Below, one piece after another: positions 1-64,000 of a stretch of DNA of 64,000 bases (its first letter is position 1; each line of letters begins with the position of its first letter). Made by a program: the position numbers and the translations under genes. The stretch is taken from NCBI GenBank assembly GCA_963849325.1, contig CAWKHF010000006.1, forward strand, positions 320,001 through 384,000. The letters run 5' to 3'. The stretch is from an uncultured Planctomycetota bacterium (GTDB taxonomy: Bacteria; Planctomycetota; Planctomycetia; Gemmatales; Gemmataceae). The notes beneath the pieces were generated by a model. That model saw nothing but the letters and a program-made list of their open reading frames with translations, ran no database searches and had not been told where the DNA came from.

Positions 1-216
1 AGCTTGCGCAACCATGATGGAATAACACTCCTTGCCGTCTTCTGTCTCCTTTCGCACATACAGTATTTTGGCATCCGCTTTGCCGATAAATTCATCTTTA
101 ATACGGCCCTCCACAACTGGGGGTAGATCGTTGATGGCGATCTCCTCGCTACTACCCTGCGTCTGCAACGTAATACGCAAGCACCCAATCGCAACCAGCA
201 GGCATTTGTATTTCAT
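1..216 (-). CDS. Secreted PepSY/BLIP-like protein, candidate immunity protein for the second toxin tip (runs off the window edge)
   Basis: Not in the ORF track; manual translation gives MKYKCLLVAIGCLRITLQTQGSSEEIAINDLPPVVEGRIKDEFIGKADAKILYVRKETEDGKECYSIMVAQA. It has a signal-like N-terminus, a 'DLPxxV...KExEDGK..Y' pattern like PepSY-like domains, and GAGGA upstream. Confidence 0.55.
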   Translation of the reverse strand, partial: MKYKCLLVAIGCLRITLQTQGSSEEIAINDLPPVVEGRIKDEFIGKADAKILYVRKETEDGKECYSIMVAQA

Positions 217-366
217 ATGGGAGTGATCCTCGCCGACATTCACGCCGGACTTTGCATCTATGACACAGAGGTTTCAATGAACTGCACGGTAAAGTTTGCT
301 ATCATAGGTCATCCCGTGAGGGCCGAGCTGGTCCCCGAGAGGGGAGCCAGACGCGCTCAGTCAACC

Positions 367-2880
367 TCATATAGGGTGAAAGAGATGGGGACGGCGGCCA
401 GGCCCAATTGGAGGGTTGAGTTTCAAATCTTCCAGCGTCTCATTCCGTCCGGTCATGAGTAGATTAAGTCTTTCCGTCCACTTCTCATTTACCTCCTCAT
501 CCACGAAAAAGTGGTCCGAACCACCGACATGACCATCGTCGAGGTAGAAAACGAACGAATTATTGGTTTTGCTTTTAGGGTCATCAGAGACAGTAATTTT
601 TAGGGCCTCATGGCCACCGGATTTCAATCCGATATCCCAAGTCTTCCACCCATAATGGGAAACCTTTATGCCATCCTGCAAGGCCGCCGGAAGCATGTCT
701 TTGATTTTCGGATAAATCTCATCCACCCACTGGTTGCAATGCACAAATAGCCCACAGGCACGGTACCATTTAAACTGCGAGGTCATCAATTAGGCGATGC
801 AGATGCTCTTTAATTCTGGCCTTTTTCTCAGCAGGCCAGGAAAGTTGGTCAACCTTCGCATCGACAGCGGCCTTAGCGTCTTTTGCAGTTGGGGGCGCAT
901 CGCTGAAAGGCGCCCCGAACGGCGAATAGTCGAGGTTGCCCGGCGTGCCCTTGGCCGCATTGGAGACATTGGCAAAATCCTGCATCAAGCTGTAGCGGTC
1001 CTGTCCGATCTCGCTCTGGCTGAGGCTGCCGCTCTTCCGGTCACCCTTCTCCTGCAAGCTGTAACTACTACTGCCCGTGCCGGTGGGCAGCGTGGCGCCA
1101 GGGCCGCTGTCCTGCAAGTTGTAGCTGCCGCTGCCCGTCACACTGCGCTGGAACGTCTGATCCGGCGCATTGCCCGTCTCGCTCACCGTCGTGCTGTCGT
1201 TGCCTTGCAACGTCTCACTGTAACCGCCGCCCCCATTCTGACCCGACTCCGCCAGCGTGTAGCCGTCGCTGCCCGCCAAGCCACGACTGTAGCTGCCGGT
1301 GATGCTGTTGCCGCTCTCCTGGCCATTGCTGCTAACGCCACCCGTCTCCGTCAAACTATAATTGTTGCTGCCCACCGCCGTCTGCGTCAAGCTGTAACCG
1401 TCGCCATTGCTCAACTGCGACGTGTAGGCCCCCGTGAAGTCGTTGCCCGTCCGCTGCTCCGTACTCGACGGCGAATCGCTCGCGCTGGTCGTCACCACAC
1501 CGTTGGCATCCGAGTAACTATCCGCCAGCGTCGTCGTGCCGTTGCTGTCCGTCGTCGTGTCATCCTCACCCGTCACGCTGTTGCCCGACTCCTGGATGGA
1601 GGCACTGGACTGGCTCGTCTCCGTGTACGAGGCCAGGCTGGTACTCGTACTAGTCGTGTCCTGGATGGTCACGCTGCTGCTGTCGCTGACCGAACCGTTG
1701 AAATCGCCCGTGTCCGCATCGTCATCCTGCTGCTGCGACTGCGTATCCGTGCTCAACTCCGTCAGACGTGGATGAGCCGGCACTGTTGCTGGCCGTCTGG
1801 GTGAGGTTGTCGCTGCTGGTCGTGTTGTTGGTGATGCTGTCCACGCTCTGGTAGAAGTTGCTCTGGTCCTGGCCGCTGCCGCTGGTCGTCTGCGTGTCCT
1901 GCAACGTGTAGTCGGTGCCCGTGGCTAGATATTGACCGCTCTCCGTCGTGGTCAGCGTGTCGCTGCTGGTCGTGGTCGAGTTGCCGTTGCCCGTATCGTC
2001 GTCGCCGCTGTCCTGCGTCGTCGCCGTGCTCGAATCGCTGACCGTCTGATGGTAACTGTCGTTGCCATCGCCGCCCGCCTTGGCCGTCGTGCTCACCGTC
2101 GTCACCGTCACCGAACCGCTGTCGCTGCCGGTGAAATCATTGTCCGCGTCACTGTCGGAGTTGCTGACCGTGGTTGTCGTCGTCGCCGAGAACGAACCAC
2201 GCGAATCCGTGCCGCTCTCCGTCGTCGTCGAAGTGCCGCCGCCGCCGCCGCTGACGCTGTCGGCACCCGTGAACCCATTGGCCACGATGGTGGCGGTGTC
2301 GCTGCCGCTGTCCTGCGTCGTACCGGCGTCGCTCAAGCCATCATCGCTGCTGTCATCGCTCTCCGTATCGCTGTAATTATCGCTGACGGTCGTCGTCTGG
2401 TCGCCGGTAAACAAGTTCTCCGTCACCGTCGTCGTGCTGCTGTCGCTGCTGCTGTCGCTGCTGTCCTCGTCGTCGCCATCGTCCGAGGAATCCTCCGTGC
2501 TCGTGTCCGTGTTGCTATCCAGGATCGTCGTTGTCAGATTGCCCAGGATGGTATTGCCCATCACCGTCGCCGTGCTGCTGTCCGTGCTCGTGTCGGTGCT
2601 GCTGTCGCTCAACGACTGGTCCGTCGTCGTGTCCTGGAGCACGGCACGCAGTTGATCCTGCACCGTCGCCGTCAGCGTGCCGGTAAACAGGTTCTCCACC
2701 CAGCTCGTCGTCGCCGTGTCGCTGCCCTGTGACGTGCTACCGTCGCTGCTCGTCTGATTGGTGCTATACGCTCCACTGTTGCGATCAAACGTCGTCGAAC
2801 TGGTCAACGTGTACGAATCGCTACTGCTGTCGCCCTTACCACCGCTCTCCTCGTTGTCGTTGGCCTACGCGCTGCTGCCG
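367..2880 (-). pseudogene. Orphan toxin cassette: start-less copy of the Ser/Thr-rich carrier C-terminus fused to a distinct C-terminal domain with a possible Cys-His-Asp triad
   Basis: ORFs 1722..2807, 770..1783 and 367..789 join across frameshifts. About 900-2860 is near-identical to parts of 4150-7260. The sequence diverges after GNLDYSPFGAPFSD; the tip contains HCNQW...GGHEALKI...FYLDDG. Confidence 0.7.
900..2860. repeat. Long direct repeat of the carrier C-terminal region (partner copy 4150-7260; this copy lacks ~0.9 kb corresponding to ~6245-7130)
   Basis: For example, 'TTSSDTLTTTESG.YLATGTDYTLQDTQTTSGSGQDQSNFYQSVDSIT' is encoded with nearly identical DNA at ~1830-1975 and ~5340-5485. 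Confidence 0.9.
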
Positions 2881-3010
2881 CCCGTCAGTATCAGGCTGTC
2901 CCGTAGTTGTTGTCCGAGGCATTGATCGTCCGTATCCATGCATAAATAGGTGTTCGAACGGCGTCATCTTCACGGCAAGCATCGCTGGCGCGTCACTATA
3001 AGTTCTGAGA

Positions 3011-3502
3011 TTACGGCCATCGGGGAAAACTACAGCCTTCGCCAAGGAACACGATGCGTAACAGTACCGGGTGACAGTCAGCGGTCACTTCCTGCTGCTC
3101 TAAGGTGTCTCCTACAGCGAATAACATCTCAAGTCCATCAAGAAAAAGCTGTAATTGGTCCGAAATCATCACATCGGCATAGCTCCACAAGAGTGCGACA
3201 CGTTTTTCCGGCCGCTCCATTAGTACTTGCCAAATGACATCGGAAGCAGCATCCCACGAGGACAACCCGCCAGTTGCGTGGTCCGAAATCTCAAAGCAGC
3301 CAACAAGCGCCGCAAGTAAAGATCTCTTATCTTTTACACCAGCTGAATTGAGAGCATAGAGTCTGAATCCCTGGGCTTCAAGTTCCAATCGGACGGCATG
3401 AAGCGAACCGGAAGAGACGCAGACAGCACGGAACGAGCCAAGACAATCTGCCGACAGATGCTCTGACCAGGAATTCTCCATGATATTACCCAAAAAAGGC
3501 AC
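3011..3502 (-). CDS. Barstar-family RNase inhibitor (immunity protein)
   Basis: Barstar-like pattern 'LNSAGVKDKRSLLAALVGCFEI...SSWDAASDVIW...VALLW'; low GC; immediately downstream of an RNase domain. Confidence 0.75.
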   Translation of the reverse strand: MPFLGNIMENSWSEHLSADCLGSFRAVCVSSGSLHAVRLELEAQGFRLYALNSAGVKDKRSLLAALVGCFEISDHATGGLSSWDAASDVIWQVLMERPEKRVALLWSYADVMISDQLQLFLDGLEMLFAVGDTLEQQEVTADCHPVLLRIVFLGEGCSFPRWP

Positions 3503-3525
3503 TATAGGTAGTTTTACGGTCGGTG

Positions 3526-3860
3526 TTATTTGGTCGTACCGACATGCACAAACGGCGGATTCCCCGATTGTCCGTAGTGCGTTGTCGTAGTGTAGACGTT
3601 CCCATCTGATCCGATGACGAGGCGATTAGCGCCCCACTTCGTCGTGTCCCCTGGATTCTTCGGCAAGTAGTACTCCTTGTACGTTATCGGTTTCCCGGCA
3701 GCGTCTACCTTGGGCAGATTCCCTTCCAAATTCTTATGCTGAGAGACCCCATTTTCCACTCCAACCAGGCGGCTTCGTGCCATTGTTTATGTGGTTGACC
3801 GCCGTTTTTGCATCCCCAAGTACTTTTGCCGGGACAGGCGATGTTGACGGGTTCGGGATC
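3526..3860 (-). other. Barnase/RNase Sa/T1-superfamily toxin domain
   Basis: HKNLEGNLP...YKEYY...GANRLVIGSDGNVYTTTTHY keeps the Glu, Arg and His catalytic pattern of microbial guanyl-specific RNases. Confidence 0.8.
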
Positions 3861-6800
3861 GGCGCACCTGTCTTTGGTGACACTGGCCCCTTTGGTGCCC
3901 GCCCTCGCTTCGCCATGTCGGCGGCTTTCTTCGCGGCCACCGTTCCAGCAGCGACGGTTCCCTCCGCCAGTAGCGCCGCGCCGCGCCAGCGGCGGCACCG
4001 GGTAGTCCGGCCACCGCATCCTCGGAAGGCGATCGGGGAGGTGCCATATGCTCGTTGGGCCGCGTGGGTGCCTGCCGGGAGACGCTCCAGGGCCAAGCAG
4101 ATACCATCCGGCGGCGGCACCGATAAGGACGAACGGCCAAATGTCACTGTACGGTTCCCCAAATGGCGAGTAATCGAGGTTGCCTGGACCAGCGCCAGGT
4201 GCCGCGTTGGAGACATTGATGAAACCCTGCAGCAGGCTGTAACGATCCTGGCCGGTCTCGGTCTGGCTGAGGCTGCCGCTCTTCCAATCGCCACTCTCCT
4301 GCAAGCTGTAGCTGTTGCTGCCCGGACCACTCGCCAGCGTAGCACCAAGGCCACTATCTTGTAGACTGTAGCTGCCGCTGCCCGTCACACTGCGCTGAAA
4401 AGTCTGGTCGGGCGTGTTCCCCGTCTCGCTCAGCGTGTTCGTCTCGTTGCCTTGCAACGTCTGGCTGTAGCCACCGCCCGGCGCCTGACCCGTCTCCACC
4501 ATTGTATAACCAGCGGTCCTGTCCGATCTCGCTCTGGCTCAGGCTGCCGCTCTTCCAGTCACCCTTCTCCTGCAAGCTGTAACTACTACTGCCCGTGCCG
4601 GTGGGCAGCGTGGCCCGGGGCCGCTGTCCTGCAAGTTGTAGCTGCCGCTGCCCGTCACACTGCGCTGGAAAGTCTGATCCGGCGAATTGCCCGTCTCGCT
4701 CAGCGTCGTGCTGTCGTTGCCTTGCAACGTCTCACTGTAACCGCCGCCCGACGACCCGACTCCGCCAGCGTGTAGCCGTCGCTGCCCGACAGGCCAAGAC
4801 TGTAGCGCCCGTGACACCGTTGCCGCTCTCCTGGCCGGTGCTACTGGCGCCACCTGACTCTCAAAGGCTATAGCTGTTGCTGCCCGTTGTCGTCTGCGTC
4901 AGGCTGTAGTTGTCGCCGCTGTTCAGCTGCGTCGTGTAACTGCCGGTGAAGTCATTGCCCGTCCGCTGCTCCGTACTCGACGGCGAATCGCTCGCGCTGG
5001 TCGTCACCACACCGTTGGCATCCGAATAGCTGTCCGCCAGCGTCGTCGTGCCGTTGCTGTTCGTCGTCGTGTCATCCTCACCCGTCACACTGTTGCCCGA
5101 CTCCTGGGTGGAGGCACTGGACTGGCTGGTTTCGGTGTAGGAGGCCAGGCTGGACGCCGTGCGGGTCGTGTCCTGGATGGTCACGCTGCTGCTGTCGCTG
5201 ACCGAACCGTTGAAATCGCCCGTGTCCTCATCGTCATCCTGCTGCTGCGACTGCGTATCCGTGCTCGACTCCGTCAGCGTGGACGAGCCGGCACTGTTGC
5301 TGGCCGTCTGGGTGAGGTTGTCGCTGCTGGTCGTGTTGGTGGTGATGCTGTCCACGCTCTGGTAGAAGTTGCTCTGGTCCTGGCCGCTGCCACTGGTCGT
5401 CTGCGTGTCCTGCAACGTGTAGTCGGTGCCCGTGGCTAGGTATTCACCGCTCTCCGTCGTGGTCAGCGTGTCGCTGCTGGTCGTGGTCGAGTTGCCGTTG
5501 CCCGTATCGTCGTCGCCACTGTCCTGCGTCGTCACCGCGTTGGAATCCAGGACCGTCTGTGTATAGCTGTCGTTGCCGTCGCCGCCCTGCTTGGTTGTAC
5601 TGCTCACCGTCGTCACCGTCACCGCGCCGCTGTCACTGCCGCTGTAGTCGTTGCCCGCAGCGCTGTCGCTGCTGCTGACCGTGGTCGTCGTCGTCGCCGT
5701 GAACGAACCCCGCGAATCGGTGCCGCTGTCGATGCTGGTGGACGTGCCCGAACCGCTGCCGCTGACGCTGTCGGCACCCGTGAACACATTGGCGATCAGC
5801 GTGGCACTGCTGCTGCCGCTATCTGTCGTCGTACCGTCGTCGCTCAGACCGTCATCGCTGCTGTCGTCCGTCTCCGTGTCGCTGGACGTATCGCTGCTGG
5901 TCGCCGTCTCGACGCCGGTGAATTGGTTCACGCTCAGCGTCGTCGTGCCATTGTCCGTGCTCGTGTCCGTGCTGTCGTCGTCGTCGCCGTCGTCGGACGA
6001 GTCGTCACTGCTGTTGTCCGTGCTGCTGTCCGTGGTCGTCGCCGTCAGACTGCCCATCACCGCGTTGCCCGTCACCGTCGTCGTCGCCTTGTCCGTGCTC
6101 GTGTCCGTGAGGAGGTCGCTGAGCGACTGGTCCGTCGTCGTGCTCTGGAGCAAGGCGCTGACTTGATCTTGCTCCGTCGCCGTCAGCACGCCGGTGAACA
6201 GGTTCTGGTTCCAGGTGGTCGTCGCCGCGTCGCTGCCCTGCGACGTACTGTCGTCCGTCAACGTCTGCGCCGTCTCGTCGTCCGTGCCGTTGTCCGTCAG
6301 CGTATCATTGGTCATGCCCAAGACCGCGCCCGTGAACAGGTTCACGTTCTCCGTCGTCATCGCATTGTCCGTGCTCTGGTCGGTGCGGGTGTCGGTCGGG
6401 GCCTCGGGCAACTCGACAACCGTGTCATCCGTGCTGTTGTCGCTGTCGCTGTCCGTGATCGCCTCCGTCACGTTGCCCGAGTACAGGTTGCCGTTGGTCG
6501 TCGTGCTGGCGTTGTCCGTGCTCGTGTCCGTGCCGCTGTCCGCAAGCGCCTGGTCCGTCGTCGTGCCGCTGCCCGACGACGACGACTGCTCTGACGCATT
6601 CTCCGACAACACACCCGACAGCAGGTTCAGGGTCCAGTTGGCCGTGTTGCTGTCCGTGCCCTGCGATGTGCTCGACGACTGCAAACCCTGGTCCGTCGTA
6701 TCGTCGTCCTCCGTGTCGCTGTCGCCGTCGCTTTCCAAACCCGACTCCGTACCGCCCGCCAAGTCCTCCGTCAGCGTCACCGTGGCGCTGGCGTTGCCCA

Positions 6801-9800
6801 CGTCCGTGTCGCTGTCCGCTTCGCTCTGATCGCTGTCGCTGTCCTGCTCCGAAAACGAGCTGCTGTTCGTCGTCGTCACCGTCTGGGTGCCGCTGAGCAC
6901 GTTGGCGACGATTTGCGCTGTCGTGTTGCCGCCGGTCCACTCCGTGAGGCTGTCGCTGGCCGTCTGGTTGCTCGTGCTCTCTTGCAGTGACGTGCCGCCG
7001 CTGCCCGACGACGACGACGACACCTTGCCCGTCCACACGTTGCCGTTGATCGTCGCCGTCGCGTCCTCACCGCCCGAGACCGTACTGCTATCCTGATACG
7101 TCTGGTCGTCCTCGGTGTCCGTCTCGCTGTCGCCGTCGCTGCCCGTCTGATCGGTGGTGTACGCCCCACTGTTGCGATCGAACGTCGTCGAGTTGGTCAA
7201 CACCGACGAATCGCTGCCGGTCGTGCTGTCGCCGGCCGTCTCCTCGTTGCCGTTGGCCTGCACGCTGGACGTGCCCGACTCCGACAGGGACTCCGTGTAG
7301 TCGCCCGCCTCCGACTCCTCGACCGAGCGTGTCCAACTGTCGCTGCCGGTCGTCGTCGTGCTCGAACCGCCGCCGGCGTTGGTCGCGGTCTTGGTGGCGT
7401 TGTCGCTGTCGCTGCCCGTCTCGCTGCCCATGAACTCGCCGCCGATGGTGCCGCCGCCGCCCAGGAAGGTGTTGACCGTCCGCGTGTCCGTTTGCACGTA
7501 TTGGCCGCCGCTGTCCTGGCCGGTCGTCGTCGTCACCGTCGTCACGTTGTTGGTCAGGCTGCCGCCGTAGCCGTCGCTGATGAAGTTGCCGCTCATCTGC
7601 GTCGTCAGTCCGCCGGTTTGCGTCTGACTGTCGCTGAAGCTGCCGCCCGAACCCGTGCCGTTGTCTTGCACGCTCAGGTTGACGCCGTCGGTCTCGATCC
7701 AGGAGAAGTCGCCCGTGTCGCCCTCGCCGGTGCCCTGCACACTGACGTTGTTGTTGCCGGTCTCGCTGCCGCTGACGTAGCTGGACAGGTCGTCGCTCTC
7801 CACCGAGCCACTGACGGCGTCGCTGCCGTTGGCGCTGCTGGCGAAGCTGCCCTCGGTAAACACGCTGGGCGTATCGCTGCCGGAAGCCGAGACGCCGAAG
7901 GTCAAGGTCACGTTGTCCAGGGTGGTCAGCGAGCCGGTCGGCGTGTACAGCGTCTTTTGCAACTGGTAATTCAACTCGCCGTTGGTGGTGGCGGTGTAGG
8001 TGCCGGTGTTGGCGTCCAGTCCGCCGGTCTCGAAGTCGCTGGAGGAGAGGTTGCTGGCCTGGTAGGTGAGGCCGCCGAGGCTGGCGGATTGGATTTGCGT
8101 GTCGTCGGTCAGGTCGAGGACGCGGCCGAAGCTGACGCCGGCGCCGACGGCCTGGAAGAGGGTGTCGGTGACCTGGATGGCGAGGACGTACGGTCCTTGC
8201 AGCAGGTAGGTGTGGCTGCCGATAATGTCGAGTCCGCCGTTGGCATTGGCCTGGACTTGTCCGCCGGAGGTGGTGCCGTCGCCCCAGAAGATGACGGCGT
8301 TGTAGGCGCTGGCGTCGTGGAAGGGGTTGGTGATGGTGGCGACGGTGCCGGAGAATTGTTGTCCTTCGATGGCGGCGAAGGCGGTGCCGCCGACATCGGG
8401 TTCTTCGTAGATGGTCGTGGTGGCGACGGAGGGAGAACCGAGGGTGGCGTTGCTGGCGCCACTGAGGACCACGGCGAAGGCGTCGCTGGGTTCGTCCTCG
8501 TCGCTGCCGCTGCCGTCGTCGAGGATGGGCACGGTGAAGCCTTCGCTGGTCTGGCCGGGAGCGAAGGTCAAGGTGCCGTTGGTGGGGGTATAGTCTTCGC
8601 CGCCGATGGCCGATATGTCGCTGGTGGCATAGTCCACGGTCACGGTTTGGCTGGCGGAGCCGCTCAAGGTGACGGTGACACTGGCCGGCCCCTCGGTCTC
8701 GGACACGGTGTAGGTGGGCGAACCGAACTGCACCGTCGGCGTGGGTGTAGGCGTGGGCGTGGGCGTGCTGTCTTGCGGGAGGGCCACGGGGGCCAGCGCG
8801 GTCGTGCCCGTGCGGGTGCCCGTGGGGTGGCTCACGACCGGGTGGAACGACGCGCTGCCAGCATCCTCGTCGCCGTCGCTCTCGTCCAGAAGGGTGACGG
8901 TCAGGCCGTGGCTGCTAAGGTCCGGCGTCAAGGTCGGGCGGCTGTTGATGATGGTCGCGCTGGTGCCCGCCGTGGCCGTCGGCGTGGCCGTCGGCGTGGG
9001 CGTCGCCGTGGGCGTTGGCGTCGGTGTGGGCGTGAGTATCGAAGGAGCTGTGTTGCTGGAGAGAACCGTGCTCGTACGGGTGTTCGTCGCTGTCGGCGTG
9101 GCCGTCGGCGTCGCCGGAGACGTGGGGGTCGGCGTGGGCATCGGCGCCGGCGGGAGCGTCGAAGGAGTTGTGTTGCTGGGGAGGGCCGTGCTCGTACGGG
9201 CGTTCGTCGCCGTCGGCGTGGCCGGGTATGTGGACGCGGCCCCTGCCGTCAGGCCGGTGGGCGCCGACAGGCTGCTCCGACTCGGCAACGACAGTGTGTT
9301 GGACGACGGCAGCGTCGGCATGTCCCCGGCGAACGGACTGCCAGGCAGCGCGAGGCCCGTCCCGGTCAGTTCGCCCAGGCTCGGCAGCGTGGGCGTACCG
9401 GGGAGGCCGCCGGAGAGGTTCGGTAGGCTCGGCTTACTCAGACTGCCGTGAGGCGGCGTCGCCGGAGTCGTGCTGCCTGGGTGCGGCGTGGATGGCAGGG
9501 CCGAGGTGGAACCCGACGGGGTTCCGATGCTGGCGTTGCCGACCGAGGGCGGAACGCCCGAAGCCGTGGACGCCCCGGACCCGCTGCCACTGCCACCGGC
9601 CGACGCCGAACACGGTCGCAGAGTTGCCCGCGGCCGCGTTGCTGGGAATGCCTGCGCCCGCAGACGGTGGCGCTGCCGCCGACGCCGAGGCCAGTTGCGG
9701 CAGCGACGGCAGGTTGCTGTGGCCGCCACCGCCGCCGCCGTTGCCGTTACCCCCGCCAATGCCCGCCGTACTGCTGCCGCCGGGAGCACCGCCGCCCCCG

Positions 9801-10372
9801 CCGCCCACGTTGTTCTTGTTGTCCACCGGCGGCGGCGGAGAAGTCGGTCGCCGCGTCGGCGGCGGCGACAGGTCGAGATCGTCCGACGATGCCGACGGCT
9901 GCGAGGGAGGCGTGTCGTCGCGGACGCTGGCCGCGGACGTGATCGGCAGGGGCATCCCTTGCCCCGGATGTCCAGACGACGAGGCGTGTTCGCCCAACAG
10001 CCAGCTCCAGTCCGCCGACGAACCCGTCGCCAGCACCACTTCCTGCTGCGCACCATCTGGCGGCGTGGCGGCGGCCACGGTGGTCTGCGGTTGGGGTTGG
10101 GTCGGCGCGGCGAGGGCGTCGGCCGGGGCAGAGTCGGCGGCCGCGTGCCAGGCGGGCACGAGCAAGGCCGTCAGGGTCTCGCCGGGCAGAGCACGCTCCT
10201 CCAGGGCCAGCAATTCCAGCCGCACCGGAGGACGAGGGATGCGGACGAGCGGGCCCCGCCAGCGGCCATACAGGCGACGAGGCCAGCGCAAGGCTCGGAG
10301 CAAACCGACCGTGGTCCGACGCACGTGCCAGCGAGCCCACCGCGTCCACCCGTAGCGCAGCCAGCGTCTCAT
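3526..10372 (-). CDS. Giant secreted Ser/Thr/Asp-rich protein (export motif, PT repeats, Calx-beta, Ig/PKD-like domain) with a C-terminal microbial-RNase toxin; several frameshifts
   Basis: N-terminus in ORF 9434..10372 (PPVRLELLALEERALP); body in 4861..10056; continues through 4539..4853, 4354..4575, 3705..4502, 3734..4354 and 3526..3783. Calx-beta at ~8400-8735 (VQFGSPTYTVSE...VTVDYATSD...GEDY...GTLTFAPGQT). An 'IFWGDGT...SHTY' Ig-like module follows. Confidence 0.75.
8735..9225 (-). repeat. Pro-Thr (PT/ATPT) coding tandem repeats
   Basis: Runs of PTPTPT and ATPTATPT, plus a duplicated 'ATN.RTST.L.SNT.PS' unit. Confidence 0.85.
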
Positions 10373-10529
10373 GGGGCGTCCTCCCCGTGCGGTCGTCGCC
10401 GCGGCCTACCTCACCGGGTCGCCGCGGAGCGGAGTCGATACCTTCCAGCAATGGATGCGAAGGACTATCATCCGGGCCTGGAGACCGGCGTGTCAAGGGG
10501 TAGCTGGGGGGTAGCTTGCTTTGGACTCA

Positions 10530-11069
10530 TCAGCCCTCGTCATAGTCCCAGATGACTCCCTGTCCGGTGCCGTCGCCCCGGAAGCGGAGGGTGCCGGCCG
10601 GCAGACTGCGATTGAGGTTCTTGATGGTCTCGCGCAGACGCCGCCGGGCCTCTTCCTCTCCCTCGCCGGCCGCCCGCGGCAGCGGATCGTCGCTGTGCTG
10701 CGGCCGCCAGCCCTGCTCCTGGAAGACATCGAGCAACCGGGTCTGATAGGGAGCCGGCTGGCGAAAGTCCTTGACCAGGACGTGCCCCAGCCAGAGCCGG
10801 CGGCTCTGGGGCTCCCAGCGTGGCAACGGGCGACGCGGACGCCGGACCTTGCGGTCCTGCCGCGCTCGCGTCCGTAGCCGCCGCAGATAGGCGACCCCGG
10901 CCGCCGTCAAGAGCGGTTGGCCGCGCGCTTGGGAGCGGGCGTGGGCCCGGAGCAGTTCCGCGTAAGCCCGCTCTGTCGAGGCGGGAAACAGCGGAAGTGT
11001 AGTCGGACGACGATCGGGGAGAGGAGGGGACACAACGGCCTCCGGGTTTTGGGATGCAAGAAGAGACAA
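10530..11069 (-). CDS. Putative DNA-binding protein with a C-terminal winged-helix-like region
   Basis: 'PRWEPQSRRLWLG..LVKDFRQPA...LLDVFQEQGW....DDPL...RLRETIKNLN...RFRGDGTGQGVIW' resembles an OmpR-type effector layout. The start codon is uncertain. Confidence 0.5.
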   Translation of the reverse strand: MSLLASQNPEAVVSPPLPDRRPTTLPLFPASTERAYAELLRAHARSQARGQPLLTAAGVAYLRRLRTRARQDRKVRRPRRPLPRWEPQSRRLWLGHVLVKDFRQPAPYQTRLLDVFQEQGWRPQHSDDPLPRAAGEGEEEARRRLRETIKNLNRSLPAGTLRFRGDGTGQGVIWDYDEG

Positions 11070-11619
11070 CTACGGCGAAAAAGGGGCGGAGGACCACGAA
11101 CCGGCCGCCCCGCTGAACCCCTCCACGACGGGGAGCACGATCTTACTACCGGACCCTCGTTTGGCGAACGGTCGGGAGGCTCTGTCAGCGCGCGGACAGG
11201 CACCCCGATCGCTCCTGGCCCGGTACACTCCGTCCCGTGTCAGCGCGGGGCGGACGGGCCGGGGCGCGGCGAACAGCGGAGCGGTGTCGAGTCCGGGCTT
11301 TGGCCAGCGTGGCCGACGTACTCGGGCGAGACTTCTTCAGGGACAGCAGGAGCGGAGGGGTCCGGGACTTCTCGCCCCGGCGGGTTCGGGCGGTGGGGGT
11401 AGAAACATGGCCCGCACGGCCCCTATATATACAATCGAAATCGGCGCGAAATCGGACAAGAATTCTGGGAATTTTGTAAAAAAAACTTAAAGCCGGGGCC
11501 GCGCGACCCTCTGCGGAGCCGATACCAGGCTGCCGATGGCGTTCACCACGACGCCGAGGGTTGGGGTGCGCCAACGCGGACCCGCGCCGGTGGGCCGACC
11601 CGGTTGGATCGCCGATCCG

Positions 11620-12579
11620 ATGGCGACAGGCATGCGACGCATCATCTACTTATCCTGGCCGGCCCGCGAGATCACCGGCGGCATCAAGATGGCTTTCCGT
11701 CACGTCGAGACCCTGCGCCAGGCCGGCTTCGACGCGCACGTCGCCACGCCCGACGCCCAACCTCCCGGCTGGTTCCAGACCACCGCCTCCCCGCTGCCGC
11801 TAGAGGCGCTGGCCCCCGCCACCGATGTCCTGGTCTTCCCCGAGAACCATGCCGGCTTCTTCCGCCACTTCGCCCCCTGGAGCAACCGCAAGGTCGTCTT
11901 CTGCCAGAACCAGTTCATGATCTACCGCGGCCTGGACGGACAGTCCGACTACGCCGACTTCGGCGTGACCGATGTGCTCTGCCCCGGCCAGCAAGTGGCC
12001 GCCTTCTGCCGCCGCCGCTGCCCCAAGCAAACCATCCACCTCGTCCCCTATCCGCTGGACGAACGCCTGTTCGTCCCGCGTCCTCCCAAGCGTTTGCAGA
12101 TCGCCTACGCTCCCCGCAAGCGGCCGCTGGAGGCGGCTTTTGTCCGCGATCTGTTCCGGGCTGATAATCCGGCGTGGGCCGCCATCCCGTGGGTGCCGTT
12201 GGCCAAGATGTCCGAAGCGGAGGTGGCGCGGGTCTTGGGCGAGTCGGCGTTGTACCTGTCGTTGTGCCGTTTCGAGGCGTTGCCGTTATCGCTGCTGGAG
12301 GCGTTGGCCAGCGGCTGCGTGGTGGCCGGCTTCACCGGCTGGGGCGGCCGCGACTTTGCCACGTCGGCCAACGGCTGGTGGGCGGCCGAGGATGACTGCC
12401 TGGACGCTGCCGCGCAACTGACGCAGGCGGCGCGGCTGGTCATCGAGGGCGGCGATCGTTTGCGGCAGATGGTGGACGCGGCCGTGTCCACGGCCGCCGT
12501 CTACAGCCGCGAGCGCTTCGTGCGTCAGCTCACCGCTTGTTGGCGCCAGCTCCTCCAAGAGAAGCCGACGGTCTCTTGA
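11620..12579 (+). CDS. GT-B fold glycosyltransferase (family 4-like)
   Basis: N-terminal 'ITGGIK'; C-terminal 'FEALPLSLLEALASGCVVAGF' E-x7-E motif. Confidence 0.8.
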   Translation: MATGMRRIIYLSWPAREITGGIKMAFRHVETLRQAGFDAHVATPDAQPPGWFQTTASPLPLEALAPATDVLVFPENHAGFFRHFAPWSNRKVVFCQNQFMIYRGLDGQSDYADFGVTDVLCPGQQVAAFCRRRCPKQTIHLVPYPLDERLFVPRPPKRLQIAYAPRKRPLEAAFVRDLFRADNPAWAAIPWVPLAKMSEAEVARVLGESALYLSLCRFEALPLSLLEALASGCVVAGFTGWGGRDFATSANGWWAAEDDCLDAAAQLTQAARLVIEGGDRLRQMVDAAVSTAAVYSRERFVRQLTACWRQLLQEKPTVS

Positions 12580-12592
12580 CGGCCCGCGGAGT

Positions 12593-15500
12593 TCACGGAG
12601 CGGGCGGATCGGCGCCGGCATAGGACTTTTCCTCGATCAGGTCGGAGCCGCACAGGGCGTTCAGGCGGCGTTTGAGTCCGGCCCGCCGGTCGTTGAGACG
12701 GTAGACGGAACGAGCCAGCTCGACAAAATCCGAGCCGAAGTCCTGCCGCTCTTCGCAGCGACGCAACTTGTCTTCCACCTGCCACAGTTGTTCGTTGACT
12801 TCCTTGAGTTGGCAAAGCAGCGGGTTCAGTTCGGTCGGTTCGCGCAAGGACCGCGCCCGCGCCGCCTGCAACGCACCCAACTCGACGCAGACGTGCTCGC
12901 GCTTGATAGCATCGGTGAGGCGTACCCGCTTGATCTCCAAGATGGTGATCTTGTCCAACAGCTCGCCGGGGGCGATCTCCACTACCAGCGGCTGACGCAG
13001 GGCCGCATGGGCCTGGCGGACGCGAACCGCTGCGGCGACGCGAACGAAGACCTCGTCCCAGTCGCCCCAGCGTCTTTGGCGGAACAGACGCAGGGTCGGA
13101 TACCAGGGACTGTCCTCGCGGTCCAGCAGCCAACGCCAGTCCCGCGCAACGGGCAAGACGAGCCAGACCGGCACGCCGAGGCGCCGGCCAGGTGAGCGAT
13201 GGCGGTGTCGGAGGTGACCACCAAGTCGAGGTGCTGCATCAGGGCGGCAGTGTCCATGAAAGCGCCGCCGGACTCGTCCAGCCGCTCCGTCCAGTCCAGC
13301 ACGTTCCATTCGGCCGCCACCGCCGCCAACTGCTCACGGCCTGGACCCTTCTGCAAGCTCAAAAGGCGCACGCCGGGGAGGCGGGCCAGCGGCTCGAAAT
13401 GCTTCAGCGGCAGGGAGCGGTGCTTGTCGCCAGCGTATTTGCTGCTGCCCTGCCAGGCGATGCCGACCTTGAAGCCGGAGACGGCGGCCAGTTCCGCACC
13501 CCAGCGCTCGATCCGCTGCGGGTCGGCGGACAGATAAGGTACGTCGGCGGGCACCGTCTCCAGCGTGGTATGAAAGAGGCCGGGCAGACTCAACAGCGGC
13601 GCCTGTACGTCGAACTCCGGCAGCGGCGCGCCGCCGGGCAGCAACTGGTCAATGCCCGGACAACGCCGCAGTAAGGGCACCAGCGCCGGCTGCACCTCGG
13701 CCAGCACCACGCCGCCGCGGGCCTGGACAAGGGCCGCATAGCGGATGAACTGCAAGGTGTCGCCCAGACCCTGCTCCGCATACAACAAGATCCTCTTCCC
13801 CTCCAGCGGGCCGCCGTCCCAACGCGGCTTTGCCAACGAACGCCGTGCCGCTCGGGCGCAACTGCCAACGCCACTCGTACTCCGGCCAGCCACGCGGAAA
13901 GTCGCCGCACAACAGCCACGCCAAGGCCAGGTTCTTGTGCGTGTCGGCCTGGTGCGGGTCCAGCCGGATCGACTCCTGGTAGCACGGCAGCGCCTCCTTC
14001 AGGCGGCCTTGCTGCTCCAGCGATACGCCCAGGTTGTTGTGGGCGGGAGCGTGATTGGCCTGGCAGCGGATGCTGGCGCGGAAGCACACCTCGGCCTCGG
14101 CCGGCCGGCCCTGCTCGATGAGGGTAATGCCCAAATGATTGTGCAGTGGACCCGAATCGGGCTGCCGCGCCAGGGCGAGGCGATAGCAGTCCTCCGCCGC
14201 TGTCAGCCGTCCCAGCCGGCGCAGCGCATCGCCCCGGCCATAAAGGGCTTCCGTCGCGTTGGGCCGTTGTCGCAAGGCTTCCTCGAAGCAGGCGTCGGCT
14301 TCTTCCAGCTCTCCCTGCTGCAAGAGCGCGCGTCCCAGTTGCAACCGCGTCTCCGTCTGCTCCGGCCGCAGCCGCAACGCCAGGCGATAACTGGCCACCG
14401 CCTCGGCCCACTTGCCTTGCCGGCCTCGTTCCGCCCCCAGAGTGACATAACCCGACGGCGTATCGCGCTGGCCGCGCAGGGCCTGCTCGTAGTGCGGGGC
14501 CGCTCCGCGGCGGTCGCCGAGCTTGTCCAGGGCGACGGCCAGGTTGTAGTGGGCTAGGCGAAAATCGGGTTGCCGCGCCAACGCCTGCCGGTAGTGGTCG
14601 CAGGCCGCCCGCGTTTCTCCCAGGGCAGCCAGCACCACGCCGAGGTTGTTGTGCGTCGCGGCCAGGCCCGGCTTGAGCGTCAAGGCTTGCTCGTAGCAGG
14701 CGCGGGCCTCGGTCAACTCGCCCTGCCGCTGCAGCGCCTCGCCCAGATTGTTCAGCGCCTCGGCGTAACGGGGCCGCAGACGCAACGCCTGGCGGTAGAC
14801 GCGGACGGCCTCGGCCAGTTGGCCCTGATGGGCCAGGGCCACGCCCAGATTGTTGCATGTCGGCGCCGAGTCCGGCTGATGCTGCAAGGATAGCCGCAGG
14901 TAGCCGATGGCCTCGGTCCAGCGGCCCTGGCGGCACAACTGCCGGCCCTGGCGAGCCAAGGTGCTGGCGTCCGCAGTTGGAGGGGCCGCCGCCTGACCAT
15001 TGCCGCCGGGACGCTGCCGCCGCAACTCGTCGGCCAGGCGAGCAAAGACCTCGTCCCAGTCCCCCCAGCGTCTTTGGCGGAACAACCGCAGGGTCGGATA
15101 CCACGGACTGTCCTCGCGGTGCAGCAGCCAACGCCAGTCCGGCGCAAACGGTAGGGCGAGCCAAACCGGCACGCCGAGAGCTCCGGCCAGATGGGCGACA
15201 GCGCGTATCGCAGCTGACCACCAGGTCCAGGTGCTTCATCAGGGCGGCGGTGTCCAAGAAGCGCCGCCCGACTCGTCCAGCCGCTCCGCCCAATCCACGA
15301 CGCCCCAGTCTTGCGCCACCATTGCCAACTGCTCGCGGCCATGCCCCTTCTGCAAGCTGACCAGCCGCACCCCCGGCACAGCCGCCAAGGCCGCGAAGTG
15401 CGCCAAGAGGATGGAGCGATGACGGTCGTCGGGGTAGTGGGGATCGCCCTGCCAGGCGATGCCTACCTTGAAACCGGGCACGCCCCGCAACTCCGCGCCC

Positions 15501-17985
15501 AGCGCTCGATCCGTTGCGGATCGGCGGCCAGGTAGGGCACGTCGGCGGGCACCGTCTCCAGCGTGGTATGAAAAAGACCGGGTAAGCTCAGCAAGGATGC
15601 CTGCACATCAAAGTCGGGCAAGGCGGCACCGGCGGGCAGCACGTGGTCGATGCTTGGACAGGAACGTAACAGCGGCGCCAGCGCTGGCTGGACCTCGGTC
15701 AGGACCACGCCGCCGTGCTGCCGCACCAGGGAGACGTAACGGACCAGGTGCAAGGTATCGCCCAGCCCATGCTCGGCGTACAGCAGAATGGTCCGGCCGT
15801 CCAGCGGCTCACCCTGCCAACGCGGCTGCGACCAGGCACGTGGCCCAGCCTCTTGGTTCCGGCCGTGTCGTTCATACTCCGGCCAGCCACGCACGAAATC
15901 ACCGCGTAACAGCCAGGCCCAGGCCCGGTTGGCCCGCGCCGCGGCGAAATCGGGCCGCAGGCGTAAGGCTTCGTCGTAGGCGGCCAGCGCCGCCTCCAGG
16001 TTCCCTTGCTTGAGCCGGACGATGCCCAGGTTGTTGTACCCTTCGGCGGAGCGGGGATGGCGACGGAGCGTCTGCTGATAGAGGGCCGCCGCCTCGTCCA
16101 GCTGCCCCTGCTGGATCAAGGCCTCCCCATCGTTGTTGCTGGCTGGGGGCGGTTGCGGCGCGGATGGCACCGCTTCCGCCGGCCGCTGTCGTCGCAACTC
16201 ACCGGCCAGCCGGGCGAAGACCTCATCCCAGTCGCCCCAGCGTTGCTGGCGGAACAGGCGCAGGGTCGGATACCACGGGCTGTCCCCCCGCTCCCGCAGC
16301 CAACGCCAGTCGCAGGCCGCCGGCAGTACGAGCCAAACCGGCACGCCGAGAGCGCCGGCCAGGTGAGCGATGGCGGTGTCGGAGGTGACCATCAGGTCGA
16401 GGTGCTGCATCAGGGCGGCAGTGTCCATGAAAGCGCCGCCGGACTCGTCCAGCCGCTCCGTCCAGTCCAGCACGTTCCATTCGGCCGCCACCGCCGCCAA
16501 CTGCTCACGGCCTGGACCCTTCTGCAAGCTCAAAAGGCGCACGCCGGGGAGGCGGGCCAGCGGCTCGAAATGCTTCAGGGGGATGGAGCGGTGGCGGTCA
16601 TCGCGGTAGGTGGGACTACCCTGCCAGGCGATGCCGATCTTGAAGCCGGAGACGGTGGCCAACTCCGCGCCCCAGCGCTCCATCCGTTGCGGATCGGCGG
16701 ACAAATAAGGTACGTCGGCGGGCACCGTCTCCAGCGTGGTATGAAAGAGGCCGGGCAGACTCAACAGCGGCGCCTGTACGTCGAACTCCGGCAGCGGCGC
16801 GCCGCCGGGCAGCAACTGGTCGATGCCTCGGCAGGACCGCAACAGCGGCACCAGCGCCGGCTGCACCTCGGCCAGCACCACGCCGCCGCGGGCCTGGACC
16901 AGCCGCGCATAGCGGATGAACTGCAGGGTGTCGCCCAAGCCCTGCTCCGCGTACAACAGGATCGTCCGACCCTCCAGCTCGCTCCCATCCCAACGCGGCT
17001 GTGCCCCCGAACGCCGCGTGAAGTCCTTGGTCCGCCAACGCCATTCATATTCCGGCCAACCCTGCTCGAAGTCGCCACGCAACAGCCAGGCCAGGGCACG
17101 ATTGCAATGGGCGTCGGCGTAGTCCGGCTTGAGCCGCAACGCCTCCTCGTAAGCCGACAAGGCCGCGGCCACGTCGCCCTGGCGAACGCGGACGATGGCC
17201 AAGTTGTTGTACGCCTCCGCGTAAGACGAGTTGAGCCGCAACGCCTGCTGCAAGGACTCGGCCGCCTCGCCCAGCTTTCCTTGCTGCCGCAGGGCGTTGC
17301 CCAGGTTATTGTGGGCCTCGGGGTAGTCCGGCTTCCGACGCAGAGCGCGGCGATAGCAGGCGACGGCCTCGTCCAGCCGCCGCTGCCCGGCCAGGGCCAC
17401 GCCCAAGTTATTGTGCGCCTCGGCCGAATGCGGCTGGCGTCGCAACGCCTGCTGATAGACGGCGGCTGCCTCGGCCAGGTGGCCCTGCTCGGCCAAGGCC
17501 ACACCCAGGTTGCCCTGCGCCTCGACGTGCTCCGGGCAAGCACGCAGGGCTTGGCGGAACGCCTCGGCGGCCTGCGCCGGCCGGCCTAGCGACAGCAGGG
17601 TGACGCCCAGGTTGTTGCACGTATCGGCCGTTTGCGGCTGGAGTTGCAAGGCCTGCTCGTAGCTGGTCACCGCTTCTTCCAGGCGTCCCAGGCGGCGCAG
17701 GGCGTTGCCGCGGTTGTGGTAGGCGTGGGCGTAATCGGGTTGTCGCTTCAGGGCGCGCTCGTAGCAGTCGAGGGCCTCGGCGTGGCAGCCTTGCTCGGCG
17801 AGGATGACGCCCAGGTTGTTGCACAGTTCAGCCTGTTCGGGCTGTGCCGCCAGCGCTTGCTCCAGGCAGCCACGCGCTTCGTCGAGACGGCCCTGGCGGA
17901 ACAAGGTCAGGGCGCGTTGGCGCGGCCCTGCGGTGGTTGACTCCGCTGCCGGCGCTGGGGTGGGTTTGGACACGCGAGGTTGCAT
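12593..17985 (-). CDS. Multimodular protein: three (TPR array + GT9-like glycosyltransferase) modules plus a C-terminal DUF6165-like domain; frameshifted
   Basis: Many TPRs (NNLGVAL...). Three copies of '(EQ/EH)GLGDTL..IRY...GIAWQG...DTAALM.HLDL...DT...HLAGA.G.PVW...DWRW...DSPWYPTLRLFRQ'. C-terminus 'GELLDKITILEIK...FVELARSVY..ND.R...IEEKSY'. RBS and ATG at 17985. Frameshifts near 15500, 15265, 15200, 13850 and 13185. Confidence 0.8.
13190..13790. repeat. Near-identical intragenic repeat of the GT9 module (partner ~16360-16960)
   Basis: Long identical DNA stretches such as 'gactcgtccagccgctccgtccagtccagcacgttccattcggccgccaccgccgccaactgctcacgg' occur at both sites. Confidence 0.9.
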
Positions 17986-18242
17986 GACGGACTCCTGCGC
18001 TATCGAGACAGCGGATAGCGATGAATGAGGAGAGCCGAGCCTCCTCGATGCCGCCTCAATCCGGTGCCTCCGTTGGAGGCTTCGTTGCGGACAGAGGGCG
18101 GTCGCTGGTTTGGGCGTCGGGGCGAAGGGATGCAGGCCGGTCGGGCGCTGCTTGCCGCCAGCCGAGTTGATGGGCCATCTCTCCCAGCCCCACGAACACA
18201 CGCCGCCCCTGCTCCCCAGCGCCGGCGTGCCGGAACCAGTTG

Positions 18243-18842
18243 TCAAACAGCCCCGCCTGCCGTAGGGCCGCGACGCGAAAGGCTGCCCAGTGACCCGCCG
18301 GTGTCCAGCCGCCCGGACGCCCGTCGCGGACGAGAAACGGCACACCTCGATACCACGTCTGTGCGCAAGAATTCGACCTCGCCGGGCGGGTAATCGTTCC
18401 ACAGCACGGGGCCGACGACATCCACGCCTGGCTGCAGCCTGGACGACAACTCCGACCACCAGCCGTCCTCCGGAGGCGTATCCTCATCAATGCAGACCAC
18501 GTATTCGCTTCGGAAGGGCAGGTCGCACCACAGCCAACGCAGTATCACCGCCAGAGGAAATCGGCGTGGGAAGCACCAGCAAGCGAACGGCAGGCCGGAG
18601 GAGGTGCTGCCGCGGAAGCGTTCGACGCCTTCGGGCAGGCGGGCATACTCCAGGACGCGGCCTTCAGAACTGAGCCGGCCCAGGGCATAGTGTCCCTCCG
18701 GAGAGGATGCGGCCAGCCCCAAGCGTAATTCCAGGTCGTTGGGCGGCATGGCCTCCAGGACGCGATCCAGCCAACATCGCCAGGCGGCGGAGTGTCCCTG
18801 GACAGGGCACAGGCAAAGAGTGGCGCGAGGTCCGTCGGGCAT
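18243..18842 (-). CDS. Hypothetical protein, possibly a degenerate GT-A (family 2-like) fragment
   Basis: 'SEYVVCIDED...WW..L...VDVVG' resembles the DxD region of GT2 proteins; lies upstream of the TPR-GT gene. Confidence 0.3.
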   Translation of the reverse strand: MPDGPRATLCLCPVQGHSAAWRCWLDRVLEAMPPNDLELRLGLAASSPEGHYALGRLSSEGRVLEYARLPEGVERFRGSTSSGLPFACWCFPRRFPLAVILRWLWCDLPFRSEYVVCIDEDTPPEDGWWSELSSRLQPGVDVVGPVLWNDYPPGEVEFLRTDVVSRCAVSRPRRASGRLDTGGSLGSLSRRGPTAGGAV

Positions 18843-18950
18843 GGCGAGCTGGAGGCGAGGGTCTGCTTAGGGACTCATCCCGCTGCCGCTCCGGCCTTGG
18901 CCTGGTGGAAAGCGGGGTGGGAAAGTACAGGGCGTCGTGCGTGCTGGCCT

Positions 18951-19244
18951 TTACTCTACCAGCCCCGGCCGACACCGGCAACATTTCCGTGCGGGGAGTT
19001 CCCTGTGTGGGGATTGGCCAGCTCCGGCACAGGGGAAACTCTCCCAATAGTCGTCATCGACAGGAGTTTCCGCCCGTACCCGAACGGGGACAGTGGCGCC
19101 CGTGCCGGTGGTGCGATAATCAACTTGCCTTGCAGGGAAGTCGAGAGTGATGAACACCTGTCGTTGCCCCGAATCGTGTGCAGCCACGAACGATCGGAGA
19201 TCCTCATCAGGGAACTTATCAGCGGGGACGTTGGATGGGGACAT
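18951..19244 (-). CDS. Small hypothetical protein, paralogue of 40332..40586
   Basis: PADKFPDEDLRSFVAA...GQRQVFITLDFPARQVDYRT aligns with PADKIHDEELRAFAAD...GQRTVFITLDLPTRHVDFRT. Confidence 0.55.
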   Translation of the reverse strand: MSPSNVPADKFPDEDLRSFVAAHDSGQRQVFITLDFPARQVDYRTTGTGATVPVRVRAETPVDDDYWESFPCAGAGQSPHRELPARKCCRCRPGLVE

Positions 19245-19385
19245 GGTTGTTGCTCCGAGCTTTGGTGGAAAAGAGTTAGTCAACCTTTACCAGGACGCGA
19301 GGCGTGGGCGCAAGGGCCGAAATCTGACAAATCGGTGATGGGACGCGGGAAGGGAATTCTCAGGTGAGGATCGGCTGGCTCGAAA

Positions 19386-22300
19386 TCACGGCAGGTCTGG
19401 CCCCTGGTCCTGGCGTTGTCGCTCCAGGGCAATGCGTTCGCGGAAAGACATTGGCGGCTTGCCGGTTGAATCCTCCGGCGCTGCCCCCGGCAACACCTCC
19501 CCAGCCCCCCATTCGCCATCCGTCTCAACCGCTTGATCCGATACGGGATGTGCCTCTTGCCGGCGTCGGATGCGGGCGGTGACAGGTTCCTCGGCGGATG
19601 AATGCTTCTGTCGGGCGCGCTGCGGCGTCGCCTCGATGGTGTTGGCGGCTTTGAGCGCCTTGATCCTGTCTGCCAGCGCGGAGGTAGTCGGCCCGCGTTC
19701 TTCGCCAGACTCGTGCCCCGTCGCCGACAGTTTGACCTTGAGCCGGTCACGCAGCTCCGTCAGTTCATTGAGATACTGGTCGTGCGGGAAGGGCTTGCCC
19801 AGGCGGGCCTGGTAGTCGCGGAGCTGCGACTCGGCGATGGAAAGGTCTTGGCGGACGCGGACGCATTCGGAGCCATAGCCGCCAGCCAGTCGTTCCAGGG
19901 CGTTGAGGACGGCACGCGGCCCCTGGTGCTCCCGCGACAGCGTGGCTTGGCGGGTGATCGCGCCTTCGAGGTACACGTCGGGCGGGAATTGCGGATGCAG
20001 GACGAGGCCAAAGCGCAAGCCCCGATAGGTGCCGAGTGGCACGCGGGTCGTATCGCGGACGTTGCGTGGCAGGTGGTCGAGTTGATCGGCCAGGACACTC
20101 GGCGCGTCCTCGCGTGACCAGGGGCGCTTACCGAGTGTGATCGGGTCGCTGGCGTGGGCCGTGGCGGTCGCCTCGTCGGCGGTGAGCTTCGACAGCCGTT
20201 CATGGAGGCTGTCGATGGTGCTGGGCAAATCGCGCACGCTGCGGCGGGCGACGTATTGCTCGTCCAGGTGGTTCTTGTTCAGGAGGTTGAGGCGTTGCAG
20301 CTCGGCATCGGCCTCGGCCAGCGTCAGCACGGCCGGGTTGCCCGAGGCAATCGCCTTGACCTCGGCGTAGGAAAGTTCCTGGCCGCCAATGTCCTCGGCC
20401 CGGCGAGCGGCGTTGTCGCCGGTGATGACCTGCGCGATGAACCGGGCCTTGGTTTCCAGGGCTTGCCACATATAGGCGTCGAAGGAACCTTCCGTGACGT
20501 AGCGGTAGATCGCCACTTCCTCGTTTTCGTTTCCTTGCCGCAGGATGCGGCCTTCGCGTTGTTCCACCTCGGCCGGCTTCCACGGGGCGTCAAGATGGTG
20601 TAGCGCCACCAGCCGTTTCTGAACATTCGTGCCGGTGCCCATTTTCTGGGTGCTGCCGATCAGGACACGCACCGAGCCTTGCCGTACCTTCTCGAAGAGC
20701 GCCTGTTTCTTGGCGTCGGATTCGGCCTCGCCGATGGCGGCGATCTGCTCGCGGGGAATGCCGTGGGCGATGAGTTTTTTGATAATGTCCTGGTAGGGCG
20801 AGTACCCCCAGGGAGTAGGATTGACGCCCATGTCGGCGAAGATCATTTGCGTGCCGCGCGTCGCGGCGGTCTTCTTCCAGATGGAGGCGACATTCTCAAC
20901 GAGGCGGTTGACCTTCGATTCCGGAAAATCGGGGGCCGTGGGCGACAACATCCTGGCGTCGGTGGCGAGCTTGCGGCCGTCGGTGGTGATGTTGAGGGCA
21001 TTGTCAACCCGGGGATCGACTTTCTGCGAACGTAACTGCTCGTAGCGTTCCACCAGTTCCTGTTGAAGCGCGTGCTGCTCCTCGGACATCGGACAGGCAA
21101 CGACGATCGGCTTGCCGCCTTCCAGGCTGGGCCGGGGCAGGTCCAGCATTTCCGCCGTCTGCACGTCGGCGAAGGCCCGGAACATCTGTTGGAGTTCCGG
21201 CAGGTTGGTGAAGCGGGCGAACCGGCTGCGCGGCCGGAGCGAGGCGCCGTCGGGGGAAATCTCCATCGTGTCGATCACCTCGCCGAAGGTGGCCGCCCAG
21301 GCGTCGAAATGCTCCAGGCCGCGTGCCTGGAGTCCTTCGGGGTCGAGGAAACGCTGCATGGTGTACATCTCGACCATCGTGTTGGAGATCGGCGTGCCGG
21401 TGGCGAACGTCACTCCGTGGCCGGGGTGCTGCTCATCAAGGTATCGCGCCTTCATGTACACGTCGAAGGCCCGCTCCGAGCCGCCGGTCTGGATGCCGGC
21501 GACGCGCTCCATCTTGGTCGGCGTCTCCAGGTTCTTGAAGTAGTGGGCCTCGTCGATGAAGATGTGATCGACGCCGAGTTCATCAAAGACCAGCCCGTCA
21601 TCCTTCTTGTCCTCGGCCAGCAAGTCCTTCAGCCGTTCGGCCCTCGCGGCCTTCTGCTTCTCAATGGTCTTGATGAGGTTGCGGTTGGCGCCCCGGTCGG
21701 CCGCATGTTCCCGCAGCAACTCGTCATATTCGGCGATCTGCTCGGTCAGGAACTTTTCCTGGTAATCCCGCGACATGCCGATGCGCTCGAAGCTGCTGTG
21801 GGTGACGATGATGCCGTCCCATTCGCCGCTGGCGATCTTGGCGGTGAGCATCTTGCGCCGCTCCCTGGTCAGGTCTTCCTTGGCGGCCACCAGCAGCCGG
21901 GCATTGGGATAGAGTTGCATGAATTCGCGGGCAAATTGCTCCAGCAGGTGATTGGGGACCACGTACATCGGCTTCTTGATGAGGCCGGCCTGCTTCATCT
22001 TCATGCCGGTGGCGGTCATCGTAAAGGTCTTGCCAGCCCCGACGGCGTGGGCCAGCAGCGTGTTGCCCGAACTCATGCCGCGCCAGACGGCATCGTCCTG
22101 GTGGGGCCGCAGCCGGATGGTCTGGTTCATGCCGGGGAAGTCGAGGTGCGAGCCGTCGAACAGGCGCGGACGCAAATTGTTGTAGATGTCGTTGTACGTT
22201 CGCACGAGCCGCTCGGTGCGTCCGGGATCGGAGAAGACCCAGGAGCGGAATCGTTCCTTGATAAGCTTTTGCTTCTCGCGGGCGGCCATCGTGGCTTCCT

Positions 22301-25010
22301 GGTTGACGACGCGCTCCTCGCGGTCGCCGGCCTGGATCGTGTCGTAGATGGTCGGCGATTTCATGTTCAGGGCCAACTCCAGCAGCCAGGTGCCGTTGGC
22401 GCGGGCGGTGCCGTATTCGGAGGTCGCGCCGACCGATTGCTTGGCGGCGTAGTCGGCCTCCAGGCTCCAGACGGCATCTTTTTTCAGGTGGGCGACCGGG
22501 ACGGATGACGGCTCGACATGGAACAGTTCGGCCGCGAAGGCCTGGATGTCGCTCTCCGGTATCCAGGGAGCGCCGAGATTGGCGTCGATGTCGCCGGGCA
22601 GCACGTCCTCGGGCTGCACTTCCCGCAAGGCACGGACATTGCGGGCGTATGGCGGGCCGGCAACCTGGGCGGCGGCGAGCTTGGCCCGCACGTTGCCGGA
22701 CAGGTAGGCATCGGCGGTCTGCCAGGTTTTGCTTTCCGGGTCATGGTAGATCAAGTCGCCAAGCTCGGCGATCACCTGCTCCTCGGGCTTCCCATAGAGG
22801 GTGGCGATGAACGGCAGGTCCACCGCGCCTCGTTGGTTGAGGGAAACGAGCAAACCGTCCTCGGCGGTGCGGACATGGGTTATGGGCGGCTTCTTGCCCA
22901 CCACGTCCCGCACCATAATGGCGGCTTTGCTGGCCTTGCCCGTAACCTCGTCGTAATCCTCCAGCGACATGACCAGCATGGCATCGGGGTCTTCCTTGAA
23001 TTTCACGAGGTTGGGCATGCGGCGGATGAGGGTGCCGTCGGCGGTCTGGCCGAAGGTGGTCTTGTTGATCGGCCCGTAGTGGACGGCGAAGCGGTCATAG
23101 GCCCAATTGAGTTCGCGGCGTGCTTCCTCGCGGTTGGACTCGGGCCAGCCTTCGTTCTGCGATTGCAGGACGCGGCGGGCGCGGTCGCGCAGCTCCACGA
23201 GTGCCGCCAGGCGCTTGCCGGTCAGCGTGCCATTGGCTCGGAGCGTCGTGCCGCCATAGACGACGGAAACCCCCTGGCCGCCCTGGGACTGGTAAATGAC
23301 GCGGTCGTCGCCGACGAAGAAGCTGCCCTCACCGATATGCCGCTCCGGCGGCGGCGGGGTGAAGGAAGGGGCAGGTTTGTCCTCGATCCCCGATGGCTGG
23401 ATCGGGTCGAATTTCGGAAGGCGATCAATGGCTTGCCTGAGCTGACTGGCCAGTTCGCCATTACGAAGGACGCTGAACCCCTCGCCATAAAGGGTGTCTT
23501 TGCGGCTCCAGCTGCCAAGGACCATCTCGGGATGGTTCAGGAAGTAGCGGTTGACGGGAACCTCTGCGCCATCGATCTCCAGCGGGGCGATCCCCAGCCA
23601 ATCGGAATCAACATGATTGGCTGGCTCCCCAGGAGCCCGTTTGCGAAGAAACACGATGTCGGTCACCACGGCGGTTCCTTCCCGCTTGAACGCATCCGAT
23701 GGCAACCGGATCGCCCCCACGAAATCGGCCTTGGAGGCGAGATACTCGCGGATAGCGGCGTTCTGCTTATCCAGCGTGAAATGCGACGTGACCAGGGCCA
23801 GGACGCCGCCGGACTTCAAGGCGTCGATGGACTTGGCGAAGAAAAAGTCGTGCAGGGACAGCTTCTGACCGTGATAATCGAGCTTCAAGTCGGCAAAGGG
23901 CACGTTGCCGATCACCGCGTCGATGCGGTCCTCGGGCAGCTTGGTGTCGCGGAAATTCTCGATGCGGATGTCGTGTTCGGGGTGTAAGGCTCTGGCGATG
24001 CGCCCGGAAATCGAGTCCAGTTCGACCCCGATGAAGCGCATTCCTTCCTGGCCACGACTCATGAAATTGCCGATGCCGCAGCCGGGTTCCAGGATCGTGG
24101 CATTGGCCGTTACGCCTAATCGGCCGATAGCGTCAAAGATGCCGGCGATGACGGTGGGCGAGGTGTAAAAAGCGTTGAAAGTCGTGCGCTTGGCGCTGTC
24201 GTACTCGTCCGGCGTGAGCAGCGTCTTCAACTCTTCGCCGAGGGTCTGCCAGCCGGCATCCTTGGTGTGGCCGCTGACAGGATCGGGAAAGATCGACAGG
24301 GCCACCGGCCCGAAGCCGGCAAACCGGGCCAGCGTTTGTTTTTCCTCCGCTGTTGCAGATCGCTGTTGCTGCTCGATGGCCTTGAGGGTACGGATAGCAG
24401 CCAGGATGTCGCGGGCTTTGGCTTTTTCGCCGCTGGCGACAGGTGTGAGGGGAGAGGGATGTTGCGAATGGGAGGTGGTCGTGACCGGAGGGGATGCCTC
24501 CTGTGGTGCCCGTGGTTCCGGCTCAGTGGTGGCCGTGCTGGAAGGAAGGGAGTCAAACAGCGTCGGCTGGCGCCGTGACGCCCTTACCCGCGCGGCGTGC
24601 GACGGCGGAGAAACAGCATGGCCGCGTCGAGGAACAGCGCCTCGCTCTCGTTCGGCAAAGACGCGGAGGGCAAACGATCCTCCATTTCCTTGAGGGCCAA
24701 CTCCAGGGCTTCCGAAGAGACCTGGCTCGGGTCGCTGCCCGGCCTCAGCTGGGACAGCAGTTCCTTCCAGCCTTCGTGGCTGGTCTTCAGCTCCTTGGCG
24801 TAAAACTCCAGCGTCGTCAGGAGCTTGCGGTCCTTCCGCAGCTGCTCGTGCATCCGCGGCCGCTGTTGCAGGAGTTCGTGAATGATCGTCTTGTACTGCA
24901 TGGGAGTCTCCTTCGGTTTCTTGGGTTGCGTTGTCTTCGGACCCAGGGACATTGCCTGGGTCGGCGGGGAATAAGGAGCGTTGGCGCCAGTCCGGCGGTT
25001 TGCGTGCCAT
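19386..25010 (-). CDS. DarB-like N6-adenine methyltransferase / SNF2-type helicase fusion
   Basis: ILEPGCGIGNF and IGNVPF methylase motifs; AHAVGAGKT, IDEAH, ATGTPISN, GTGTNVQ and QREGRILRQGN helicase motifs. The true start may lie downstream of 25010. Confidence 0.9.
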   Translation of the reverse strand: MARKPPDWRQRSLFPADPGNVPGSEDNATQETEGDSHAVQDDHSRTPATAAADARAAAEGPQAPDDAGVLRQGAEDQPRRLEGTAVPAEAGQRPEPGLFGSPGVGPQGNGGSFALRVFAERERGAVPRRGHAVSPPSHAARVRASRRQPTLFDSLPSSTATTEPEPRAPQEASPPVTTTSHSQHPSPLTPVASGEKAKARDILAAIRTLKAIEQQQRSATAEEKQTLARFAGFGPVALSIFPDPVSGHTKDAGWQTLGEELKTLLTPDEYDSAKRTTFNAFYTSPTVIAGIFDAIGRLGVTANATILEPGCGIGNFMSRGQEGMRFIGVELDSISGRIARALHPEHDIRIENFRDTKLPEDRIDAVIGNVPFADLKLDYHGQKLSLHDFFFAKSIDALKSGGVLALVTSHFTLDKQNAAIREYLASKADFVGAIRLPSDAFKREGTAVVTDIVFLRKRAPGEPANHVDSDWLGIAPLEIDGAEVPVNRYFLNHPEMVLGSWSRKDTLYGEGFSVLRNGELASQLRQAIDRLPKFDPIQPSGIEDKPAPSFTPPPPERHIGEGSFFVGDDRVIYQSQGGQGVSVVYGGTTLRANGTLTGKRLAALVELRDRARRVLQSQNEGWPESNREEARRELNWAYDRFAVHYGPINKTTFGQTADGTLIRRMPNLVKFKEDPDAMLVMSLEDYDEVTGKASKAAIMVRDVVGKKPPITHVRTAEDGLLVSLNQRGAVDLPFIATLYGKPEEQVIAELGDLIYHDPESKTWQTADAYLSGNVRAKLAAAQVAGPPYARNVRALREVQPEDVLPGDIDANLGAPWIPESDIQAFAAELFHVEPSSVPVAHLKKDAVWSLEADYAAKQSVGATSEYGTARANGTWLLELALNMKSPTIYDTIQAGDREERVVNQEATMAAREKQKLIKERFRSWVFSDPGRTERLVRTYNDIYNNLRPRLFDGSHLDFPGMNQTIRLRPHQDDAVWRGMSSGNTLLAHAVGAGKTFTMTATGMKMKQAGLIKKPMYVVPNHLLEQFAREFMQLYPNARLLVAAKEDLTRERRKMLTAKIASGEWDGIIVTHSSFERIGMSRDYQEKFLTEQIAEYDELLREHAADRGANRNLIKTIEKQKAARAERLKDLLAEDKKDDGLVFDELGVDHIFIDEAHYFKNLETPTKMERVAGIQTGGSERAFDVYMKARYLDEQHPGHGVTFATGTPISNTMVEMYTMQRFLDPEGLQARGLEHFDAWAATFGEVIDTMEISPDGASLRPRSRFARFTNLPELQQMFRAFADVQTAEMLDLPRPSLEGGKPIVVACPMSEEQHALQQELVERYEQLRSQKVDPRVDNALNITTDGRKLATDARMLSPTAPDFPESKVNRLVENVASIWKKTAATRGTQMIFADMGVNPTPWGYSPYQDIIKKLIAHGIPREQIAAIGEAESDAKKQALFEKVRQGSVRVLIGSTQKMGTGTNVQKRLVALHHLDAPWKPAEVEQREGRILRQGNENEEVAIYRYVTEGSFDAYMWQALETKARFIAQVITGDNAARRAEDIGGQELSYAEVKAIASGNPAVLTLAEADAELQRLNLLNKNHLDEQYVARRSVRDLPSTIDSLHERLSKLTADEATATAHASDPITLGKRPWSREDAPSVLADQLDHLPRNVRDTTRVPLGTYRGLRFGLVLHPQFPPDVYLEGAITRQATLSREHQGPRAVLNALERLAGGYGSECVRVRQDLSIAESQLRDYQARLGKPFPHDQYLNELTELRDRLKVKLSATGHESGEERGPTTSALADRIKALKAANTIEATPQRARQKHSSAEEPVTARIRRRQEAHPVSDQAVETDGEWGAGEVLPGAAPEDSTGKPPMSFRERIALERQRQDQGPDLP
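24584..24901 (-). CDS. Small helical protein nested out of frame in the 5' part of the DarB-like ORF
   Basis: AAGGAG RBS followed by ATG; protein-like sequence MQYKTIIHELLQQRPRMHEQLRK...EALELALKEMEDRL. Confidence 0.7.
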   Translation of the reverse strand: MQYKTIIHELLQQRPRMHEQLRKDRKLLTTLEFYAKELKTSHEGWKELLSQLRPGSDPSQVSSEALELALKEMEDRLPSASLPNESEALFLDAAMLFLRRRTPRG

Positions 25011-25089
25011 CGTCAGGAGCCGCCAGCAAAACCCGGCTCCCGGCCCCTGGCCCGGCCAGCTGGTGGCGGCCCTGCCTCTGCCGGTGTCG

Positions 25090-25299
25090 TCATCGTGATC
25101 TGCCCAGGCCGGGATCGTGGCCGCGTGAACCGAAGGCGTCTTTACAGACCTGGCTCACCGCCACCCCGGCCATGACAATCATGGAACCGATGGCAACGTA
25201 CTGAAGAATCATGGCCATGCGGTCGTTGCCGCAATTGCGGGACATGGCCTGGGCTTGCGGGCTAAGCTCGTGCAGGGAATAGGTCGGCGGCACGGTCAT
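25090..25299 (-). CDS. Small membrane protein
   Basis: Hydrophobic segment MILQYVAIGSMIVMAGVAV; co-oriented within the operon. Confidence 0.55.
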   Translation of the reverse strand: MTVPPTYSLHELSPQAQAMSRNCGNDRMAMILQYVAIGSMIVMAGVAVSQVCKDAFGSRGHDPGLGRSR

Positions 25300-25314
25300 G
25301 GAGCAGCGGCCACC

Positions 25315-25758
25315 TTAGAAGGGCACTTCCTGGCTGGTATCGATGCCCTTCTGCTGGCGGACCATCTGACGGACCTCTTGATAGAGTCGTTCCGCCTCAA
25401 TGCGCGTGGTCATGGCCGAATCCGGTCGGAGGGGATGTACCCAGATTTTGTCCAGCGGGTTCCAGCGGTAGCCGGCCTCTTTGAGCGTGTCGATGACCTC
25501 CTGATTCGGCTTGTCCTGCAGGCGACCTTCGCCAAACTTGAGGGCCATCTGGCGGTCCTGCTTGCTCTCGAAGAGGCGGACGCCCGCCAGCGTATCGATG
25601 GCGATGAGGTAGGGATCGGGAGCGGAAAAACGTTGGCGTTGACCGACCCGTTCCGCGAAGCTCGGTTTGTCTGCACCGGCCTCGGCTGCCGGCGGCTCGG
25701 CGACGCCTGTAGCTGTTTCTGCTGGCAGTTCCTCATCGGGTGTGCGTTTACGTGACAT
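25315..25758 (-). CDS. Hypothetical protein with an SSB-like C-terminal tip (...SQEVPF)
   Basis: AGGAGG RBS; 'LKEAGYRWNPLDKIW' motif; ends in EVPF. Confidence 0.7.
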   Translation of the reverse strand: MSRKRTPDEELPAETATGVAEPPAAEAGADKPSFAERVGQRQRFSAPDPYLIAIDTLAGVRLFESKQDRQMALKFGEGRLQDKPNQEVIDTLKEAGYRWNPLDKIWVHPLRPDSAMTTRIEAERLYQEVRQMVRQQKGIDTSQEVPF

Positions 25759-26296
25759 GATGATCCTCCTTGTTGATGTGCGGGGCAATCCTTAAGCCCC
25801 ATTAACGATTTTAGCACAGTTGCAAACGCTCGCGCAAGAGGCTGGCTGCGGGTTTGCGCGTCTTGCCATGCACAAAATTGAGGGTTTCTGCTGCTGGCGA
25901 GGGGGTAGTACCTCTGCAATCGGCAGGAATGGGGGCTGCTGATGGCTTGTTTGTGGCGTCCTTGTGCGCCCGGAGCAGCCGCCGCCGCCCATCGCCCAAA
26001 CTTTTCCGTCCAGGGCCCCAGGACGGGGTCAGGGATGCCACGCCCTGGGGGGACGGAAAAGTTTCCAGGCGGCCCTTCGTGGAAAGCCATGGGGTGCTGC
26101 GTTCGGGTCTTTGGGAAGGCGATCTTGCATCCGGAAGGGCATGGACGCTGAAAACGCCCTGTCTGCTGGTTGGGGTTGCCTGAAGGATGTTTCACGCTTC
26201 CCGCCCCTGTTTGCGGCCGATTTAGGGCTATGCCGGCGTGAGGGGGCACCATTCTTATTCCTGAATGCCCCTGAACGCTCCACCATGCCTTCTGAC

Positions 26297-26635
26297 TTAT
26301 CCACAAGTCCGCAGCCAAAAGCTACAGGTAAGTAAGATATAGGTAACTATAATATAGGTTTGTGCGACCAACTTACCGTGGCGGAACCCGCAGTTTTCCG
26401 TCGGGGCCGCGACCAAGTTACCGTGGACCCCGCGACCAAGTTACCGTGGATAACTTTCCTTCCGCGCTACTTATCCACAGGAATAGTCACACAGGAGGAG
26501 CGCGACCAAGTTACCGTGGCTACGGCACGGGCGTTCAAGCGGTTACGGGGTTCTGCTGGATCGCCTTCTCCACCCCCATTCCTTGAGAAGCTGCGGCCTT
26601 TCGCCATGATTGCGAGCGCGACCAACTTACCGTGG
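26297..26635. promoter_or_regulatory. Plasmid-type replication origin: five 18-bp iterons, DnaA boxes and an AT-rich tract
   Basis: GCGACCAA(G/C)TTACCGTGG at 26364, 26409, 26432, 26502 and 26618. TTATCCACA at 26297 and 26471; inverted GTGGATAA at 26446. AT-rich stretch ~26325-26360. Lies directly downstream of repA. Confidence 0.85.
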
Positions 26636-26687
26636 TTCATTTGCTGTAATTCAAGGCGTTGGTGTTCCGGCCGCACGTAGGGCTTGG

Positions 26688-27603
26688 TCACAGCAACTTT
26701 GGAGCGGTGGGCTGGCGTGCGACAGGAGGCGGACTGTGCGATAAGGTCAGGCCGCCATCGTCGGCTGAGATACGGGCGGCTGGATAGGCCGAGGCGACAT
26801 GATGGAGGGTTTGCAGGAACCTGCGACGGAAGTCGCGGACGCGGGCGAATCCTTGCCCGAATTGTTCGTGAAGGGAACTCCACGCGACAAATTGCGGCTT
26901 TGTGGCGGGCACACGGTGAAGCCTTTGGGCAAGCCAAACGTAGATGTCGAGGGCCATGGACGACGAGGACAAAGCGGCCACCGCCCGGTGGTCCAGAGGG
27001 ACGGCGTGCTGGCCTAAGCTCTGGAAATACTCTTCGCTCAGGCGGACGGTGGACGGCCAAAGGACGCGCTGGTCGGCCTGCTTGGGGAACCACAGGTCGA
27101 AGGCGCTGACGAACTGGGTGTTGACCTGGACGGCCCTTCCCTCTTCCACCACGCCCATGCGGCACGGTCGCGGCGGCAAGGCGGGCGAGTTGGTCTTTGA
27201 GCGAGCGGAGTTGCTGCCCGTTGGTTTCGAGGCCAAGCGAGCGGGCGAATGCGGTCATGGATTCCTCGACATCGACGACCGGCGATCCGGTGCGGACGGC
27301 TTCGGTCGCCAGGTGGATGAGTACAAGTCTGGGCTTTTCGCCATAAGGCAACCCCAGCCTCTTGAAGTCGCCGGTGCTGGGGTCAATGGCGGAACCCGCC
27401 TCGATGCGGAGCGACGCCTTGCCCTGCCGGCGATCCCATTCGAGAACGCCCTCGCCGGGGTTTTTGTAAGGGATGCCACACTGACACTGGACCGCGTGGA
27501 GGAAATTGATCCTGTCTGGCGGCGCATTGCGGATCGCGGTTGACGTGTCGAGAAGCCGTTGCTGGTGTTTGGTGAGAGTCAGCCTCGCATAGTCCTTGGT
27601 CAT
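26688..27603 (-). CDS. repA: Plasmid replication initiator RepA (RepA_C-like); frameshift near 27165
   Basis: 'FLHAVQCQCGIPY...GLPYGEKPRLVL...LKDQLARL' then 'LWPSTVRLSEEYF..L..HAVPLD..A...L..SSMALDIYVWLAQRLH...W..L..QFG'; adjacent to iterons. Confidence 0.8.
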
Positions 27604-27617
27604 GCCCGTCTGCCCCG

Positions 27618-27974
27618 TCAGCTCAGATAGCCGTTTGCGCGGAGCCAGGGTTCCAGGGCTTCTTCGAGTATGTCCTGAAGCGTGTTGGGGGTCGTGCCGC
27701 TGAGTTGCCGTTCCAGTGACGCTCGTTTGAGGGCGGTTGCGTAGTCGGTGCGGATTCTCGTGGTCAGCGGCTGACGGCCGACGGCGTTGACCGCCTGCGC
27801 CTTCCCTTCCCGCGTCTCCGTTACCCGTGCTTGCGGCGGGTTAGAGTCGGGAGCTTTCGGCTTGCGGGCAAACACGAAATCGTCTTCGACGGCGGGATCG
27901 ACGTTGCTGGCCGCGTTGATGCCCGCCACGAGCGGCCTGCGTTCCTTCACAGTCTTTACACCCTTGGCTGTCAT
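27618..27974 (-). CDS. Small ParA partner, probable type Ib centromere-binding protein
   Basis: ATGA-coupled to parA; C-terminal 'PLTTRIRTDYATALKRASL...LQDILEEALEPWL' fits a ribbon-helix-helix-like pattern. Confidence 0.6.
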   Translation of the reverse strand: MTAKGVKTVKERRPLVAGINAASNVDPAVEDDFVFARKPKAPDSNPPQARVTETREGKAQAVNAVGRQPLTTRIRTDYATALKRASLERQLSGTTPNTLQDILEEALEPWLRANGYLS

Positions 27975-28645
27975 CCGGCGGCCTTCCTGCGGAAGCGAGA
28001 CGACGACTTGATCTTTGCGGCACTTGGCAGCACCTCGCGGAATAGTGTATCGACTTCCTCGGCGGCCTCTTTGCCCCGAGAGCCAAGTTGCCAAACGACA
28101 GCCCCCTGGCCGGGGGCATCGGCATAAATCTGTTTCAAGGTCAGCGCCGTTTCGGCAAGCGGTAACTCCAGCGCAGTGGCTGCGTCTTTCATATCCTGGG
28201 TAAGCCGGTACGTTTTGCCGACCATGCTCAGCACGATCACGGCCTGCGGCTGGCCTCCCCGGATGTCCTGGGCTTGTCGCAGAACACTGGTGGCCTGGGC
28301 CAGTGCCCGGACTTCCAACATGCTCGCCTTGCAGGGCACGATGGCAAGGTCCGCGCGCAAGAGCAACGCCCGGCTCGTCTCGGTGTTGCTCCCCGGACCG
28401 TCGGCGACAACGAACTCGGTCTGCTGGGCCAGGATCGGCAGGCGGTCGAGGATTTCATCGGGGTCGGCGAGTCGCACGGCCCTCACCTCGGGAGCTGCTT
28501 CTTTAGCCCACTCGGATGAGGATTGCTGCGTGTCGCAGTCGGCGAGCGTGACGCTGTGCCCCTGCTGCTGTAGCCAGGCGGCGAGATGGACGGCGATGGT
28601 CGATTTTCCGACTCCGCCTTTGGAATTGGCAATGACGATAATCAT
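27971..28645 (-). CDS. parA: ParA-family Walker-type partition ATPase
   Basis: NSKGGVGKST deviant Walker A; DCDTQ; short type Ib length. Confidence 0.9.
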   Translation of the reverse strand: MIIVIANSKGGVGKSTIAVHLAAWLQQQGHSVTLADCDTQQSSSEWAKEAAPEVRAVRLADPDEILDRLPILAQQTEFVVADGPGSNTETSRALLLRADLAIVPCKASMLEVRALAQATSVLRQAQDIRGGQPQAVIVLSMVGKTYRLTQDMKDAATALELPLAETALTLKQIYADAPGQGAVVWQLGSRGKEAAEEVDTLFREVLPSAAKIKSSSRFRRKAAG

Positions 28646-28659
28646 GGGCCGGACCATAC

Positions 28660-28870
28660 AACGTTGCTTTCATGCTGGCAAGCAATATGTGCGTCAGGCT
28701 GGCGAGATGGCGTGAAAGCAAGATGGGTGGACGGCCAGCTTGCAAGCCTACCGTCATGATCGCAAGCCATACAGCTTTCATGCTGGCAGGACGGCCAGCC
28801 GGAAAGAAAGCGGGCTGTCACGACACACGGCCAGCAAGCAAGCATGACAGCAAGCTGGCTAGTCAGGCGG
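28660..28870. repeat. Cluster of short repeats upstream of parA (candidate centromere/operator)
   Basis: GCTTTCATGCTGGCA at 28666 and 28774; ACGGCCAGC three times; several GCAAGC. Confidence 0.55.
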
Positions 28871-29359
28871 CTGACCGCTGGAACGGTTCCATTCTGCCTA
28901 TGCCGTGCATAGGGAAGACGCCTGTCAACCTGGATTGCATTGTGAGGACGGCAAAAGTGCCCGGTTGCCACGTCCGGGAAACGTGGGTTTCTGCTGGTTC
29001 GTGGGAGGCCGGGGCGTGCCGGTGGCGGCATGGGGTGGCGGGGTGCGCCGATCCCGGCAGCTTGCTCGCGGAGCTGTCGGGAAAGCCCCCGCCCGCCAAG
29101 GGCGGTGGTCGCGTTTGTCAGGGGGGGACGATGCAGCCGAACGCCGGCGACCGCCGGCGTTCGGAACCTTGATGCTCAGCGAACTCGCGGTAGGCGACAT
29201 TCGTGGGGGCGGCTGGGGCCGGTTGGAGCCAGAGGAGGCTCATGGGGAGGCCGCGGAGGAGAGGTAGCCAATGGAGCCGGGACGGGCTGTCCCGGTCGGT
29301 TTCGGGGTGATGATCCGGAGCGGGTAGGAGGCCGGGCGGTCAAGCCCGGCCTGCTTTGG

Positions 29360-29860
29360 TTAGAACCGGATTTCGTCCGGCGTTGGTGGCTCGCAAGGCT
29401 TCTTGGTCCGACGCCGTTTCGGCTTCTGCTGGCCCGACGCCGGGAACAGCTCCTCAGCGGTACGCAGGATGGTGTTTCGGGTGATGCCGTGGTCTGCGTC
29501 ATGGTGATGATCGACCCGTTGCAGGACCTCCCATGCCTGATCGGCGGTCAGGTCGGGGCGTAGTTCCTGCACGTCCTCGATGCCCCAGATGGCCGCGATC
29601 TGCTTGTCGTGATGAAGGGTCCAGTGCGGGTAAGGGGGCAGCACCCAGCCGCCGCCCTGCAGGTTGAGGGCGGCAACCAGCATCCGGGCCTTGGCCTCGG
29701 CTATGGCCGCTTCGTCGGTGTCCGGCTCATCCCAGAAGTGGAGCTGAAGGATGCACTGGCCGTCCGCATCCTCGATGAGGAAGGTGTTGTCGCAGCCGTC
29801 GCTACTGCGGTGGTAGCTGTAGCGGTCTGTCGTCGGGTTGGTGTCCTGGTTATTCGGCAT
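29360..29860 (-). CDS. Hypothetical protein
   Basis: Overlaps the stop of the upstream ORF; 'IAAIWGIEDVQELRPDLTADQAWEVL...HHDADHGIT' is protein-like. Confidence 0.65.
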   Translation of the reverse strand: MPNNQDTNPTTDRYSYHRSSDGCDNTFLIEDADGQCILQLHFWDEPDTDEAAIAEAKARMLVAALNLQGGGWVLPPYPHWTLHHDKQIAAIWGIEDVQELRPDLTADQAWEVLQRVDHHHDADHGITRNTILRTAEELFPASGQQKPKRRRTKKPCEPPTPDEIRF

Positions 29861-30023
29861 AGGCTGCCTCCAGGCCGAAGAGCTGTTCTGCTTCGTAGCC
29901 GACCGGCAGGCCGTCTTCATCGAAGCGGAGCGGTGTGGTCTGAATCAGGTCGCGGATTTCGTTGGGGTCCCAGGCATAGGGGTCCAGGTCTTCGTAGAGC
30001 GGGATGTCGAGGGGATGGGTCAT
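29850..30023 (-). CDS. Very acidic 57-aa protein
   Basis: Below the ORF-track size cut-off: MTHPLDIPLYEDLDPYAWDPNEIRDLIQTTPLRFDEDGLPVGYEAEQLFGLEAAYAE. AAGGAG RBS upstream. Confidence 0.6.
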   Translation of the reverse strand: MTHPLDIPLYEDLDPYAWDPNEIRDLIQTTPLRFDEDGLPVGYEAEQLFGLEAAYAE

Positions 30024-30050
30024 GTGCGGTCTCCTTCCTAAAGTTGCAGG

Positions 30051-30216
30051 CCGCCCCGTGCGGCCTTTCCGGGGTCGGTCCCAAGCCGCCCCAGGGCGGA
30101 GGCGCAGCGCACGTGCAAGCGAAAGGCCGAAGGCTTCCGCGCAGCGGAAAGCGGCCTTGGCAGCTTGCAGGCTCCGGCGGGCGGCTTACGACCCTGGAGG
30201 GAAAGGCGGCGGGCGG
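30051..30216. promoter_or_regulatory. Long nested hairpin element, copy 1
   Basis: Nested inverted pairs CCGCCC/GGGCGG, GCCTTTCC/GGAAAGGC, AAGCCGC/GCGGCTT and GCAAGC/GCTTGC; homologous to 36225-36393. Confidence 0.6.
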
Positions 30217-30386
30217 TGTGTGACGAGACGGGCAAGGGATCGCGGGTGAGTCGGACCTGGCAGCCGGATCAGCGAGAAACCGTGCCAAGCCGAGGGGCGA
30301 GAAGGAGGGCGCCCGTGGTCCGGCCATGAGAGCGAAGGCGACGGGGGCGTCCGGGACGATAGGCGGGCTTCGTCAGCGGGTGGAGA

Positions 30387-31244
30387 TCAGACGCCGCACA
30401 TGCCGTCGCACTCCCCGGCGGTCATCGGGTCCACGGCTTCGGGAGCCAGAGTGTCGAAGTCGATGGCGAGCAACGGGAGACAGGAGCGGTGCAGATAGAG
30501 CTTCTGGTCCATGCCGCGATTGACTACGTTGCCCTCTTGCCGGAGGGCCTCGTCGATGGCGACGGCCCGTGCCCAGCCGGTCGGGTCGGATCGCCGCAGC
30601 TCCGCCCACTCCCGATTGGTATGGAAGGGACAGAACACGCAGGCGGAACGCGGGACGGGATGAGGCACGCGCTCGTGCAGCCAAGCCAAGCAATCCTGCC
30701 GCGTCCAGCCCATGTCCAGGAACGGGTAGACCGGCTTGGCCCAGGTCATCCCCTCGAAACGCCGCTTGGCACGGGCGGCTCTCCCGGCTTCATCTAGCGT
30801 GATGCCGAAATACTGGTGGACGAGGACGCCGCGCGGGATACGTTGCCGCGGTCGCAGGCCCAGCAAGTCCCGGCGGATGGCCCGCTCGATTACTTCCACT
30901 TTGTACTCCGCGGTGCATTGCCGGCGGACTCGTCCAGCCCGGAGTTCGCCGGGCGGTCGGGTGCGATGGTCGGGGGCGGTGAAGGCGGGGATGGAGGCGA
31001 AGCGGTGGCCCGTCGAGTTGCGGCCTTGCTGGAGATCGTCGCCCAGCCGCCCGGCGGTGCGGACCCAGATCGGCGGCTTGCCCAGGGAGAAGAGCCAAGC
31101 CAGGTGGCGGTAAACGGCGGCCGGTTCCTCCCCGGTATCGGCGAAGATGGCCACGTCGCAGGGGATGCGACCTTCGCGGGCCAAGAGGTAGAGGGCCGTG
31201 GATTGGACGCCGGCGCCGAGGTTGAGGACATGATATTCCGCCAT
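30387..31244 (-). CDS. PAPS-reductase-like / PP-loop adenine nucleotide alpha-hydrolase family protein, Cys-rich
   Basis: LNLGAGVQST, FADTGEE, RQCTAEYK, GITLDE, YPFLD, PRSACVFCPF and terminal ECDGMCGV. Confidence 0.7.
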   Translation of the reverse strand: MAEYHVLNLGAGVQSTALYLLAREGRIPCDVAIFADTGEEPAAVYRHLAWLFSLGKPPIWVRTAGRLGDDLQQGRNSTGHRFASIPAFTAPDHRTRPPGELRAGRVRRQCTAEYKVEVIERAIRRDLLGLRPRQRIPRGVLVHQYFGITLDEAGRAARAKRRFEGMTWAKPVYPFLDMGWTRQDCLAWLHERVPHPVPRSACVFCPFHTNREWAELRRSDPTGWARAVAIDEALRQEGNVVNRGMDQKLYLHRSCLPLLAIDFDTLAPEAVDPMTAGECDGMCGV

Positions 31245-31366
31245 GTAGGTCCGTAGCTGTTGCGATATGACCCGACAGGAATAGCATGCCGGTGCTGGCG
31301 TGGCAACCGGGTTGATGCGGGCGGCAGGATCAGTTTCCGGCTCCATTGCGGAGTAGTCCCGCCCGA

Positions 31367-32446
31367 TCAGGGGCAGAGGGAATGCCGAGTGCGAACGCGG
31401 CGAATCGTTCGGCTGTTTGCGCCGAGCGAGCGCCCGAGCTGGTCGGCGGGGACAGGGCCGGCGCTGTCGGTCATCAACGCCAGGGCGGCGTCGGAGAACC
31501 GGCACCCGGCCTGGATGCCTGCCGGCAGCGGAGCGGAGACGTGCCCGCAGGCGGTGCAGCGGAACCGACTGCGGGTGAGAAGTAGCCGCACTGACCGGCC
31601 CTGATGAGGACGGTCGATTACTTGGGTTGCCCTGACCCCGTGGCTGGCCAGCCGGGTAGCATCGGGGGCCGAGCGGTGGCAGCGTGGGCAGGAGGTCGGT
31701 TCCGTGTGGTAGCGAACGTGAACGATATAACCCGACTCCCCGGCGACGATCTGCTCGACGGTCCATCCCTCTTGAGCATAAATGCGATTGCCCATTCCTC
31801 CACGGAAGAAGGCCGCTGGCGTCGTTGCTGTCTGAGTCGTGGGATGGCCGTGGAGATGGGCAAGCCAGCGGAGGGCGAGGGGTATGCGCTGGTCCGGCCA
31901 GCGTGAGAAGCCGGAACCGTCAATACTGTCGCACCCCAGCTGGTAGGCGTGCCGGAACCGCTTCTTGGTATTGCAGCGGCCGAAATGGGTCCACTTCCCG
32001 CGGGCCTTGGCTTCGCGGGTCAGTGCGGCGGCGGCCGGGCCGAGTTTCCAGTCGGTGCTGCCGCCGATGAAGAGTGCGTCGAGTTGGTCCCACGGGATGG
32101 GATGATGGTCGAGGCCATCCTGGGCGACCAGTGCGACGGGGAGGCCCAGGGCACGGATTGCCGGCGCCCAGACGGGGAGCAGCCGTAGCGTTGCGGCAGC
32201 GTCCCCCACGACATCGGGACAGGCGACGAAGCGGCAACCGGCATTGCCGGCAATGCGGCCGAGCATGCGACAGAAGGCGGCCGGGTCGAAGCCGGTGAAG
32301 GCGGCATTATCAGCTGCCCACGGCAGTTCGGACCGGAGCACCGTCTCGACGCTGTTACGGGCACCCGGAACGAGCAAGGCCCCCAGGTGGGGCGAGGAAC
32401 CGTATCGGCGTAGGGTGGACGTGGCCCCGGAGACGAGCAGACGCAT
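31367..32446 (-). CDS. TGT/DpdA-like TIM-barrel protein continuous in frame with an ISL3-type zinc finger and HTH-like segment
   Basis: WAADNAAF, PDVVGD, AQDG, FIGGSTDWK, HFGRCN and GCDSIDGS; then CPRC...HG....VIDRP..G..V.L...R.RFRCTACG. Confidence 0.55.
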   Translation of the reverse strand: MRLLVSGATSTLRRYGSSPHLGALLVPGARNSVETVLRSELPWAADNAAFTGFDPAAFCRMLGRIAGNAGCRFVACPDVVGDAAATLRLLPVWAPAIRALGLPVALVAQDGLDHHPIPWDQLDALFIGGSTDWKLGPAAAALTREAKARGKWTHFGRCNTKKRFRHAYQLGCDSIDGSGFSRWPDQRIPLALRWLAHLHGHPTTQTATTPAAFFRGGMGNRIYAQEGWTVEQIVAGESGYIVHVRYHTEPTSCPRCHRSAPDATRLASHGVRATQVIDRPHQGRSVRLLLTRSRFRCTACGHVSAPLPAGIQAGCRFSDAALALMTDSAGPVPADQLGRSLGANSRTIRRVRTRHSLCP

Positions 32447-32550
32447 GACGGTTTCGACAGGTAGTGGTAGACAAGGTGGAAAATGCCACAGGCCGGCTCT
32501 CCACGCAACCGGAATTGTCACTCACGGTCACGTGGCAGCGTTGGCAGCTG

Positions 32551-33015
32551 TCAATCCGCACGCCCAGGGGCGTATCGCTCCCAGAGCAGTTTGGACTGGA
32601 TGGGGTGGCAGTCGTCCCGGTGCCGGGCGGGTCGGCTCCAGGAGCCGCCGCCCCGTTCGCCGACCAGTTGCCATCCGGCTGCCCGGAGGCTGGCGCCTCC
32701 CTCGCTCGGCAACGTGTAGGTGCCGATCCGCCGGTAGCCCAGGGCGAACGCCGCCCGAGCAGCGGCCCCGTACAGGAACGAGCAGGCGTTCCGACTGCCA
32801 TCGGTGCAAAGGCGGGTTACTTCCAGCGTGAGGCCGTCATCGCGGACGCGCGAGACGGGCCGGCCGATGATGGCGACGCCGACGACCTGGCCGCTTTTCA
32901 AGGCAGCCAGGGAGAACTTGTGCCCGACCACCGGCGGGTGGTGCCGGTGGTGCCGCTGGACGAAGGCGTTGGCGTCCGCCAGCGTGATGGGGAGGAGGGC
33001 GAGCCGGCCGGTCAT
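32551..33015 (-). CDS. XF1762-family protein (GNAT/Mom-like fold inferred)
   Basis: ANAFV..HHRHH, GVAIIGRPVSR..DDG.TLEVTRLCTDG..NACSFLY, TYTL..E.G.SL.AAGW. Confidence 0.75.
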   Translation of the reverse strand: MTGRLALLPITLADANAFVQRHHRHHPPVVGHKFSLAALKSGQVVGVAIIGRPVSRVRDDGLTLEVTRLCTDGSRNACSFLYGAAARAAFALGYRRIGTYTLPSEGGASLRAAGWQLVGERGGGSWSRPARHRDDCHPIQSKLLWERYAPGRAD

Positions 33016-33227
33016 GGGTCCAGAGCATACTGCTGGGCCGGCCGTGGCGCAATCGCTTTGGGGCGGCCGTTCTTTTCGGCCAGTGCTTGCTCATAGAGTT
33101 GGTAGGCCCGCTGGCGGGTGGCCTCGCTGTCGGGCCACCCCTGCCGGGCGTGTGCCTGCTCCAGGAACGCGGCGAAGGCGCAGGCGTGGAAGAGGCCGTC
33201 CAGGATTTCATCGGGATCGCCGCTCAT
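33012..33227 (-). CDS. Hypothetical protein
   Basis: ATGA-coupled on both sides within the operon. Confidence 0.6.
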   Translation of the reverse strand: MSGDPDEILDGLFHACAFAAFLEQAHARQGWPDSEATRQRAYQLYEQALAEKNGRPKAIAPRPAQQYALDP

Positions 33228-33670
33228 GGTTGGCCTCTCCTGCGGTTGTGGCTCGGCTCTGGATAAGAGCGGCCGGTGATTCGCGCAAACACTTCCTCGG
33301 CGTGTTGGCGGGTATCGAAGTCGCCGACGGCCTGGACGCCCTCTCCGGGGATGTGGCCGTACAGGGTCCAGAAATCCGCCTCGGACGGCTCACAGGGTTC
33401 GACGAACGACACCTGCGGCTCGTCCCTGTCGAGGTAGCGTCGGCAAGGCTGGATTTCGTAATCGTCGAAGCGAACCGGGCCTTCCGTTCGCTGATGAGGC
33501 AGCTGGGATGCAGTGTCCCGGCCGGCGTCGAAGGCGGCTTTCAGGGCCGTTTCGACTTGCCAAACAGCAACGTCGTGGAAGTCCAGGCTGTCCGAGCGTC
33601 GGGTTTCCAGGGTGGCGATGCCCAGATGCTCTCTGGCAATGGACGTGAGGATTTGACGGGAACGGTTCAT
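33224..33670 (-). CDS. DUF6900-like domain protein
   Basis: IAREHLGIATLETRRSDSLDFHDVAVW....AL.AAF.AG motif. Confidence 0.7.
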   Translation of the reverse strand: MNRSRQILTSIAREHLGIATLETRRSDSLDFHDVAVWQVETALKAAFDAGRDTASQLPHQRTEGPVRFDDYEIQPCRRYLDRDEPQVSFVEPCEPSEADFWTLYGHIPGEGVQAVGDFDTRQHAEEVFARITGRSYPEPSHNRRRGQP

Positions 33671-33682
33671 GGTGGAGTCCTT

Positions 33683-33952
33683 TCAGGATTGAGGGTTAGA
33701 CAGGCTCAGAAGGGCAGAGGCCCCGTCGGACACCTCGTAGGTGATGGTGCCGGCAGCTTCGTTGATCTCCACCGGGATGGAGCCGCTCAGTAAGCCTCGG
33801 GCCTCTTCGACGGGCAGCCCGTAGCCGTCGCTGAGGATTTGGACGGTGCGTTGGCGCGTCTTCCCCTTGATGCGGTAATCGTTCTGCAAGGCACGGAACA
33901 ATCCCGGTGTGTGGAACATCGGGGTACTGGTCAGTTGTTTGCGGGTGGTCAT
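33683..33952 (-). CDS. Hypothetical protein
   Basis: AAGGAG RBS; in operon. Confidence 0.6.
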   Translation of the reverse strand: MTTRKQLTSTPMFHTPGLFRALQNDYRIKGKTRQRTVQILSDGYGLPVEEARGLLSGSIPVEINEAAGTITYEVSDGASALLSLSNPQS

Positions 33953-33980
33953 AAAAACTCCTTTCGGTTGGTGATTGGGG

Positions 33981-34739
33981 TTACTTCTCGAAGATCATGC
34001 ACGCGTCATGCAGGCCGGGGATGAAGCTGCTGCGGTAGACCTTCCGCGAGCTGCTGGCCCCGTGGCTGAACCGGATAATGTCCGTACCGTGCTGGCGAAG
34101 GCCAACGGCGAAAGCAAGCCGCTTCGTGTGGTAGGTGAGGGGGACAAACCCGGCTTCTCTGTCGCTGTAGTCGCCCATCAGGATCGCCAGCTTTCCACCC
34201 GGTTTCAAAACACGGGCGCAGTTACGAATGAACTGGCCGTAGCGGCGCAGGAACGCCTCCAGGGTCGGAGCGCGGGACAGGTCGCGGGGATCGTCGGCGT
34301 AGAGCTTCTGCCGCCAGTAGGGCGGGTGCGCCCAGATGAAGTCGAACGCCTCGGCGTCGGAAAACCCCTGCGGGTCGCAAGCGTCAATCCCGCGGTGGAT
34401 GTCCCAATCCAGGCAAGGGACTCCGAGTTCCTGGCATACTTCCGAGCATGTCCCGCTACCGCTCATGGGGTCCAGGACCAGGCCGGGCTTGAAGTAGAGG
34501 AGCAAGTCCTTGATGAGATTGCCGCCGCAGTTGCCGGGGTAGCTCCGTTTGCCGTAGTCTCCAGCCACGTGGAAGTGATACAAGCTGGTCAAGTGTGGCA
34601 CCGGGCTGGCGTTCTTCGGCGCCTTCGGTAGCTTGGCGTATAGGACCTGCCCGTGCTCAGGATGGGTTTGCGGCTGGAGCGCGGGTGCGACTCGTTTGAA
34701 GCGAGCGGCCAAGAAGGGATTGATGATAAGCTGTTGCAT
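33981..34739 (-). CDS. Orphan DNA amino-methyltransferase (N4-C/N6-A type)
   Basis: VLDPMSGSGT (SAM-binding motif I) and HPPYW (catalytic motif IV); LKPGG. Confidence 0.8.
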   Translation of the reverse strand: MQQLIINPFLAARFKRVAPALQPQTHPEHGQVLYAKLPKAPKNASPVPHLTSLYHFHVAGDYGKRSYPGNCGGNLIKDLLLYFKPGLVLDPMSGSGTCSEVCQELGVPCLDWDIHRGIDACDPQGFSDAEAFDFIWAHPPYWRQKLYADDPRDLSRAPTLEAFLRRYGQFIRNCARVLKPGGKLAILMGDYSDREAGFVPLTYHTKRLAFAVGLRQHGTDIIRFSHGASSSRKVYRSSFIPGLHDACMIFEK

Positions 34740-34748
34740 GGTGATCTC

Positions 34749-35300
34749 CTATTTGTTTGTGGTTGTTGAAACGTTGGCCCAGACCCATTCCTCAATGGCG
34801 GACTCCGCGGCCTGCTGGAGTCGGATCGCCGTCAGGGGCGGGAGATCGCCGGTTTGCGCCTGGGGATAGCGCTGCACGACGACGTGCCAGAATGCGGCCA
34901 GGGCTTCTTCGGCCACCGGCCGATTCGTTTCGTTGGTTGCCTCGTGGCTCCCTTGGCTGCCGGCGAGGTAGCCGCCATAGGCTCTCCAGGTGAAATCACT
35001 GGTATCGACCACGACGATGCCGGCGTTGCCGGGACTCTCGGCTTCCATTTCGTCCGTTCGGCGAAGGTCCGCCAGCGAGAGGGCGTTGGACCATAGGCCG
35101 AGGCTCAAGTTGCCCTCGATGTTGGCGTGGCAGATGCCCACGAAGCGGGCGGCGGCGTAAGCCGCGTCGCCGAAACGTCCGTGCATGATTGCCTTGAACT
35201 GGTCCAGCCAGCGGGGCACGGCGTCGCCGTGCCAGTGCAGGTAGACGGTTGGTGAAACGCGGTTGTGGTCGAAGAAGAGGACGCAAGCTCGGTTGCCCAT
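34749..35300 (-). CDS. Hypothetical protein
   Basis: MGNRA...VYLHWHG N-terminus; in operon. Confidence 0.6.
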   Translation of the reverse strand: MGNRACVLFFDHNRVSPTVYLHWHGDAVPRWLDQFKAIMHGRFGDAAYAAARFVGICHANIEGNLSLGLWSNALSLADLRRTDEMEAESPGNAGIVVVDTSDFTWRAYGGYLAGSQGSHEATNETNRPVAEEALAAFWHVVVQRYPQAQTGDLPPLTAIRLQQAAESAIEEWVWANVSTTTNK

Positions 35301-35302
35301 AG

Positions 35303-35578
35303 TCAGATTCCTTTCAAATCGGTGGTGGATGATGCGGTGCGGACGGCCTTTCGCAGCGGCCCCTCGAAGCGGTCTCCCCGCCAGGAATTGGAGCCGAAGG
35401 CGATGTCTCCGGCGGTCAGCTTGTCCACGTCGAGCACGGCACAATGGGCTTCCTGCTCGAAGAGGATGGCGACCTTGCGGCTGCCTTCCGGCCCGGTGTC
35501 CTCGAAGAGGATGACGGCGAAGGGAGCGCCACCGATGCCGTTACGGTGATGGGCGAGGGCGATGATCTGGAGATTCAT
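35303..35578 (-). CDS. Hypothetical protein
   Basis: GGAGG RBS; HRNG..G.PF and NSWRGD motifs. Confidence 0.6.
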   Translation of the reverse strand: MNLQIIALAHHRNGIGGAPFAVILFEDTGPEGSRKVAILFEQEAHCAVLDVDKLTAGDIAFGSNSWRGDRFEGPLRKAVRTASSTTDLKGI

Positions 35579-35590
35579 GGCTGCCTCCTG

Positions 35591-35932
35591 CTACGCTTCG
35601 TCGGATTCGTCGTCCTGGTCGATGAACTCGACCCAGACCCTGGCGACGCGGCCTTCGTCGTTGAACTCCGCGTAGACGGGGTAGACTCCATCCCCGTAGC
35701 CGGTGGAAACCACGATGCCGAGACCGGCATGGCCCAGGTCGTAGCCGAACTGCTTGCAGACGGGGTACTGGCCGTCGTCGCGGAGGATGTCGCAGAATTC
35801 GCCCCAGGTCTTGCCGATGGCCTTGGGCGGCTGCTCGGTGTGCAGGATGTAGCAGGGGTCGCCGATCCAGCACAGGCCGGCGTCCACGCCGATTTCGCCG
35901 ATTTGTTTGCGAGTGATGCGGTTGGTATTCAT
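35591..35932 (-). CDS. DUF4241-like protein
   Basis: GVDAG...GDPCY...STGYGDGVYPVY. Confidence 0.6.
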   Translation of the reverse strand: MNTNRITRKQIGEIGVDAGLCWIGDPCYILHTEQPPKAIGKTWGEFCDILRDDGQYPVCKQFGYDLGHAGLGIVVSTGYGDGVYPVYAEFNDEGRVARVWVEFIDQDDESDEA

Positions 35933-35985
35933 AGCCGATTCCTTTCGGTTAGGGCGGGCTTTTGGCCCGCCCCGGTTGATCCTGA

Positions 35986-36198
35986 TTACTTCTGCTCCTG
36001 CACCCGGAGGGCGATGCGGCCGCTGAGGGGCACCACGTCGAAGAGGATGTCGAAGCCCTTGCCGTCCTTGTGGGAGAAGGCGACGCCGATCTCCGTCCAC
36101 TTCGAGTCCTTGCCTTCGCGGTCGCGGATCGAGTAGGCGATGTGGCTCGGCTTTCTCTTGGCTTTGCCGCTGTTTTCCGTGTTCGTGTTCTCAGACAT
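35986..36198 (-). CDS. Small beta-rich plasmid protein, candidate ssDNA-binding protein
   Basis: WTEIGVAFSHKDGKGFDILFDVVPLSGRIALR; AGGAG RBS; first gene downstream of hairpin copy 2. Confidence 0.6.
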   Translation of the reverse strand: MSENTNTENSGKAKRKPSHIAYSIRDREGKDSKWTEIGVAFSHKDGKGFDILFDVVPLSGRIALRVQEQK

Positions 36199-36224
36199 GT
36201 GCTTTCTCCTTGTTGAAGTTTCAG

Positions 36225-36393
36225 CCGCCCCATGCGGCCTTTCCGGGAACGCGCCGAAAGCCGCGGCAGGCCGGGAGGCGTCAGCCCGTAGCGGGCAAGC
36301 GGAAAATTGGGGGAGACCTTCAGGGGGAACCGATTTTCCGCTTGCCTGTCCCGGCGGCGGCTTTAGCGTCCCTGAGAGAAAGGCCGGGGGCGG
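36225..36393. promoter_or_regulatory. Long nested hairpin element, copy 2
   Basis: CCGCCCC/GGGGCGG, GGCCTTTC/GAAAGGCC, AAGCCGC/GCGGCTT, and inner stem GCAAGCGGAAAATTGG/CCGATTTTCCGCTTGC. Confidence 0.6.
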
Positions 36394-36665
36394 GCTGTTA
36401 CGGAGAGGGCAAGGAGAAAGCGGCGCGAGCATGAACCGGAAGCGGTAGTGTCAGAAGAATAGCCGGGACCGCTGGCTGGAGAGCACCGAGAAGAGACAGG
36501 ACGGGGGGCGAGGGTGGAAGGCGTTCCCGCGGCTGTGCGGGCCAGGCCCCTGATCGCCCTGGTAGGCAGGCGCGTAGCGGCCGGGTGCGAGCAGGAGATG
36601 CGTTCAACCGGAGGATGGCGGGGGCCGACCGGCGTAAGAAAGAAGGCTAAGATCCGCGTGCAGGT

Positions 36666-36974
36666 TCAGAGGCCCAGACGCGGGCGTGGCGCCAGTTGGA
36701 GTGCGTTGTCGAGCGCGTCGATGATCGTCGCTGTGTCGCCTCTCAGCACCGCCCTATCGCTCTGCACAATGCCGATGCCCTTGAGCATCCGGTCGAAGCG
36801 TTCTTCGCGCAGGGCGTTCCCCCGCGCAGGCACTTCAAACTCCAGAACGTGCGTGATCCCCGTGTCGTCCTCTTCGAGCTTCGACGTGGCCACGAAATCG
36901 TAGGGCTTGAGGCCGTGACGCTCGGCGAGCGCATTGACGCGCGTCAACACGGCGACATCCTGGTTGTCGATCAC
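36666..36974 (-). CDS. Hypothetical protein
   Basis: GGAGG RBS and a GTG start overlapping the stop of the response regulator. Confidence 0.55.
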   Translation of the reverse strand: MIDNQDVAVLTRVNALAERHGLKPYDFVATSKLEEDDTGITHVLEFEVPARGNALREERFDRMLKGIGIVQSDRAVLRGDTATIIDALDNALQLAPRPRLGL

Positions 36975-37414
36975 GAGTTTCCTCCCTGATGGTTGGGGAA
37001 CGGTCTGCCGGCGCCTGCCGGTCCCGGACTGTCCCTGGTAGACAGGTGCAATAACCGACTCACCCAAGAGGCCATGTCATGGGCCGTGAACGGCTTGGGA
37101 AGGAACAGCGTGGCCCCGGCCGCTTGCGCTTCCTTGGCGCTGGAATGCTCCTCGTGGCCCGAGATGGCAATGATCGGGGTGGTGGCATAAGCAGGTAAAC
37201 GACGCACCTGCTTGATGAGTTCCGTCCCGGACATTCCGGGCATGACCAGGTCCACAATGAGAAGGGCCAAGGCGTGTTCCTGCGCCTGCGTGAAGGCCCG
37301 GCTGCCGTTGGCAGCGCCCGCTACGTAGACCGGCAGGTCACGAAGGGCGAAGCGGATCAAGCTGATGATGAGCGCATTGTCGTCAACCACCAGGACGGAG
37401 GCGTTCTCCTTCAT
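36971..37414 (-). CDS. Single-domain CheY-like response regulator
   Basis: VLVVDD, DLVMPGMSG, PIIAIS, FLPKPF. Confidence 0.9.
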   Translation of the reverse strand: MKENASVLVVDDNALIISLIRFALRDLPVYVAGAANGSRAFTQAQEHALALLIVDLVMPGMSGTELIKQVRRLPAYATTPIIAISGHEEHSSAKEAQAAGATLFLPKPFTAHDMASWVSRLLHLSTRDSPGPAGAGRPFPNHQGGNS

Positions 37415-37511
37415 GACGCACGGTTCCCTTTCGCATAAAGCCGATGTCCCAGACTGCCACAGAATCGTTAAGCAATCGTTTCCTTTTGCAGACGAAGGGC
37501 CCGGACGCTCC

Positions 37512-38420
37512 TTACTGCATCCGAATCCGGAGGGAGCACGGCCCGGCGGTGCCCGGATGGTCTTCGGTCACGTTGTACCTCCACTCGCGGCGTTTCTGAT
37601 TTTCCACGGCGACGACACACGCGGGCTGTGTGCCGCTGGAGGCCTCTGAGGGTTCCTCGTTGACACCGGCCAGCCCCCGGGCCTGGACGAGACCGTTGTC
37701 GGGAAGTCCGTCATCGATTTTGCTGTCCAGCGCCGAGGCCAGGGCAGGGGTTAGGCCCTGGCTGCCGTATTGATAGGACGGCAAGGGCGTGGCCCGCACT
37801 TCCGTCACCGGCAAGAGCTGAAAATAGTTGGCTCCGCGGAAGGCGTAAACGATGAGGTACTGGCCGGGAGCGATGCGGGCGGCGGGAAGCAACGCCTCCA
37901 CCTCCGTGCAGTTGCCCGCGACCTGGCCTGACGTTTCCACGATCCGGGCGTTGCCTCGCCGGCCAAACGATCCCGATACCAGGTTGGCGTCGGAGAGATG
38001 ATGCCAGAATGACAAGGTTTCCCCAGCCGGCATGGTGGCCTCCGCGGCGCCGCCCTCGATGAGTCCGTTGCCGTCCTGATGGCCCTGGCGGCCCGCCAGC
38101 GTGGTCTCGGAGAAAAACCCGAACGCCGAGGCCCGGCTGGTAGGGATGTCTCCCGGCAACGCATTGTATTTCATCCGGAAGGTATTGACGGCTGATGTAA
38201 GCGTCTCCAGCTGGGCTACGGTAGCCCGCACGTGCGCGGCCTGGAGGAGATGGGTCATGCTGAGCACTCCTGCCGCAATCAAACCGACGACGGTGAAAAC
38301 CACCGCCATCTCGATCAGCCGGACTTCGGCAAGGCGTCGTGTGAGCGATGGCTGCGTGTCCTCTTCTGCTCCGTCAACGAGGACCAGCGGGCGGTGAACC
38401 GTGGAGTGGGAGTCACTCAT
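37512..38420 (-). CDS. Type IV pilin/pseudopilin-like protein with a degenerate cleavage site
   Basis: 'LIEMAVVFTVVGLIAAGVL' helix, AVNTFRMKYNALPGD and LDSKIDDG; lacks the canonical G|F site. Confidence 0.65.
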   Translation of the reverse strand: MSDSHSTVHRPLVLVDGAEEDTQPSLTRRLAEVRLIEMAVVFTVVGLIAAGVLSMTHLLQAAHVRATVAQLETLTSAVNTFRMKYNALPGDIPTSRASAFGFFSETTLAGRQGHQDGNGLIEGGAAEATMPAGETLSFWHHLSDANLVSGSFGRRGNARIVETSGQVAGNCTEVEALLPAARIAPGQYLIVYAFRGANYFQLLPVTEVRATPLPSYQYGSQGLTPALASALDSKIDDGLPDNGLVQARGLAGVNEEPSEASSGTQPACVVAVENQKRREWRYNVTEDHPGTAGPCSLRIRMQ

Positions 38421-38893
38421 CCGCGCGAAAGGTCGTCATCAAAGTTGCGTCGCATGTGGAGACGGCCGGCATGGCTGTGCCGGGCGGCGTCCAGGAGGAA
38501 GAGAGCGAGCCGGGTGTGGCCGGACGAGGAAGCCCAATCGAACGGGGTGTAACGCCACTTGTCCTGGGCCACGGGGTCAGCGCCTCCTTTTAGGAGCAGC
38601 CGCGCCAGGTCAAAAAGGCCGTTTCGGGCCGCCCCATGCAGGGCGGTCTGTTGCTGATGATCTTGGGCACGCAGGTCGGTGCCTGTCTCGATCAGCAGGC
38701 GGGCCAGGTCGCCCTGCCGCGCCTCGATGGCACAATGCAGCGGCGTCCGCTGCCTGTCATCCCGGGCATTGACATCGGCCCCGGACGCCAAGGCCGCCTC
38801 GGCGTCTTTGCGATTACCGCTGGCCGCGGCCTGGAAGAGTTGGCTGGTCGCTTCCTGGGGTGTCATGCGGTCCTCCTTGACGTGCCCATCCAT
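38417..38893 (-). CDS. Ankyrin-repeat protein
   Basis: GADVNARD...TPLH.A, TALHGAA, GAD...TPF. Confidence 0.85.
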   Translation of the reverse strand: MDGHVKEDRMTPQEATSQLFQAAASGNRKDAEAALASGADVNARDDRQRTPLHCAIEARQGDLARLLIETGTDLRAQDHQQQTALHGAARNGLFDLARLLLKGGADPVAQDKWRYTPFDWASSSGHTRLALFLLDAARHSHAGRLHMRRNFDDDLSRG

Positions 38894-39465
38894 GCTAACG
38901 GAAAAGGGTTAACAAACCTTTACCGCCAGCGTCTCCGCAACGCGAGCGTCGAGGTCCGCCTCAGCCGGTCCAACGAACGACACGGACCAGGCGGGTCGTG
39001 TCGGACGGGCGAGGAGCGCAAGGCAAGGCTTGCCAGAATGATCCGGATGGTGCATGGTGCGGGGATGCAGAAGCGAAAGAAGTCGAAAGGTCTTTTCTGG
39101 ATCGAAGTAGCGATCGCCCTGGTAGCTGTGGGATTGTTCACCGGCATGTTCCGGCTAGGTCTGGCCTTGCGGCAGCTTATCCAGTGACTTATCCAGTCAG
39201 TCCCAATCGGAAGGCTGCGGATGCGTGAGTGACGGAGCGGGGGCAGGCCCCGCAGCACCGGCTGCACCGAGCGGAAATTGGGTGAAGAGCGGAGGCTGTT
39301 TCCGCGCGGCCTTCCGGTCATCGCGGCTTGTCAGGATTGCGGCAGCGAAAGGCGGTCCTTGGGAACGCCATACACGGACAAGCCACTGGATGAGAACGAA
39401 GATCGTGGAGTAATAAAATGGTAACCATAACATGATACAATTTAGGAGCATGTCCAGGAAAAGGA

Positions 39466-40221
39466 ATGGTTATGGCCGATAAGATAGCCGAATTGGTGAA
39501 AGATCCCCAAGTGGCCAAGGAAATAGCGCATTTACGGAAAGTCTTGGAGCTGCCCGATTACGAAGGGATACGCCAGAAGGTTCTTCAAGACCCCGCGGTC
39601 GTTGCCACAAGGGACAACTTCAGGGCCCAACGCCAAGCCTTCCCCGCTGAAATATCCCAACTGTTAGCCGGCGGCCTTCATGAGCGTTTCGTTCCAGAGA
39701 TAACCAAAGGCAGCCGGGTGATTGACAAAGAGGCGCTCGTTAAATCCGTGACGCCGGAAGAAGCGAACAAAGAAATAAATGCGATGGAACAAGAAATGGC
39801 TGCGGTTGAAAACAGGTGGGACATGCTTGGAACCAAGCTCTCTCTGAAAGACATGAGTACGGCGACCTTTATCGCCTCGGGTATGGGCGAGGGTATGTCC
39901 TCGAAGAAGGCAGCGGTCGCACTCCAAATACTGACGGAACGTGACAATCTTGCCTACCGGATACAAGATACCAAGGAGCGCGCCATTACACCGGAAGACA
40001 AAGCCAAGCTCATGGCTCTGGATCGGAAAAATGTCGTAACGGAAGCAGAAGTCGATCTGGCAGTTACAACTCGGCTGGAAAAACTTGGTGTCCATACCCA
40101 AAAAGACCCAGCGCTAGTCGAACTGATTACGAATGCCGTGAAGAATAATAACTCTATTTCCAACACTCCCCCTGCCCCTGAGCCTAAACAATCAAGAGAC
40201 AGTGGCATAAGCCGCTTCTAA
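39466..40221 (+). CDS. Hypothetical helical protein, low GC
   Basis: 251-aa ORF with lower GC than its flanks; ends in PEPKQSRDSGISRF. Confidence 0.7.
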   Translation: MVMADKIAELVKDPQVAKEIAHLRKVLELPDYEGIRQKVLQDPAVVATRDNFRAQRQAFPAEISQLLAGGLHERFVPEITKGSRVIDKEALVKSVTPEEANKEINAMEQEMAAVENRWDMLGTKLSLKDMSTATFIASGMGEGMSSKKAAVALQILTERDNLAYRIQDTKERAITPEDKAKLMALDRKNVVTEAEVDLAVTTRLEKLGVHTQKDPALVELITNAVKNNNSISNTPPAPEPKQSRDSGISRF

Positions 40222-40331
40222 GGGACTATCCACTGTCCCCTGGCTGCTATCACGGAAACGTCCCAAATATCTGGTTGCATCCGTGCGATTTCAGTCTTAA
40301 ATACGCACTCAAACCAATGTACGAGGCAACC

Positions 40332-40586
40332 ATGTCCCACTCGAATAGCCCTGCTGACAAGATCCATGATGAGGAACTACGCGCCTTCGCTGCGGACAAG
40401 GCCGCTGGCCAACGCACGGTCTTTATCACCCTCGACTTGCCCACGAGGCACGTCGATTTCCGCACCGTACCCACTGGAGACGGTCCGCACCAAGTACCCA
40501 CTCGCGTTCGTCCCCCAACCGAGGCCGAGCAGGAAGAAATGCGCGCAGGATCGCCGAGGCTCGCGCGTTTCTCGCTGAAGTCTTGA
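40332..40586 (+). CDS. Small hypothetical protein, paralogue of 18951..19244
   Basis: Same alignment as given for 18951..19244. Confidence 0.55.
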   Translation: MSHSNSPADKIHDEELRAFAADKAAGQRTVFITLDLPTRHVDFRTVPTGDGPHQVPTRVRPPTEAEQEEMRAGSPRLARFSLKS

Positions 40587-40770
40587 ATGAGGATCCTCAA
40601 TGGATGGCTGCCGCCCGGGCCTTCGTCGTGAAGGTGACGAGCGAGCAGCTCTCCACGATTGCCGGTTCGCCCTTGATTCAAGAGATTCTCCCGAACCGCC
40701 AACTTCGCGGCCGCGGCCATTGAAACTTGGCTTGGTCGGATCAAAGAGGGGACTCTCCACCGGACGACAC

Positions 40771-41744
40771 TTATTTGCCCCGCCCAGCTTGCGGTGCCGC
40801 CACGGGCGGCGCAGACCCCTCGGCAGGTGCCAAGGTCTCGATTTGATGGACGAGGCGGTTGAACCCGGTCAGGGTGGCCTGATCCAGCGTGTTGTCCAGA
40901 ACGGCGGTGGTCAAGTGGTCCTGGAGCGCTTGCTTCGCCCGGAAGAGAGCTTTGCTATCCTTGTGGTCCAAAGCGTCCCGCGCATCCCGCAAGTCCTTTT
41001 GCAGTTCCTTGGGCAGCGTGGCCTGGCTCAACTCCTCCAGGCTCTTGACCACGGCCGCTTGTTGCTCTGCCTTCACTTGGGTTCGCTGCTCCTGCCATTG
41101 CCGGAACTGATCGACCGCCTGGACCATTCCTGGGTCTTTGGGGTCGGGCGGAGTGAAGCGGGCCAGGTTCTCTCGGTAACTACCGCTCACCTCCGCGGTG
41201 ACATCCTGGATCACCTTCTCGTAATAGGAGGCCGGATGCTTACCTTGAATCGGGAAGGTCAGGTAGGGCAGCCCGCTGGTCTTGCTGGTGCCGGTGCGGG
41301 TCGTCTCCCGGAGTTCCTCGGGAAGTCCGGCTTTGGCCGCCGCCACGGCCTCGGGGCTGTTGAAATACAGGGTGACGCTCGGCGTCGGTTCGCCTTTGAG
41401 GTGGTCTACCCGGACGTGGGCGTGCCGGTCCTTTTTGATGAGACCGTCCACTTGGGCGCCGATGCCGAGCTTCTGGCATAGGCGGAGAACTCTGGTGGGG
41501 TAAGAGTAATGTGGGATGCTAAGTATTTTCGGCCGCGACCATTTTCCTGGAGGCTGCTGTCCAGGCCGGATCGTTGGAAGAGGCGGTGAGCGGTTCGGGC
41601 ATCCGCCTCGTGGAAGGACGAGTAGCTTATTTTATACTGGCCGGCGCCATCCCGCCGGACCCCCAGGTCGATGGTCTCCGGAAGGCGCAGCGTTTTTTTC
41701 AGGAGATCGACCAGACTTCTTTCGGTTTTGGATTCGAGCGGCAT
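40771..41744 (-). CDS. Hypothetical protein (two ORFs probably joined by a frameshift near 41470)
   Basis: 41406..41744 and 40771..41451 overlap and are both protein-like; GAGGAG RBS upstream of 41744. Confidence 0.55.
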
Positions 41745-41779
41745 GGTACTCCTCTGCGCGAGCGGTGGTTACGACTACC

Positions 41780-42118
41780 AAGCATACATTAAAACATATA
41801 AATAATAGTTAATCTTTGTTTCGGCAGAGGCTCGGCTTCGGTTTCCGTCGGTTAACCTAGCGCGATTCGGGCCTGGGCGCAAGTCGCTTGGCGGCGGGGG
41901 CGGGGTGACTACCCGAACCAGGTGTCCGTCGAGGGGAGCCGAGGGCCGGTCGCAACCCGATTTCCAGGGGAAAGAAAGCGGCGGTGCCAGGGGTGGCGTT
42001 TCGGTGGCGTGAGGGTGACAGGGAGAAGGCCACAATTCTCGCCAAGCGAGGCTGGCTGCGGTGGAGCACATCATCGTTAACATTCCGTTAACGAAAGTGT
42101 GATAGCGTAAAATGAGGC
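41780..42118. promoter_or_regulatory. Candidate oriT / relaxase promoter region
   Basis: Non-coding gap directly upstream of a MOBF relaxase; contains GGCGTGAGGGTG, which resembles F-type nic context. The nick site was not identified. Confidence 0.35.
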
Positions 42119-44815
42119 ATGATCCGCATCACGCAACAGGATTGTGCCCCGGACGCCAAACGCTATTACGCGACGGCGGACTATTACAGCGAAGGACAGG
42201 AACTGGTCGGTCTGTGGGGCGGTCAAGGCGCCGCCCGGCTGGGGCTGGAAGGGACGGTAGACCAATTCTCTTTTGAGCGCTTGTGCGACAATCTTAGCCC
42301 CAGAACCGGGGAGCCGCTGACGGTGCGAACGCGCGCCGATCGGACCGTGGGCTACGATTTTACCTTCTCGGTCCCCAAGTCGGTGTCGCTCCTGTACGCG
42401 CTGAGCGGCGACGAGGACATCATGGGTGCCTTCCGGTCGGCCGTGGATGAAACCATGCGCGAGATGGAAACGGAGATGAAAACGCGCGTGCGCCGGGGCG
42501 GCAAGGACGAGGATCGCACGACGGGCAACATGGTCTGGGCGGAATTCATTCACACCACGTCCCGGCCGGTGGACGGCCTGCCCGACCCGCAGTTGCACGC
42601 CCACGTCTTCGTGTTCAACACCACTTGGGATCAGGAGGAGGAACGCTGGAAAGCGGGCCAGTTCCGCGAGCTGAAGCGGGATGCTCCGTACTTCCAGGCG
42701 GCCTTCCGGGTGCGGTTGGCGAACCGGCTTCAGGCTCTGGGCTTCGGCGTGGAGCGCAAGCGGGATGACTTCGAGATTGCCGGCGTGCCCAAGGACATGC
42801 TGAAACGCTTCTCGCGGCGCACGGCGTTGATCGAGAAGGTGGCCGGGGAGCGGGGCATCACCGATCCCGACCGCAAGGCGGAACTCGGGGCCGAGACTCG
42901 CGAAAAGAAGGGGGCGGCCCTCGGCTGGGACAGTCTCCGCAAAAAATGGAACGCCCGCCTGAGCGACAAGGAGCGGGAAGCGATCACGGCCGTTCACCGC
43001 CGGGAACATCCCGCTGCCCGGCCCGAGCGGGGCGAGGGCGTGGCTGTGGATCATGCCCTGGAGCACAGTTTTGTGCGTGAGGCCGTGGTGCCCGAACGCA
43101 AGCTGCTGACCGAAGCCCTCAAACGCGGCATCGGCTCCGTCAGGGTCGAGGGCGTGACCCGCGAGATGGCGAAGCGTCCCCTGATCCGCAGCGATGTCGC
43201 CGGACGCATGATGGCGACGACGAAAGAGATGCTGGCCCTGGAATCACGCCTGACCGACTTTGCTCGCCTCGGGCGGGGACGGTGCCGGCCGCTGGGCGAT
43301 CCGCAGCGGCCTTGCTCGCGCGACTGGTTCAACGACGGACAGAAGGCGGCCGTCCGCCACGTGCTCGGCTCGCGTGACCGGGTGATGATTATCCGGGGTG
43401 TCGCCGGCACCGGGAAAACGACGTTGGAACAAGAGATTGGCGAGGCGTTGGCCGAGGCCGGCAAGCCGGTCGTTGCCTTGGCTCAATCGGTCAAAGCCAG
43501 CCGGGAAGTGCTGCGGCAGGAAGCGGGGTTTGCGACCGCTGATACGGTGGCCATGTTTCTCAAAGATGAGAGGATGCAGGAAGCGGCGCGGGACGGCGTT
43601 ATCCTGGTCGATGAGGCCAGCCAGCTCGGCACGCGCGACATGCTCCAGGTCTTCGAGGCGGCGGAGCGGCTGGGCGCCCGCGTCCTGCTCGTGGGCGATA
43701 AACGGCAGCACCGCAGCGTGACGGCCGGGGAGCCGCTCCGGCTGCTGGAGGAGAGGGCCGGGCTGCCGGTGGCCCTCGTCACGGACATCCTGCGGCAGCA
43801 GGGCAACTACAAGAAGGCAGCCGGGCTGCTCAGCGAAGGCCGCACGGAGGAAGCGTTCGAGGAGCTGGACAAGCTCGGCTGGATCAAACAGGTGCCCGAC
43901 GGCGACCGCGACAAGCAGCTGGCCTCTGCCTACCTGGCCGCTGTTGCGGAAAAGAAGCGGGGCGGGGCCTACAAGTCGGCGCTGGTGGTATCGCCGACCC
44001 ATGTGGAGGCGGAGCGCATCACGGCCGCCATCCGCGACGGTCTCCAGGCGGATGGCAAGCTCCGCGGGGAACGGGTCATCCGCAGGTGGGTTCCCGCGCA
44101 CCTGACCGCTGCCCAGAAAGCGGACCCTACCGAATACGAGCCGGGCTATTTGCTTCAATTCCATCAGAATGCCAAGGGCTATCCGAAAGGCTCTCGCCTG
44201 CTGCTGGACGAAGGAGCGGAGCCTCCGACCCGGTTGGCCCAGCGCTTCGAGGTTTACCGGCCGGCGCAGCTCGCTTTGGCGGTCGGCGACCGCGTGCGCG
44301 TCACGGCTGGCGGCAAGACCAAGGACGGCAAGCATCGCTTGAGCAACGGCTCGCTCTTCACGGTCCAGGGGTTCAGCCGGCAAGGGGACATCATCGTGGA
44401 TCGTGGCTGGGTCATCGACCGCGATTTCGGGCACCTGACGCACGGCTACGTCGTGACCAGCCACGCCAGCCAGGGCGTCACGGTGGACAAGGTGTTTGTC
44501 GGCGTCTCCAGCGACTCCTTCCCGGCGACGTACCAGCGGACGGCCTACGTAGCAGTGACGCGCGGCAAGGAACAGGCGCAGATCTTCACCGACGACCGCA
44601 AGGAGCTGCTCAAGGCGGTCAGCCGGCTCGACGAGCCGCTATCCGCCACCGAACTCCTGGAGTCTACCCACGACAAGGCGAAGGTGCGGGATGGGCTGAC
44701 CAAGCCGCTGACGCTGGCCCGGCGTCTGGCCACGTTGATGCCGCACCATCCAGCATGGCGGACGGAAACTACCAGAAACCTGCCTTCGGAACGGGACAGG
44801 AGCCATGACCGATAA
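42119..44815 (+). CDS. MOBF (TrwC/TraI-type) relaxase-helicase
   Basis: YY..ADYY, GYDFTFSVPKSVS, HTTSR...DPQLHAH (HUH), FSRR; helicase motifs GVAGTGKT, DEAS, GYVVTSHASQGVTVD, YVAVTR. Confidence 0.95.
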   Translation: MIRITQQDCAPDAKRYYATADYYSEGQELVGLWGGQGAARLGLEGTVDQFSFERLCDNLSPRTGEPLTVRTRADRTVGYDFTFSVPKSVSLLYALSGDEDIMGAFRSAVDETMREMETEMKTRVRRGGKDEDRTTGNMVWAEFIHTTSRPVDGLPDPQLHAHVFVFNTTWDQEEERWKAGQFRELKRDAPYFQAAFRVRLANRLQALGFGVERKRDDFEIAGVPKDMLKRFSRRTALIEKVAGERGITDPDRKAELGAETREKKGAALGWDSLRKKWNARLSDKEREAITAVHRREHPAARPERGEGVAVDHALEHSFVREAVVPERKLLTEALKRGIGSVRVEGVTREMAKRPLIRSDVAGRMMATTKEMLALESRLTDFARLGRGRCRPLGDPQRPCSRDWFNDGQKAAVRHVLGSRDRVMIIRGVAGTGKTTLEQEIGEALAEAGKPVVALAQSVKASREVLRQEAGFATADTVAMFLKDERMQEAARDGVILVDEASQLGTRDMLQVFEAAERLGARVLLVGDKRQHRSVTAGEPLRLLEERAGLPVALVTDILRQQGNYKKAAGLLSEGRTEEAFEELDKLGWIKQVPDGDRDKQLASAYLAAVAEKKRGGAYKSALVVSPTHVEAERITAAIRDGLQADGKLRGERVIRRWVPAHLTAAQKADPTEYEPGYLLQFHQNAKGYPKGSRLLLDEGAEPPTRLAQRFEVYRPAQLALAVGDRVRVTAGGKTKDGKHRLSNGSLFTVQGFSRQGDIIVDRGWVIDRDFGHLTHGYVVTSHASQGVTVDKVFVGVSSDSFPATYQRTAYVAVTRGKEQAQIFTDDRKELLKAVSRLDEPLSATELLESTHDKAKVRDGLTKPLTLARRLATLMPHHPAWRTETTRNLPSERDRSHDR

Positions 44816-45371
44816 ACCAACCTTTCAGGACCGCTTAAAGGGGATTATTCACTCCCCGATGTCCACCGATCCGGATCGTTGGCAGGAAGTCATGCACGCC
44901 AAAGAGCGTGCGGCGTCTCCCGCCAAGAAAGAGGCGGAAGGCGAGGAAACGGAGGTTTCCTGCGGGGCGTTCGGCTACCTGCGGGGAATCCGCGATGTGC
45001 CGGGTGCCTTGGAGCTGCGCTTCCGGGACGGCAATAGCACCTGGTTCCCCTACGGCTGGCTCGGTCCCTGGCACTACAACCCGTCCGAGGGGCTGCTCCT
45101 GAAGTTCTCCGGGGACCTCGTGTACCTGGTTTTGATCCGGGGCAGCAATCTCGATAAGCCCTTGAACGAAGGGGCCATCAATCTGACCACCGGGGGCCTG
45201 CAACGCCATCGCGTCGTGTGGATTCGGGAGATGAGCGAGGAGGACATTCGGCAGGTGGGGGAGAACGGGCCGACCATCGACCGGATCGAGGTCGCGGAAT
45301 TCGAGTCGCAGGCAGCGCTGAAGGAATGGCTCACCGCCAAGGCTCCGGCGTTCGTGCGGGGAGAGGGATGA
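44805..45371 (+). CDS. Hypothetical protein coupled to the relaxase
   Basis: Overlaps the relaxase stop; AGGAG RBS. Confidence 0.7.
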   Translation: MTDKPTFQDRLKGIIHSPMSTDPDRWQEVMHAKERAASPAKKEAEGEETEVSCGAFGYLRGIRDVPGALELRFRDGNSTWFPYGWLGPWHYNPSEGLLLKFSGDLVYLVLIRGSNLDKPLNEGAINLTTGGLQRHRVVWIREMSEEDIRQVGENGPTIDRIEVAEFESQAALKEWLTAKAPAFVRGEG

Positions 45372-45383
45372 ACGGAGGAACCT

Positions 45384-45617
45384 ATGGATGATACGGACGC
45401 AGCGCTGGCCTGCATCCTGGCGGATTGCCAGGACGCGGACGACATGGCGTGGTACATTGGCAAACTTGCCACCCTCGTGCAGCATCTTACCTGCTGCATG
45501 GCGAGAGAGGTCGATCAGACGGAAGCCGGCATACGGACGCTGTACGCGACTTGGGCGGACATGACGGTCGAACAGTTGGCCGACCCCAGACGATTCCCCA
45601 GCAGCAAGCCGCACTGA
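45384..45617 (+). CDS. Hypothetical protein
   Basis: GGAGG RBS; co-oriented with the relaxase operon. Confidence 0.45.
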   Translation: MDDTDAALACILADCQDADDMAWYIGKLATLVQHLTCCMAREVDQTEAGIRTLYATWADMTVEQLADPRRFPSSKPH

Positions 45618-45859
45618 CCCACGAAGCCGCTGTCAAGGAAGGGCAGACGCAGAATGCTCCGATGTTCTTGCGGTAAGAAAGATAGGCATTGGCAGACGGC
45701 ACGCGGAAGCGTGCCGCACCGGGAGGGGCTTTGGCCTGTGGTCCGCGATCTTCATCGCCCCGCTGCTCCCGATACAGAGCCGGTAGCCACGGGAAAGAGC
45801 CAGGGATCGTTGGTAGCGAATCCTTAACCATTTCCCGTCATAGTTCGGACCAGGACTAA

Positions 45860-47602
45860 TTGCTGGTGACGGTGATGAGAAGGTGCTTACGACGAACGAT
45901 ACTCGGTACGGCGGGGCTGGCAGGGAGCCTCGTGTACCTGACCGAGCCGGGCGATGCTTGGGCCGCTGCGACGCCGGTGGTGCCCGGCAGCGCCGATGCC
46001 GGCCGAGTCCTGGAAAACCTCCAGCCGGTGCCGGAGCCAACGCTGGCGGCTCCCCCTGTCACGGTAGCACCCCAGCTCGGCCTGCCGACGCCGCCCGGTG
46101 CCGCCCAGGCACTCTTCTTGCTCAACGATGTCCGCGTCGAAGGAGCAACCGTCTATGACAACAGACAGCTGGCGGCCATCTTCCGGCCCTATCTGCACCA
46201 GTACCTATCCGTGCGGAAACTCTATGCACTGACCCAGCCCATCACCCAGCGCTACCACGAGGACGGCTACGCCTTATCCAAGGCCGTCGTGCCGCCGCAA
46301 AACTTAACCGAGGGGAGAGTAAGGATTCAGGTAGTCGAGGGCTACATCGATGCTGTGCAGACGCAAGGCCCCTTTCGCCACTCGGATGCGGCCGATACCA
46401 TTATCGACCGGATTAAGAGCTATCGGCTGCTGAAAGTCAAGGATCTCGAACGCGACATGCTCCTTCTCAATGACCTGCCCGGCGTATCGGTCCGGGCGGT
46501 GTTGAAGCTCCCGGACCCAAGCGGCGGCATCCCGCCGCCGGGAGCTTCGGACTTGCTTCTCGTCTTCACCGATGTGGCGGCACCTGCCAGCGTCAGCCTG
46601 GACAATTACGGCTCACGCTATACAGGTCCCTACGAGGCATCGTTTCAGGCTGGGCTGAACCATGACGTGTTCGGACCCTACCAGCAGACGGTCGTCAGCG
46701 GCGCGACGGCGCTACCCCAGTCGCACGAACTGCAAACCATCCAGCTATCGCATCGCCTGCTGCTCGACGGTCAAGGCACCAGCGCCACGTTGCAGGCGGC
46801 CTATGCCCATACCGAGCCGGGCTATCAGCTGACTTCCAGTGAGATCGTCAGCGACGCTTATAACTATGGTGTCTCCGTGTCGCATCCGCTGCTGCGGTCC
46901 CGGTCGCAGAATTACTACGTATCCGGGGACGTGGTCATCAAGGACATCACGGCCGACGCGCTGGACACGCCCTTGTATCACGACAAGCTCACCATCGTCA
47001 GCGTGGCCGGCAGTGGCGAGGTAGCCGATCCGTGGGGCGGGGCCAATCTCGCCCAGGTGAAGCTGAGCCAGGGTCTGAATCTGTTGGGAGCCACTCGGAC
47101 CGGCACGCCGGACTTGTCGCGGGCCAACGGCCACAGCGATTTCATTCGTTTGTCGGCCACACTCAGCCGGCTTCAGGCGGTCACGGATACCGTCCGGCTC
47201 TATGCCGCCGGCAGTGGGCAGTATAGCTGGTCCCCGCTCTTGTCGTCGGAGCAGTTTGGTTACGGAGGCCAGCAGTTCGGCCGGGCCTATGACCCCGCGG
47301 TCCTGACGGGAGACGACGGCGTGGCTGGCCTGGTCGAGCTACGCTACTCTCCACCGCTCTCGATCCCCCATGTCAGCTCCGAGCTGTATACCTTCTACGA
47401 CATCGGACGGGTGTGGACTTACCACGATACGGCAAGCATGCAAGGTGGTGCTTCGGCCGGCATCGGATGGCGCTTTGCCTATGGACCTCATCTGTTCGCC
47501 AATCTGAGCCTGGCCCAACCGCTGACCAGCAGCGTGACGGCGCCTGCGTATGGCAACGGCAAGGCGCCCAGGGCCTTATTCTCGCTCAACATCAAGAATT
47601 AA
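45860..47602 (+). CDS. Two-partner secretion transporter TpsB (ShlB/FhaC/HecB family)
   Basis: POTRA 'Y...GY.LS.AVVPPQ....G.V.I.VVEG', LLNDLPG, DNYGS.YTG, SSEQFGYGG..FGRAY, FYDIG.VW. Confidence 0.9.
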   Translation: MLVTVMRRCLRRTILGTAGLAGSLVYLTEPGDAWAAATPVVPGSADAGRVLENLQPVPEPTLAAPPVTVAPQLGLPTPPGAAQALFLLNDVRVEGATVYDNRQLAAIFRPYLHQYLSVRKLYALTQPITQRYHEDGYALSKAVVPPQNLTEGRVRIQVVEGYIDAVQTQGPFRHSDAADTIIDRIKSYRLLKVKDLERDMLLLNDLPGVSVRAVLKLPDPSGGIPPPGASDLLLVFTDVAAPASVSLDNYGSRYTGPYEASFQAGLNHDVFGPYQQTVVSGATALPQSHELQTIQLSHRLLLDGQGTSATLQAAYAHTEPGYQLTSSEIVSDAYNYGVSVSHPLLRSRSQNYYVSGDVVIKDITADALDTPLYHDKLTIVSVAGSGEVADPWGGANLAQVKLSQGLNLLGATRTGTPDLSRANGHSDFIRLSATLSRLQAVTDTVRLYAAGSGQYSWSPLLSSEQFGYGGQQFGRAYDPAVLTGDDGVAGLVELRYSPPLSIPHVSSELYTFYDIGRVWTYHDTASMQGGASAGIGWRFAYGPHLFANLSLAQPLTSSVTAPAYGNGKAPRALFSLNIKN

Positions 47603-47734
47603 CCATGTTATTTCGGTATCTTGGTGGACGTGTGGGCGCTCCGTGTACGGGGAGCTTTGTCGTTCGTTGATGAATAATTAAGGTATCGAGAGTAGAATAC
47701 GATAAGGATCGTATTCGTGGAGGAAGCCTAACGC

Positions 47735-50700
47735 ATGATGCTCAAGGTAGGACGTGGGTGGTCTCCAGGGAGAATCCCTGACGGCACGGCATTCTGGGGG
47801 CTGGGATTTGCTCTGCTGGGCGTGGTGGCGGTAAGTTTATCCTCGCCTGCTCATGCCAATCCGCAAGGCGGGCAGGTCGCGGCGGGTCAGGCCAGCATCA
47901 CATCCAGCGGCAACACGCTGAACATCAACCAAAGCACGGACAAGGCGGTCATCGACTGGCGCAGCTTCAACATCGCCGCCGACGAACTGACGGCGTTCCA
48001 CCAGCCTTCGTCCTCCTCAAGGACGCTCAACCGCATCAACGACGCCAACCCGTCGCAGATTCTGGGCACACTGGCCGCCAACGGGCAGGTGATCCTGGTC
48101 AACCCCAACGGCGTGTTCTTCGGGCCGAACTCGAAAGTTGACGTGTCGGGTTTGATCGCCAGCACGGCCGACATTGCCAATAGCGATTTCATGGCCGGCA
48201 AGTTGACCTTCAGCCAGCCGGGCAATCCCCATGCGGCCATTATCAACCAGGGCACGATCACGGCCCAGGAGGCGGGGCTGGTGGGTTTCGTGGCGCCCTT
48301 TGTGGAAAACAATGGCGTCATTACGGCCAAGCTGGGCCAAGTGACGCTGGCCTCCGGGGACAGCTTCACGCTGGACATGGCGGGCGACCATCTGATCGAG
48401 GTGGCCGTGAGCGGCGGAGTAGCCCAGCAGCTTGCCGGCAACACCGGGAGGATCGCGGCCGATGGGGGCACCGTGATGTTGACGGCGGCAGCCGGGCGGC
48501 AGCTGGTGGATGGGGTCGTCTCCAACAGCGGGGCCATCGAGGCCAACAGTATCGGCGGCCAGAACGGGCACATCGTGCTCTACGCCGAAGGCAGCAACGC
48601 CGTCCAGAACAATGACGCGGCGCTCAAGGGCCAGAGGAGCGGCGACAGCACGGTGCTGGTGTCAGGCACCATCGACGCCTCTGGTTACGGGGCGGGGCAG
48701 AAGGGCGGTACTGTCCAGGTGCTGGGCGACCAGGTCGGTTTGCTCAACGGTTCCGTCATTGATGTAAACGGCGATGTGGGCGGCGGAATGGTGCAGGCCG
48801 GCGGCGATTTCCACGGCCAGAGCACGACGCCCACGGCCTGGGCGACGGTGATGCAGTCCGGCGCCGCGATCAAGGCCGCTGCCCTGAACAATGGCAACGG
48901 CGGCGACGTAACCGTCTGGGCCGATCATTACACCAACTTCGCCGGCAGTATCTCGGCGCACGGCGGAGCCTATGGCGGCAATGGCGGCTTCGTCGAGACT
49001 TCGGGCCAGCAAGTGTTGCAGGCGTTTGGCGGGGTGGATGCCCGCTCGCCTTGGGGCAAGGCCGGCACCTGGCTGCTCGACCCGGCGGACGTGACCATCG
49101 CCACGGCGGCCAACAGCAACGAGACCGGCGACCCGAATTTCACGCCTAGCGGCACGGCGTCCGTCATCAACACCACGACCATCCAGAACGATCTCAACGC
49201 CGGCACCAACGTCAGCGTCACCACCGGCGGCGACGCCTTTGCCGGCAACGGCGACATCACCGTGGCCAACGGCATCGCCAAATCCGCCGGCAGCGACGCC
49301 ACGCTTACCCTGTCGGCCTACCGCGACATCCTCGTCAACGCGCCCATCTCCTCCACCAGCGGCAAGCTGAACATGCTATTCCAGGCCGATAACCACGCCA
49401 ACAGCAGCGGCTATATCGACATCGCGGCGGCGCTAACGAGCAACGGCGGCAACATCACGATGGGCGGCGGCTCGGGCGTGATCTCGGCCGGTAGCGGCTA
49501 TGCCGTAGGCAATGCCGGACAAGCGACGGGTGTAGGCATTGGTGCCGTGGTCAACGCAGGCGGCGGCAATATCATTGCCAATGGTCATGGATACGACAAT
49601 GCCGGCGGCAGCAATAACTATGGCGTGTATTTAGATAACGGGGGATTTACCACCACCAGCGGCAATGTAAGTGTATACGGGATGGGCGGCAACGGCCTCA
49701 GCGACAATCATGGCGTGTATTTGTCGGGTTCCGGCAGCCAGATCGCCACTGCTAGCGGCAGCATAACGGTCACTGGCATAGGAGGCACGGCCGCTGACAC
49801 TTCCGGTTACATATCGGATTACGGTGTATATCTTGACCAAGGCACAGGCATAAGCTCAAGTGGCACCGGCGCAGGAGTTGGCAGTATTACCGTTACCGGG
49901 ACCGCTGCTTCCGCATATGGATACAGTCATGGTGTGGCACTCCTCAATGGCAGCGCAATTTCCGGTAATGCTGCCGATATTAGGGTTAACGGAACGGCGT
50001 TCGATTTCATTTCGTATGGCACAGTAATCCAGCTTGGATCGTCGATTACCAGCGGCGGGGCCGGCAATATTACCATTAGCGGTTTCAGTAGCGGTGTTGA
50101 CGGCACGGGGATAGAAACGGCGGCGGGTCCTAACGTCATCGGCGGGGCTTCCGCTACCGGCAATATCACCCTCGTCGCCGACATATTGGGCTTCTTTAGC
50201 ACCACCCCCATCCAAACCGCGGGCAACGTCACCATCAAGCCCTACACTGCTGACACGAGCATCGGCGTTGCCGGCGGGGCGGGAACGCTGCAAGTAACCA
50301 GCGGCATCCTCGATGCCATCGCTGCCGGCGGCATCACCATCGGTAACACGTCGGACAGCGGCGCGATGGATGTCGGCACGTATGCCTGGAACGCGCCGCT
50401 GACGTTGCTCTCCGGCAGCGGCAACCTCGCCATCGACGGCGCACAGGCAATGGGCAGCAACCGCTTCCTGGCCGACACCGTCTCCGGCGACATCGCCATC
50501 GGCAGCCTGGGCCGCGTCATGAGCAGCGCCTCCGGCACGCCCCTCACCCTGGCCACCAGCAGCGGCGACTTCCTCAACAATAACGGTGCATCCGCGCTTT
50601 CCGCGCCCAATGGCCGCTGGCTCATCTATTCCTCCGCTCCCTTCACCGATCATTTCCGTGGACTGGCGGCGAATTTCGCCCGGTTCGGCTGTGCCTATGG

Positions 50701-50923
50701 CGGCCCGTGCCCCGGTATCCCTGGCGCCGGCAACGGGCTACTTTACAGCTCGATGCTCCCCGACACGGTGAGCAAAGGTTTTTCCGATCCTGCCATCGGC
50801 CTGCAAGGCTTTCCGACGCAGTTCCATCCGGTCGGGACAATGGGCTTAACCGATCTCATTACGATGAATACCCGCGTTGCCGCCGACCAGGCGTCACCGT
50901 TCCTGCTTGACGCAGGCCAATAG
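47735..50923 (+). CDS. TpsA filamentous-haemagglutinin-family exoprotein
   Basis: Signal peptide, then a TPS domain (NPQGG, IDWRSFNI, LNRI, NPNGVFFG), GGFVETSG, GTWLLDP and Gly/Asn-rich beta-helix repeats. Confidence 0.9.
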   Translation: MMLKVGRGWSPGRIPDGTAFWGLGFALLGVVAVSLSSPAHANPQGGQVAAGQASITSSGNTLNINQSTDKAVIDWRSFNIAADELTAFHQPSSSSRTLNRINDANPSQILGTLAANGQVILVNPNGVFFGPNSKVDVSGLIASTADIANSDFMAGKLTFSQPGNPHAAIINQGTITAQEAGLVGFVAPFVENNGVITAKLGQVTLASGDSFTLDMAGDHLIEVAVSGGVAQQLAGNTGRIAADGGTVMLTAAAGRQLVDGVVSNSGAIEANSIGGQNGHIVLYAEGSNAVQNNDAALKGQRSGDSTVLVSGTIDASGYGAGQKGGTVQVLGDQVGLLNGSVIDVNGDVGGGMVQAGGDFHGQSTTPTAWATVMQSGAAIKAAALNNGNGGDVTVWADHYTNFAGSISAHGGAYGGNGGFVETSGQQVLQAFGGVDARSPWGKAGTWLLDPADVTIATAANSNETGDPNFTPSGTASVINTTTIQNDLNAGTNVSVTTGGDAFAGNGDITVANGIAKSAGSDATLTLSAYRDILVNAPISSTSGKLNMLFQADNHANSSGYIDIAAALTSNGGNITMGGGSGVISAGSGYAVGNAGQATGVGIGAVVNAGGGNIIANGHGYDNAGGSNNYGVYLDNGGFTTTSGNVSVYGMGGNGLSDNHGVYLSGSGSQIATASGSITVTGIGGTAADTSGYISDYGVYLDQGTGISSSGTGAGVGSITVTGTAASAYGYSHGVALLNGSAISGNAADIRVNGTAFDFISYGTVIQLGSSITSGGAGNITISGFSSGVDGTGIETAAGPNVIGGASATGNITLVADILGFFSTTPIQTAGNVTIKPYTADTSIGVAGGAGTLQVTSGILDAIAAGGITIGNTSDSGAMDVGTYAWNAPLTLLSGSGNLAIDGAQAMGSNRFLADTVSGDIAIGSLGRVMSSASGTPLTLATSSGDFLNNNGASALSAPNGRWLIYSSAPFTDHFRGLAANFARFGCAYGGPCPGIPGAGNGLLYSSMLPDTVSKGFSDPAIGLQGFPTQFHPVGTMGLTDLITMNTRVAADQASPFLLDAGQ

Positions 50924-50924
50924 T

Positions 50925-51035
50925 CGCACCTCCGGTCGAAAGGTGTCTTCGACCGACGGAAGGTGTACCTTATGACGCAGTTCAGGAATTGGCGTTGCCG
51001 CTTCACTTTATTGCTGACAAAAGGTAGGTGACAAA
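50925..51035. promoter_or_regulatory. Candidate res site
   Basis: GGTCGAA/TTCGACC inverted pair and repeated TGACAAAA directly upstream of a resolvase. Confidence 0.35.
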
Positions 51036-51687
51036 ATATCCTCGTCGGATGGATGGTCCTCTTGTCTATGTCGTTGGGTACGCCCGCATTTCTTCTGCCG
51101 ATCAATCCGAAGACGGTCAGACCGACGCGCTTCACCATGCCGGGGCGTCTCGAATCATCGTGGAGCGAGCATCCGGGGTCGCCGAGCGTCCGCTGCTGGA
51201 TGAGCTGCTCTCGGGTCTGCGGGCCAGCGACGCCCTGGCGGTCACGGAAGTCAGCCGGCTCGGCCGAACGGTGCAGGAAATCCTGCTGCTCGCCGATGAT
51301 CTGCGACGGCGTGGCGTGCATCTCCGCATTCTCAATCTTGGTATCGACACCGGCACGCCAGCCGGCGAGCTGGTGCTCACGCTGATGGCCGGCCTCGCCA
51401 AGTTTGAGCGCGATTTGCTGCGCGAGCGGCAGCGGCGGGGTATCGAGGCTGCCCGCAACAGGGGAAAGCACCTGGGCCGTCCGCCGGTCTTGACGGCGAG
51501 CCATGCGGAGACAGCGATCAGGCGGCTTCAGACGGAGAGCCTGGCAGCCATCGCTAACGAATGGCGGGTCTCGGAGCGGACGCTTTCGCGCCTGGTCAAG
51601 AAGCATGCCGGCGACAGGGCGCTACCGCTCTTGCCTGGTGGGAAGGGGAAGCCGAAGCGGCGCGGGCGGATTAACCAGATGGAGTGA
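51028..51687 (+). CDS. Small serine recombinase (resolvase/invertase)
   Basis: GYARISS..Q, SRLGR, ER..LRERQ..GIEAAR..G...GRP and a C-terminal HTH. Confidence 0.9.
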   Translation: MTKYPRRMDGPLVYVVGYARISSADQSEDGQTDALHHAGASRIIVERASGVAERPLLDELLSGLRASDALAVTEVSRLGRTVQEILLLADDLRRRGVHLRILNLGIDTGTPAGELVLTLMAGLAKFERDLLRERQRRGIEAARNRGKHLGRPPVLTASHAETAIRRLQTESLAAIANEWRVSERTLSRLVKKHAGDRALPLLPGGKGKPKRRGRINQME

Positions 51688-52022
51688 GATCGATGGACAA
51701 CTTGCTTACCGTATTGCTGGAGGCCCACAACGCTGACCGGAACCATCACCGCTGGTACGAAATCCGACTCGGCCGCGATCTCTTCGGCGATTGGACCGTT
51801 TGTCTGCTCTACGGCCGCGTGGGGCGGGCCGGCCAGGTGGTGCGTCACGCGGGTTCGGACCCGGAGCCGCTCCGGCAGGTTATCCGTGACAGCCTGCGCC
51901 GTCGCCTAACCGCGCCGACGCGGATCGGCTGTGCCTACACCGTGCGGGAATTCACGGCAGCCGGAGACATCGACGTTGTGTTCTGGCTTCCGGCGAGCAT
52001 CCTGTCGGCATTCCAAGCCTGA
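51684..52022 (+). CDS. WGR-domain protein
   Basis: R.Y.I....DLFGDW.V...YGRVG..G. Confidence 0.75.
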   Translation: MRSMDNLLTVLLEAHNADRNHHRWYEIRLGRDLFGDWTVCLLYGRVGRAGQVVRHAGSDPEPLRQVIRDSLRRRLTAPTRIGCAYTVREFTAAGDIDVVFWLPASILSAFQA

Positions 52023-52277
52023 CTGGCCGCCCGCTGCTCTGCCAGACGCGGATGAGGACCGCGCAGAGACGGCGCAGGCTCTCTGCCCAGGCAGCGGATG
52101 CTGGGTCATTTCGCGGAAGTGTCAAACTGTTAAGGTGGCGGAGCGAACCCGCCGACGGCTGGTCACGGGTTGGACAGGGCGGACGCGGGAAAGAGTCAGC
52201 CGTTCCGGCTCGCTGGCTGGGCCTCCAACCACCGGCTAGAATCATGCGCACGGTGGAATCACCAATGGAGAAGACCC

Positions 52278-53573
52278 ATGCCGCCCGCCCGGAAGCCGGC
52301 CAAACCCGCTGCGGCGGCCATCCAGCGCTTGATGAAGGACTTCCAAGGCCCCGACAGGGAAGCCAGCAGGCGGGCCTTCAAGGCGCTTGTCCGCCTCGGC
52401 TCGCCTATCCGAGAATTGCTCGGCTCACCCCAGTGCGACCCGCGGGGGGATGGTTCGTACAGCTACGACGACATGGCAGCAGTCATTAACGAAGCGGGGC
52501 CATCCAATGCTAAGGTGCTCCCCGGTCTGGCCCAGGCTGTAGTAGGGGAAGGTAGCTCCATACGGCTGGCGGCCATCCAGGTGTGCAAGCGCGTTAACCC
52601 ACCGCACCAGTTCGTCCTGGATGCACTGGTCCAAGGGCTTTGCGACCGGAATGAATACGTTCGCCGTGAGGCGGCTCGCGCCTTGGGCGAGCTGCGAGTC
52701 GCCGCGCCCTCCGTCCTCAAAGGTCTGGCAGCCGCTCTACGAGATTTAGACCCTACCGTCGTCTGCGAAGCGATGAATGCGTTAGGGGACATCGGCGCGC
52801 CCTCTCCAGAAGTGTTGGCGGGCTTGGTGCATTGCCTCGGCGATGTAAACTCTTCCGCCTGTGGCTGGGCCCTTCTCGCGCTACAGAAGATTGGTGCATT
52901 TGACCAGACCGTGCATGATGCCGTTCGTCAAGTCGCAACCAGTACCTTTTCCTTCGCTGCGGAACAGCCAAGCGGATACGGTGATGATTACGAATACTAT
53001 TGGCAGCGCTGCCGTGATGCGGAGCGGCGCCACAATGCGAACCGCCAGGAGGCCGTGGACCTTCTCACTCGGATTCCGGTGGAGCGCATCGTACAGGAGG
53101 CAATGGAGTCATCGGCGCGGCCACCCATTCTCAGCGAGGAGGACCAGCGCATCCTTACGTGGTTCCAAGACGTGGACCTGACAGAATACCTGACGCCGCT
53201 CCAGGTTTTTTGGTGCATTGGGCAGGCAGATCGTGCCGCCATCGAGTCAGAAGGTCGGGCTATAGGGTACAGCAAACTTGAAAGGAAGTTGAAGCAACTT
53301 CAACCGACCTTTACCCAAGTTCGGCTGTATATCAGCAACGGCTACATCCGCGACGGCTGTCTCGGCGTGGTTTATGCGCTGCTGGACAAGGAACCGTTTT
53401 ACTCCAACGCCTGGGCGGACGACGAACGCGGAATGGAGTTTCGGGTCTCATATGATTATAAGAGGCGTGGTGGGGGCCGGTGGACGCGAAGGGCGCGGAA
53501 GGCGTTCCATTACGTGGATCGGTTCCTCTCCATCATGAAGTGCCTGCCACAGATAACCGTCACCCAGGGGTAA
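52278..53573 (+). CDS. HEAT/PBS-lyase repeat protein with an unknown C-terminal domain
   Basis: L.D.N.YVRREAARALG, L.D.DP.V...A..ALG repeats. Confidence 0.75.
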   Translation: MPPARKPAKPAAAAIQRLMKDFQGPDREASRRAFKALVRLGSPIRELLGSPQCDPRGDGSYSYDDMAAVINEAGPSNAKVLPGLAQAVVGEGSSIRLAAIQVCKRVNPPHQFVLDALVQGLCDRNEYVRREAARALGELRVAAPSVLKGLAAALRDLDPTVVCEAMNALGDIGAPSPEVLAGLVHCLGDVNSSACGWALLALQKIGAFDQTVHDAVRQVATSTFSFAAEQPSGYGDDYEYYWQRCRDAERRHNANRQEAVDLLTRIPVERIVQEAMESSARPPILSEEDQRILTWFQDVDLTEYLTPLQVFWCIGQADRAAIESEGRAIGYSKLERKLKQLQPTFTQVRLYISNGYIRDGCLGVVYALLDKEPFYSNAWADDERGMEFRVSYDYKRRGGGRWTRRARKAFHYVDRFLSIMKCLPQITVTQG

Positions 53574-53647
53574 GACGGAAACTGCTTGACAATGGCGTCG
53601 TAATCTAGGCATGGTGGAACTCGTCGATCATCATTTCTTTTCTGCCG

Positions 53648-54157
53648 ATGGAACTGATACCCGAGGACAAGAGGCGAATACTAGAGAAGAGGCAAGCATC
53701 ACACGAGAGATTTCGAGCTGCCAATCCGTATATCGACCTGGAGGTTATCGAGTTCCCCAGTGACGCGCTTAGTGTAAAGCGGTTACGCGAAACCTTCCCC
53801 GCTGAATTCTTCGACAGGGGGTTTATCAGCGATGGTTGGAACTGTTTCGGCTCCTTCTTCCTCCCCCTTGGGGACGAGAACCCCCTTCACTTGGTGCAAT
53901 TGCACAACCTCCTTTCGGCGGAACGGGCGGTGGCGGAGTATGCCTATTTGAACTTCCTCTATCCCTATCCGAGCGAAACCTGCGACGACGAAATCCACGA
54001 GTACGATGTCGAAGCCAGGAAGCATCTGGAGGAGCTTTACGTGGATTTCAGGCTGGCCGACAGCCCCGAGACCGCCCGGTTTCTCATCCGACATATCGAG
54101 GAACAGGGCGTACAGCAGGCAAAGGCCCAGAAGAGCCGCGAGGGCCGCGCCCGCTAG
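53648..54157 (+). CDS. Hypothetical protein
   Basis: 169-aa acidic/aromatic ORF with lower GC. Confidence 0.55.
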   Translation: MELIPEDKRRILEKRQASHERFRAANPYIDLEVIEFPSDALSVKRLRETFPAEFFDRGFISDGWNCFGSFFLPLGDENPLHLVQLHNLLSAERAVAEYAYLNFLYPYPSETCDDEIHEYDVEARKHLEELYVDFRLADSPETARFLIRHIEEQGVQQAKAQKSREGRAR

Positions 54158-54391
54158 CCCGGATCGTGGCGCGGCGCACCATCGCCAATCCCGAGAAGCC
54201 TGCCATTAATAAAGGTGGATAGAGCAACAGACCCCGTTGCCGGCGCGAGGGGGTAGCTTATTCGCAGGAAACGCACCGAATCGAGGGGGACGCCACACCG
54301 CAACCCTGTCCCCCTGGCGGCGGAAAATCTCTCAGACACTGCTGATGCGGCAGAAAAGCGACCCCAAGATCGCCCCGTGGAGGGTACGTAC

Positions 54392-55183
54392 ATGGCTGGC
54401 TGGCAGATGAAGCAGATGAAGCCCAAGGACATCGTGGTCAACCCGCAGGTCCGCAAGGCTTCTGATCCCCAAGCGCAGGAGGAACTCAATGCCTCGGTGA
54501 AGACGTTGGGCATTCTCCAGCCCTTGCTCGTGATGGCGTCCGGCGTTCTCCTGGCGGGGCACCGCCGTCTCATCGCGGCCCTGGCCGCAGGACTGGAGAC
54601 CGTTCCCGTCATTGTCACGGATCGCCTTCTTTCGGACAGCGAAATTCGCGTGATCCAGCTCACCGAGAACATGCACCGGGCCGATTTGACCGGCTACGAG
54701 AAGTGGCTGGGCTGCGCGGAGCTGATGTCCATGAACCCGCAGTGGCAACTCAAGGACCTGGCGGCGCATCTGCACCTCGATCCTTCGATGGTCACGCGGC
54801 TGCTCAGCCCGTCCAAGTGCATCCCGGCCTGGCAAGAGGCCCTCAAGGCGGGCAAGGTCGGTATCTCGGACTGCTACGCGGCCTCGAAGCTGGAGGAGAA
54901 GGAACAGGCCGAGCTTCTGGCGTTGAAGCTCAACGGGGCCAGCCGCGACGCCATCGAGCAGGCGGGGCGGAGGAACCGCACGAAGGCCGCCCCTGCCGTC
55001 CGGCTGTCGCGCGTGAAGATCGCCCTGCCGCAAGGGGCCAGCGTCGTCCTCAGCGGCAACGACCTGAGCATGTCCGACGTGGTGGAGCTGCTCGCGGAAA
55101 CGCTGAAAGAAGCCCGCAAGGCCGCCGAGCAGTACGACGTGAAGACGTGGCAGGCGATGATGCGGGACAAGGCCAGGGGGTGA
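54392..55183 (+). CDS. ParB/Spo0J-family protein
   Basis: Q.RK, GILQPLLV, LAGHRRL.AA, ENMHRADL, followed by an HTH. Confidence 0.9.
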   Translation: MAGWQMKQMKPKDIVVNPQVRKASDPQAQEELNASVKTLGILQPLLVMASGVLLAGHRRLIAALAAGLETVPVIVTDRLLSDSEIRVIQLTENMHRADLTGYEKWLGCAELMSMNPQWQLKDLAAHLHLDPSMVTRLLSPSKCIPAWQEALKAGKVGISDCYAASKLEEKEQAELLALKLNGASRDAIEQAGRRNRTKAAPAVRLSRVKIALPQGASVVLSGNDLSMSDVVELLAETLKEARKAAEQYDVKTWQAMMRDKARG

Positions 55184-55186
55184 AAC

Positions 55187-55372
55187 GTGGAACGGCTCCG
55201 GCATGACGTGGCATGGGCCACCACGCTGCACATCCTGGAGGTTTTCGACCTCCGCCCGGAAGAGAAAAACGAAGCGTTCGGGATGATCTACGAGCGCGTA
55301 AAAGCGGGATTGCTCGCCTATGACAAGGAAACCCAAGACCTGCTCCGCAGGTTGAAACCACTTAACAACTGA
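55187..55372 (+). CDS. Small hypothetical protein
   Basis: Fills the gap between the ParB-like gene and the coupling protein. Confidence 0.5.
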   Translation: MERLRHDVAWATTLHILEVFDLRPEEKNEAFGMIYERVKAGLLAYDKETQDLLRRLKPLNN

Positions 55373-55379
55373 GGGAACC

Positions 55380-57101
55380 ATGTACCAGTTTCTTCGCTTC
55401 GTTTCGATCGCCACCGTGCTGCTCCTGGCATACCTGGCCCTCCTGGTGCTTTACCAGGTGCCTTACGCCTGGCTCGTGGCCGCCGGCATCGGCATCGTGC
55501 TGCTATGCCGGAAGACCTACCGCTACACCGCCTATGGCACGGCACGCTGGGCCGACGCCAGCGACATCCCGCACCTGCTCGAAGGCAACGGCCTGATCCT
55601 CGGCCATATCCGGGGCAAGCCGGACAAGCTGCGCGGCACCCTCGCGCTGTTCAACCGGAACCTTCCGGCGCGGGCCGCCTGCCAGCGGTTCCTGATGGCG
55701 TTCCAGCGGAAGCCGCCCAAGTTCCTGGTCCGGCTGACCAAGGCCGTTCACACGGCGGTCTTCGCGCCGACGGGCGTGGGCAAGGGCGTCTCGTGCGTCA
55801 TCCCGTTCCTGAAGACGTGCCCCGACAGTTGCGTGGTCGTGGACTTCAAGGGCGAGAACTACCTAGAAACGGCTGCGGATCGTCGTCGGAAGATGGGGCA
55901 TAAAGTGGTCGTTCTCGATCCGTACCGGATTGTCACTCCGGAGCCAGACACTTTCAACCCGCTTCAGTTCATCGACCGGGAATCGCCCATCGCCATCGAC
56001 GAGTGCCGGGACTTGGCGGAGGCGCTGGTCATCCGGACGGGGCAGGAGAAGGAACCCTTCTGGAACGACGCAGCGGAAATGTGGATTGCCGCCATGACGG
56101 CGGCGGTCGTGGCCTTCGCCGACGACGCCGACAAGTCGCTGCAATCGGTGCGGACGGTGCTCACCAATCCCCAGCGGATGGAGGCGGTCATCCAGCTGCT
56201 GTGCGAATCGGACGTATGGGACGGGATGCTGGCCCGCCTCGGCGGCCAGCTGACGAATTTCAAGGACAAGGAGTTGGCCTCGACGCTCACGACCACCAAC
56301 CGCTTCCTGCGGTTTTTGGACACCATCGCCATCGCGGAGAGCACCAAGCAGAGCAGCTTTAACCCGGCTGACCTGCTCACTGGCAAGATGACCGTGTACC
56401 TGGTCCTGCCGCCCGAACACATGCGGGCGCAGTCGCCGCTGTTGCGGCTGTGGATTGGCTCTCTGCTCCGCGCCGTGGTCCAAGGCGGCTTGCAGGAGAA
56501 GACCCAGGTGCATTTCGTTCTCGACGAGGCGGCCTCCCTGGGACACCTGGACGCCCTCGACGATGCGGTGGACAAGTTCCGCGGCTACGGAGTGCGGCTC
56601 CAGCTTTACTACCAGTCCCTCGGGCAGCTCCAGAAGTGCTGGCCGGAAGGCGGCGCTACGACCCTGCTGTCCAACACCACGCAAGTGTTCTTCGGCGTCA
56701 ACGATCCGCAGACCGCTGGCTATGTCTCGTCACGGCTGGGCGAGGAGACGATCCTCGTGGAGAGTGGCGGGACCAGCTCCAGCACCTCCCGGCAAGCCTC
56801 CCAGCAGGGAAGCAGCAACACCAGCTATTCCACCAGCACCAGCAACAACTGGCAGCAGATGGGCCGGAAGCTGCTCAAGCCGGAGGAAGTCGAAGCGCTC
56901 GATCCGCGGGTGGCGATCACGTTCGCTCCCGGCACGCCGCCTATCTGGACCTGGCTGGTCCGGTACTACGAGCGCGATTTCGGCCGGCCACATGGCCTGG
57001 GGCCGGTGAAGGCGGCGTTGGATGCGGCGTGCCTGTTCCTGGCGGCCGGCCTGCTGGCCGTCTGGTTCACGGCGGCGCTGTTCTACCACACTTTCCCATG
57101 A
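55380..57101 (+). CDS. Type IV coupling protein (VirD4/TraG family)
   Basis: N-terminal TM helices, YGTARWA, APTGVGKG (Walker A), DFKGEN, FNPL, FVLDE (Walker B), QSLGQL, GRKLLKPEEV. Confidence 0.9.
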   Translation: MYQFLRFVSIATVLLLAYLALLVLYQVPYAWLVAAGIGIVLLCRKTYRYTAYGTARWADASDIPHLLEGNGLILGHIRGKPDKLRGTLALFNRNLPARAACQRFLMAFQRKPPKFLVRLTKAVHTAVFAPTGVGKGVSCVIPFLKTCPDSCVVVDFKGENYLETAADRRRKMGHKVVVLDPYRIVTPEPDTFNPLQFIDRESPIAIDECRDLAEALVIRTGQEKEPFWNDAAEMWIAAMTAAVVAFADDADKSLQSVRTVLTNPQRMEAVIQLLCESDVWDGMLARLGGQLTNFKDKELASTLTTTNRFLRFLDTIAIAESTKQSSFNPADLLTGKMTVYLVLPPEHMRAQSPLLRLWIGSLLRAVVQGGLQEKTQVHFVLDEAASLGHLDALDDAVDKFRGYGVRLQLYYQSLGQLQKCWPEGGATTLLSNTTQVFFGVNDPQTAGYVSSRLGEETILVESGGTSSSTSRQASQQGSSNTSYSTSTSNNWQQMGRKLLKPEEVEALDPRVAITFAPGTPPIWTWLVRYYERDFGRPHGLGPVKAALDAACLFLAAGLLAVWFTAALFYHTFP

Positions 57102-57386
57102 AAGGCGAACGCCATGACAGCACTTCGTGGTGTCAAAGTGTCAAGGTGGCAGAGGCCGGCAGAGCCGGGTCCAACCCCGGCAAGGAGGCCGCAGTGGCTT
57201 GCTGAGAACTTGCGGGCAGATTGCGGGAAGGGTGCGCAGAGCGTACCCGACTGACGCACTCTCGATGCAGCGGTTCTCAAGAGCCGCGCCCGATAGTCAG
57301 GATCGCGCGCGCCGCGCACAATCGACAACCCCCATCACGAGCTTACGATTGAGTCGGTGAGGGACAACCAGACGGTGAGGTGAACG

Positions 57387-57674
57387 ATGTCCAAGCACAC
57401 GAAAGAGTTCTTCGAGCAGCTCAAGGCCGGCCAGCAACCGGCCCTGGTGGAATCCATCCGAGAGGCTGCGGGCGCCCTCAAGGAAGCGGGGGGACAGCTC
57501 TGGGACGGCATGAAGCCGATGTTTGACCACGGTCGCACGGAGGCCGCCGCTGCCCTGTTCGCCGGGCACGCGCATGTCCTGTACATGAAAGGCCCGGAGG
57601 GCAGCGAGCAGGGGCAGGATCTGGTCAGGGACGAGCCGCACAAGCAGCACGAGATCGGCGGCCGCGAAATGTAG
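57387..57674 (+). CDS. Hypothetical protein
   Basis: GAGGTG RBS; 95-aa ORF. Confidence 0.65.
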   Translation: MSKHTKEFFEQLKAGQQPALVESIREAAGALKEAGGQLWDGMKPMFDHGRTEAAAALFAGHAHVLYMKGPEGSEQGQDLVRDEPHKQHEIGGREM

Positions 57675-57734
57675 CCGCGAAAGCAACTGTCAACCACAAC
57701 GTCACCTTTTTTCCCTTTTTTCAAGGAGTTCCTC

Positions 57735-57905
57735 ATGAACCTGTTCGCCGAAGCGTCCGAGAGCAACCCCCTGGCGGTCCTCATTGTCCTGTTCCTCATG
57801 ATGATGGGCATCCGGCAGTGGGGCATCTGGCTCAAAGGCAACACCGTCGTCCGTAGCGCGGCCAAGAAGGGTGTCCTCAGCATCCTGGGCCGCATGTTCA
57901 AGTGA
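57735..57905 (+). CDS. Small membrane peptide A (56 aa)
   Basis: Manual translation MNLFAEASESNPLAVLIVLFLMMMGIRQWGIWLKGNTVVRSAAKKGVLSILGRMFK; AAGGAG RBS. Confidence 0.65.
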   Translation: MNLFAEASESNPLAVLIVLFLMMMGIRQWGIWLKGNTVVRSAAKKGVLSILGRMFK

Positions 57906-57915
57906 GGAGGCCGCC

Positions 57916-58084
57916 ATGCTGTTCGCCGCTACCCTTGGCGAGCATTGCTTCAACCTGATGCTCGCCCTGTTCCTGCTCTTGGCCTTCGCGTTCAAGAATC
58001 CTCACCGCCATCGATGATGACGGCGCGATCAAGAAGACGGCCAACGAGGGCATCGCCGCGTGGATCACACGTTGGCTGAAGTAA
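57916..58084 (+). CDS. Small membrane peptide B (frameshift near 57995)
   Basis: MLFAATLGEHCFNLMLALFLLLAFAFK / ILTAIDDDGAIKKTANEGIAAWITRWLK; GAGGAGG RBS. Confidence 0.55.
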
Positions 58085-58136
58085 CCCACCAGCGCGGGGT
58101 GCGCCCAGCCCCGCCTCTTCGTTCCGGAGCGGTGAG

Positions 58137-58253
58137 ATGGCGTGGCTCCTGTTCCTTGTCCTGTACGGTGCGCCGCGGAGCGGGGTAGTGGATGACGTGG
58201 CGGATGCTGCGAAGTAGTGTGTGATCCGCTTCTTGATCCACTGGCTGAAGTAG
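58137..58253 (+). pseudogene. Degenerate small membrane peptide C
   Basis: MAWLLFLVLYGAPRSGVVDDVADAAK*CVIRFLIHWLK, with one internal stop. Confidence 0.4.
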
Positions 58254-58286
58254 CCGAGGCGTGTCTCGTTTTTCAGGGGGTGCGGC

Positions 58287-58546
58287 ATGACCGTTGAGGA
58301 AAGGCTGGAGCGCATGGAGGCCATGCTCGCCGCCCTGGTCGAGCGGCAGACCGCGCCGGAGTGGTATACCACGGAGCAAATCGCCCAACTCGTCGGCAGG
58401 GCCGAGTTCACCGTCCGGGAATGGTGCCGGCGCGGCGCATCCAGGCACAGAAGAAGGACAGCGGTCGCGGTGCCCATGCCTCGTGGGTCATCTCCCATAC
58501 CGAGTTGCTGCGTTACCAGCGCGAAGGTTTGTTGCGTAGTCGCTGA
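58287..58546 (+). CDS. Excisionase-like HTH protein (frameshift near 58430)
   Basis: WYTTEQIAQLVGRAEFTVREWCR joined to RIQAQK...W.IS..EL.RY. Confidence 0.7.
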
Positions 58547-58648
58547 TCCGCAACGCCACGCGCGACCTGATCTTCCCCTCTGGTGGGGAGCCGTGGAGCG
58601 TGCGCGCTCATCGAGGATTTCTTGCCCTGGTAGCGGTGGTTTCCCGTC

Positions 58649-58873
58649 ATGTCTCGAAGCAATCGAAAGAAGGATTGTCAAGTCGCGGAGGATGCTCGAC
58701 CGGGCATCGTTCCGGCCGAGACACCGGATTGGATCACACCGGAATTGATCGCAGCGACGATTCGCGTCTGGCAACCGTACTACCCAGCTACTCTCACGCC
58801 CGAAGAAGCCGTTACAATGATCTTGAACGTGGGTCGCTTATTGGACGTGCTATCTTCGGGGGCATCGCCATGA
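58649..58873 (+). CDS. Small protein translationally coupled to the recombinase
   Basis: PDWITPELI..TIRVWQPYY...LTPEEA..MILNVGRL; ATGA overlap with the recombinase start. Confidence 0.6.
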   Translation: MSRSNRKKDCQVAEDARPGIVPAETPDWITPELIAATIRVWQPYYPATLTPEEAVTMILNVGRLLDVLSSGASP

Positions 58874-60361
58874 AACAGTTCGTCGCGTTGGCACGGGTGA
58901 GCAGTCGGGAACAGGAACGCGAGGGCTTCTCGCTCGAAGTACAGGAAGAAGCGCTCCAACGCTACGCCACGCAGGCCGGTGGCGAAATCGTCAAGCTCTT
59001 CAAGATTGCCGAGACGGCCAGCAAGGCCGATGAACGCAAAACCTTCCGCGAGTTGATCGCCTACGCCAAGAAGAATGCACCCTTCCTCGATGGCCTGCTC
59101 TTCTACAAGGTAGACCGGGCCGCTCGCAATCTCTTCGATTACGTCGAGCTGGAACGGCTGGAATCGGAATACGACCTGCCGTTCATCTCCATTTCGCAAC
59201 CGACCGAGAACACGCCCGCCGGCCGCATGATGCGGCGGACGCTGGCTAACATGGCCAGCTTCTACACCGAACAGCAATCGGTCGATGTCCGCGAAGGGCT
59301 GGCTCGTCGCGTGCAAGAAGGCTGGTTCGTCGGCCCCGCTCCCTACGGCTACCGCAACGTCCGCAAGGATGGTCGCGGCATCATCGAGATCAATCCCGGA
59401 AGCCGCTGCCAACGTCCAACGCATCTTCCATCTCTACGCCTACGAGAACGTAACGCTCGATGGCTTGGTGGCGCGGGTCAATACCGAGGGCCGCGTCTTC
59501 CGTCCCTCGCAACCCCGGTTCCCGCGCAGCATGGTCTACACCATCCTGAAGGACCGAGCCTATATCGGTGAAATCCTCCACAAAGGCCAATGGTATCCGG
59601 GCAAGCAGCAACCGCTGATCGACCGGGCGACCTGGGACCGCGTGCAGGCGTTGCTGGGCGGGCATATCTATCAGTCGCACGCGCTGACCTATGCCAGCGG
59701 CCTGATTCAATGCGGTCATTGCGGGCATCCGGTTACCGGCGAGAAGGTCAAGAAGAAGACGAAGACGAGCGAGCGGTTCTACACCTACTACCGTTGCACC
59801 GGCTACACCAAGCCGGGGCATCCGCGTATCCGGGTTACGGAAGCCGATCTCGACCAGCAAGTGCTGGCCGTCTTCGACAAGATGCGTGTGGAAGACGAAG
59901 GGGTGCGTGACTGGTTCCGGCTGGTGCTGGCCTCGCAGACGCGCGATGCGCAAGCCCAATCGCTGGCTCAACGCGGCGAGCTTCAGCGTCAAGAGACGTT
60001 GTTGGTGCAGCAGCAGGATCGCCTGCTCAACCTGCGGTTGTCGGAGGACATCGATCAGGAGACGTTCGCCCGCAAACATACGGAGTTGCGGGATCGGTTG
60101 GCTGCACTCAAGCTGCAACTGGAGACCGTGGATCGCTGCCACGACGAAACGGCCGAGTTGGCGGCAAAAGTGTTTGAACTTTCGCAAACCTTGCGTCAGC
60201 AATGGCTTACGGCCGATTATGCCGCCAAGCGTCGCATCCTCGAAATCGTGTTTTTGAACTGCCGTCTCGATGACATAACTCTTGTCCCCACCATGAGAAA
60301 GCCCTTCGACGTTCTCGCCGAAGGGCCGCTTTTGGAAAAAAGCGGAGGGGGAGGGATTTGA
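58870..60361 (+). CDS. Large serine recombinase (integrase); frameshift near 59400
   Basis: ARVSSREQ catalytic motif, VDRAARN, G.APYGY, recombinase domain (IL.DRAYIG...PLIDRATW..VQ), zinc ribbon CGHCG...YYRC, coiled coil. Confidence 0.92.
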
Positions 60362-60429
60362 ACCCTCGAACGCCTCTCGGCGTTGCCGGTTTTCAAGACC
60401 GGTGCAATCGGCCGCTCTGCCACCCCTCC
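60343..60429 (-). tRNA. tRNA-Ser (anticodon TGA)
   Basis: Reverse complement GGAGGGGTGGCAGAGCGGCCGATTGCACCGGTCTTGAAAACCGGCAACGCCGAGAGGCGTTCGAGGGTTCAAATCCCTCCCCCTCCG: acceptor stem, long variable arm, GTTCAAATC T-loop; CCA not encoded. Confidence 0.95.
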
Positions 60430-60492
60430 CCGGCGACAGCTTATCCTAGCGGAGCAACGCCGTGTGAGGAAGTGCCCGGCCGACGAAGTCGC

Positions 60493-60568
60493 TTTTTGCC
60501 GACTAGCCCGGAACGCGAGCGACGGTTTTTTTCACCCGTCGCTCGCGCTCCGGGCTAGTCGGCAAAAA
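60493..60568. repeat. REP-like inverted repeat
   Basis: TTTTTGCCGACTAGCCCGGAACGCGAGCGACGG ... CCGTCGCTCGCGCTCCGGGCTAGTCGGCAAAAA. Confidence 0.8.
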
Positions 60569-60591
60569 ATTAGGCATTCTTGTGATGTCTC

Positions 60592-61473
60592 TCAATAGTT
60601 GGTGGGAGTTTGGCCATCCTGAATGTTGGCGAGGTATCCCAGGGTTGTGCCACTGACACTTGTATTCAACCCATGCACGCTGCCGTCGCAGAAGACGAAG
60701 TTCACCACGCTGGTGTGACTGCTCCCGAAAATCCAGGTGCCGTTGTTGCCTCCACCTACTCCGGTCGTCTGGGTGGGGGATTGGGCCAGCGGATACCGCG
60801 CTCCGGCCTGACGACCGACCGTCAGGTGATCGCTGCCAAAGATGCAGAGGTCGCCATAAGCAGAGCTGCCGAAATTGTTCTGCGGCACCTGCTTTTCGCC
60901 GACCAGGAAGGTGTTGCTCAGTCCGTCGGTAATTTGGTTGAAGGTCACGCAGGTGCCGGCGGCGAGGGGGAAGGGGCCGCTCTGGTAGCTGTCATCTCCC
61001 AGGCACACGGCGTAATCCGCGACCGTCCCGCCGACAACGCCATTGCCGGCGGGTGCCGGACTGACGGTCCCTCCACGGCGCGAGGGACAGATGTAGGTCT
61101 TTACCGGAGTATTGAGGATCGCCGCCGGCATGCCCTGAAAAGAAGAACTACCCAGAGGCTGCGGGAATTGATTGTACAGGTTCTGTTGCTCGATGAACGG
61201 GAGCATCTCGACGGCCCAGGATCCGTAGCTGTAGTTGCCCCCGTTGTGCGTGTCGGCATAGGGGAGTCGGCCGTAGACATCGTGGTAGTTTTGCATGGCG
61301 AGGCCGATTTGCTTGAGGTTATTCGTACACTGGGCACGGCTGGCGGCCTCGCGCACTTTTTGCACGGCGGGTAGCAACAGGCCGATGAGGATGGCGATGA
61401 TGGCGATCACCACCAACAGCTCGATCAAGGTGAAGCCGCGTCGGCCTTGCGGAGTCCAACCGGAACGAGTCAT
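60592..61473 (-). CDS. DUF1559 prepilin-type N-terminal cleavage/methylation domain protein
   Basis: [48 protein letters not shown]-x9-DG (SHTSVVNFVFCDGSV). Confidence 0.95.
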   Translation of the reverse strand: MTRSGWTPQGRRGFTLIELLVVIAIIAILIGLLLPAVQKVREAASRAQCTNNLKQIGLAMQNYHDVYGRLPYADTHNGGNYSYGSWAVEMLPFIEQQNLYNQFPQPLGSSSFQGMPAAILNTPVKTYICPSRRGGTVSPAPAGNGVVGGTVADYAVCLGDDSYQSGPFPLAAGTCVTFNQITDGLSNTFLVGEKQVPQNNFGSSAYGDLCIFGSDHLTVGRQAGARYPLAQSPTQTTGVGGGNNGTWIFGSSHTSVVNFVFCDGSVHGLNTSVSGTTLGYLANIQDGQTPTNY

Positions 61474-61731
61474 GAGAGCTACCTCCGGAGAAGTGAACCG
61501 GCAAGGACCGTTTTGGCGGAGCCGGAAGTGTCGATCCTGTGCCGACGAATCACACCGAATCGAACGAGGACTTCCCCGTTTTCGCGGCGGCGGGCGAGTC
61601 ACCCGCCGCCGTTAAACCGAGGACATGGAAGACAGGCCTGAGCTTATAACGCGGACGGGAACCTGTCTTGGCAGGTCGGGCAAAGTCGATTGGCAAATCG
61701 GGTAATGAGATGAGAACGCCTTCAGCGGCCG

Positions 61732-61796
61732 ATCGGAGCCCAAAGCGTAAGCGCGGGACATTTCCCCATTCCCTCGCTCGCGCTTCGGACTCCGAT
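61732..61796. repeat. Degenerate REP-like inverted repeat
   Basis: ATCGGAGCCCAAAGCGTAAGCGCGGGA ... TCCCTCGCTCGCGCTTCGGACTCCGAT, related to 60493-60568. Confidence 0.6.
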
Positions 61797-61812
61797 GGAG
61801 AACCGGTGTGTC

Positions 61813-62685
61813 TCAGTAACTCCCTTCGGGGATGACGCCGCCGTCATTGATGTTGCACAGCCGTTCCAGGATGGGGTTGGCGGCGCTGACGCTCACGGAG
61901 TAGTTGATGCTGCGCACGCTGCCGTCGGCGAAGACGGCGTTGAACTTGCCGATGTGAGACGAGCCGAACTCCGACAACGAGTTGGTCAGGCCGTCCTGGG
62001 CTGGCTGGATGGTGGAATCGCGGATGGTGTCCCAGTCCCAGCCGGCGGTGTAGCCCTCGTTGTCGTCACTCTGCGCTTTGCCAAGGTTTTGCAGACCCAG
62101 CCGCTTGTCGGCGACCATCATCGTGTTCGAGGTGCCGTCCTGGATCTGGGTCATGACGACGGGAGCCAGGTTGTTCGACCGTACGATGCCGTTGTTGTTC
62201 GAGTCGCTGGCGGCGTAGTCGCACAGGGCATGAGTGACGTTGCCGATGTAGCCGTCGCTGTACTTGACGGTCTGCGGCCCACGACGGGCCGGGCAGAAGA
62301 ATACCTTGATGGGCGTGCCCACCGCGACCGTGGCGCCCGCTTTCCAGGCGTTTTGCCCCTCAATATAGGGCAGGACCTGAAAGCCCCAGCCGGCATTTTG
62401 GGCCTGGCCGACGGCTGGCTGGCCGTTGATGTAGGTCGGCGGCGTACTCCAGGTTTTGCCGCCGCCCGGGAAATAGGCGAGCGTATCGTGGTGATTTTGG
62501 AACGCCAACCCAAACTGCTTGAGGTTGTTTTCGCACTGGGCCCGGGCCGCCGCCGCGCGGACCTTTTGCACGGCCGGCAGGAGCAGACCAATGAGGATGG
62601 CGATGATGGCGATCACCACCAGCAGTTCAATCAAGGTGAACGCGGACGCCGAACGAGGACGGCAGGGAGAAGTAGGCGCGAGCAT
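61813..62685 (-). CDS. DUF1559 prepilin-type N-terminal cleavage/methylation domain protein
   Basis: [52 protein letters not shown]. Confidence 0.95.
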
Positions 62686-62997
62686 GGACACATCCTCCAA
62701 CCGAAAGATGAGAAGAAAGGGGCTACGCGAGTCAATGATGAGTTTATTGCTCGCCGAGGGAGAGGGTCAAGGAGAAAATGAAAAAAATGTTAGGAAGGAA
62801 TGAGGAGAAATGAGCGGGTAGCGAGGTGTTGCGCCAACGCCGGAGCAGGGGCGGGTGTTTACCTTGCAGGCAGGGTGCGAGCGTCCGACACGGGAGGCCG
62901 CGGCGAGTTGTGGTGGCGAGGCCGCGGTGCGGGCCGTACAATCGAGTAGTCGCCCCTATCCCGGCGATGCCGTCCCCCGATTGACGGCCCAAGAGCG

Positions 62998-63579
62998 ATG
63001 CGCGTGGCGGCCTTCGAGAACTCGCAAGAATCTCTGGCGGAGGAGCATCGACGGATCGTCGCGGCTCAGCACGGAGACCGTGCCGCCTTCGCCGAACTGG
63101 TCGAACGCTATTGGGATCGCCTGTATCGCTGGTTATATCACCTGACGCACGACCGGCATGCGGCCGAGGATCTGGCCCAGGAGACGTTCCTGAAGGCCTT
63201 CGCCGGTCTGAAGAAGTTCCAGGCCGGCACCAACTTCGGCGCCTGGCTGTTCCGCATCGCCCACAATAATTTCGCCAACCAGTGCCGTTCGGCGGCGCGC
63301 CGCCGCGAGGCGCTGCCCGACAACCTGCCCGACCCGCGGCGCGGCCCAGCCGAAGAGGCGGCCAGCGCCGAGGCCGTGCAAGATCTGGCGCGAGCCATCA
63401 ACCGTCTGCCCGCCGAATTTCGTGCCGCTCTGCTGCTGCGCGTCGAGGAAGGGCTATCCTTTCGGCAGATCGCCGAGGTGCTCGACCTGACCGAGGAGAC
63501 GGCGCGCTGGCGCGTGTTCAAGGCCCGGCAGAAGTTGTTGAGCGTCCTGGCCGCCTGCCAGGAGCAGGAGAAGTCATGA
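62998..63579 (+). CDS. ECF RNA polymerase sigma factor
   Basis: GD..AF.ELV.RY, AEDLAQETFLKA, WLFRIA.N, LP...R..LLLR..EGLS...IAEVL. Confidence 0.92.
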   Translation: MRVAAFENSQESLAEEHRRIVAAQHGDRAAFAELVERYWDRLYRWLYHLTHDRHAAEDLAQETFLKAFAGLKKFQAGTNFGAWLFRIAHNNFANQCRSAARRREALPDNLPDPRRGPAEEAASAEAVQDLARAINRLPAEFRAALLLRVEEGLSFRQIAEVLDLTEETARWRVFKARQKLLSVLAACQEQEKS

Positions 63580-64000
63580 ACTGCACGGTCATTCAGCGCC
63601 GGCTGCTGTCCGCCGAGCAGCCGGATCAACCGTCGGCCGAGATCGAGAGCCACCTGGCCCAGTGTTCGGTCTGCCGGGCCTGGCAGCGTCGCCTGGTCCG
63701 AATGGAGCGACAGGTTCCGCTGCTGCCGGTCCCGCCCTCGACGGCCAAGGCCGATCTGCTGCGGCGTCTTCTCGGCACGAGGGCAGGCGAGGCCGCGGGC
63801 CGGCCGGCCCTCTGGCAGTCCTCCCTGGCCCCTGGTCCCAAGGAGCGCGGCCTGCGGAAGGTATCGGTGGCCTTCGCCCTGGCCGCCGCCTTGCTGGTGT
63901 TCGCCCTGGCCTGGTGGGCCTGGCCGCACAACACGTCCCCTTCCCCGGCAGCCGGCCAGCTCACGCAGCGGCAGCTCGACCAGAAAAGACTCGACCAACG
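63576..64000 (+). CDS. Zinc-finger anti-sigma factor (partial)
   Basis: ATGA-coupled to the sigma gene; MNC...HLAQCSVC (HxxxCxxC) followed by a TM helix. Confidence 0.85.
   Translation, partial: MNCTVIQRRLLSAEQPDQPSAEIESHLAQCSVCRAWQRRLVRMERQVPLLPVPPSTAKADLLRRLLGTRAGEAAGRPALWQSSLAPGPKERGLRKVSVAFALAAALLVFALAWWAWPHNTSPSPAAGQLTQRQLDQKRLDQ

Follow-up and report, generated by a model that had tools for sequence, protein, structure and literature searches.

Sequence evidence indicates that a locus near the start of a 64,000-nt window (the whole stretch of DNA analyzed here) is very probably a polymorphic toxin system for bacterial competition, carried by a probable planctomycete. All features of the locus lie on the minus strand. 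The preliminary description had proposed such a system, and we recovered each of its hallmarks: a sharp junction followed by unrelated tips, immunity-type genes downstream, and start-less orphan cassettes. The junction sequence GNLDY[SA]PFG occurs six times in the genome, at two loci, and the copies continue into unrelated in-frame tails of 47-327 aa. A barstar-family gene begins 44 nt after the stop of the full-length toxin gene, and orphan cassettes are found at 367-2864 in the window and elsewhere on contigs C6 (C6:307147-309162) and C4 (C4:439906-442032).

The full-length toxin gene (gene 1, 3526-10372) starts with an ATG at 10372. The assembly splits it into seven or more frame pieces (9434-10372, 4861-10170, 4539-4898, 4354-4731, 3705-4538, 3734-4384 and 3526-3786); its 6.8 kb contain six or more frame changes and, at 4861, an in-frame TGA. 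What had been described as one full-length gene holds as a giant protein, not as a single frame. The GC content of the tips and downstream genes is 0.48-0.52, compared with 0.62-0.75 in the carrier, in agreement with the difference noted at the outset. Upstream of gene 1 lies an ORF without a Pfam match (10530-11069), a copy of which also stands upstream of the paralogous toxin gene (C6:318463-319365). Pfam searches of the neighboring genes found no secretion-system gene beside the locus.

The toxin system extends past the start of the window, where a paralogous full gene and another orphan occupy C6:307-318 kb. The paralogue (C6:310448-318456) is 85% identical to gene 1 over 4.8 kb. A further cassette locus lies on contig C4, where the paralogue has a single open frame of 3265 aa. 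Across the genome's six junctions, the modules that precede them have a mean column identity of 79%. A ParB-like identity considered for the tip of paralogue 2 was rejected, as no Pfam match was obtained at E≤0.05. The module was not found in 400 other genomes sampled across the phylum or in 40 relatives (10 of the same genus), many of them fragmented assemblies; its distribution is therefore patchy.

The interrupted frames of gene 1 raise the question of decay, in which gene 1 and its paralogue would be true pseudogenes and only the immunity genes, perhaps with the intact C4 copy, would still function. The number of frame changes and the in-frame TGA fit such a relic, as does a break at an identical GGCCGG site, near 9585 in the window, in both gene 1 and the paralogue; the long open frame of the C4 paralogue likewise shows that not every long gene in this assembly is broken. 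We nevertheless consider decay unlikely. The rpoB, rpoC and dnaE genes of the same assembly, none of which can be a pseudogene, are also split, each into 4-6 frame pieces, and their break density (~1 per kb) equals that of the toxin gene; the breaks in gene 1 are therefore not evidence of decay. Among same-genus assemblies, those of few contigs are 74-85% complete and fragmented ones mostly 91-97% (two are lower, at 82% and 64%), and lower completeness of few-contig assemblies is expected from long-read indel noise. The break common to both paralogues could be a context-specific systematic error; comparison of the sequence context of breaks between the essential genes and the toxin gene revealed no common motif. 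Contigs of one public run (share 0.05) supplied short pieces of 5445-8947 and three 33-nt matches, which covered no frame break. We conclude that the frame breaks of gene 1 match assembly-wide indel noise, though they could be real.

The N-terminal frame of gene 1 encodes a motif of the LE.LE.R.[LV][LP] type, RLELLALEERALP (10184-10222). A regular expression related to LE.LE.R is enriched at the N-termini of large ORFs in this genome: LE.R.[LVM][LPM] falls within the first 150 aa of 38 long ORFs, compared with 0-13 for four control patterns. The Pfam profile of the planctomycete extracellular motif (PF07595) stayed below its cut-off of 25.5 bits genome-wide (best match, 18.9 bits), and the toxin N-termini were not among its 23 weak matches in the genome. 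Two domains had been read in the carrier by the preliminary description. The Calx-beta domain was confirmed at about 8401-8739 (PF03160, E 1.6e-22, 80.2 bits); the Ig-like domain was not detected by Pfam, its sole basis being a by-eye resemblance to a stretch of homologue P0006. The region downstream of the Calx-beta domain is 20% T, 18% S, 11.5% D and 11% G, and composition together with motif spacing delimits a beta-hairpin repeat carrier at 4864-8100, in which N[LV][FLY][TS]G recurs every ~46 residues. These ~1,000 residues of repeats, which have no Pfam or NCBIfam match, account for the T/S/D/G-rich sequence of more than 1,000 residues originally noted.

Between the repeats and the tip lies a conserved pre-toxin module of ~300 aa, which no Pfam or NCBIfam model spans. 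It ends in the motif PG[NH]hD[YF]SP.G.PF.DP, where the variable tip starts. In gene 1, the first copy of the module (4512-5400) ends in GQDR without a junction and is 92% identical to the orphan at the nucleotide level (825/899 identities with 13 gaps by blastn). A second copy of its last ~115 aa (4158-4501) has 79% nucleotide identity to the orphan module and carries the junction GNLDYSPFG at 4158-4184; the corresponding positions in the orphan are 914-940.

The C-terminal tip of gene 1 (3529-4157) opens with a hydrophobic stretch and a linker. An RNase domain of the barnase/binase type follows at about 3529-3851 and is interrupted by a frame break, which lies between 3737 and 3786. The RNase domain proposed from the sequence exceeded the curated cut-off of 24 bits for PF00545 (Ribonuclease), scoring 26.9 bits (E 7.3e-6) over profile positions 38-92. 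It aligned with residues 55-103 of binase, the catalytic C-terminal half, with matching Glu and His positions; the N-terminal half of the domain is in another frame and was judged by eye only. The gene that follows (3011-3481, within an ORF extending to 3502) has its likely start, from alignment, at the ATG at 3481 and encodes a divergent barstar-type product of about 156 aa. The barstar assignment held through the family and not through the protein's own score: alone, the product matched PF01337 at E 0.027 (14.9 bits, under the 23.4 cut-off), whereas 11/12 aligned family members matched this profile at E≤0.1, the best at E 1.6e-6. The gene (3011-3502) has 11 homologues at 43-70% identity, one of which is named barstar by its source. 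This gene is the predicted barstar-family immunity gene of the RNase tip.

The orphan cassette (914-2864) consists of a carrier C-terminus and module, in frames 1722-2864 and 770-1924, and ends in GNLDYSPFG. As originally described, this copy (770-2864) has no ATG and no N-terminus, and its tip is unrelated to that of gene 1. The orphan tip (367-913, ~175 aa) has a frame break near 773-789. A small ORF at 367-789 had been taken for a different downstream gene, a reading that we revise. The tip that follows DPSGL in P0165, an 832-aa RHS-repeat protein, covers both pieces of the orphan tip without a break, as does that of P0166, and the ORF at 367-789 therefore belongs to the orphan tip, as its C-terminal part. 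Over residues 688-805 of P0165, the identity is 67%; a protein-atlas look-up with the ORF gave a best score of 0.80 and no lead. Tips are common to different carrier types, including Rhs. The next gene has only its start in the window (1-216) and extends beyond it (C6:319485-320273). It has a lipoprotein-like N-terminus and only weak matches to membrane-protein DUFs, and its position makes it a candidate immunity gene of the orphan.

We searched 1.84e9 proteins for the module. Cluster representatives numbered 259 at E≤1e-3, of which 179 also passed ≤1e-10 and 73 passed ≤1e-30. Variability of the C-termini of homologues had been set beforehand as a check: of the 153 proteins fetched, 138 extend to the end of the module, with tails (0-903 aa) that diverge directly past the junction. 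Tips above the Pfam cut-offs include GH-E, AHH, WHH, SsdA_C and DUF2380; most tips, in homologues, in this genome and in metagenome loci alike, have no Pfam family. A PT-HINT domain (PF07591) lies between junction and tip in 35/114 homologues with tails of at least 80 aa. All of the named homologues (Stieleria sp., a Pirellulales bacterium, a Gemmatales MAG and a Planctomycetota MAG) belong to Planctomycetota, in keeping with the planctomycete origin first suggested.

A 15-row module alignment served as the query for metagenome loci, of which 27 were fetched, representing about 17 distinct junction/tail types by manual count. Of 26 tabulated loci, which are not all independent, 23 have an ORF on the toxin's strand that starts no more than 200 nt from the stop of the toxin gene. 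Metagenome tips include a colicin E5 RNase and PT-HINT+WHH, and the downstream genes include SUKH+ankyrin and SuFu; together with the barstar-family gene in the window, these supply the immunity-like neighbors that had been anticipated. Contig L049 of the Planctomycetota MAG carries three cassettes in a row, each with a different tip. In one metagenome homologue, the tail opens with DPSGLE right at the junction.

Structure models of the module, which cover 175 and 309 aa only, predict a long antiparallel beta-meander with strands of 16-20 residues. Neither model had a Foldseek match in the PDB at E≤0.001. The top VIA-align matches were arcs of outer-membrane barrels (Z 10-14.5), which we read as common beta-meander geometry and not as homology. 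The hydrophobic stripe of each strand is only two residues and the sequence is mostly S/T/G/N/Q, so that a membrane barrel does not fit the module.

The predicted meander could also be that of a very divergent Rhs/YD-repeat toxin, its hairpin repeats being remote YD repeats that form an Rhs-type cocoon around the tip; the occurrence of the orphan tip on an RHS-repeat protein and the DPSGLE tail of the metagenome homologue point the same way. We regard this as very unlikely. The RHS_repeat family (PF05593) had no match in the window pieces (E≤0.01) or in 115 homologues (E≤0.001), no RHS core or PxxxxDPxGL sequence stands before the tips here, the strand length and the ~46-aa period speak against YD repeats, and it is normal for unrelated carriers to share tips. 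Among the top 50 structural matches of the two models, which cover 175 and 309 aa, there was no Rhs or Tc chain. More broadly, the window pieces and the 115 scanned homologues had no match to Rhs, FHA, VENN or LXG families, which upholds the original view of a carrier outside the Rhs and CDI families. None of the three refuting conditions set at the outset thus went against a polymorphic toxin system.

That the protein is instead a giant surface-layer protein or adhesin whose secreted RNase serves nutrition, its copies being ordinary paralogues, is scarcely credible. Calx-beta domains and long hydrophilic repeats are typical of adhesins and many large proteins of this genome share the N-terminal motif, but a weapon is favored by the barstar-family gene that begins 44 nt further on, by the unrelated tips of the start-less cassettes, and by the nuclease/deaminase toxin domains and SUKH/SuFu immunity genes of relatives.

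For the polymorphic toxin system, we propose the following scheme. The full gene would encode a giant exported protein made up of the lineage-typical N-terminal LE.LE.R region, the adhesin-type Calx-beta domain, a very long hydrophilic beta-hairpin sheet, the ~300-aa module and the tip. The tip of gene 1 would act as a barnase-type RNase, and the barstar-type product of the gene 44 nt downstream would shield the producer from it. The orphan module (79-92% nucleotide identity) would be sufficient to recombine with the full gene and so replace the tip. Presumably, the protein is exported via its N-terminal motif, displayed on the surface and delivered into a target cell, where the tip would be toxic; the role of the carrier in this scheme is likewise presumed, and in many relatives the tip may be released by PT-HINT. 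It is possible, and we suggest it only tentatively, that the hydrophilic beta-meander carrier and module form a new delivery scaffold that is confined to Planctomycetota and did not arise from Rhs or CdiA. After lineage-specific export via LE.LE.R, this scaffold would either enclose the tip in a shell or itself become a barrel-like conduit through which the target envelope is entered, and the conserved PF.DP junction would be the release site.

The literature that we searched describes planctomycete giant genes without assigned function and no interbacterial weapon of planctomycetes, and nowhere describes this carrier; planctomycete architectures may, however, appear in supplementary files such as those of Zhang et al. 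2012. As a general principle, the combination of a toxin with an immunity gene and orphan cassettes is well known already. What our reading would add is a testable role, swappable toxin delivery, for part of the planctomycete giant genes, and a carrier type for the short list of polymorphic-toxin scaffolds. The junction motif and module could also become a search profile leading to hundreds of new tips and immunity genes, most without a known family.

Several known systems resemble this one in part. The gene 1 tip and its neighbor recall barnase-barstar, in that the tip matches PF00545 and aligns with binase and the downstream gene falls in a barstar-family cluster. The RNase here is the tail of a giant protein and not a free secreted enzyme, however, and the inhibitor, of about 156 aa, has diverged too far to reach the Pfam threshold alone. 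As in CdiA/CdiB, there is a very long filament-like and presumably exported protein, a VENN-analogous junction, orphan cassettes and an adjoining downstream immunity gene, but haemagglutinin repeats, a TPS domain, VENN and a CdiB/TpsB neighbor were all absent from Pfam searches of the window pieces, homologues and neighbors. LXG and MafB-N domains had no Pfam match in the N-terminal piece or in full-length homologue P0006. Like Rhs/YD-repeat toxins, the system has a giant carrier of beta-rich repeats, a conserved junction that sharply precedes the polymorphic tip, and orphan cassettes, and one tip (P0165) is even common to both; it differs in lacking the Rhs repeat, core and junction sequences, in its repeat period and strand length, and in the absence of PAAR or VgrG context at the locus.

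A further parallel is with the PT-HINT polymorphic toxins, which belong to the Sec/T2SS-exported class (Zhang et al. 2012, PMC3482391). In the tables of that article, planctomycetes figure only as a phylum where toxin and immunity domains occur, and none of six planctomycete genus names occurs in its text, apart from what its supplement may hold. The genome's six copies differ in having no HINT domain, and their carrier and module have no Pfam or NCBIfam model. The absence of a Hint domain first noted is correct for the genome's own copies (none was found by Pfam in the window pieces or the other tips of the genome) and does not extend to the family, where PF07591 stands between junction and tip in the 35/114 homologues counted above. 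Because of these homologues, and because one of them already bears the NCBI name polymorphic toxin-type HINT domain-containing protein, the system is not the wholly new, undescribed class that had been suggested. The modular layout of the toxins of this class, as the article describes it, is also that of the system reported here: an export region (presumed here) at the N-terminus, then repeats and a pre-toxin region, and a variable C-terminal toxin with an immunity gene behind it.

Every feature of the toxin locus in the window (C6:320001-384000) lies on the minus strand, within an assembly of 8.16 Mb in 14 contigs. The full-length toxin gene (gene 1) starts at an ATG at 10372, with the N-terminus MRRWLRYGW..., and its first frame (9434-10372) contains RLELLALEERALP at 10184-10222. 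The main frame (4861-10170) encodes a P/T-rich linker and then a Calx-beta domain (Pfam PF03160, E 1.6e-22); the stretch that follows is without a Pfam call and, judged by eye, looks like part of the homologous protein P0006. The repeat region comprises ~1,000 residues (T 20%, S 18%, D 11.5%, G 11%), in which the motif N[LV][FLY][TS]G recurs at a spacing of ~46 residues. Five further frame pieces form the 3' end (4539-4898, 4354-4731, 3705-4538, 3734-4384 and 3526-3786), where the junction GNLDYSPFG (4158-4184), which ends a conserved pre-toxin module of ~300 residues, leads into a hydrophobic stretch and then, past a linker, into the C-terminal domain. This is an RNase domain, as the preliminary description had proposed: its score against PF00545 (Ribonuclease, E 7.3e-6) exceeds the curated cut-off, and binase residues 55-103 align with it, including the positions of the catalytic Glu and His. 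The last ~115 module residues are tandemly doubled in gene 1 (4158-4860); identity to the corresponding part of a neighboring start-less cassette (the orphan) is 92% for the first copy and 79% for the second. This partial duplication may be a scar of recombination or cassette replacement, or an assembly fault.

An ORF of unassigned family, ending ...LRFRGDGTGQGVIWDYDE, lies directly 5' of both full toxin genes on contig C6, which carries the window (window 10530-11069 and C6:318463-319365), and may regulate the system or serve it in some accessory role. Also on the minus strand, at a distance of a few kb, the window encodes a 998-aa TPR-repeat protein (15466-18459) and a 1874-aa ORF with SNF2, ResIII and Helicase_C domains (19389-25010).

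The frame breaks in gene 1 are no evidence of decay. Their density, ~1 per kb, equals that in rpoB, rpoC and dnaE of the same assembly, which are in four, four and six pieces (C1:334967-343005 and C5:217992-220918); these pieces occupy different frames, and two of those from rpoB contain TGA stops. Indels occur at about one per kb throughout the assembly, and apparent pseudogenes of this genome therefore need polishing before interpretation. Among same-genus assemblies, completeness is 74-85% for those with few contigs and mostly 91-97% for fragmented short-read ones (two are lower, at 82% and 64%); low completeness in the few-contig group is the pattern that indel-rich long-read assemblies give. 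The single listed public sequencing run reaches none of the breaks in gene 1. Gene 1 (~9585) and its full-length paralogue (C6:317.6 kb) both change frame at an identical GGCCGG site that separates the N-terminal region from a G/S-rich linker; either the sequencing erred systematically there or the frameshift may be genuine and inherited.

The N-terminal motif was assessed against the whole genome. Matches to PF07595 (Planc_extracel) were below cut-off genome-wide, and the toxin N-termini were not among its 23 weak matches. Thirty-eight long ORFs had the pattern LE.R.[LVM][LPM] among their first 150 residues, compared to 0-13 for four control patterns, and the hits have a common extended form, R...LE.LE[DE]R.[LV][LP]S. 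An N-terminus of the same kind is present in a full toxin gene on contig C4 and in P0006. This LE.R-type motif may direct export.

A barstar-like gene had been reported to follow the toxin. This assignment gained support from the family, although the gene's own score is weak: ORF 3011-3502 alone matches Barstar at E 0.027, whereas 11 of 12 aligned members scanned singly match it, with a best E of 1.6e-6. Eleven homologues share 43-70% identity with the ORF; PF01337 is precomputed for two of them, and one is called barstar by its source. Alignment places the actual start codon, an ATG, at 3481, 44 nt past the toxin stop.

The orphan (367-2864) contains a start-less carrier copy in two frames (770-2864), 92% identical to gene 1 across 899 nt, with its junction GNLDYSPFG at 914-940; the frame stops only 47 residues past it. 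ORF 367-789, initially read as a separate small gene, proved to be the C-terminal part of the orphan tip. Residues 688-805 of P0165, an RHS-repeat (PF05593) protein of 832 aa, match it at 67% identity. Past its Rhs junction, DPSGL, P0165 continues unbroken through the equivalent of the 47-residue piece into that of the ORF, and so does the protein P0166. The orphan tip, also found on an Rhs carrier, is thus one domain of ~175 residues, split by a frame break near 773-789. Going by position, the candidate orphan immunity gene would be the next one, which starts near 216 and runs out of the window.

Six copies of GNLDY[SA]PFG are present in the genome. Contig C6 holds gene 1, its orphan, the full-length paralogue (85% nucleotide identity to gene 1 across 4.8 kb) and a second orphan; on C4 lie a third orphan and a full gene whose single 3265-aa frame is intact. 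The 309 residues preceding each junction have a mean column identity of 79%, and the sequences past the six junctions are unrelated. The intact C4 gene has only 86 residues past its junction, and a 234-aa ORF overlaps the gene end in another frame (C4:442550-443487); this is probably another indel-split tip, like that of the orphan in the window. A small ORF 3' of the paralogue (C6:309152-309619) encodes S1 RNA-binding domains (PF00575, E 2e-14), making it an unusual candidate immunity protein.

We searched 1.84 billion proteins with a profile of the module, counting matches as cluster representatives, and obtained 259 at E<=1e-3, 179 at <=1e-10 and 73 at <=1e-30. The module end was reached in 138 of 153 fetched proteins, with tails of 0-903 aa that diverge directly past the junction PG[NH]hD[YF]SP.G.PF.DP, bearing out the expectation that C-termini vary among homologues. 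Domains were scanned in all 114 homologues with tails of at least 80 aa, plus P0006. None of these contained RHS, haemagglutinin, VENN or LXG domains; the absence of a Hint domain is not a family trait, as PT-HINT follows the junction in 35 homologues. Tip domains exceeding the Pfam cut-off include GH-E, AHH, WHH, SsdA_C and DUF2380, and sub-cut-off matches include EndoU, a second AHH, Peptidase_M91, PT-TG and Colicin-DNase; most scanned tails gave no domain match. The module and repeats are covered by no Pfam or NCBIfam model.

Immunity-like genes also neighbor the homologues. A metagenome scan yielded 27 loci, not independent since several contigs repeat the same sequence, with ~17 distinct junction/tail types by our own count. 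In 23 of 26 tabulated loci a same-strand ORF begins within 200 nt past the toxin stop, six of them at the stop itself. Domains were scanned in 18 tails and 25 downstream ORFs. At L044 a SUKH+ankyrin protein lies behind a tip with PT-HINT+WHH, and at L038 the second ORF past a PT-HINT tip encodes a SuFu-family protein. At L035 a colicin E5 RNase tip precedes a 99-aa ORF, after which another module begins. At a further locus (L021:1229-1260), the tail opens with ...DPSGLE right at the junction, which looks like a relic of the Rhs junction/core end, as if the tip had been taken from an Rhs toxin with its junction.

A 1.3-Mb Planctomycetota MAG contig carries three successive cassettes with differing tips (L049:3555-9132). 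One is a remnant reduced to the junction, and the other two are modules lacking a start, of which one bears a GH-E tip; the cassettes are separated by small genes of signal-peptide or membrane type. Among the named family members, one comes from Stieleria sp. and one, from Pirellulales, is listed by NCBI as "polymorphic toxin-type HINT domain-containing protein"; one Gemmatales MAG and one Planctomycetota MAG provided two more. The module was not found in 400 other sampled genomes of the phylum or in 40 relatives, 10 of the same genus, so it is either patchy or lost in fragmented assemblies.

AlphaFold modelled the last 175 and the last 309 residues of the module confidently (mean pLDDT 84.6 and 79.1). 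In these models the chain forms a simple meander of 8 and 12 antiparallel strands, most of them 14-20 residues long, and ends in a short helix and a disordered junction. Foldseek returned no PDB match at E<=0.001. VIA-align gave Z of 10-14.5 to arcs of outer-membrane barrels, including FauA (Z 14.1, rmsd 3.0, 213 residues). We read this likeness as common geometry, because the modelled strands are polar apart from a hydrophobic stripe of just two residues in each. At full length, the sheet of ~1,000 residues may be a ribbon, a shell or a barrel.

The family has a modular architecture, with polymorphic tips past a sharp junction, neighbors from immunity families, arrays of orphans, and tips shared with Rhs toxins. 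We propose that the toxin would be exported through its N-terminal region, displayed on the surface and delivered to a neighboring cell. In many relatives PT-HINT autoproteolysis would release the tip; the copies of this genome would use another route, for which the conserved D-P of the junction is a possible site. The RNase tip would then cleave RNA in the target, with the producer protected by the barstar, and tips could be replaced through recombination inside the module.

Toxin plus immunity is a well-known principle, and family members that carry HINT already go by the name of polymorphic toxins. Literature searches and passages of Zhang et al. 2012 (PMC3482391) and one 2026 preprint gave no description of the carrier; the carrier, module and junction motif appear undescribed.

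Follow-up and report, generated by a model that had tools for sequence, protein, structure and literature searches.

A gene run on a planctomycete conjugative element encodes four candidate nucleic-acid-modifying enzymes and is probably a modular anti-restriction cargo

DpdA alone inserts dPreQ0 into plasmid DNA in E. coli, and many phages have dpdA as the sole such gene (PMC6884629, available part). Mom of phage Mu is a tRNA-dependent maker of N6-carbamoylmethyl-adenine and requires an HTH-like insertion (PMC13219725). Bacterial dpd and dnd clusters join modification enzymes with restriction genes (PMC10164549 and PMC12707154, in the accessible portions), and an anti-defence role has been suggested for phage PAPS reductases (PMC13551039, accessible in part). 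Conjugative plasmids have leading-region anti-defence islands, in which an orphan methyltransferase and other anti-restriction genes lie on one strand near the relaxase (Samuel et al. 2024, PMC11541004, available part). We compared these systems with a planctomycete locus.

We analyzed a stretch of 64,000 nucleotides, here called the window, from a soil planctomycete. The minus strand of a mobile element in it carries four intact genes for candidate nucleic-acid-modifying enzymes. These are an orphan N6/N4 (amino) DNA methyltransferase of 252 aa (33981..34739), an XF1762-family Mom-like GNAT protein of 154 aa (32551..33015), a DpdA-like protein of 359 aa with a TIM barrel and an ISL3-type domain (31367..32446) and a Cys-rich, PAPS-reductase/SspD-like PP-loop protein of 285 aa (30387..31244). 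A first-pass annotation had placed four co-oriented, closely spaced genes here, and the coordinates agree. The methyltransferase and XF1762 genes are separated by three small genes on the same strand: orf89 (33683..33952), a small conserved protein without a family match in Pfam, NCBIfam, PHROG and PADLOC scans, a DUF6900 protein of 148 aa (33224..33670; Pfam PF21841, E 3.1e-24; phrog_2555) and orf71 (33012..33227), which overlaps each neighbour by 4 nt. From the methyltransferase to the PP-loop gene the gaps are 28, 12, -4, -4, 104 and 122 nt. The enzymes belong to a longer run of approximately 11 co-oriented genes (30387-36195), whose upstream members orf148, a DUF4241-like gene, orf91 and orf231 (34749..36195, minus strand) are 2-53 nt apart; upstream-element alignment and tblastn coverage set the true starts of orf148 and orf231 at 36195 and at approximately 35300. 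None of the 12 terminator-like sites in a scan of 29000-42200 lay on the minus strand inside 30387-36195.

The entire gene order is repeated in the metagenome contigs L361 and L362 with 77-96% amino-acid identity, and the upstream genes are ordered alike in L361. Compared with L361, dN/dS was 0.15 for the methyltransferase, 0.25 for XF1762, 0.14 for the TIM-ISL3 gene and 0.08 for the PP-loop gene; the four enzyme genes are intact and under purifying selection. The L361 copy of orf89 is 91% identical (dN/dS 0.22), and copies of orf71 are present in L361, L204, L009, L010 and contig C9 of the same genome.

The run is directed away from the gene of a TrwC-type (MOBF) relaxase-helicase (42119..44815, plus strand; Pfam TrwC, E 8.4e-73), which is divergent from the cassette, and is flanked on both sides by a hairpin-forming upstream element, whose two copies share approximately 170 nt in the alignment. 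Copy 1 (36196..36440, minus strand) ends with AAGGAGA..ATG, forms one long hairpin (ssDNA fold -75.7 kcal/mol, z -6.5) and has a 23-nt core that occurs only twice genome-wide. Copy 2 (30024..30268, minus strand; ssDNA fold z -3.3) lies right after the PP-loop gene, before a 57-aa ORF (29850-30023). Downstream of the run, on the same strand, there is a replication/partition module (26363..28657) with five 22-nt iterons (repeat family D1), a RepA_C gene, orf158 and a ParA-type gene, followed by a DarB-like antirestriction giant (19386..25010). The RepA_C gene occupies two reading frames, which may be a sign of decay in the element. A Type IV coupling protein (TraG/VirD4-like) is encoded on the plus strand (55380..57101; PF02534, C6:375716-376990, 230 bits). 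Genome-wide, five coupling-protein and six relaxase matches were detected on contigs C1, C4, C5, C6 and C9. The genome contains five related elements, and cargo on the minus strand followed by relaxase and coupling protein on the plus strand is the order common to 4/5 of them; on contig C9, in contrast, the cassette has the relaxase on one side and the coupling protein on the other.

We infer that the cassette occupies the leading region of the element. As in the plasmid islands (PMC11541004, available part), an orphan methyltransferase and other putative anti-restriction genes share one strand near the relaxase, and the hairpin-forming upstream elements resemble the ssDNA promoters of those islands. 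Speculatively, they could be promoters, perhaps active on the incoming single strand. The locus differs from those islands in lying on an integrated planctomycete element and in its DpdA-like, Mom-like and PP-loop cargo; the words 'PAPS', 'Mom' and 'transglycosylase' are absent from the available main text of PMC11541004. A literature search did not find 'DpdA' together with 'leading region'.

We think it rather probable that an integrated conjugative element carries the cassette as a cargo island, with several independent DNA-marking modules directed against restriction on entry into a new cell. The four candidate enzymes probably mark DNA chemically, which would let it escape restriction in new hosts, and they look like separate modules and not one obligatory pathway. 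The earlier description of four different candidate modifiers on a mobile element stands: the element is conjugative, a DarB-like antirestriction protein lies beside them, and a cognate nuclease was not detected. No cassette ORF matched a nuclease, queC, queD or queE family in Pfam, NCBIfam, PHROG or PADLOC, as the first-pass annotation had it.

The four genes occur together, in the same order, in L361 and L362, and other related elements have sub-combinations: the TIM-ISL3 gene only (L006, L007), methyltransferase and TIM (L009), methyltransferase, DUF6900 and PP-loop (L201), methyltransferase and PP-loop (L204), PP-loop only (L209) and, on contig C9, methyltransferase, DUF6900 and XF1762. 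Every sub-combination of these four is represented among related elements, and therefore we read the locus as a modular anti-restriction island.

The methyltransferase had been recognized by its HPPY motif as an orphan amino-methyltransferase, and it scored above the cut-off of Pfam N6_N4_Mtase (PF01555, E 8.4e-9, 36.1 bits versus 26.7) and matched PADLOC MTase_II (E 8.3e-14). Motif I, DPMSGSGT (aa 90-97), is followed by motif IV, HPPY, at aa 138, and H-P-[PA]-Y is conserved in 6/6 relatives whose match spans the motif. Acting without a nuclease partner, the enzyme would methylate N6 of adenine or N4 of cytosine.

The N-terminal part of the DpdA-like protein, approximately 210 aa, is a TIM barrel (AF2, pLDDT 92.5) and forms a minimal domain (aa 1-217, 31796..32446, minus strand; phrog_15826, E 3.8e-53). 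The barrel had been called TGT/DpdA-like; fold and context support this name, whereas TGT/DpdA models of Pfam, NCBIfam and PADLOC were all unmatched, and therefore the label denotes context and fold and not sequence. None of 37 family members had a TGT or DUF6610 Pfam match, profile searches of PDB sequences with the family did not find TGT or DpdA, P was 0.38-0.42 in hhalign comparisons with 30 planctomycete Tgt proteins, and PF20314 matched 0/301 planctomycete genomes, that of the window among them. The TGT-type zinc motif CxCxxC was not seen in the family alignment (A1). In a PDB structure search, TGT, ArcTGT, Cap10 and DpdA were among the TIM-barrel matches (Z 12.7-13.9), with pyruvate kinase (Z 15.6) above TGT (13.9) and DpdA (12.7). 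Among viral models, 7/33 TIM-barrel matches at E <= 0.001 were named queuine tRNA-ribosyltransferase, and phage TGTs were among the best matches. In phage records the gene was named DpdA-like or queuine tRNA-ribosyltransferase in 12/27 cases; actinophage proteins annotated 'DpdA-like tRNA-guanine transglycosylase' are 46-55% identical to the barrel protein. The nearest Pfam-bearing ESM cluster was DUF6610 (score 0.90), which has been equated with DpdA4 (PMC10516641, available part).

The gene neighbourhood points the same way. A same-strand gene lies directly upstream of the TIM gene in 61/161 loci, and its representative matched Pfam Vut_1 (E 1.8e-10); this Vut_1/YhhQ-type 7-deazaguanine-precursor transporter is the commonest TIM neighbour elsewhere, detected by tblastn in 56 loci. 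QueC-like genes were present in 6/161 loci and QueE-like genes in 4, and in phage Sonali the TIM-barrel gene lies 2.4 kb from ParB-like, TGT, QueC, QueD and QueE genes. The DpdA relationship, formerly a motif-level judgement, thus holds by gene context, public phage annotation and fold among viral models. Phage DpdA proteins (bDpdA, DpdA1-4) have the TIM-barrel fold and a linkage to YhhQ-type transporters and QueC/QueE genes in common with the cassette protein, whose stand-alone gene would depend on preQ0 from the host, a proposal also made for phages with only dpdA (PMC6884629, PMC10516641, available parts). The cassette protein differs from them in its barrel of approximately 200 aa without a HMMER-level match to PF01702, PF20314 or solved DpdA, in its location on a conjugative element and in its fusion to an ISL3 transposase zinc ribbon and HTH. 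It would replace guanine in DNA with a 7-deazaguanine base (preQ0 or preQ1) supplied by the host, whose genome encodes queC, queD, queF and tgt, with the queC matches on other contigs than the cassette.

The C-terminal ISL3-type domain (aa ~243-359, 31367..31795, minus strand) had been overlooked earlier. It matched positions 2-109 of 370 of NCBIfam transpos_ISL3 (E 4.6e-8) and Pfam Zn_ribbon_ISL3 (0.0018), and the region has no DDE domain. This domesticated transposase part could tether or target the enzyme to DNA.

XF1762 had been assigned to its family correctly (NCBIfam XF1762_fam, NF045478, E 6e-63, 211 bits versus a cut-off of 50), and it matched phrog_1384 'Mom-like' (E 1.8e-37). The suggested kinship with Mom is borne out at the fold level: the best PDB match of the AF2 model (pLDDT 87.5) was Mu Mom (8bv8_B, E 7.5e-9, TMq 0.76). 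Like Mu Mom, XF1762 has a GNAT fold and lies on mobile elements beside methylases; its genes elsewhere neighbour conjugative-element genes and C5 methylases. Unlike Mom, it stays under the Pfam Mom cut-off (16.7 versus 27.1 bits), carries invariant HRHH, GHK and GRP motifs of its own and is often paired with a PP-loop gene, a need for which is not reported for Mu Mom. Our literature search found no mention of 'XF1762'.

The PP-loop protein matched phrog_424 'PAPS reductase' (E 1.7e-38) and PADLOC SspD (E 3.6e-12), in line with its earlier designation; Pfam PAPS_reduct was unmatched at E <= 0.01, and the sole sequence match among solved structures was chain 21fy_C, 'PptA' (E 0.0011). A 459-aa ORF reaching 31766 was rejected as the gene on the basis of homologue lengths (278-292 aa). 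With the phosphorothioation proteins DndC and SspD it shares a PP-loop-type N-terminus (GAGVQS) and conserved cysteines. Three cysteines are invariant in 35 aligned sequences (A3; RRQCT, CxxC) and a fourth, in the C-terminal ECxGxCG tail, is conserved in at least 90% of them, a pattern that would fit an Fe-S or persulfide site. It differs in that DndD/DndE or SspB/SspC partners were not found in the cassette (Pfam, NCBIfam, PHROG, PADLOC); where it has a specific partner, this is XF1762. A PP-loop gene was present in 17/80 XF1762 loci, co-oriented and no more than 151 nt away in 14, in both gene orders and in Firmicutes, Phycisphaerales, Methylococcaceae and Burkholderia; these 14 are not independent events, because the Firmicutes pairs are probably kin. 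Loci centred on PAPS reductase showed adjacent pairs in Actinomycetota too. PP-loop genes elsewhere also neighbour conjugative-element genes and C5 methylases. The two proteins could form a facultative two-gene module for a further nucleic-acid modification, and their functional cooperation is a tentative but reasonable suggestion.

We regard it as unlikely that some or all of the enzymes act on something other than DNA, with the TIM protein modifying tRNA, the PP-loop protein serving sulfur metabolism or tRNA thiolation, and XF1762 acetylating protein or aminoacyl-tRNA, for example as a toxin-like GNAT. tRNA is the substrate of TGT enzymes and of many PP-loop enzymes, and we know of no demonstrated DNA activity in the TIM-barrel, PP-loop or XF1762 families. 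XF1762 lacks a counterpart of the insertion essential to Mom, its AF2 model showing no helix past residue 112, and viral PAPS reductases are often classed as auxiliary metabolic genes (PHROG category). Against this, an ISL3-like transposase DNA-binding domain is fused to TIM in 30 of the best 120 homologues, with the zinc-ribbon cysteines retained, and in Erythrobacter phage ZS04 (H26) the TIM match falls under a gene annotated as a DarB-like antirestriction protein. Further, all three families adjoin DNA methyltransferases and conjugation genes, the window also has the orphan methyltransferase and the DarB-like protein, and the best structural match of XF1762 is a DNA-modifying enzyme.

A single hypermodification pathway appears very improbable to us. 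Here the PP-loop protein would make or activate a base, or finish it on DNA, the TGT-like enzyme would insert it, and XF1762 and the methyltransferase would decorate the same product. QueC, the maker of preQ0, is also a PP-loop enzyme; the four genes form a single run retained in L361 and L362, in L364 and L075 the PP-loop gene adjoins the TIM gene with their order reversed, in viral loci L103-L105 the two lie approximately 1.1 kb from each other, and five Micromonosporaceae loci (L052, L057, L059, L074, L079) have PP-loop, XF1762 and TIM genes on one strand. Since those loci also have Vut_1, the PP-loop gene is no replacement for precursor supply. The first part of this scheme, proposed in the first-pass annotation, was not supported by the neighbourhood counts: the usual TIM partner is Vut_1 or QueC, PAPS-reductase-like genes neighbour TIM in only 11/80 genomic and 4/80 viral loci, TIM is present in 1/80 PAPS-reductase-centred and 0/80 XF1762-centred loci, and each gene is found without the others in related elements.

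Least probable of all is a Dpd, Dnd or R-M type defence to which the cassette would contribute the modification side, with an unrecognised nuclease restricting unmodified invaders and sparing host and element: dpd and dnd clusters do join both functions, orf89, orf71, orf91, orf231 and orf148 have no known family and the DarB-like protein has a helicase, but PADLOC matches in the 10 scanned ORFs were limited to MTase_II/oMTase, mad2 and SspD, with nuclease, DpdB-K, DndF-H and SspE-H models unmatched, the small ORFs encode 57-183 aa, and for a self/non-self system that relies on modification, gene-by-gene cargo variation between related elements would be lethal. The DarB-like protein (1874 aa, minus strand), which joins a methyltransferase to an SNF2 helicase (Pfam SNF2/ResIII/Helicase_C), resembles DarB of phage P1 in matching phrog_10089 'DarB-like antirestriction' over 1700 residues (E 0, 1565 bits). 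Whereas P1 DarB is packaged in a capsid, this protein is encoded on a conjugative element, and it is a neighbour of the four genes, not one of them.

We found that the four enzyme genes which the first-pass annotation had grouped as a cassette are indeed present as described, and we corrected their borders. The window corresponds to C6:320001-384000 of the source genome, which measures 8.16 Mb and is 84.7% complete. Its closest protein relatives come from the planctomycete family Gemmataceae. All of the cassette genes lie on the minus strand, within a longer run that begins with orf148 (true start at 36195). This gene is followed on the same strand by a DUF4241-like gene, orf91, orf231 (true start at about 35300), the DNA methyltransferase gene (33981-34739), orf89, a DUF6900 gene (33224-33670), orf71, XF1762 (32551-33015), the gene of a 359-aa protein with a TIM barrel and an ISL3-type domain (31367-32446, further called TIM-ISL3) and the gene of a 285-aa PAPS-reductase-like protein (30387-31244, further called the PP-loop protein). 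Intergenic gaps along the run (36195-30387) were between -4 and 122 nt, and none of the 12 terminator-like sites detected across 29000-42200 was a minus-strand terminator inside 30387-36195. A scan for sigma-70 promoters returned one site versus 2.4 expected and was not informative. The entire gene order was kept in two metagenome contigs of relatives, L361 (110 kb) and L362, at 77-96% amino-acid identity, and dN/dS against L361 was 0.08-0.61 for all 13 genes tested. Reads from four DNA runs matched only as short contigs of relatives. One contig from run X1 linked 30023 to 36223; it was not counted, as its shorter side had 25 letters and the joint lay between two repeat copies.

The methyltransferase passed the Pfam model N6_N4_Mtase (PF01555) with 36.1 bits against a cut-off of 26.7 (E = 8.4e-9), and type II methyltransferase models of PADLOC matched it as well. 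Its relatives keep the AdoMet motif DPMSGSGT and the motif H-P-[PA]-Y, which reads HPPY in the window copy. Judged by its sequence, the product of 33981-34739 can be placed among the N6/N4 amino-DNA-methyltransferases.

XF1762 scored 211 bits with the NCBIfam model NF045478 (curated cut-off 50, E = 6e-63) and was matched by the PHROG family 'Mom-like DNA modification protein' (E = 1.8e-37). We obtained an AlphaFold model from 29 input sequences (pLDDT 87.5). When this model was searched against the PDB, Mom of phage Mu ranked first (8bv8_B, E = 7.5e-9, TMq 0.76) and ordinary GNATs ranked below it. XF1762 remained under the gathering cut-off of Pfam Mom (PF25680; 16.7 versus 27.1 bits, profile positions 3-131 of 202 covered). 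It was reported that the HTH-like insertion of Mu Mom (residues ~175-209) is essential for the glycyl-tRNA-dependent reaction (excerpts of PMC13219725). No counterpart of this insertion was seen in XF1762, which ends at residue 154 and whose model is free of helices beyond residue 112. XF1762 thus shares the GNAT fold with Mu Mom but lacks the HTH-like insertion and falls below the Pfam Mom cut-off; as far as the predicted model goes, it is Mom-like in fold and not a Mom. A literature search found no paper containing the term 'XF1762'.

The PP-loop protein was matched by the PHROG family 'PAPS reductase' (phrog_424, E = 1.7e-38) and by the PADLOC model of SspD (E = 3.6e-12). It starts with a P-loop-like GAGVQS. 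In an alignment of 35 sequences C110 (within RRQCT) and C202/C205 (CxxC) were invariant, and C283, located in the C-terminal ECxGxCG tail, was conserved in 90% or more of the sequences. It therefore has the PAPS-reductase-like domain and the conserved cysteines in common with DndC/SspD. Scans of 10 ORFs against Pfam, NCBIfam, PHROGs and PADLOC detected no DndD/DndE or SspB/SspC partner. The only solved chain matched by the PP-loop profile was 21fy_C, named 'PptA' (270 aa, E = 0.0011), and we found no paper explaining this name. Predicted as a complex, the PP-loop protein and XF1762 scored 0.20 (mark 0.32), which is not evidence either way.

Residues ~243-359 of TIM-ISL3 match positions 1-109 of ISL3 transposases, that is the zinc ribbon and the HTH, while the DDE domain is absent. 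We considered whether this stretch is a remnant of an insertion sequence lying between two genes, as there is a GGAGGA..ATG at 31795. This was rejected: the same ISL3-type domain, with its CPxC...CxxCG cysteines, is present in 30 of the best 120 homologues (310-378 aa), and dN/dS over the entire gene is 0.14, which indicates purifying selection. Since the fusion recurs and is under purifying selection, it is a real architecture. The domain favours DNA as the substrate of the TIM enzyme, and it may direct this enzyme to particular sites. In a Fimbriiglobus MAG (L010, 8001-12437) TIM-ISL3 matches as two pieces (query residues 1-158 and 157-305) that are 3.5 kb apart, as if split by an insertion.

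The N-terminal ~210 aa of TIM-ISL3 fall into phrog_15826, a family of unknown function (E = 3.8e-53), and their AF2 model is a TIM barrel of alternating strands and helices (pLDDT 92.5). In tblastn this domain was 46-55% identical to StevieRay gp54, Aoka gp40 and Sonali gp81. By homology, it can be assigned to the public phage family 'DpdA-like tRNA-guanine transglycosylase' (phrog_15826). Sequence methods did not link this domain to TGT or DpdA. TIM barrels filled the lists of PDB structure matches; pyruvate kinase scored Z 15.6, and TGT 3unt, Cap10, ArcTGT and DpdA 7ui4 reached 13.9, 13.8, 13.5 and 12.7, respectively. Foldseek against the PDB returned generic TIM barrels only. No profile match to TGT (PF01702) or DUF6610/DpdA4 (PF20314) was obtained for TIM-ISL3 at E <= 0.01 with Pfam, NCBIfam and PADLOC, and neither profile was found among 37 family members at E <= 10 (0/37). 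Profiles of the TIM family retrieved neither TGT nor DpdA from PDB sequences, and PF20314 gave no match in 301 planctomycete genomes, the source genome included.

An alignment of the TIM family with 30 Tgt proteins in hhalign was not significant (P = 0.38-0.42); in it, WAADN, QDG, FIGGS, HMGR and CDSxDG register with LTDSGGFQ, VQGG, IGGLS, LMGVG and DxFDCV of the host Tgt. WAADN stands opposite LTDSGGFQ and CDSvDG opposite GvDlFDCV in this same non-significant alignment. Such a register of motifs is at most consistent with kinship to Tgt. D78 and D176 were invariant among 85 sequences of the TIM family, and D46 was kept in at least 90% of them. The catalytic aspartates of TGT are D102/D280, and its zinc-binding subdomain carries CxCxxC...H. 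No CxCxxC...H motif was present in the TIM domain in the alignment used for the motif check; the sole zinc ribbon of the protein is the C-terminal one of ISL3 type.

Other evidence comes from the surroundings and the names of the TIM genes. We inspected 161 loci (80 genomic, 80 viral and the window). The commonest neighbour, found in 61 of them, was a same-strand gene directly upstream, whose representative belongs to Pfam Vut_1, the YhhQ family; 6 loci contained a QueC-like gene and 4 a QueE-like one. YhhQ is a transporter of preQ0 (passages of PMC6884629). In Arthrobacter phage Sonali the TIM gene lies 2.4 kb from ParB-like, TGT, QueC, QueD and QueE genes. The TIM gene was named DpdA-like or queuine tRNA-ribosyltransferase in 12 of 27 phage records, and the latter name was carried by 7 of 33 matches among predicted viral structures (E <= 0.001). 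DUF6610, described as the DpdA4 family (passages of PMC10516641), was the nearest Pfam-bearing cluster to TIM in the ESM-Atlas. Together, the gene context, the Sonali cluster, the phage names, and the viral structures and ESM-Atlas point to a predicted 7-deazaguanine transglycosylase. DpdA of phage 9g uses the host precursor when expressed alone in E. coli (passages of PMC6884629). The host genome considered here contains QueC, QueD, QueF and Tgt, therefore a stand-alone TIM enzyme could use host preQ0 or preQ1. Vut_1 was not found in the host genome. Its main QueC gene is on contig C12. At C3:163075-164111 another QueC-like gene, with a weaker score (85.6 bits), immediately adjoins a PTPS/QueD gene.

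The TIM family was found in 166 plasmid records. In Erythrobacter phage ZS04 the TIM-domain match falls under a gene annotated as 'DarB-like antirestriction protein', and the BFVD entry A0A6J5LU57, an 877-aa 'ART-PolyVal-like domain-containing protein', is a looser structural match (20% identity). Therefore the TIM domain may occur inside large polyvalent proteins too.

We compared how often the cassette genes occur together. Among more distantly related elements with the same orf148 ... ParA-orf158 backbone, every sub-combination was found: TIM-ISL3 without the other cassette enzymes (L006, L007), methyltransferase with TIM (L009), methyltransferase with DUF6900 and PP-loop (L201), methyltransferase with PP-loop (L204) and PP-loop alone (L209). 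A PP-loop gene was near TIM in 11/80 genomic and 4/80 viral loci, and XF1762 in 9/80 and 1/80, respectively. Conversely, TIM was present in 1/80 PP-loop-centred and 0/80 XF1762-centred loci. A PP-loop gene was found in 17/80 XF1762-centred loci (from Firmicutes, Phycisphaerales, Methylococcaceae and Burkholderia), in 14 of them on the same strand within 151 nt and in both gene orders; PP-loop-centred loci contained adjacent pairs in Actinomycetota too. In the window the TIM-ISL3 gene stands between these two genes. Because of the sub-combinations in related elements and the family-wide locus counts, we regard XF1762 and the PP-loop gene as a likely facultative pair, and we read the four enzymes as a collection and not as one pathway. 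The first-pass annotation had suggested an anti-restriction or hypermodification cassette, perhaps one pathway in which the PP-loop enzyme makes or activates a base for the TGT-like enzyme to insert. Anti-restriction is the reading with the strongest support; the single pathway found no support, given that one PP-loop locus of 80 contained TIM and that every sub-combination occurs in related elements.

Other arrangements were observed as well. In a second cassette of the same genome (C9:4800-11400), a methyltransferase split into two pieces is accompanied by DUF6900, orf71 and XF1762, with TIM and PP-loop absent. On contig C4 only a 40-aa PP-loop fragment is left, beside ParA. On a 916-kb Gemmataceae-like contig (L364, 5876-8032) PP-loop directly precedes TIM-ISL3, in the order opposite to the window (64% and 54% identity).

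It would be possible, although in our judgement unlikely, that two things hold jointly: XF1762 and the Cys-rich PP-loop protein form a new hypermodification system of two enzymes, and a minimal transglycosylase of the DpdA-like kind acquired its DNA-binding head from an ISL3 transposase. In the former, adenylation by the PP-loop enzyme would activate a base or the backbone, and an acyl or aminoacyl group would reach the nucleic acid through the Mom-like GNAT; such a system would be at work in prophages and conjugative elements across many phyla. In the latter, TIM-ISL3 would insert 7-deazaguanine, made from host preQ0/preQ1, into the conjugative element in a site-directed manner, and its expression might start from hairpin promoters on the entering strand.

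The run is oriented away from a TrwC relaxase (42119-44815), and the cassette is 5.7-11.7 kb from the relaxase start. A coupling protein is encoded at 55380-57101. Downstream of the run, on the same strand, there are ParA, RepA_C with five iterons and a 1874-aa DarB-like antirestriction protein (19386-25010), which has a PHROG match over about 1700 residues (E = 0) and matches to methyltransferase and SNF2 helicase. The genome contains five such elements (on C1, C4, C5, C6 and C9), all of them encoding a TrwC relaxase as well as a coupling protein of TraG/VirD4-like type, and in 4 of the 5 the order is cargo (-), relaxase (+), coupling protein (+). A search of the genome (84.7% complete) for a VirB4-type ATPase (PF03135) gave no match. 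Elsewhere, the neighbours of PP-loop and XF1762 genes are conjugative-element genes and C5 methylases, including DUF736, DUF7007, TraG P-loop, CD1107-like, DUF4315, NlpC/P60 and topoisomerase III. The known anti-defence genes of the element are the orphan methyltransferase and the DarB-like protein. Anti-defence islands were described in leading regions of plasmids (passages of PMC11541004), and by analogy the setting of the cassette fits such islands, with a putative leading-region position.

Two upstream elements bracket the run as one candidate unit. The first (36196-36440) precedes orf148, the second (30024-30268) directly follows the PP-loop gene, and both end with AAGGAGA..ATG. They share about 170 nt, with a 23-nt core at only these two sites of the genome. 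As ssDNA each forms one long hairpin of ~190 nt (z = -6.5 and -3.3, respectively). They may serve as promoters or as regulatory elements and, more speculatively, as promoters of single-strand type.

Phages are the best-known source of DNA hypermodification. The present locus suggests that soil bacteria harbour conjugative elements which combine several such chemistries in a single transcription unit, predicted to comprise methylation, a probable 7-deazaguanine and a product of the Mom-like and PP-loop enzymes. New here are the fusion to an ISL3 domain, the pairing of XF1762 with a PP-loop gene and the location on a conjugative element. PAPS reductases and Mom homologues are already among the phage candidates for anti-defence genes in passages of PMC13551039 (2026). 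Rakesh et al. 2024 (PMC10853773) do not mention Mom, TGT or DpdA, and a literature search found no paper linking DpdA with leading regions. Three leads follow from this locus: a compact DpdA-like enzyme of ~200 aa with a ready-made DNA-targeting domain; the very widespread, unstudied pair of XF1762 and a PAPS-reductase-like gene, with thousands of matches per family; and candidate single-strand promoters outside Proteobacteria. Should the products be confirmed, they would add to the natural DNA modifications and anti-restriction strategies on record, and could provide enzymes for marking DNA.

We also made several minor observations on the element and its surroundings. RepA is read in two frames, its N-terminal part in a 378-aa ORF (26467-27603) and RepA_C in an overlapping ORF (26688-27236), which points to a frameshift or a misassembly near 27230. 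The five 22-nt iterons (CGCGACCAAGTTACCGTGG...) lie just past RepA, at 26363-26638. Two stop codons interrupt the coupling-protein copy on C9. Directly after the relaxase (45860-50923) there is a two-partner secretion pair, made up of a transporter of ShlB/FhaC type and an exoprotein of 1062 aa with a TPS domain; the element may carry this pair as additional cargo. Upstream of the element (4861-18459) we found large genes, which encode a Calx-beta protein of 1731 aa and TPR-repeat proteins of 998 and 507 aa. The GC content is 0.69-0.71 at 8-18 kb, compared with about 0.62-0.66 in the element.
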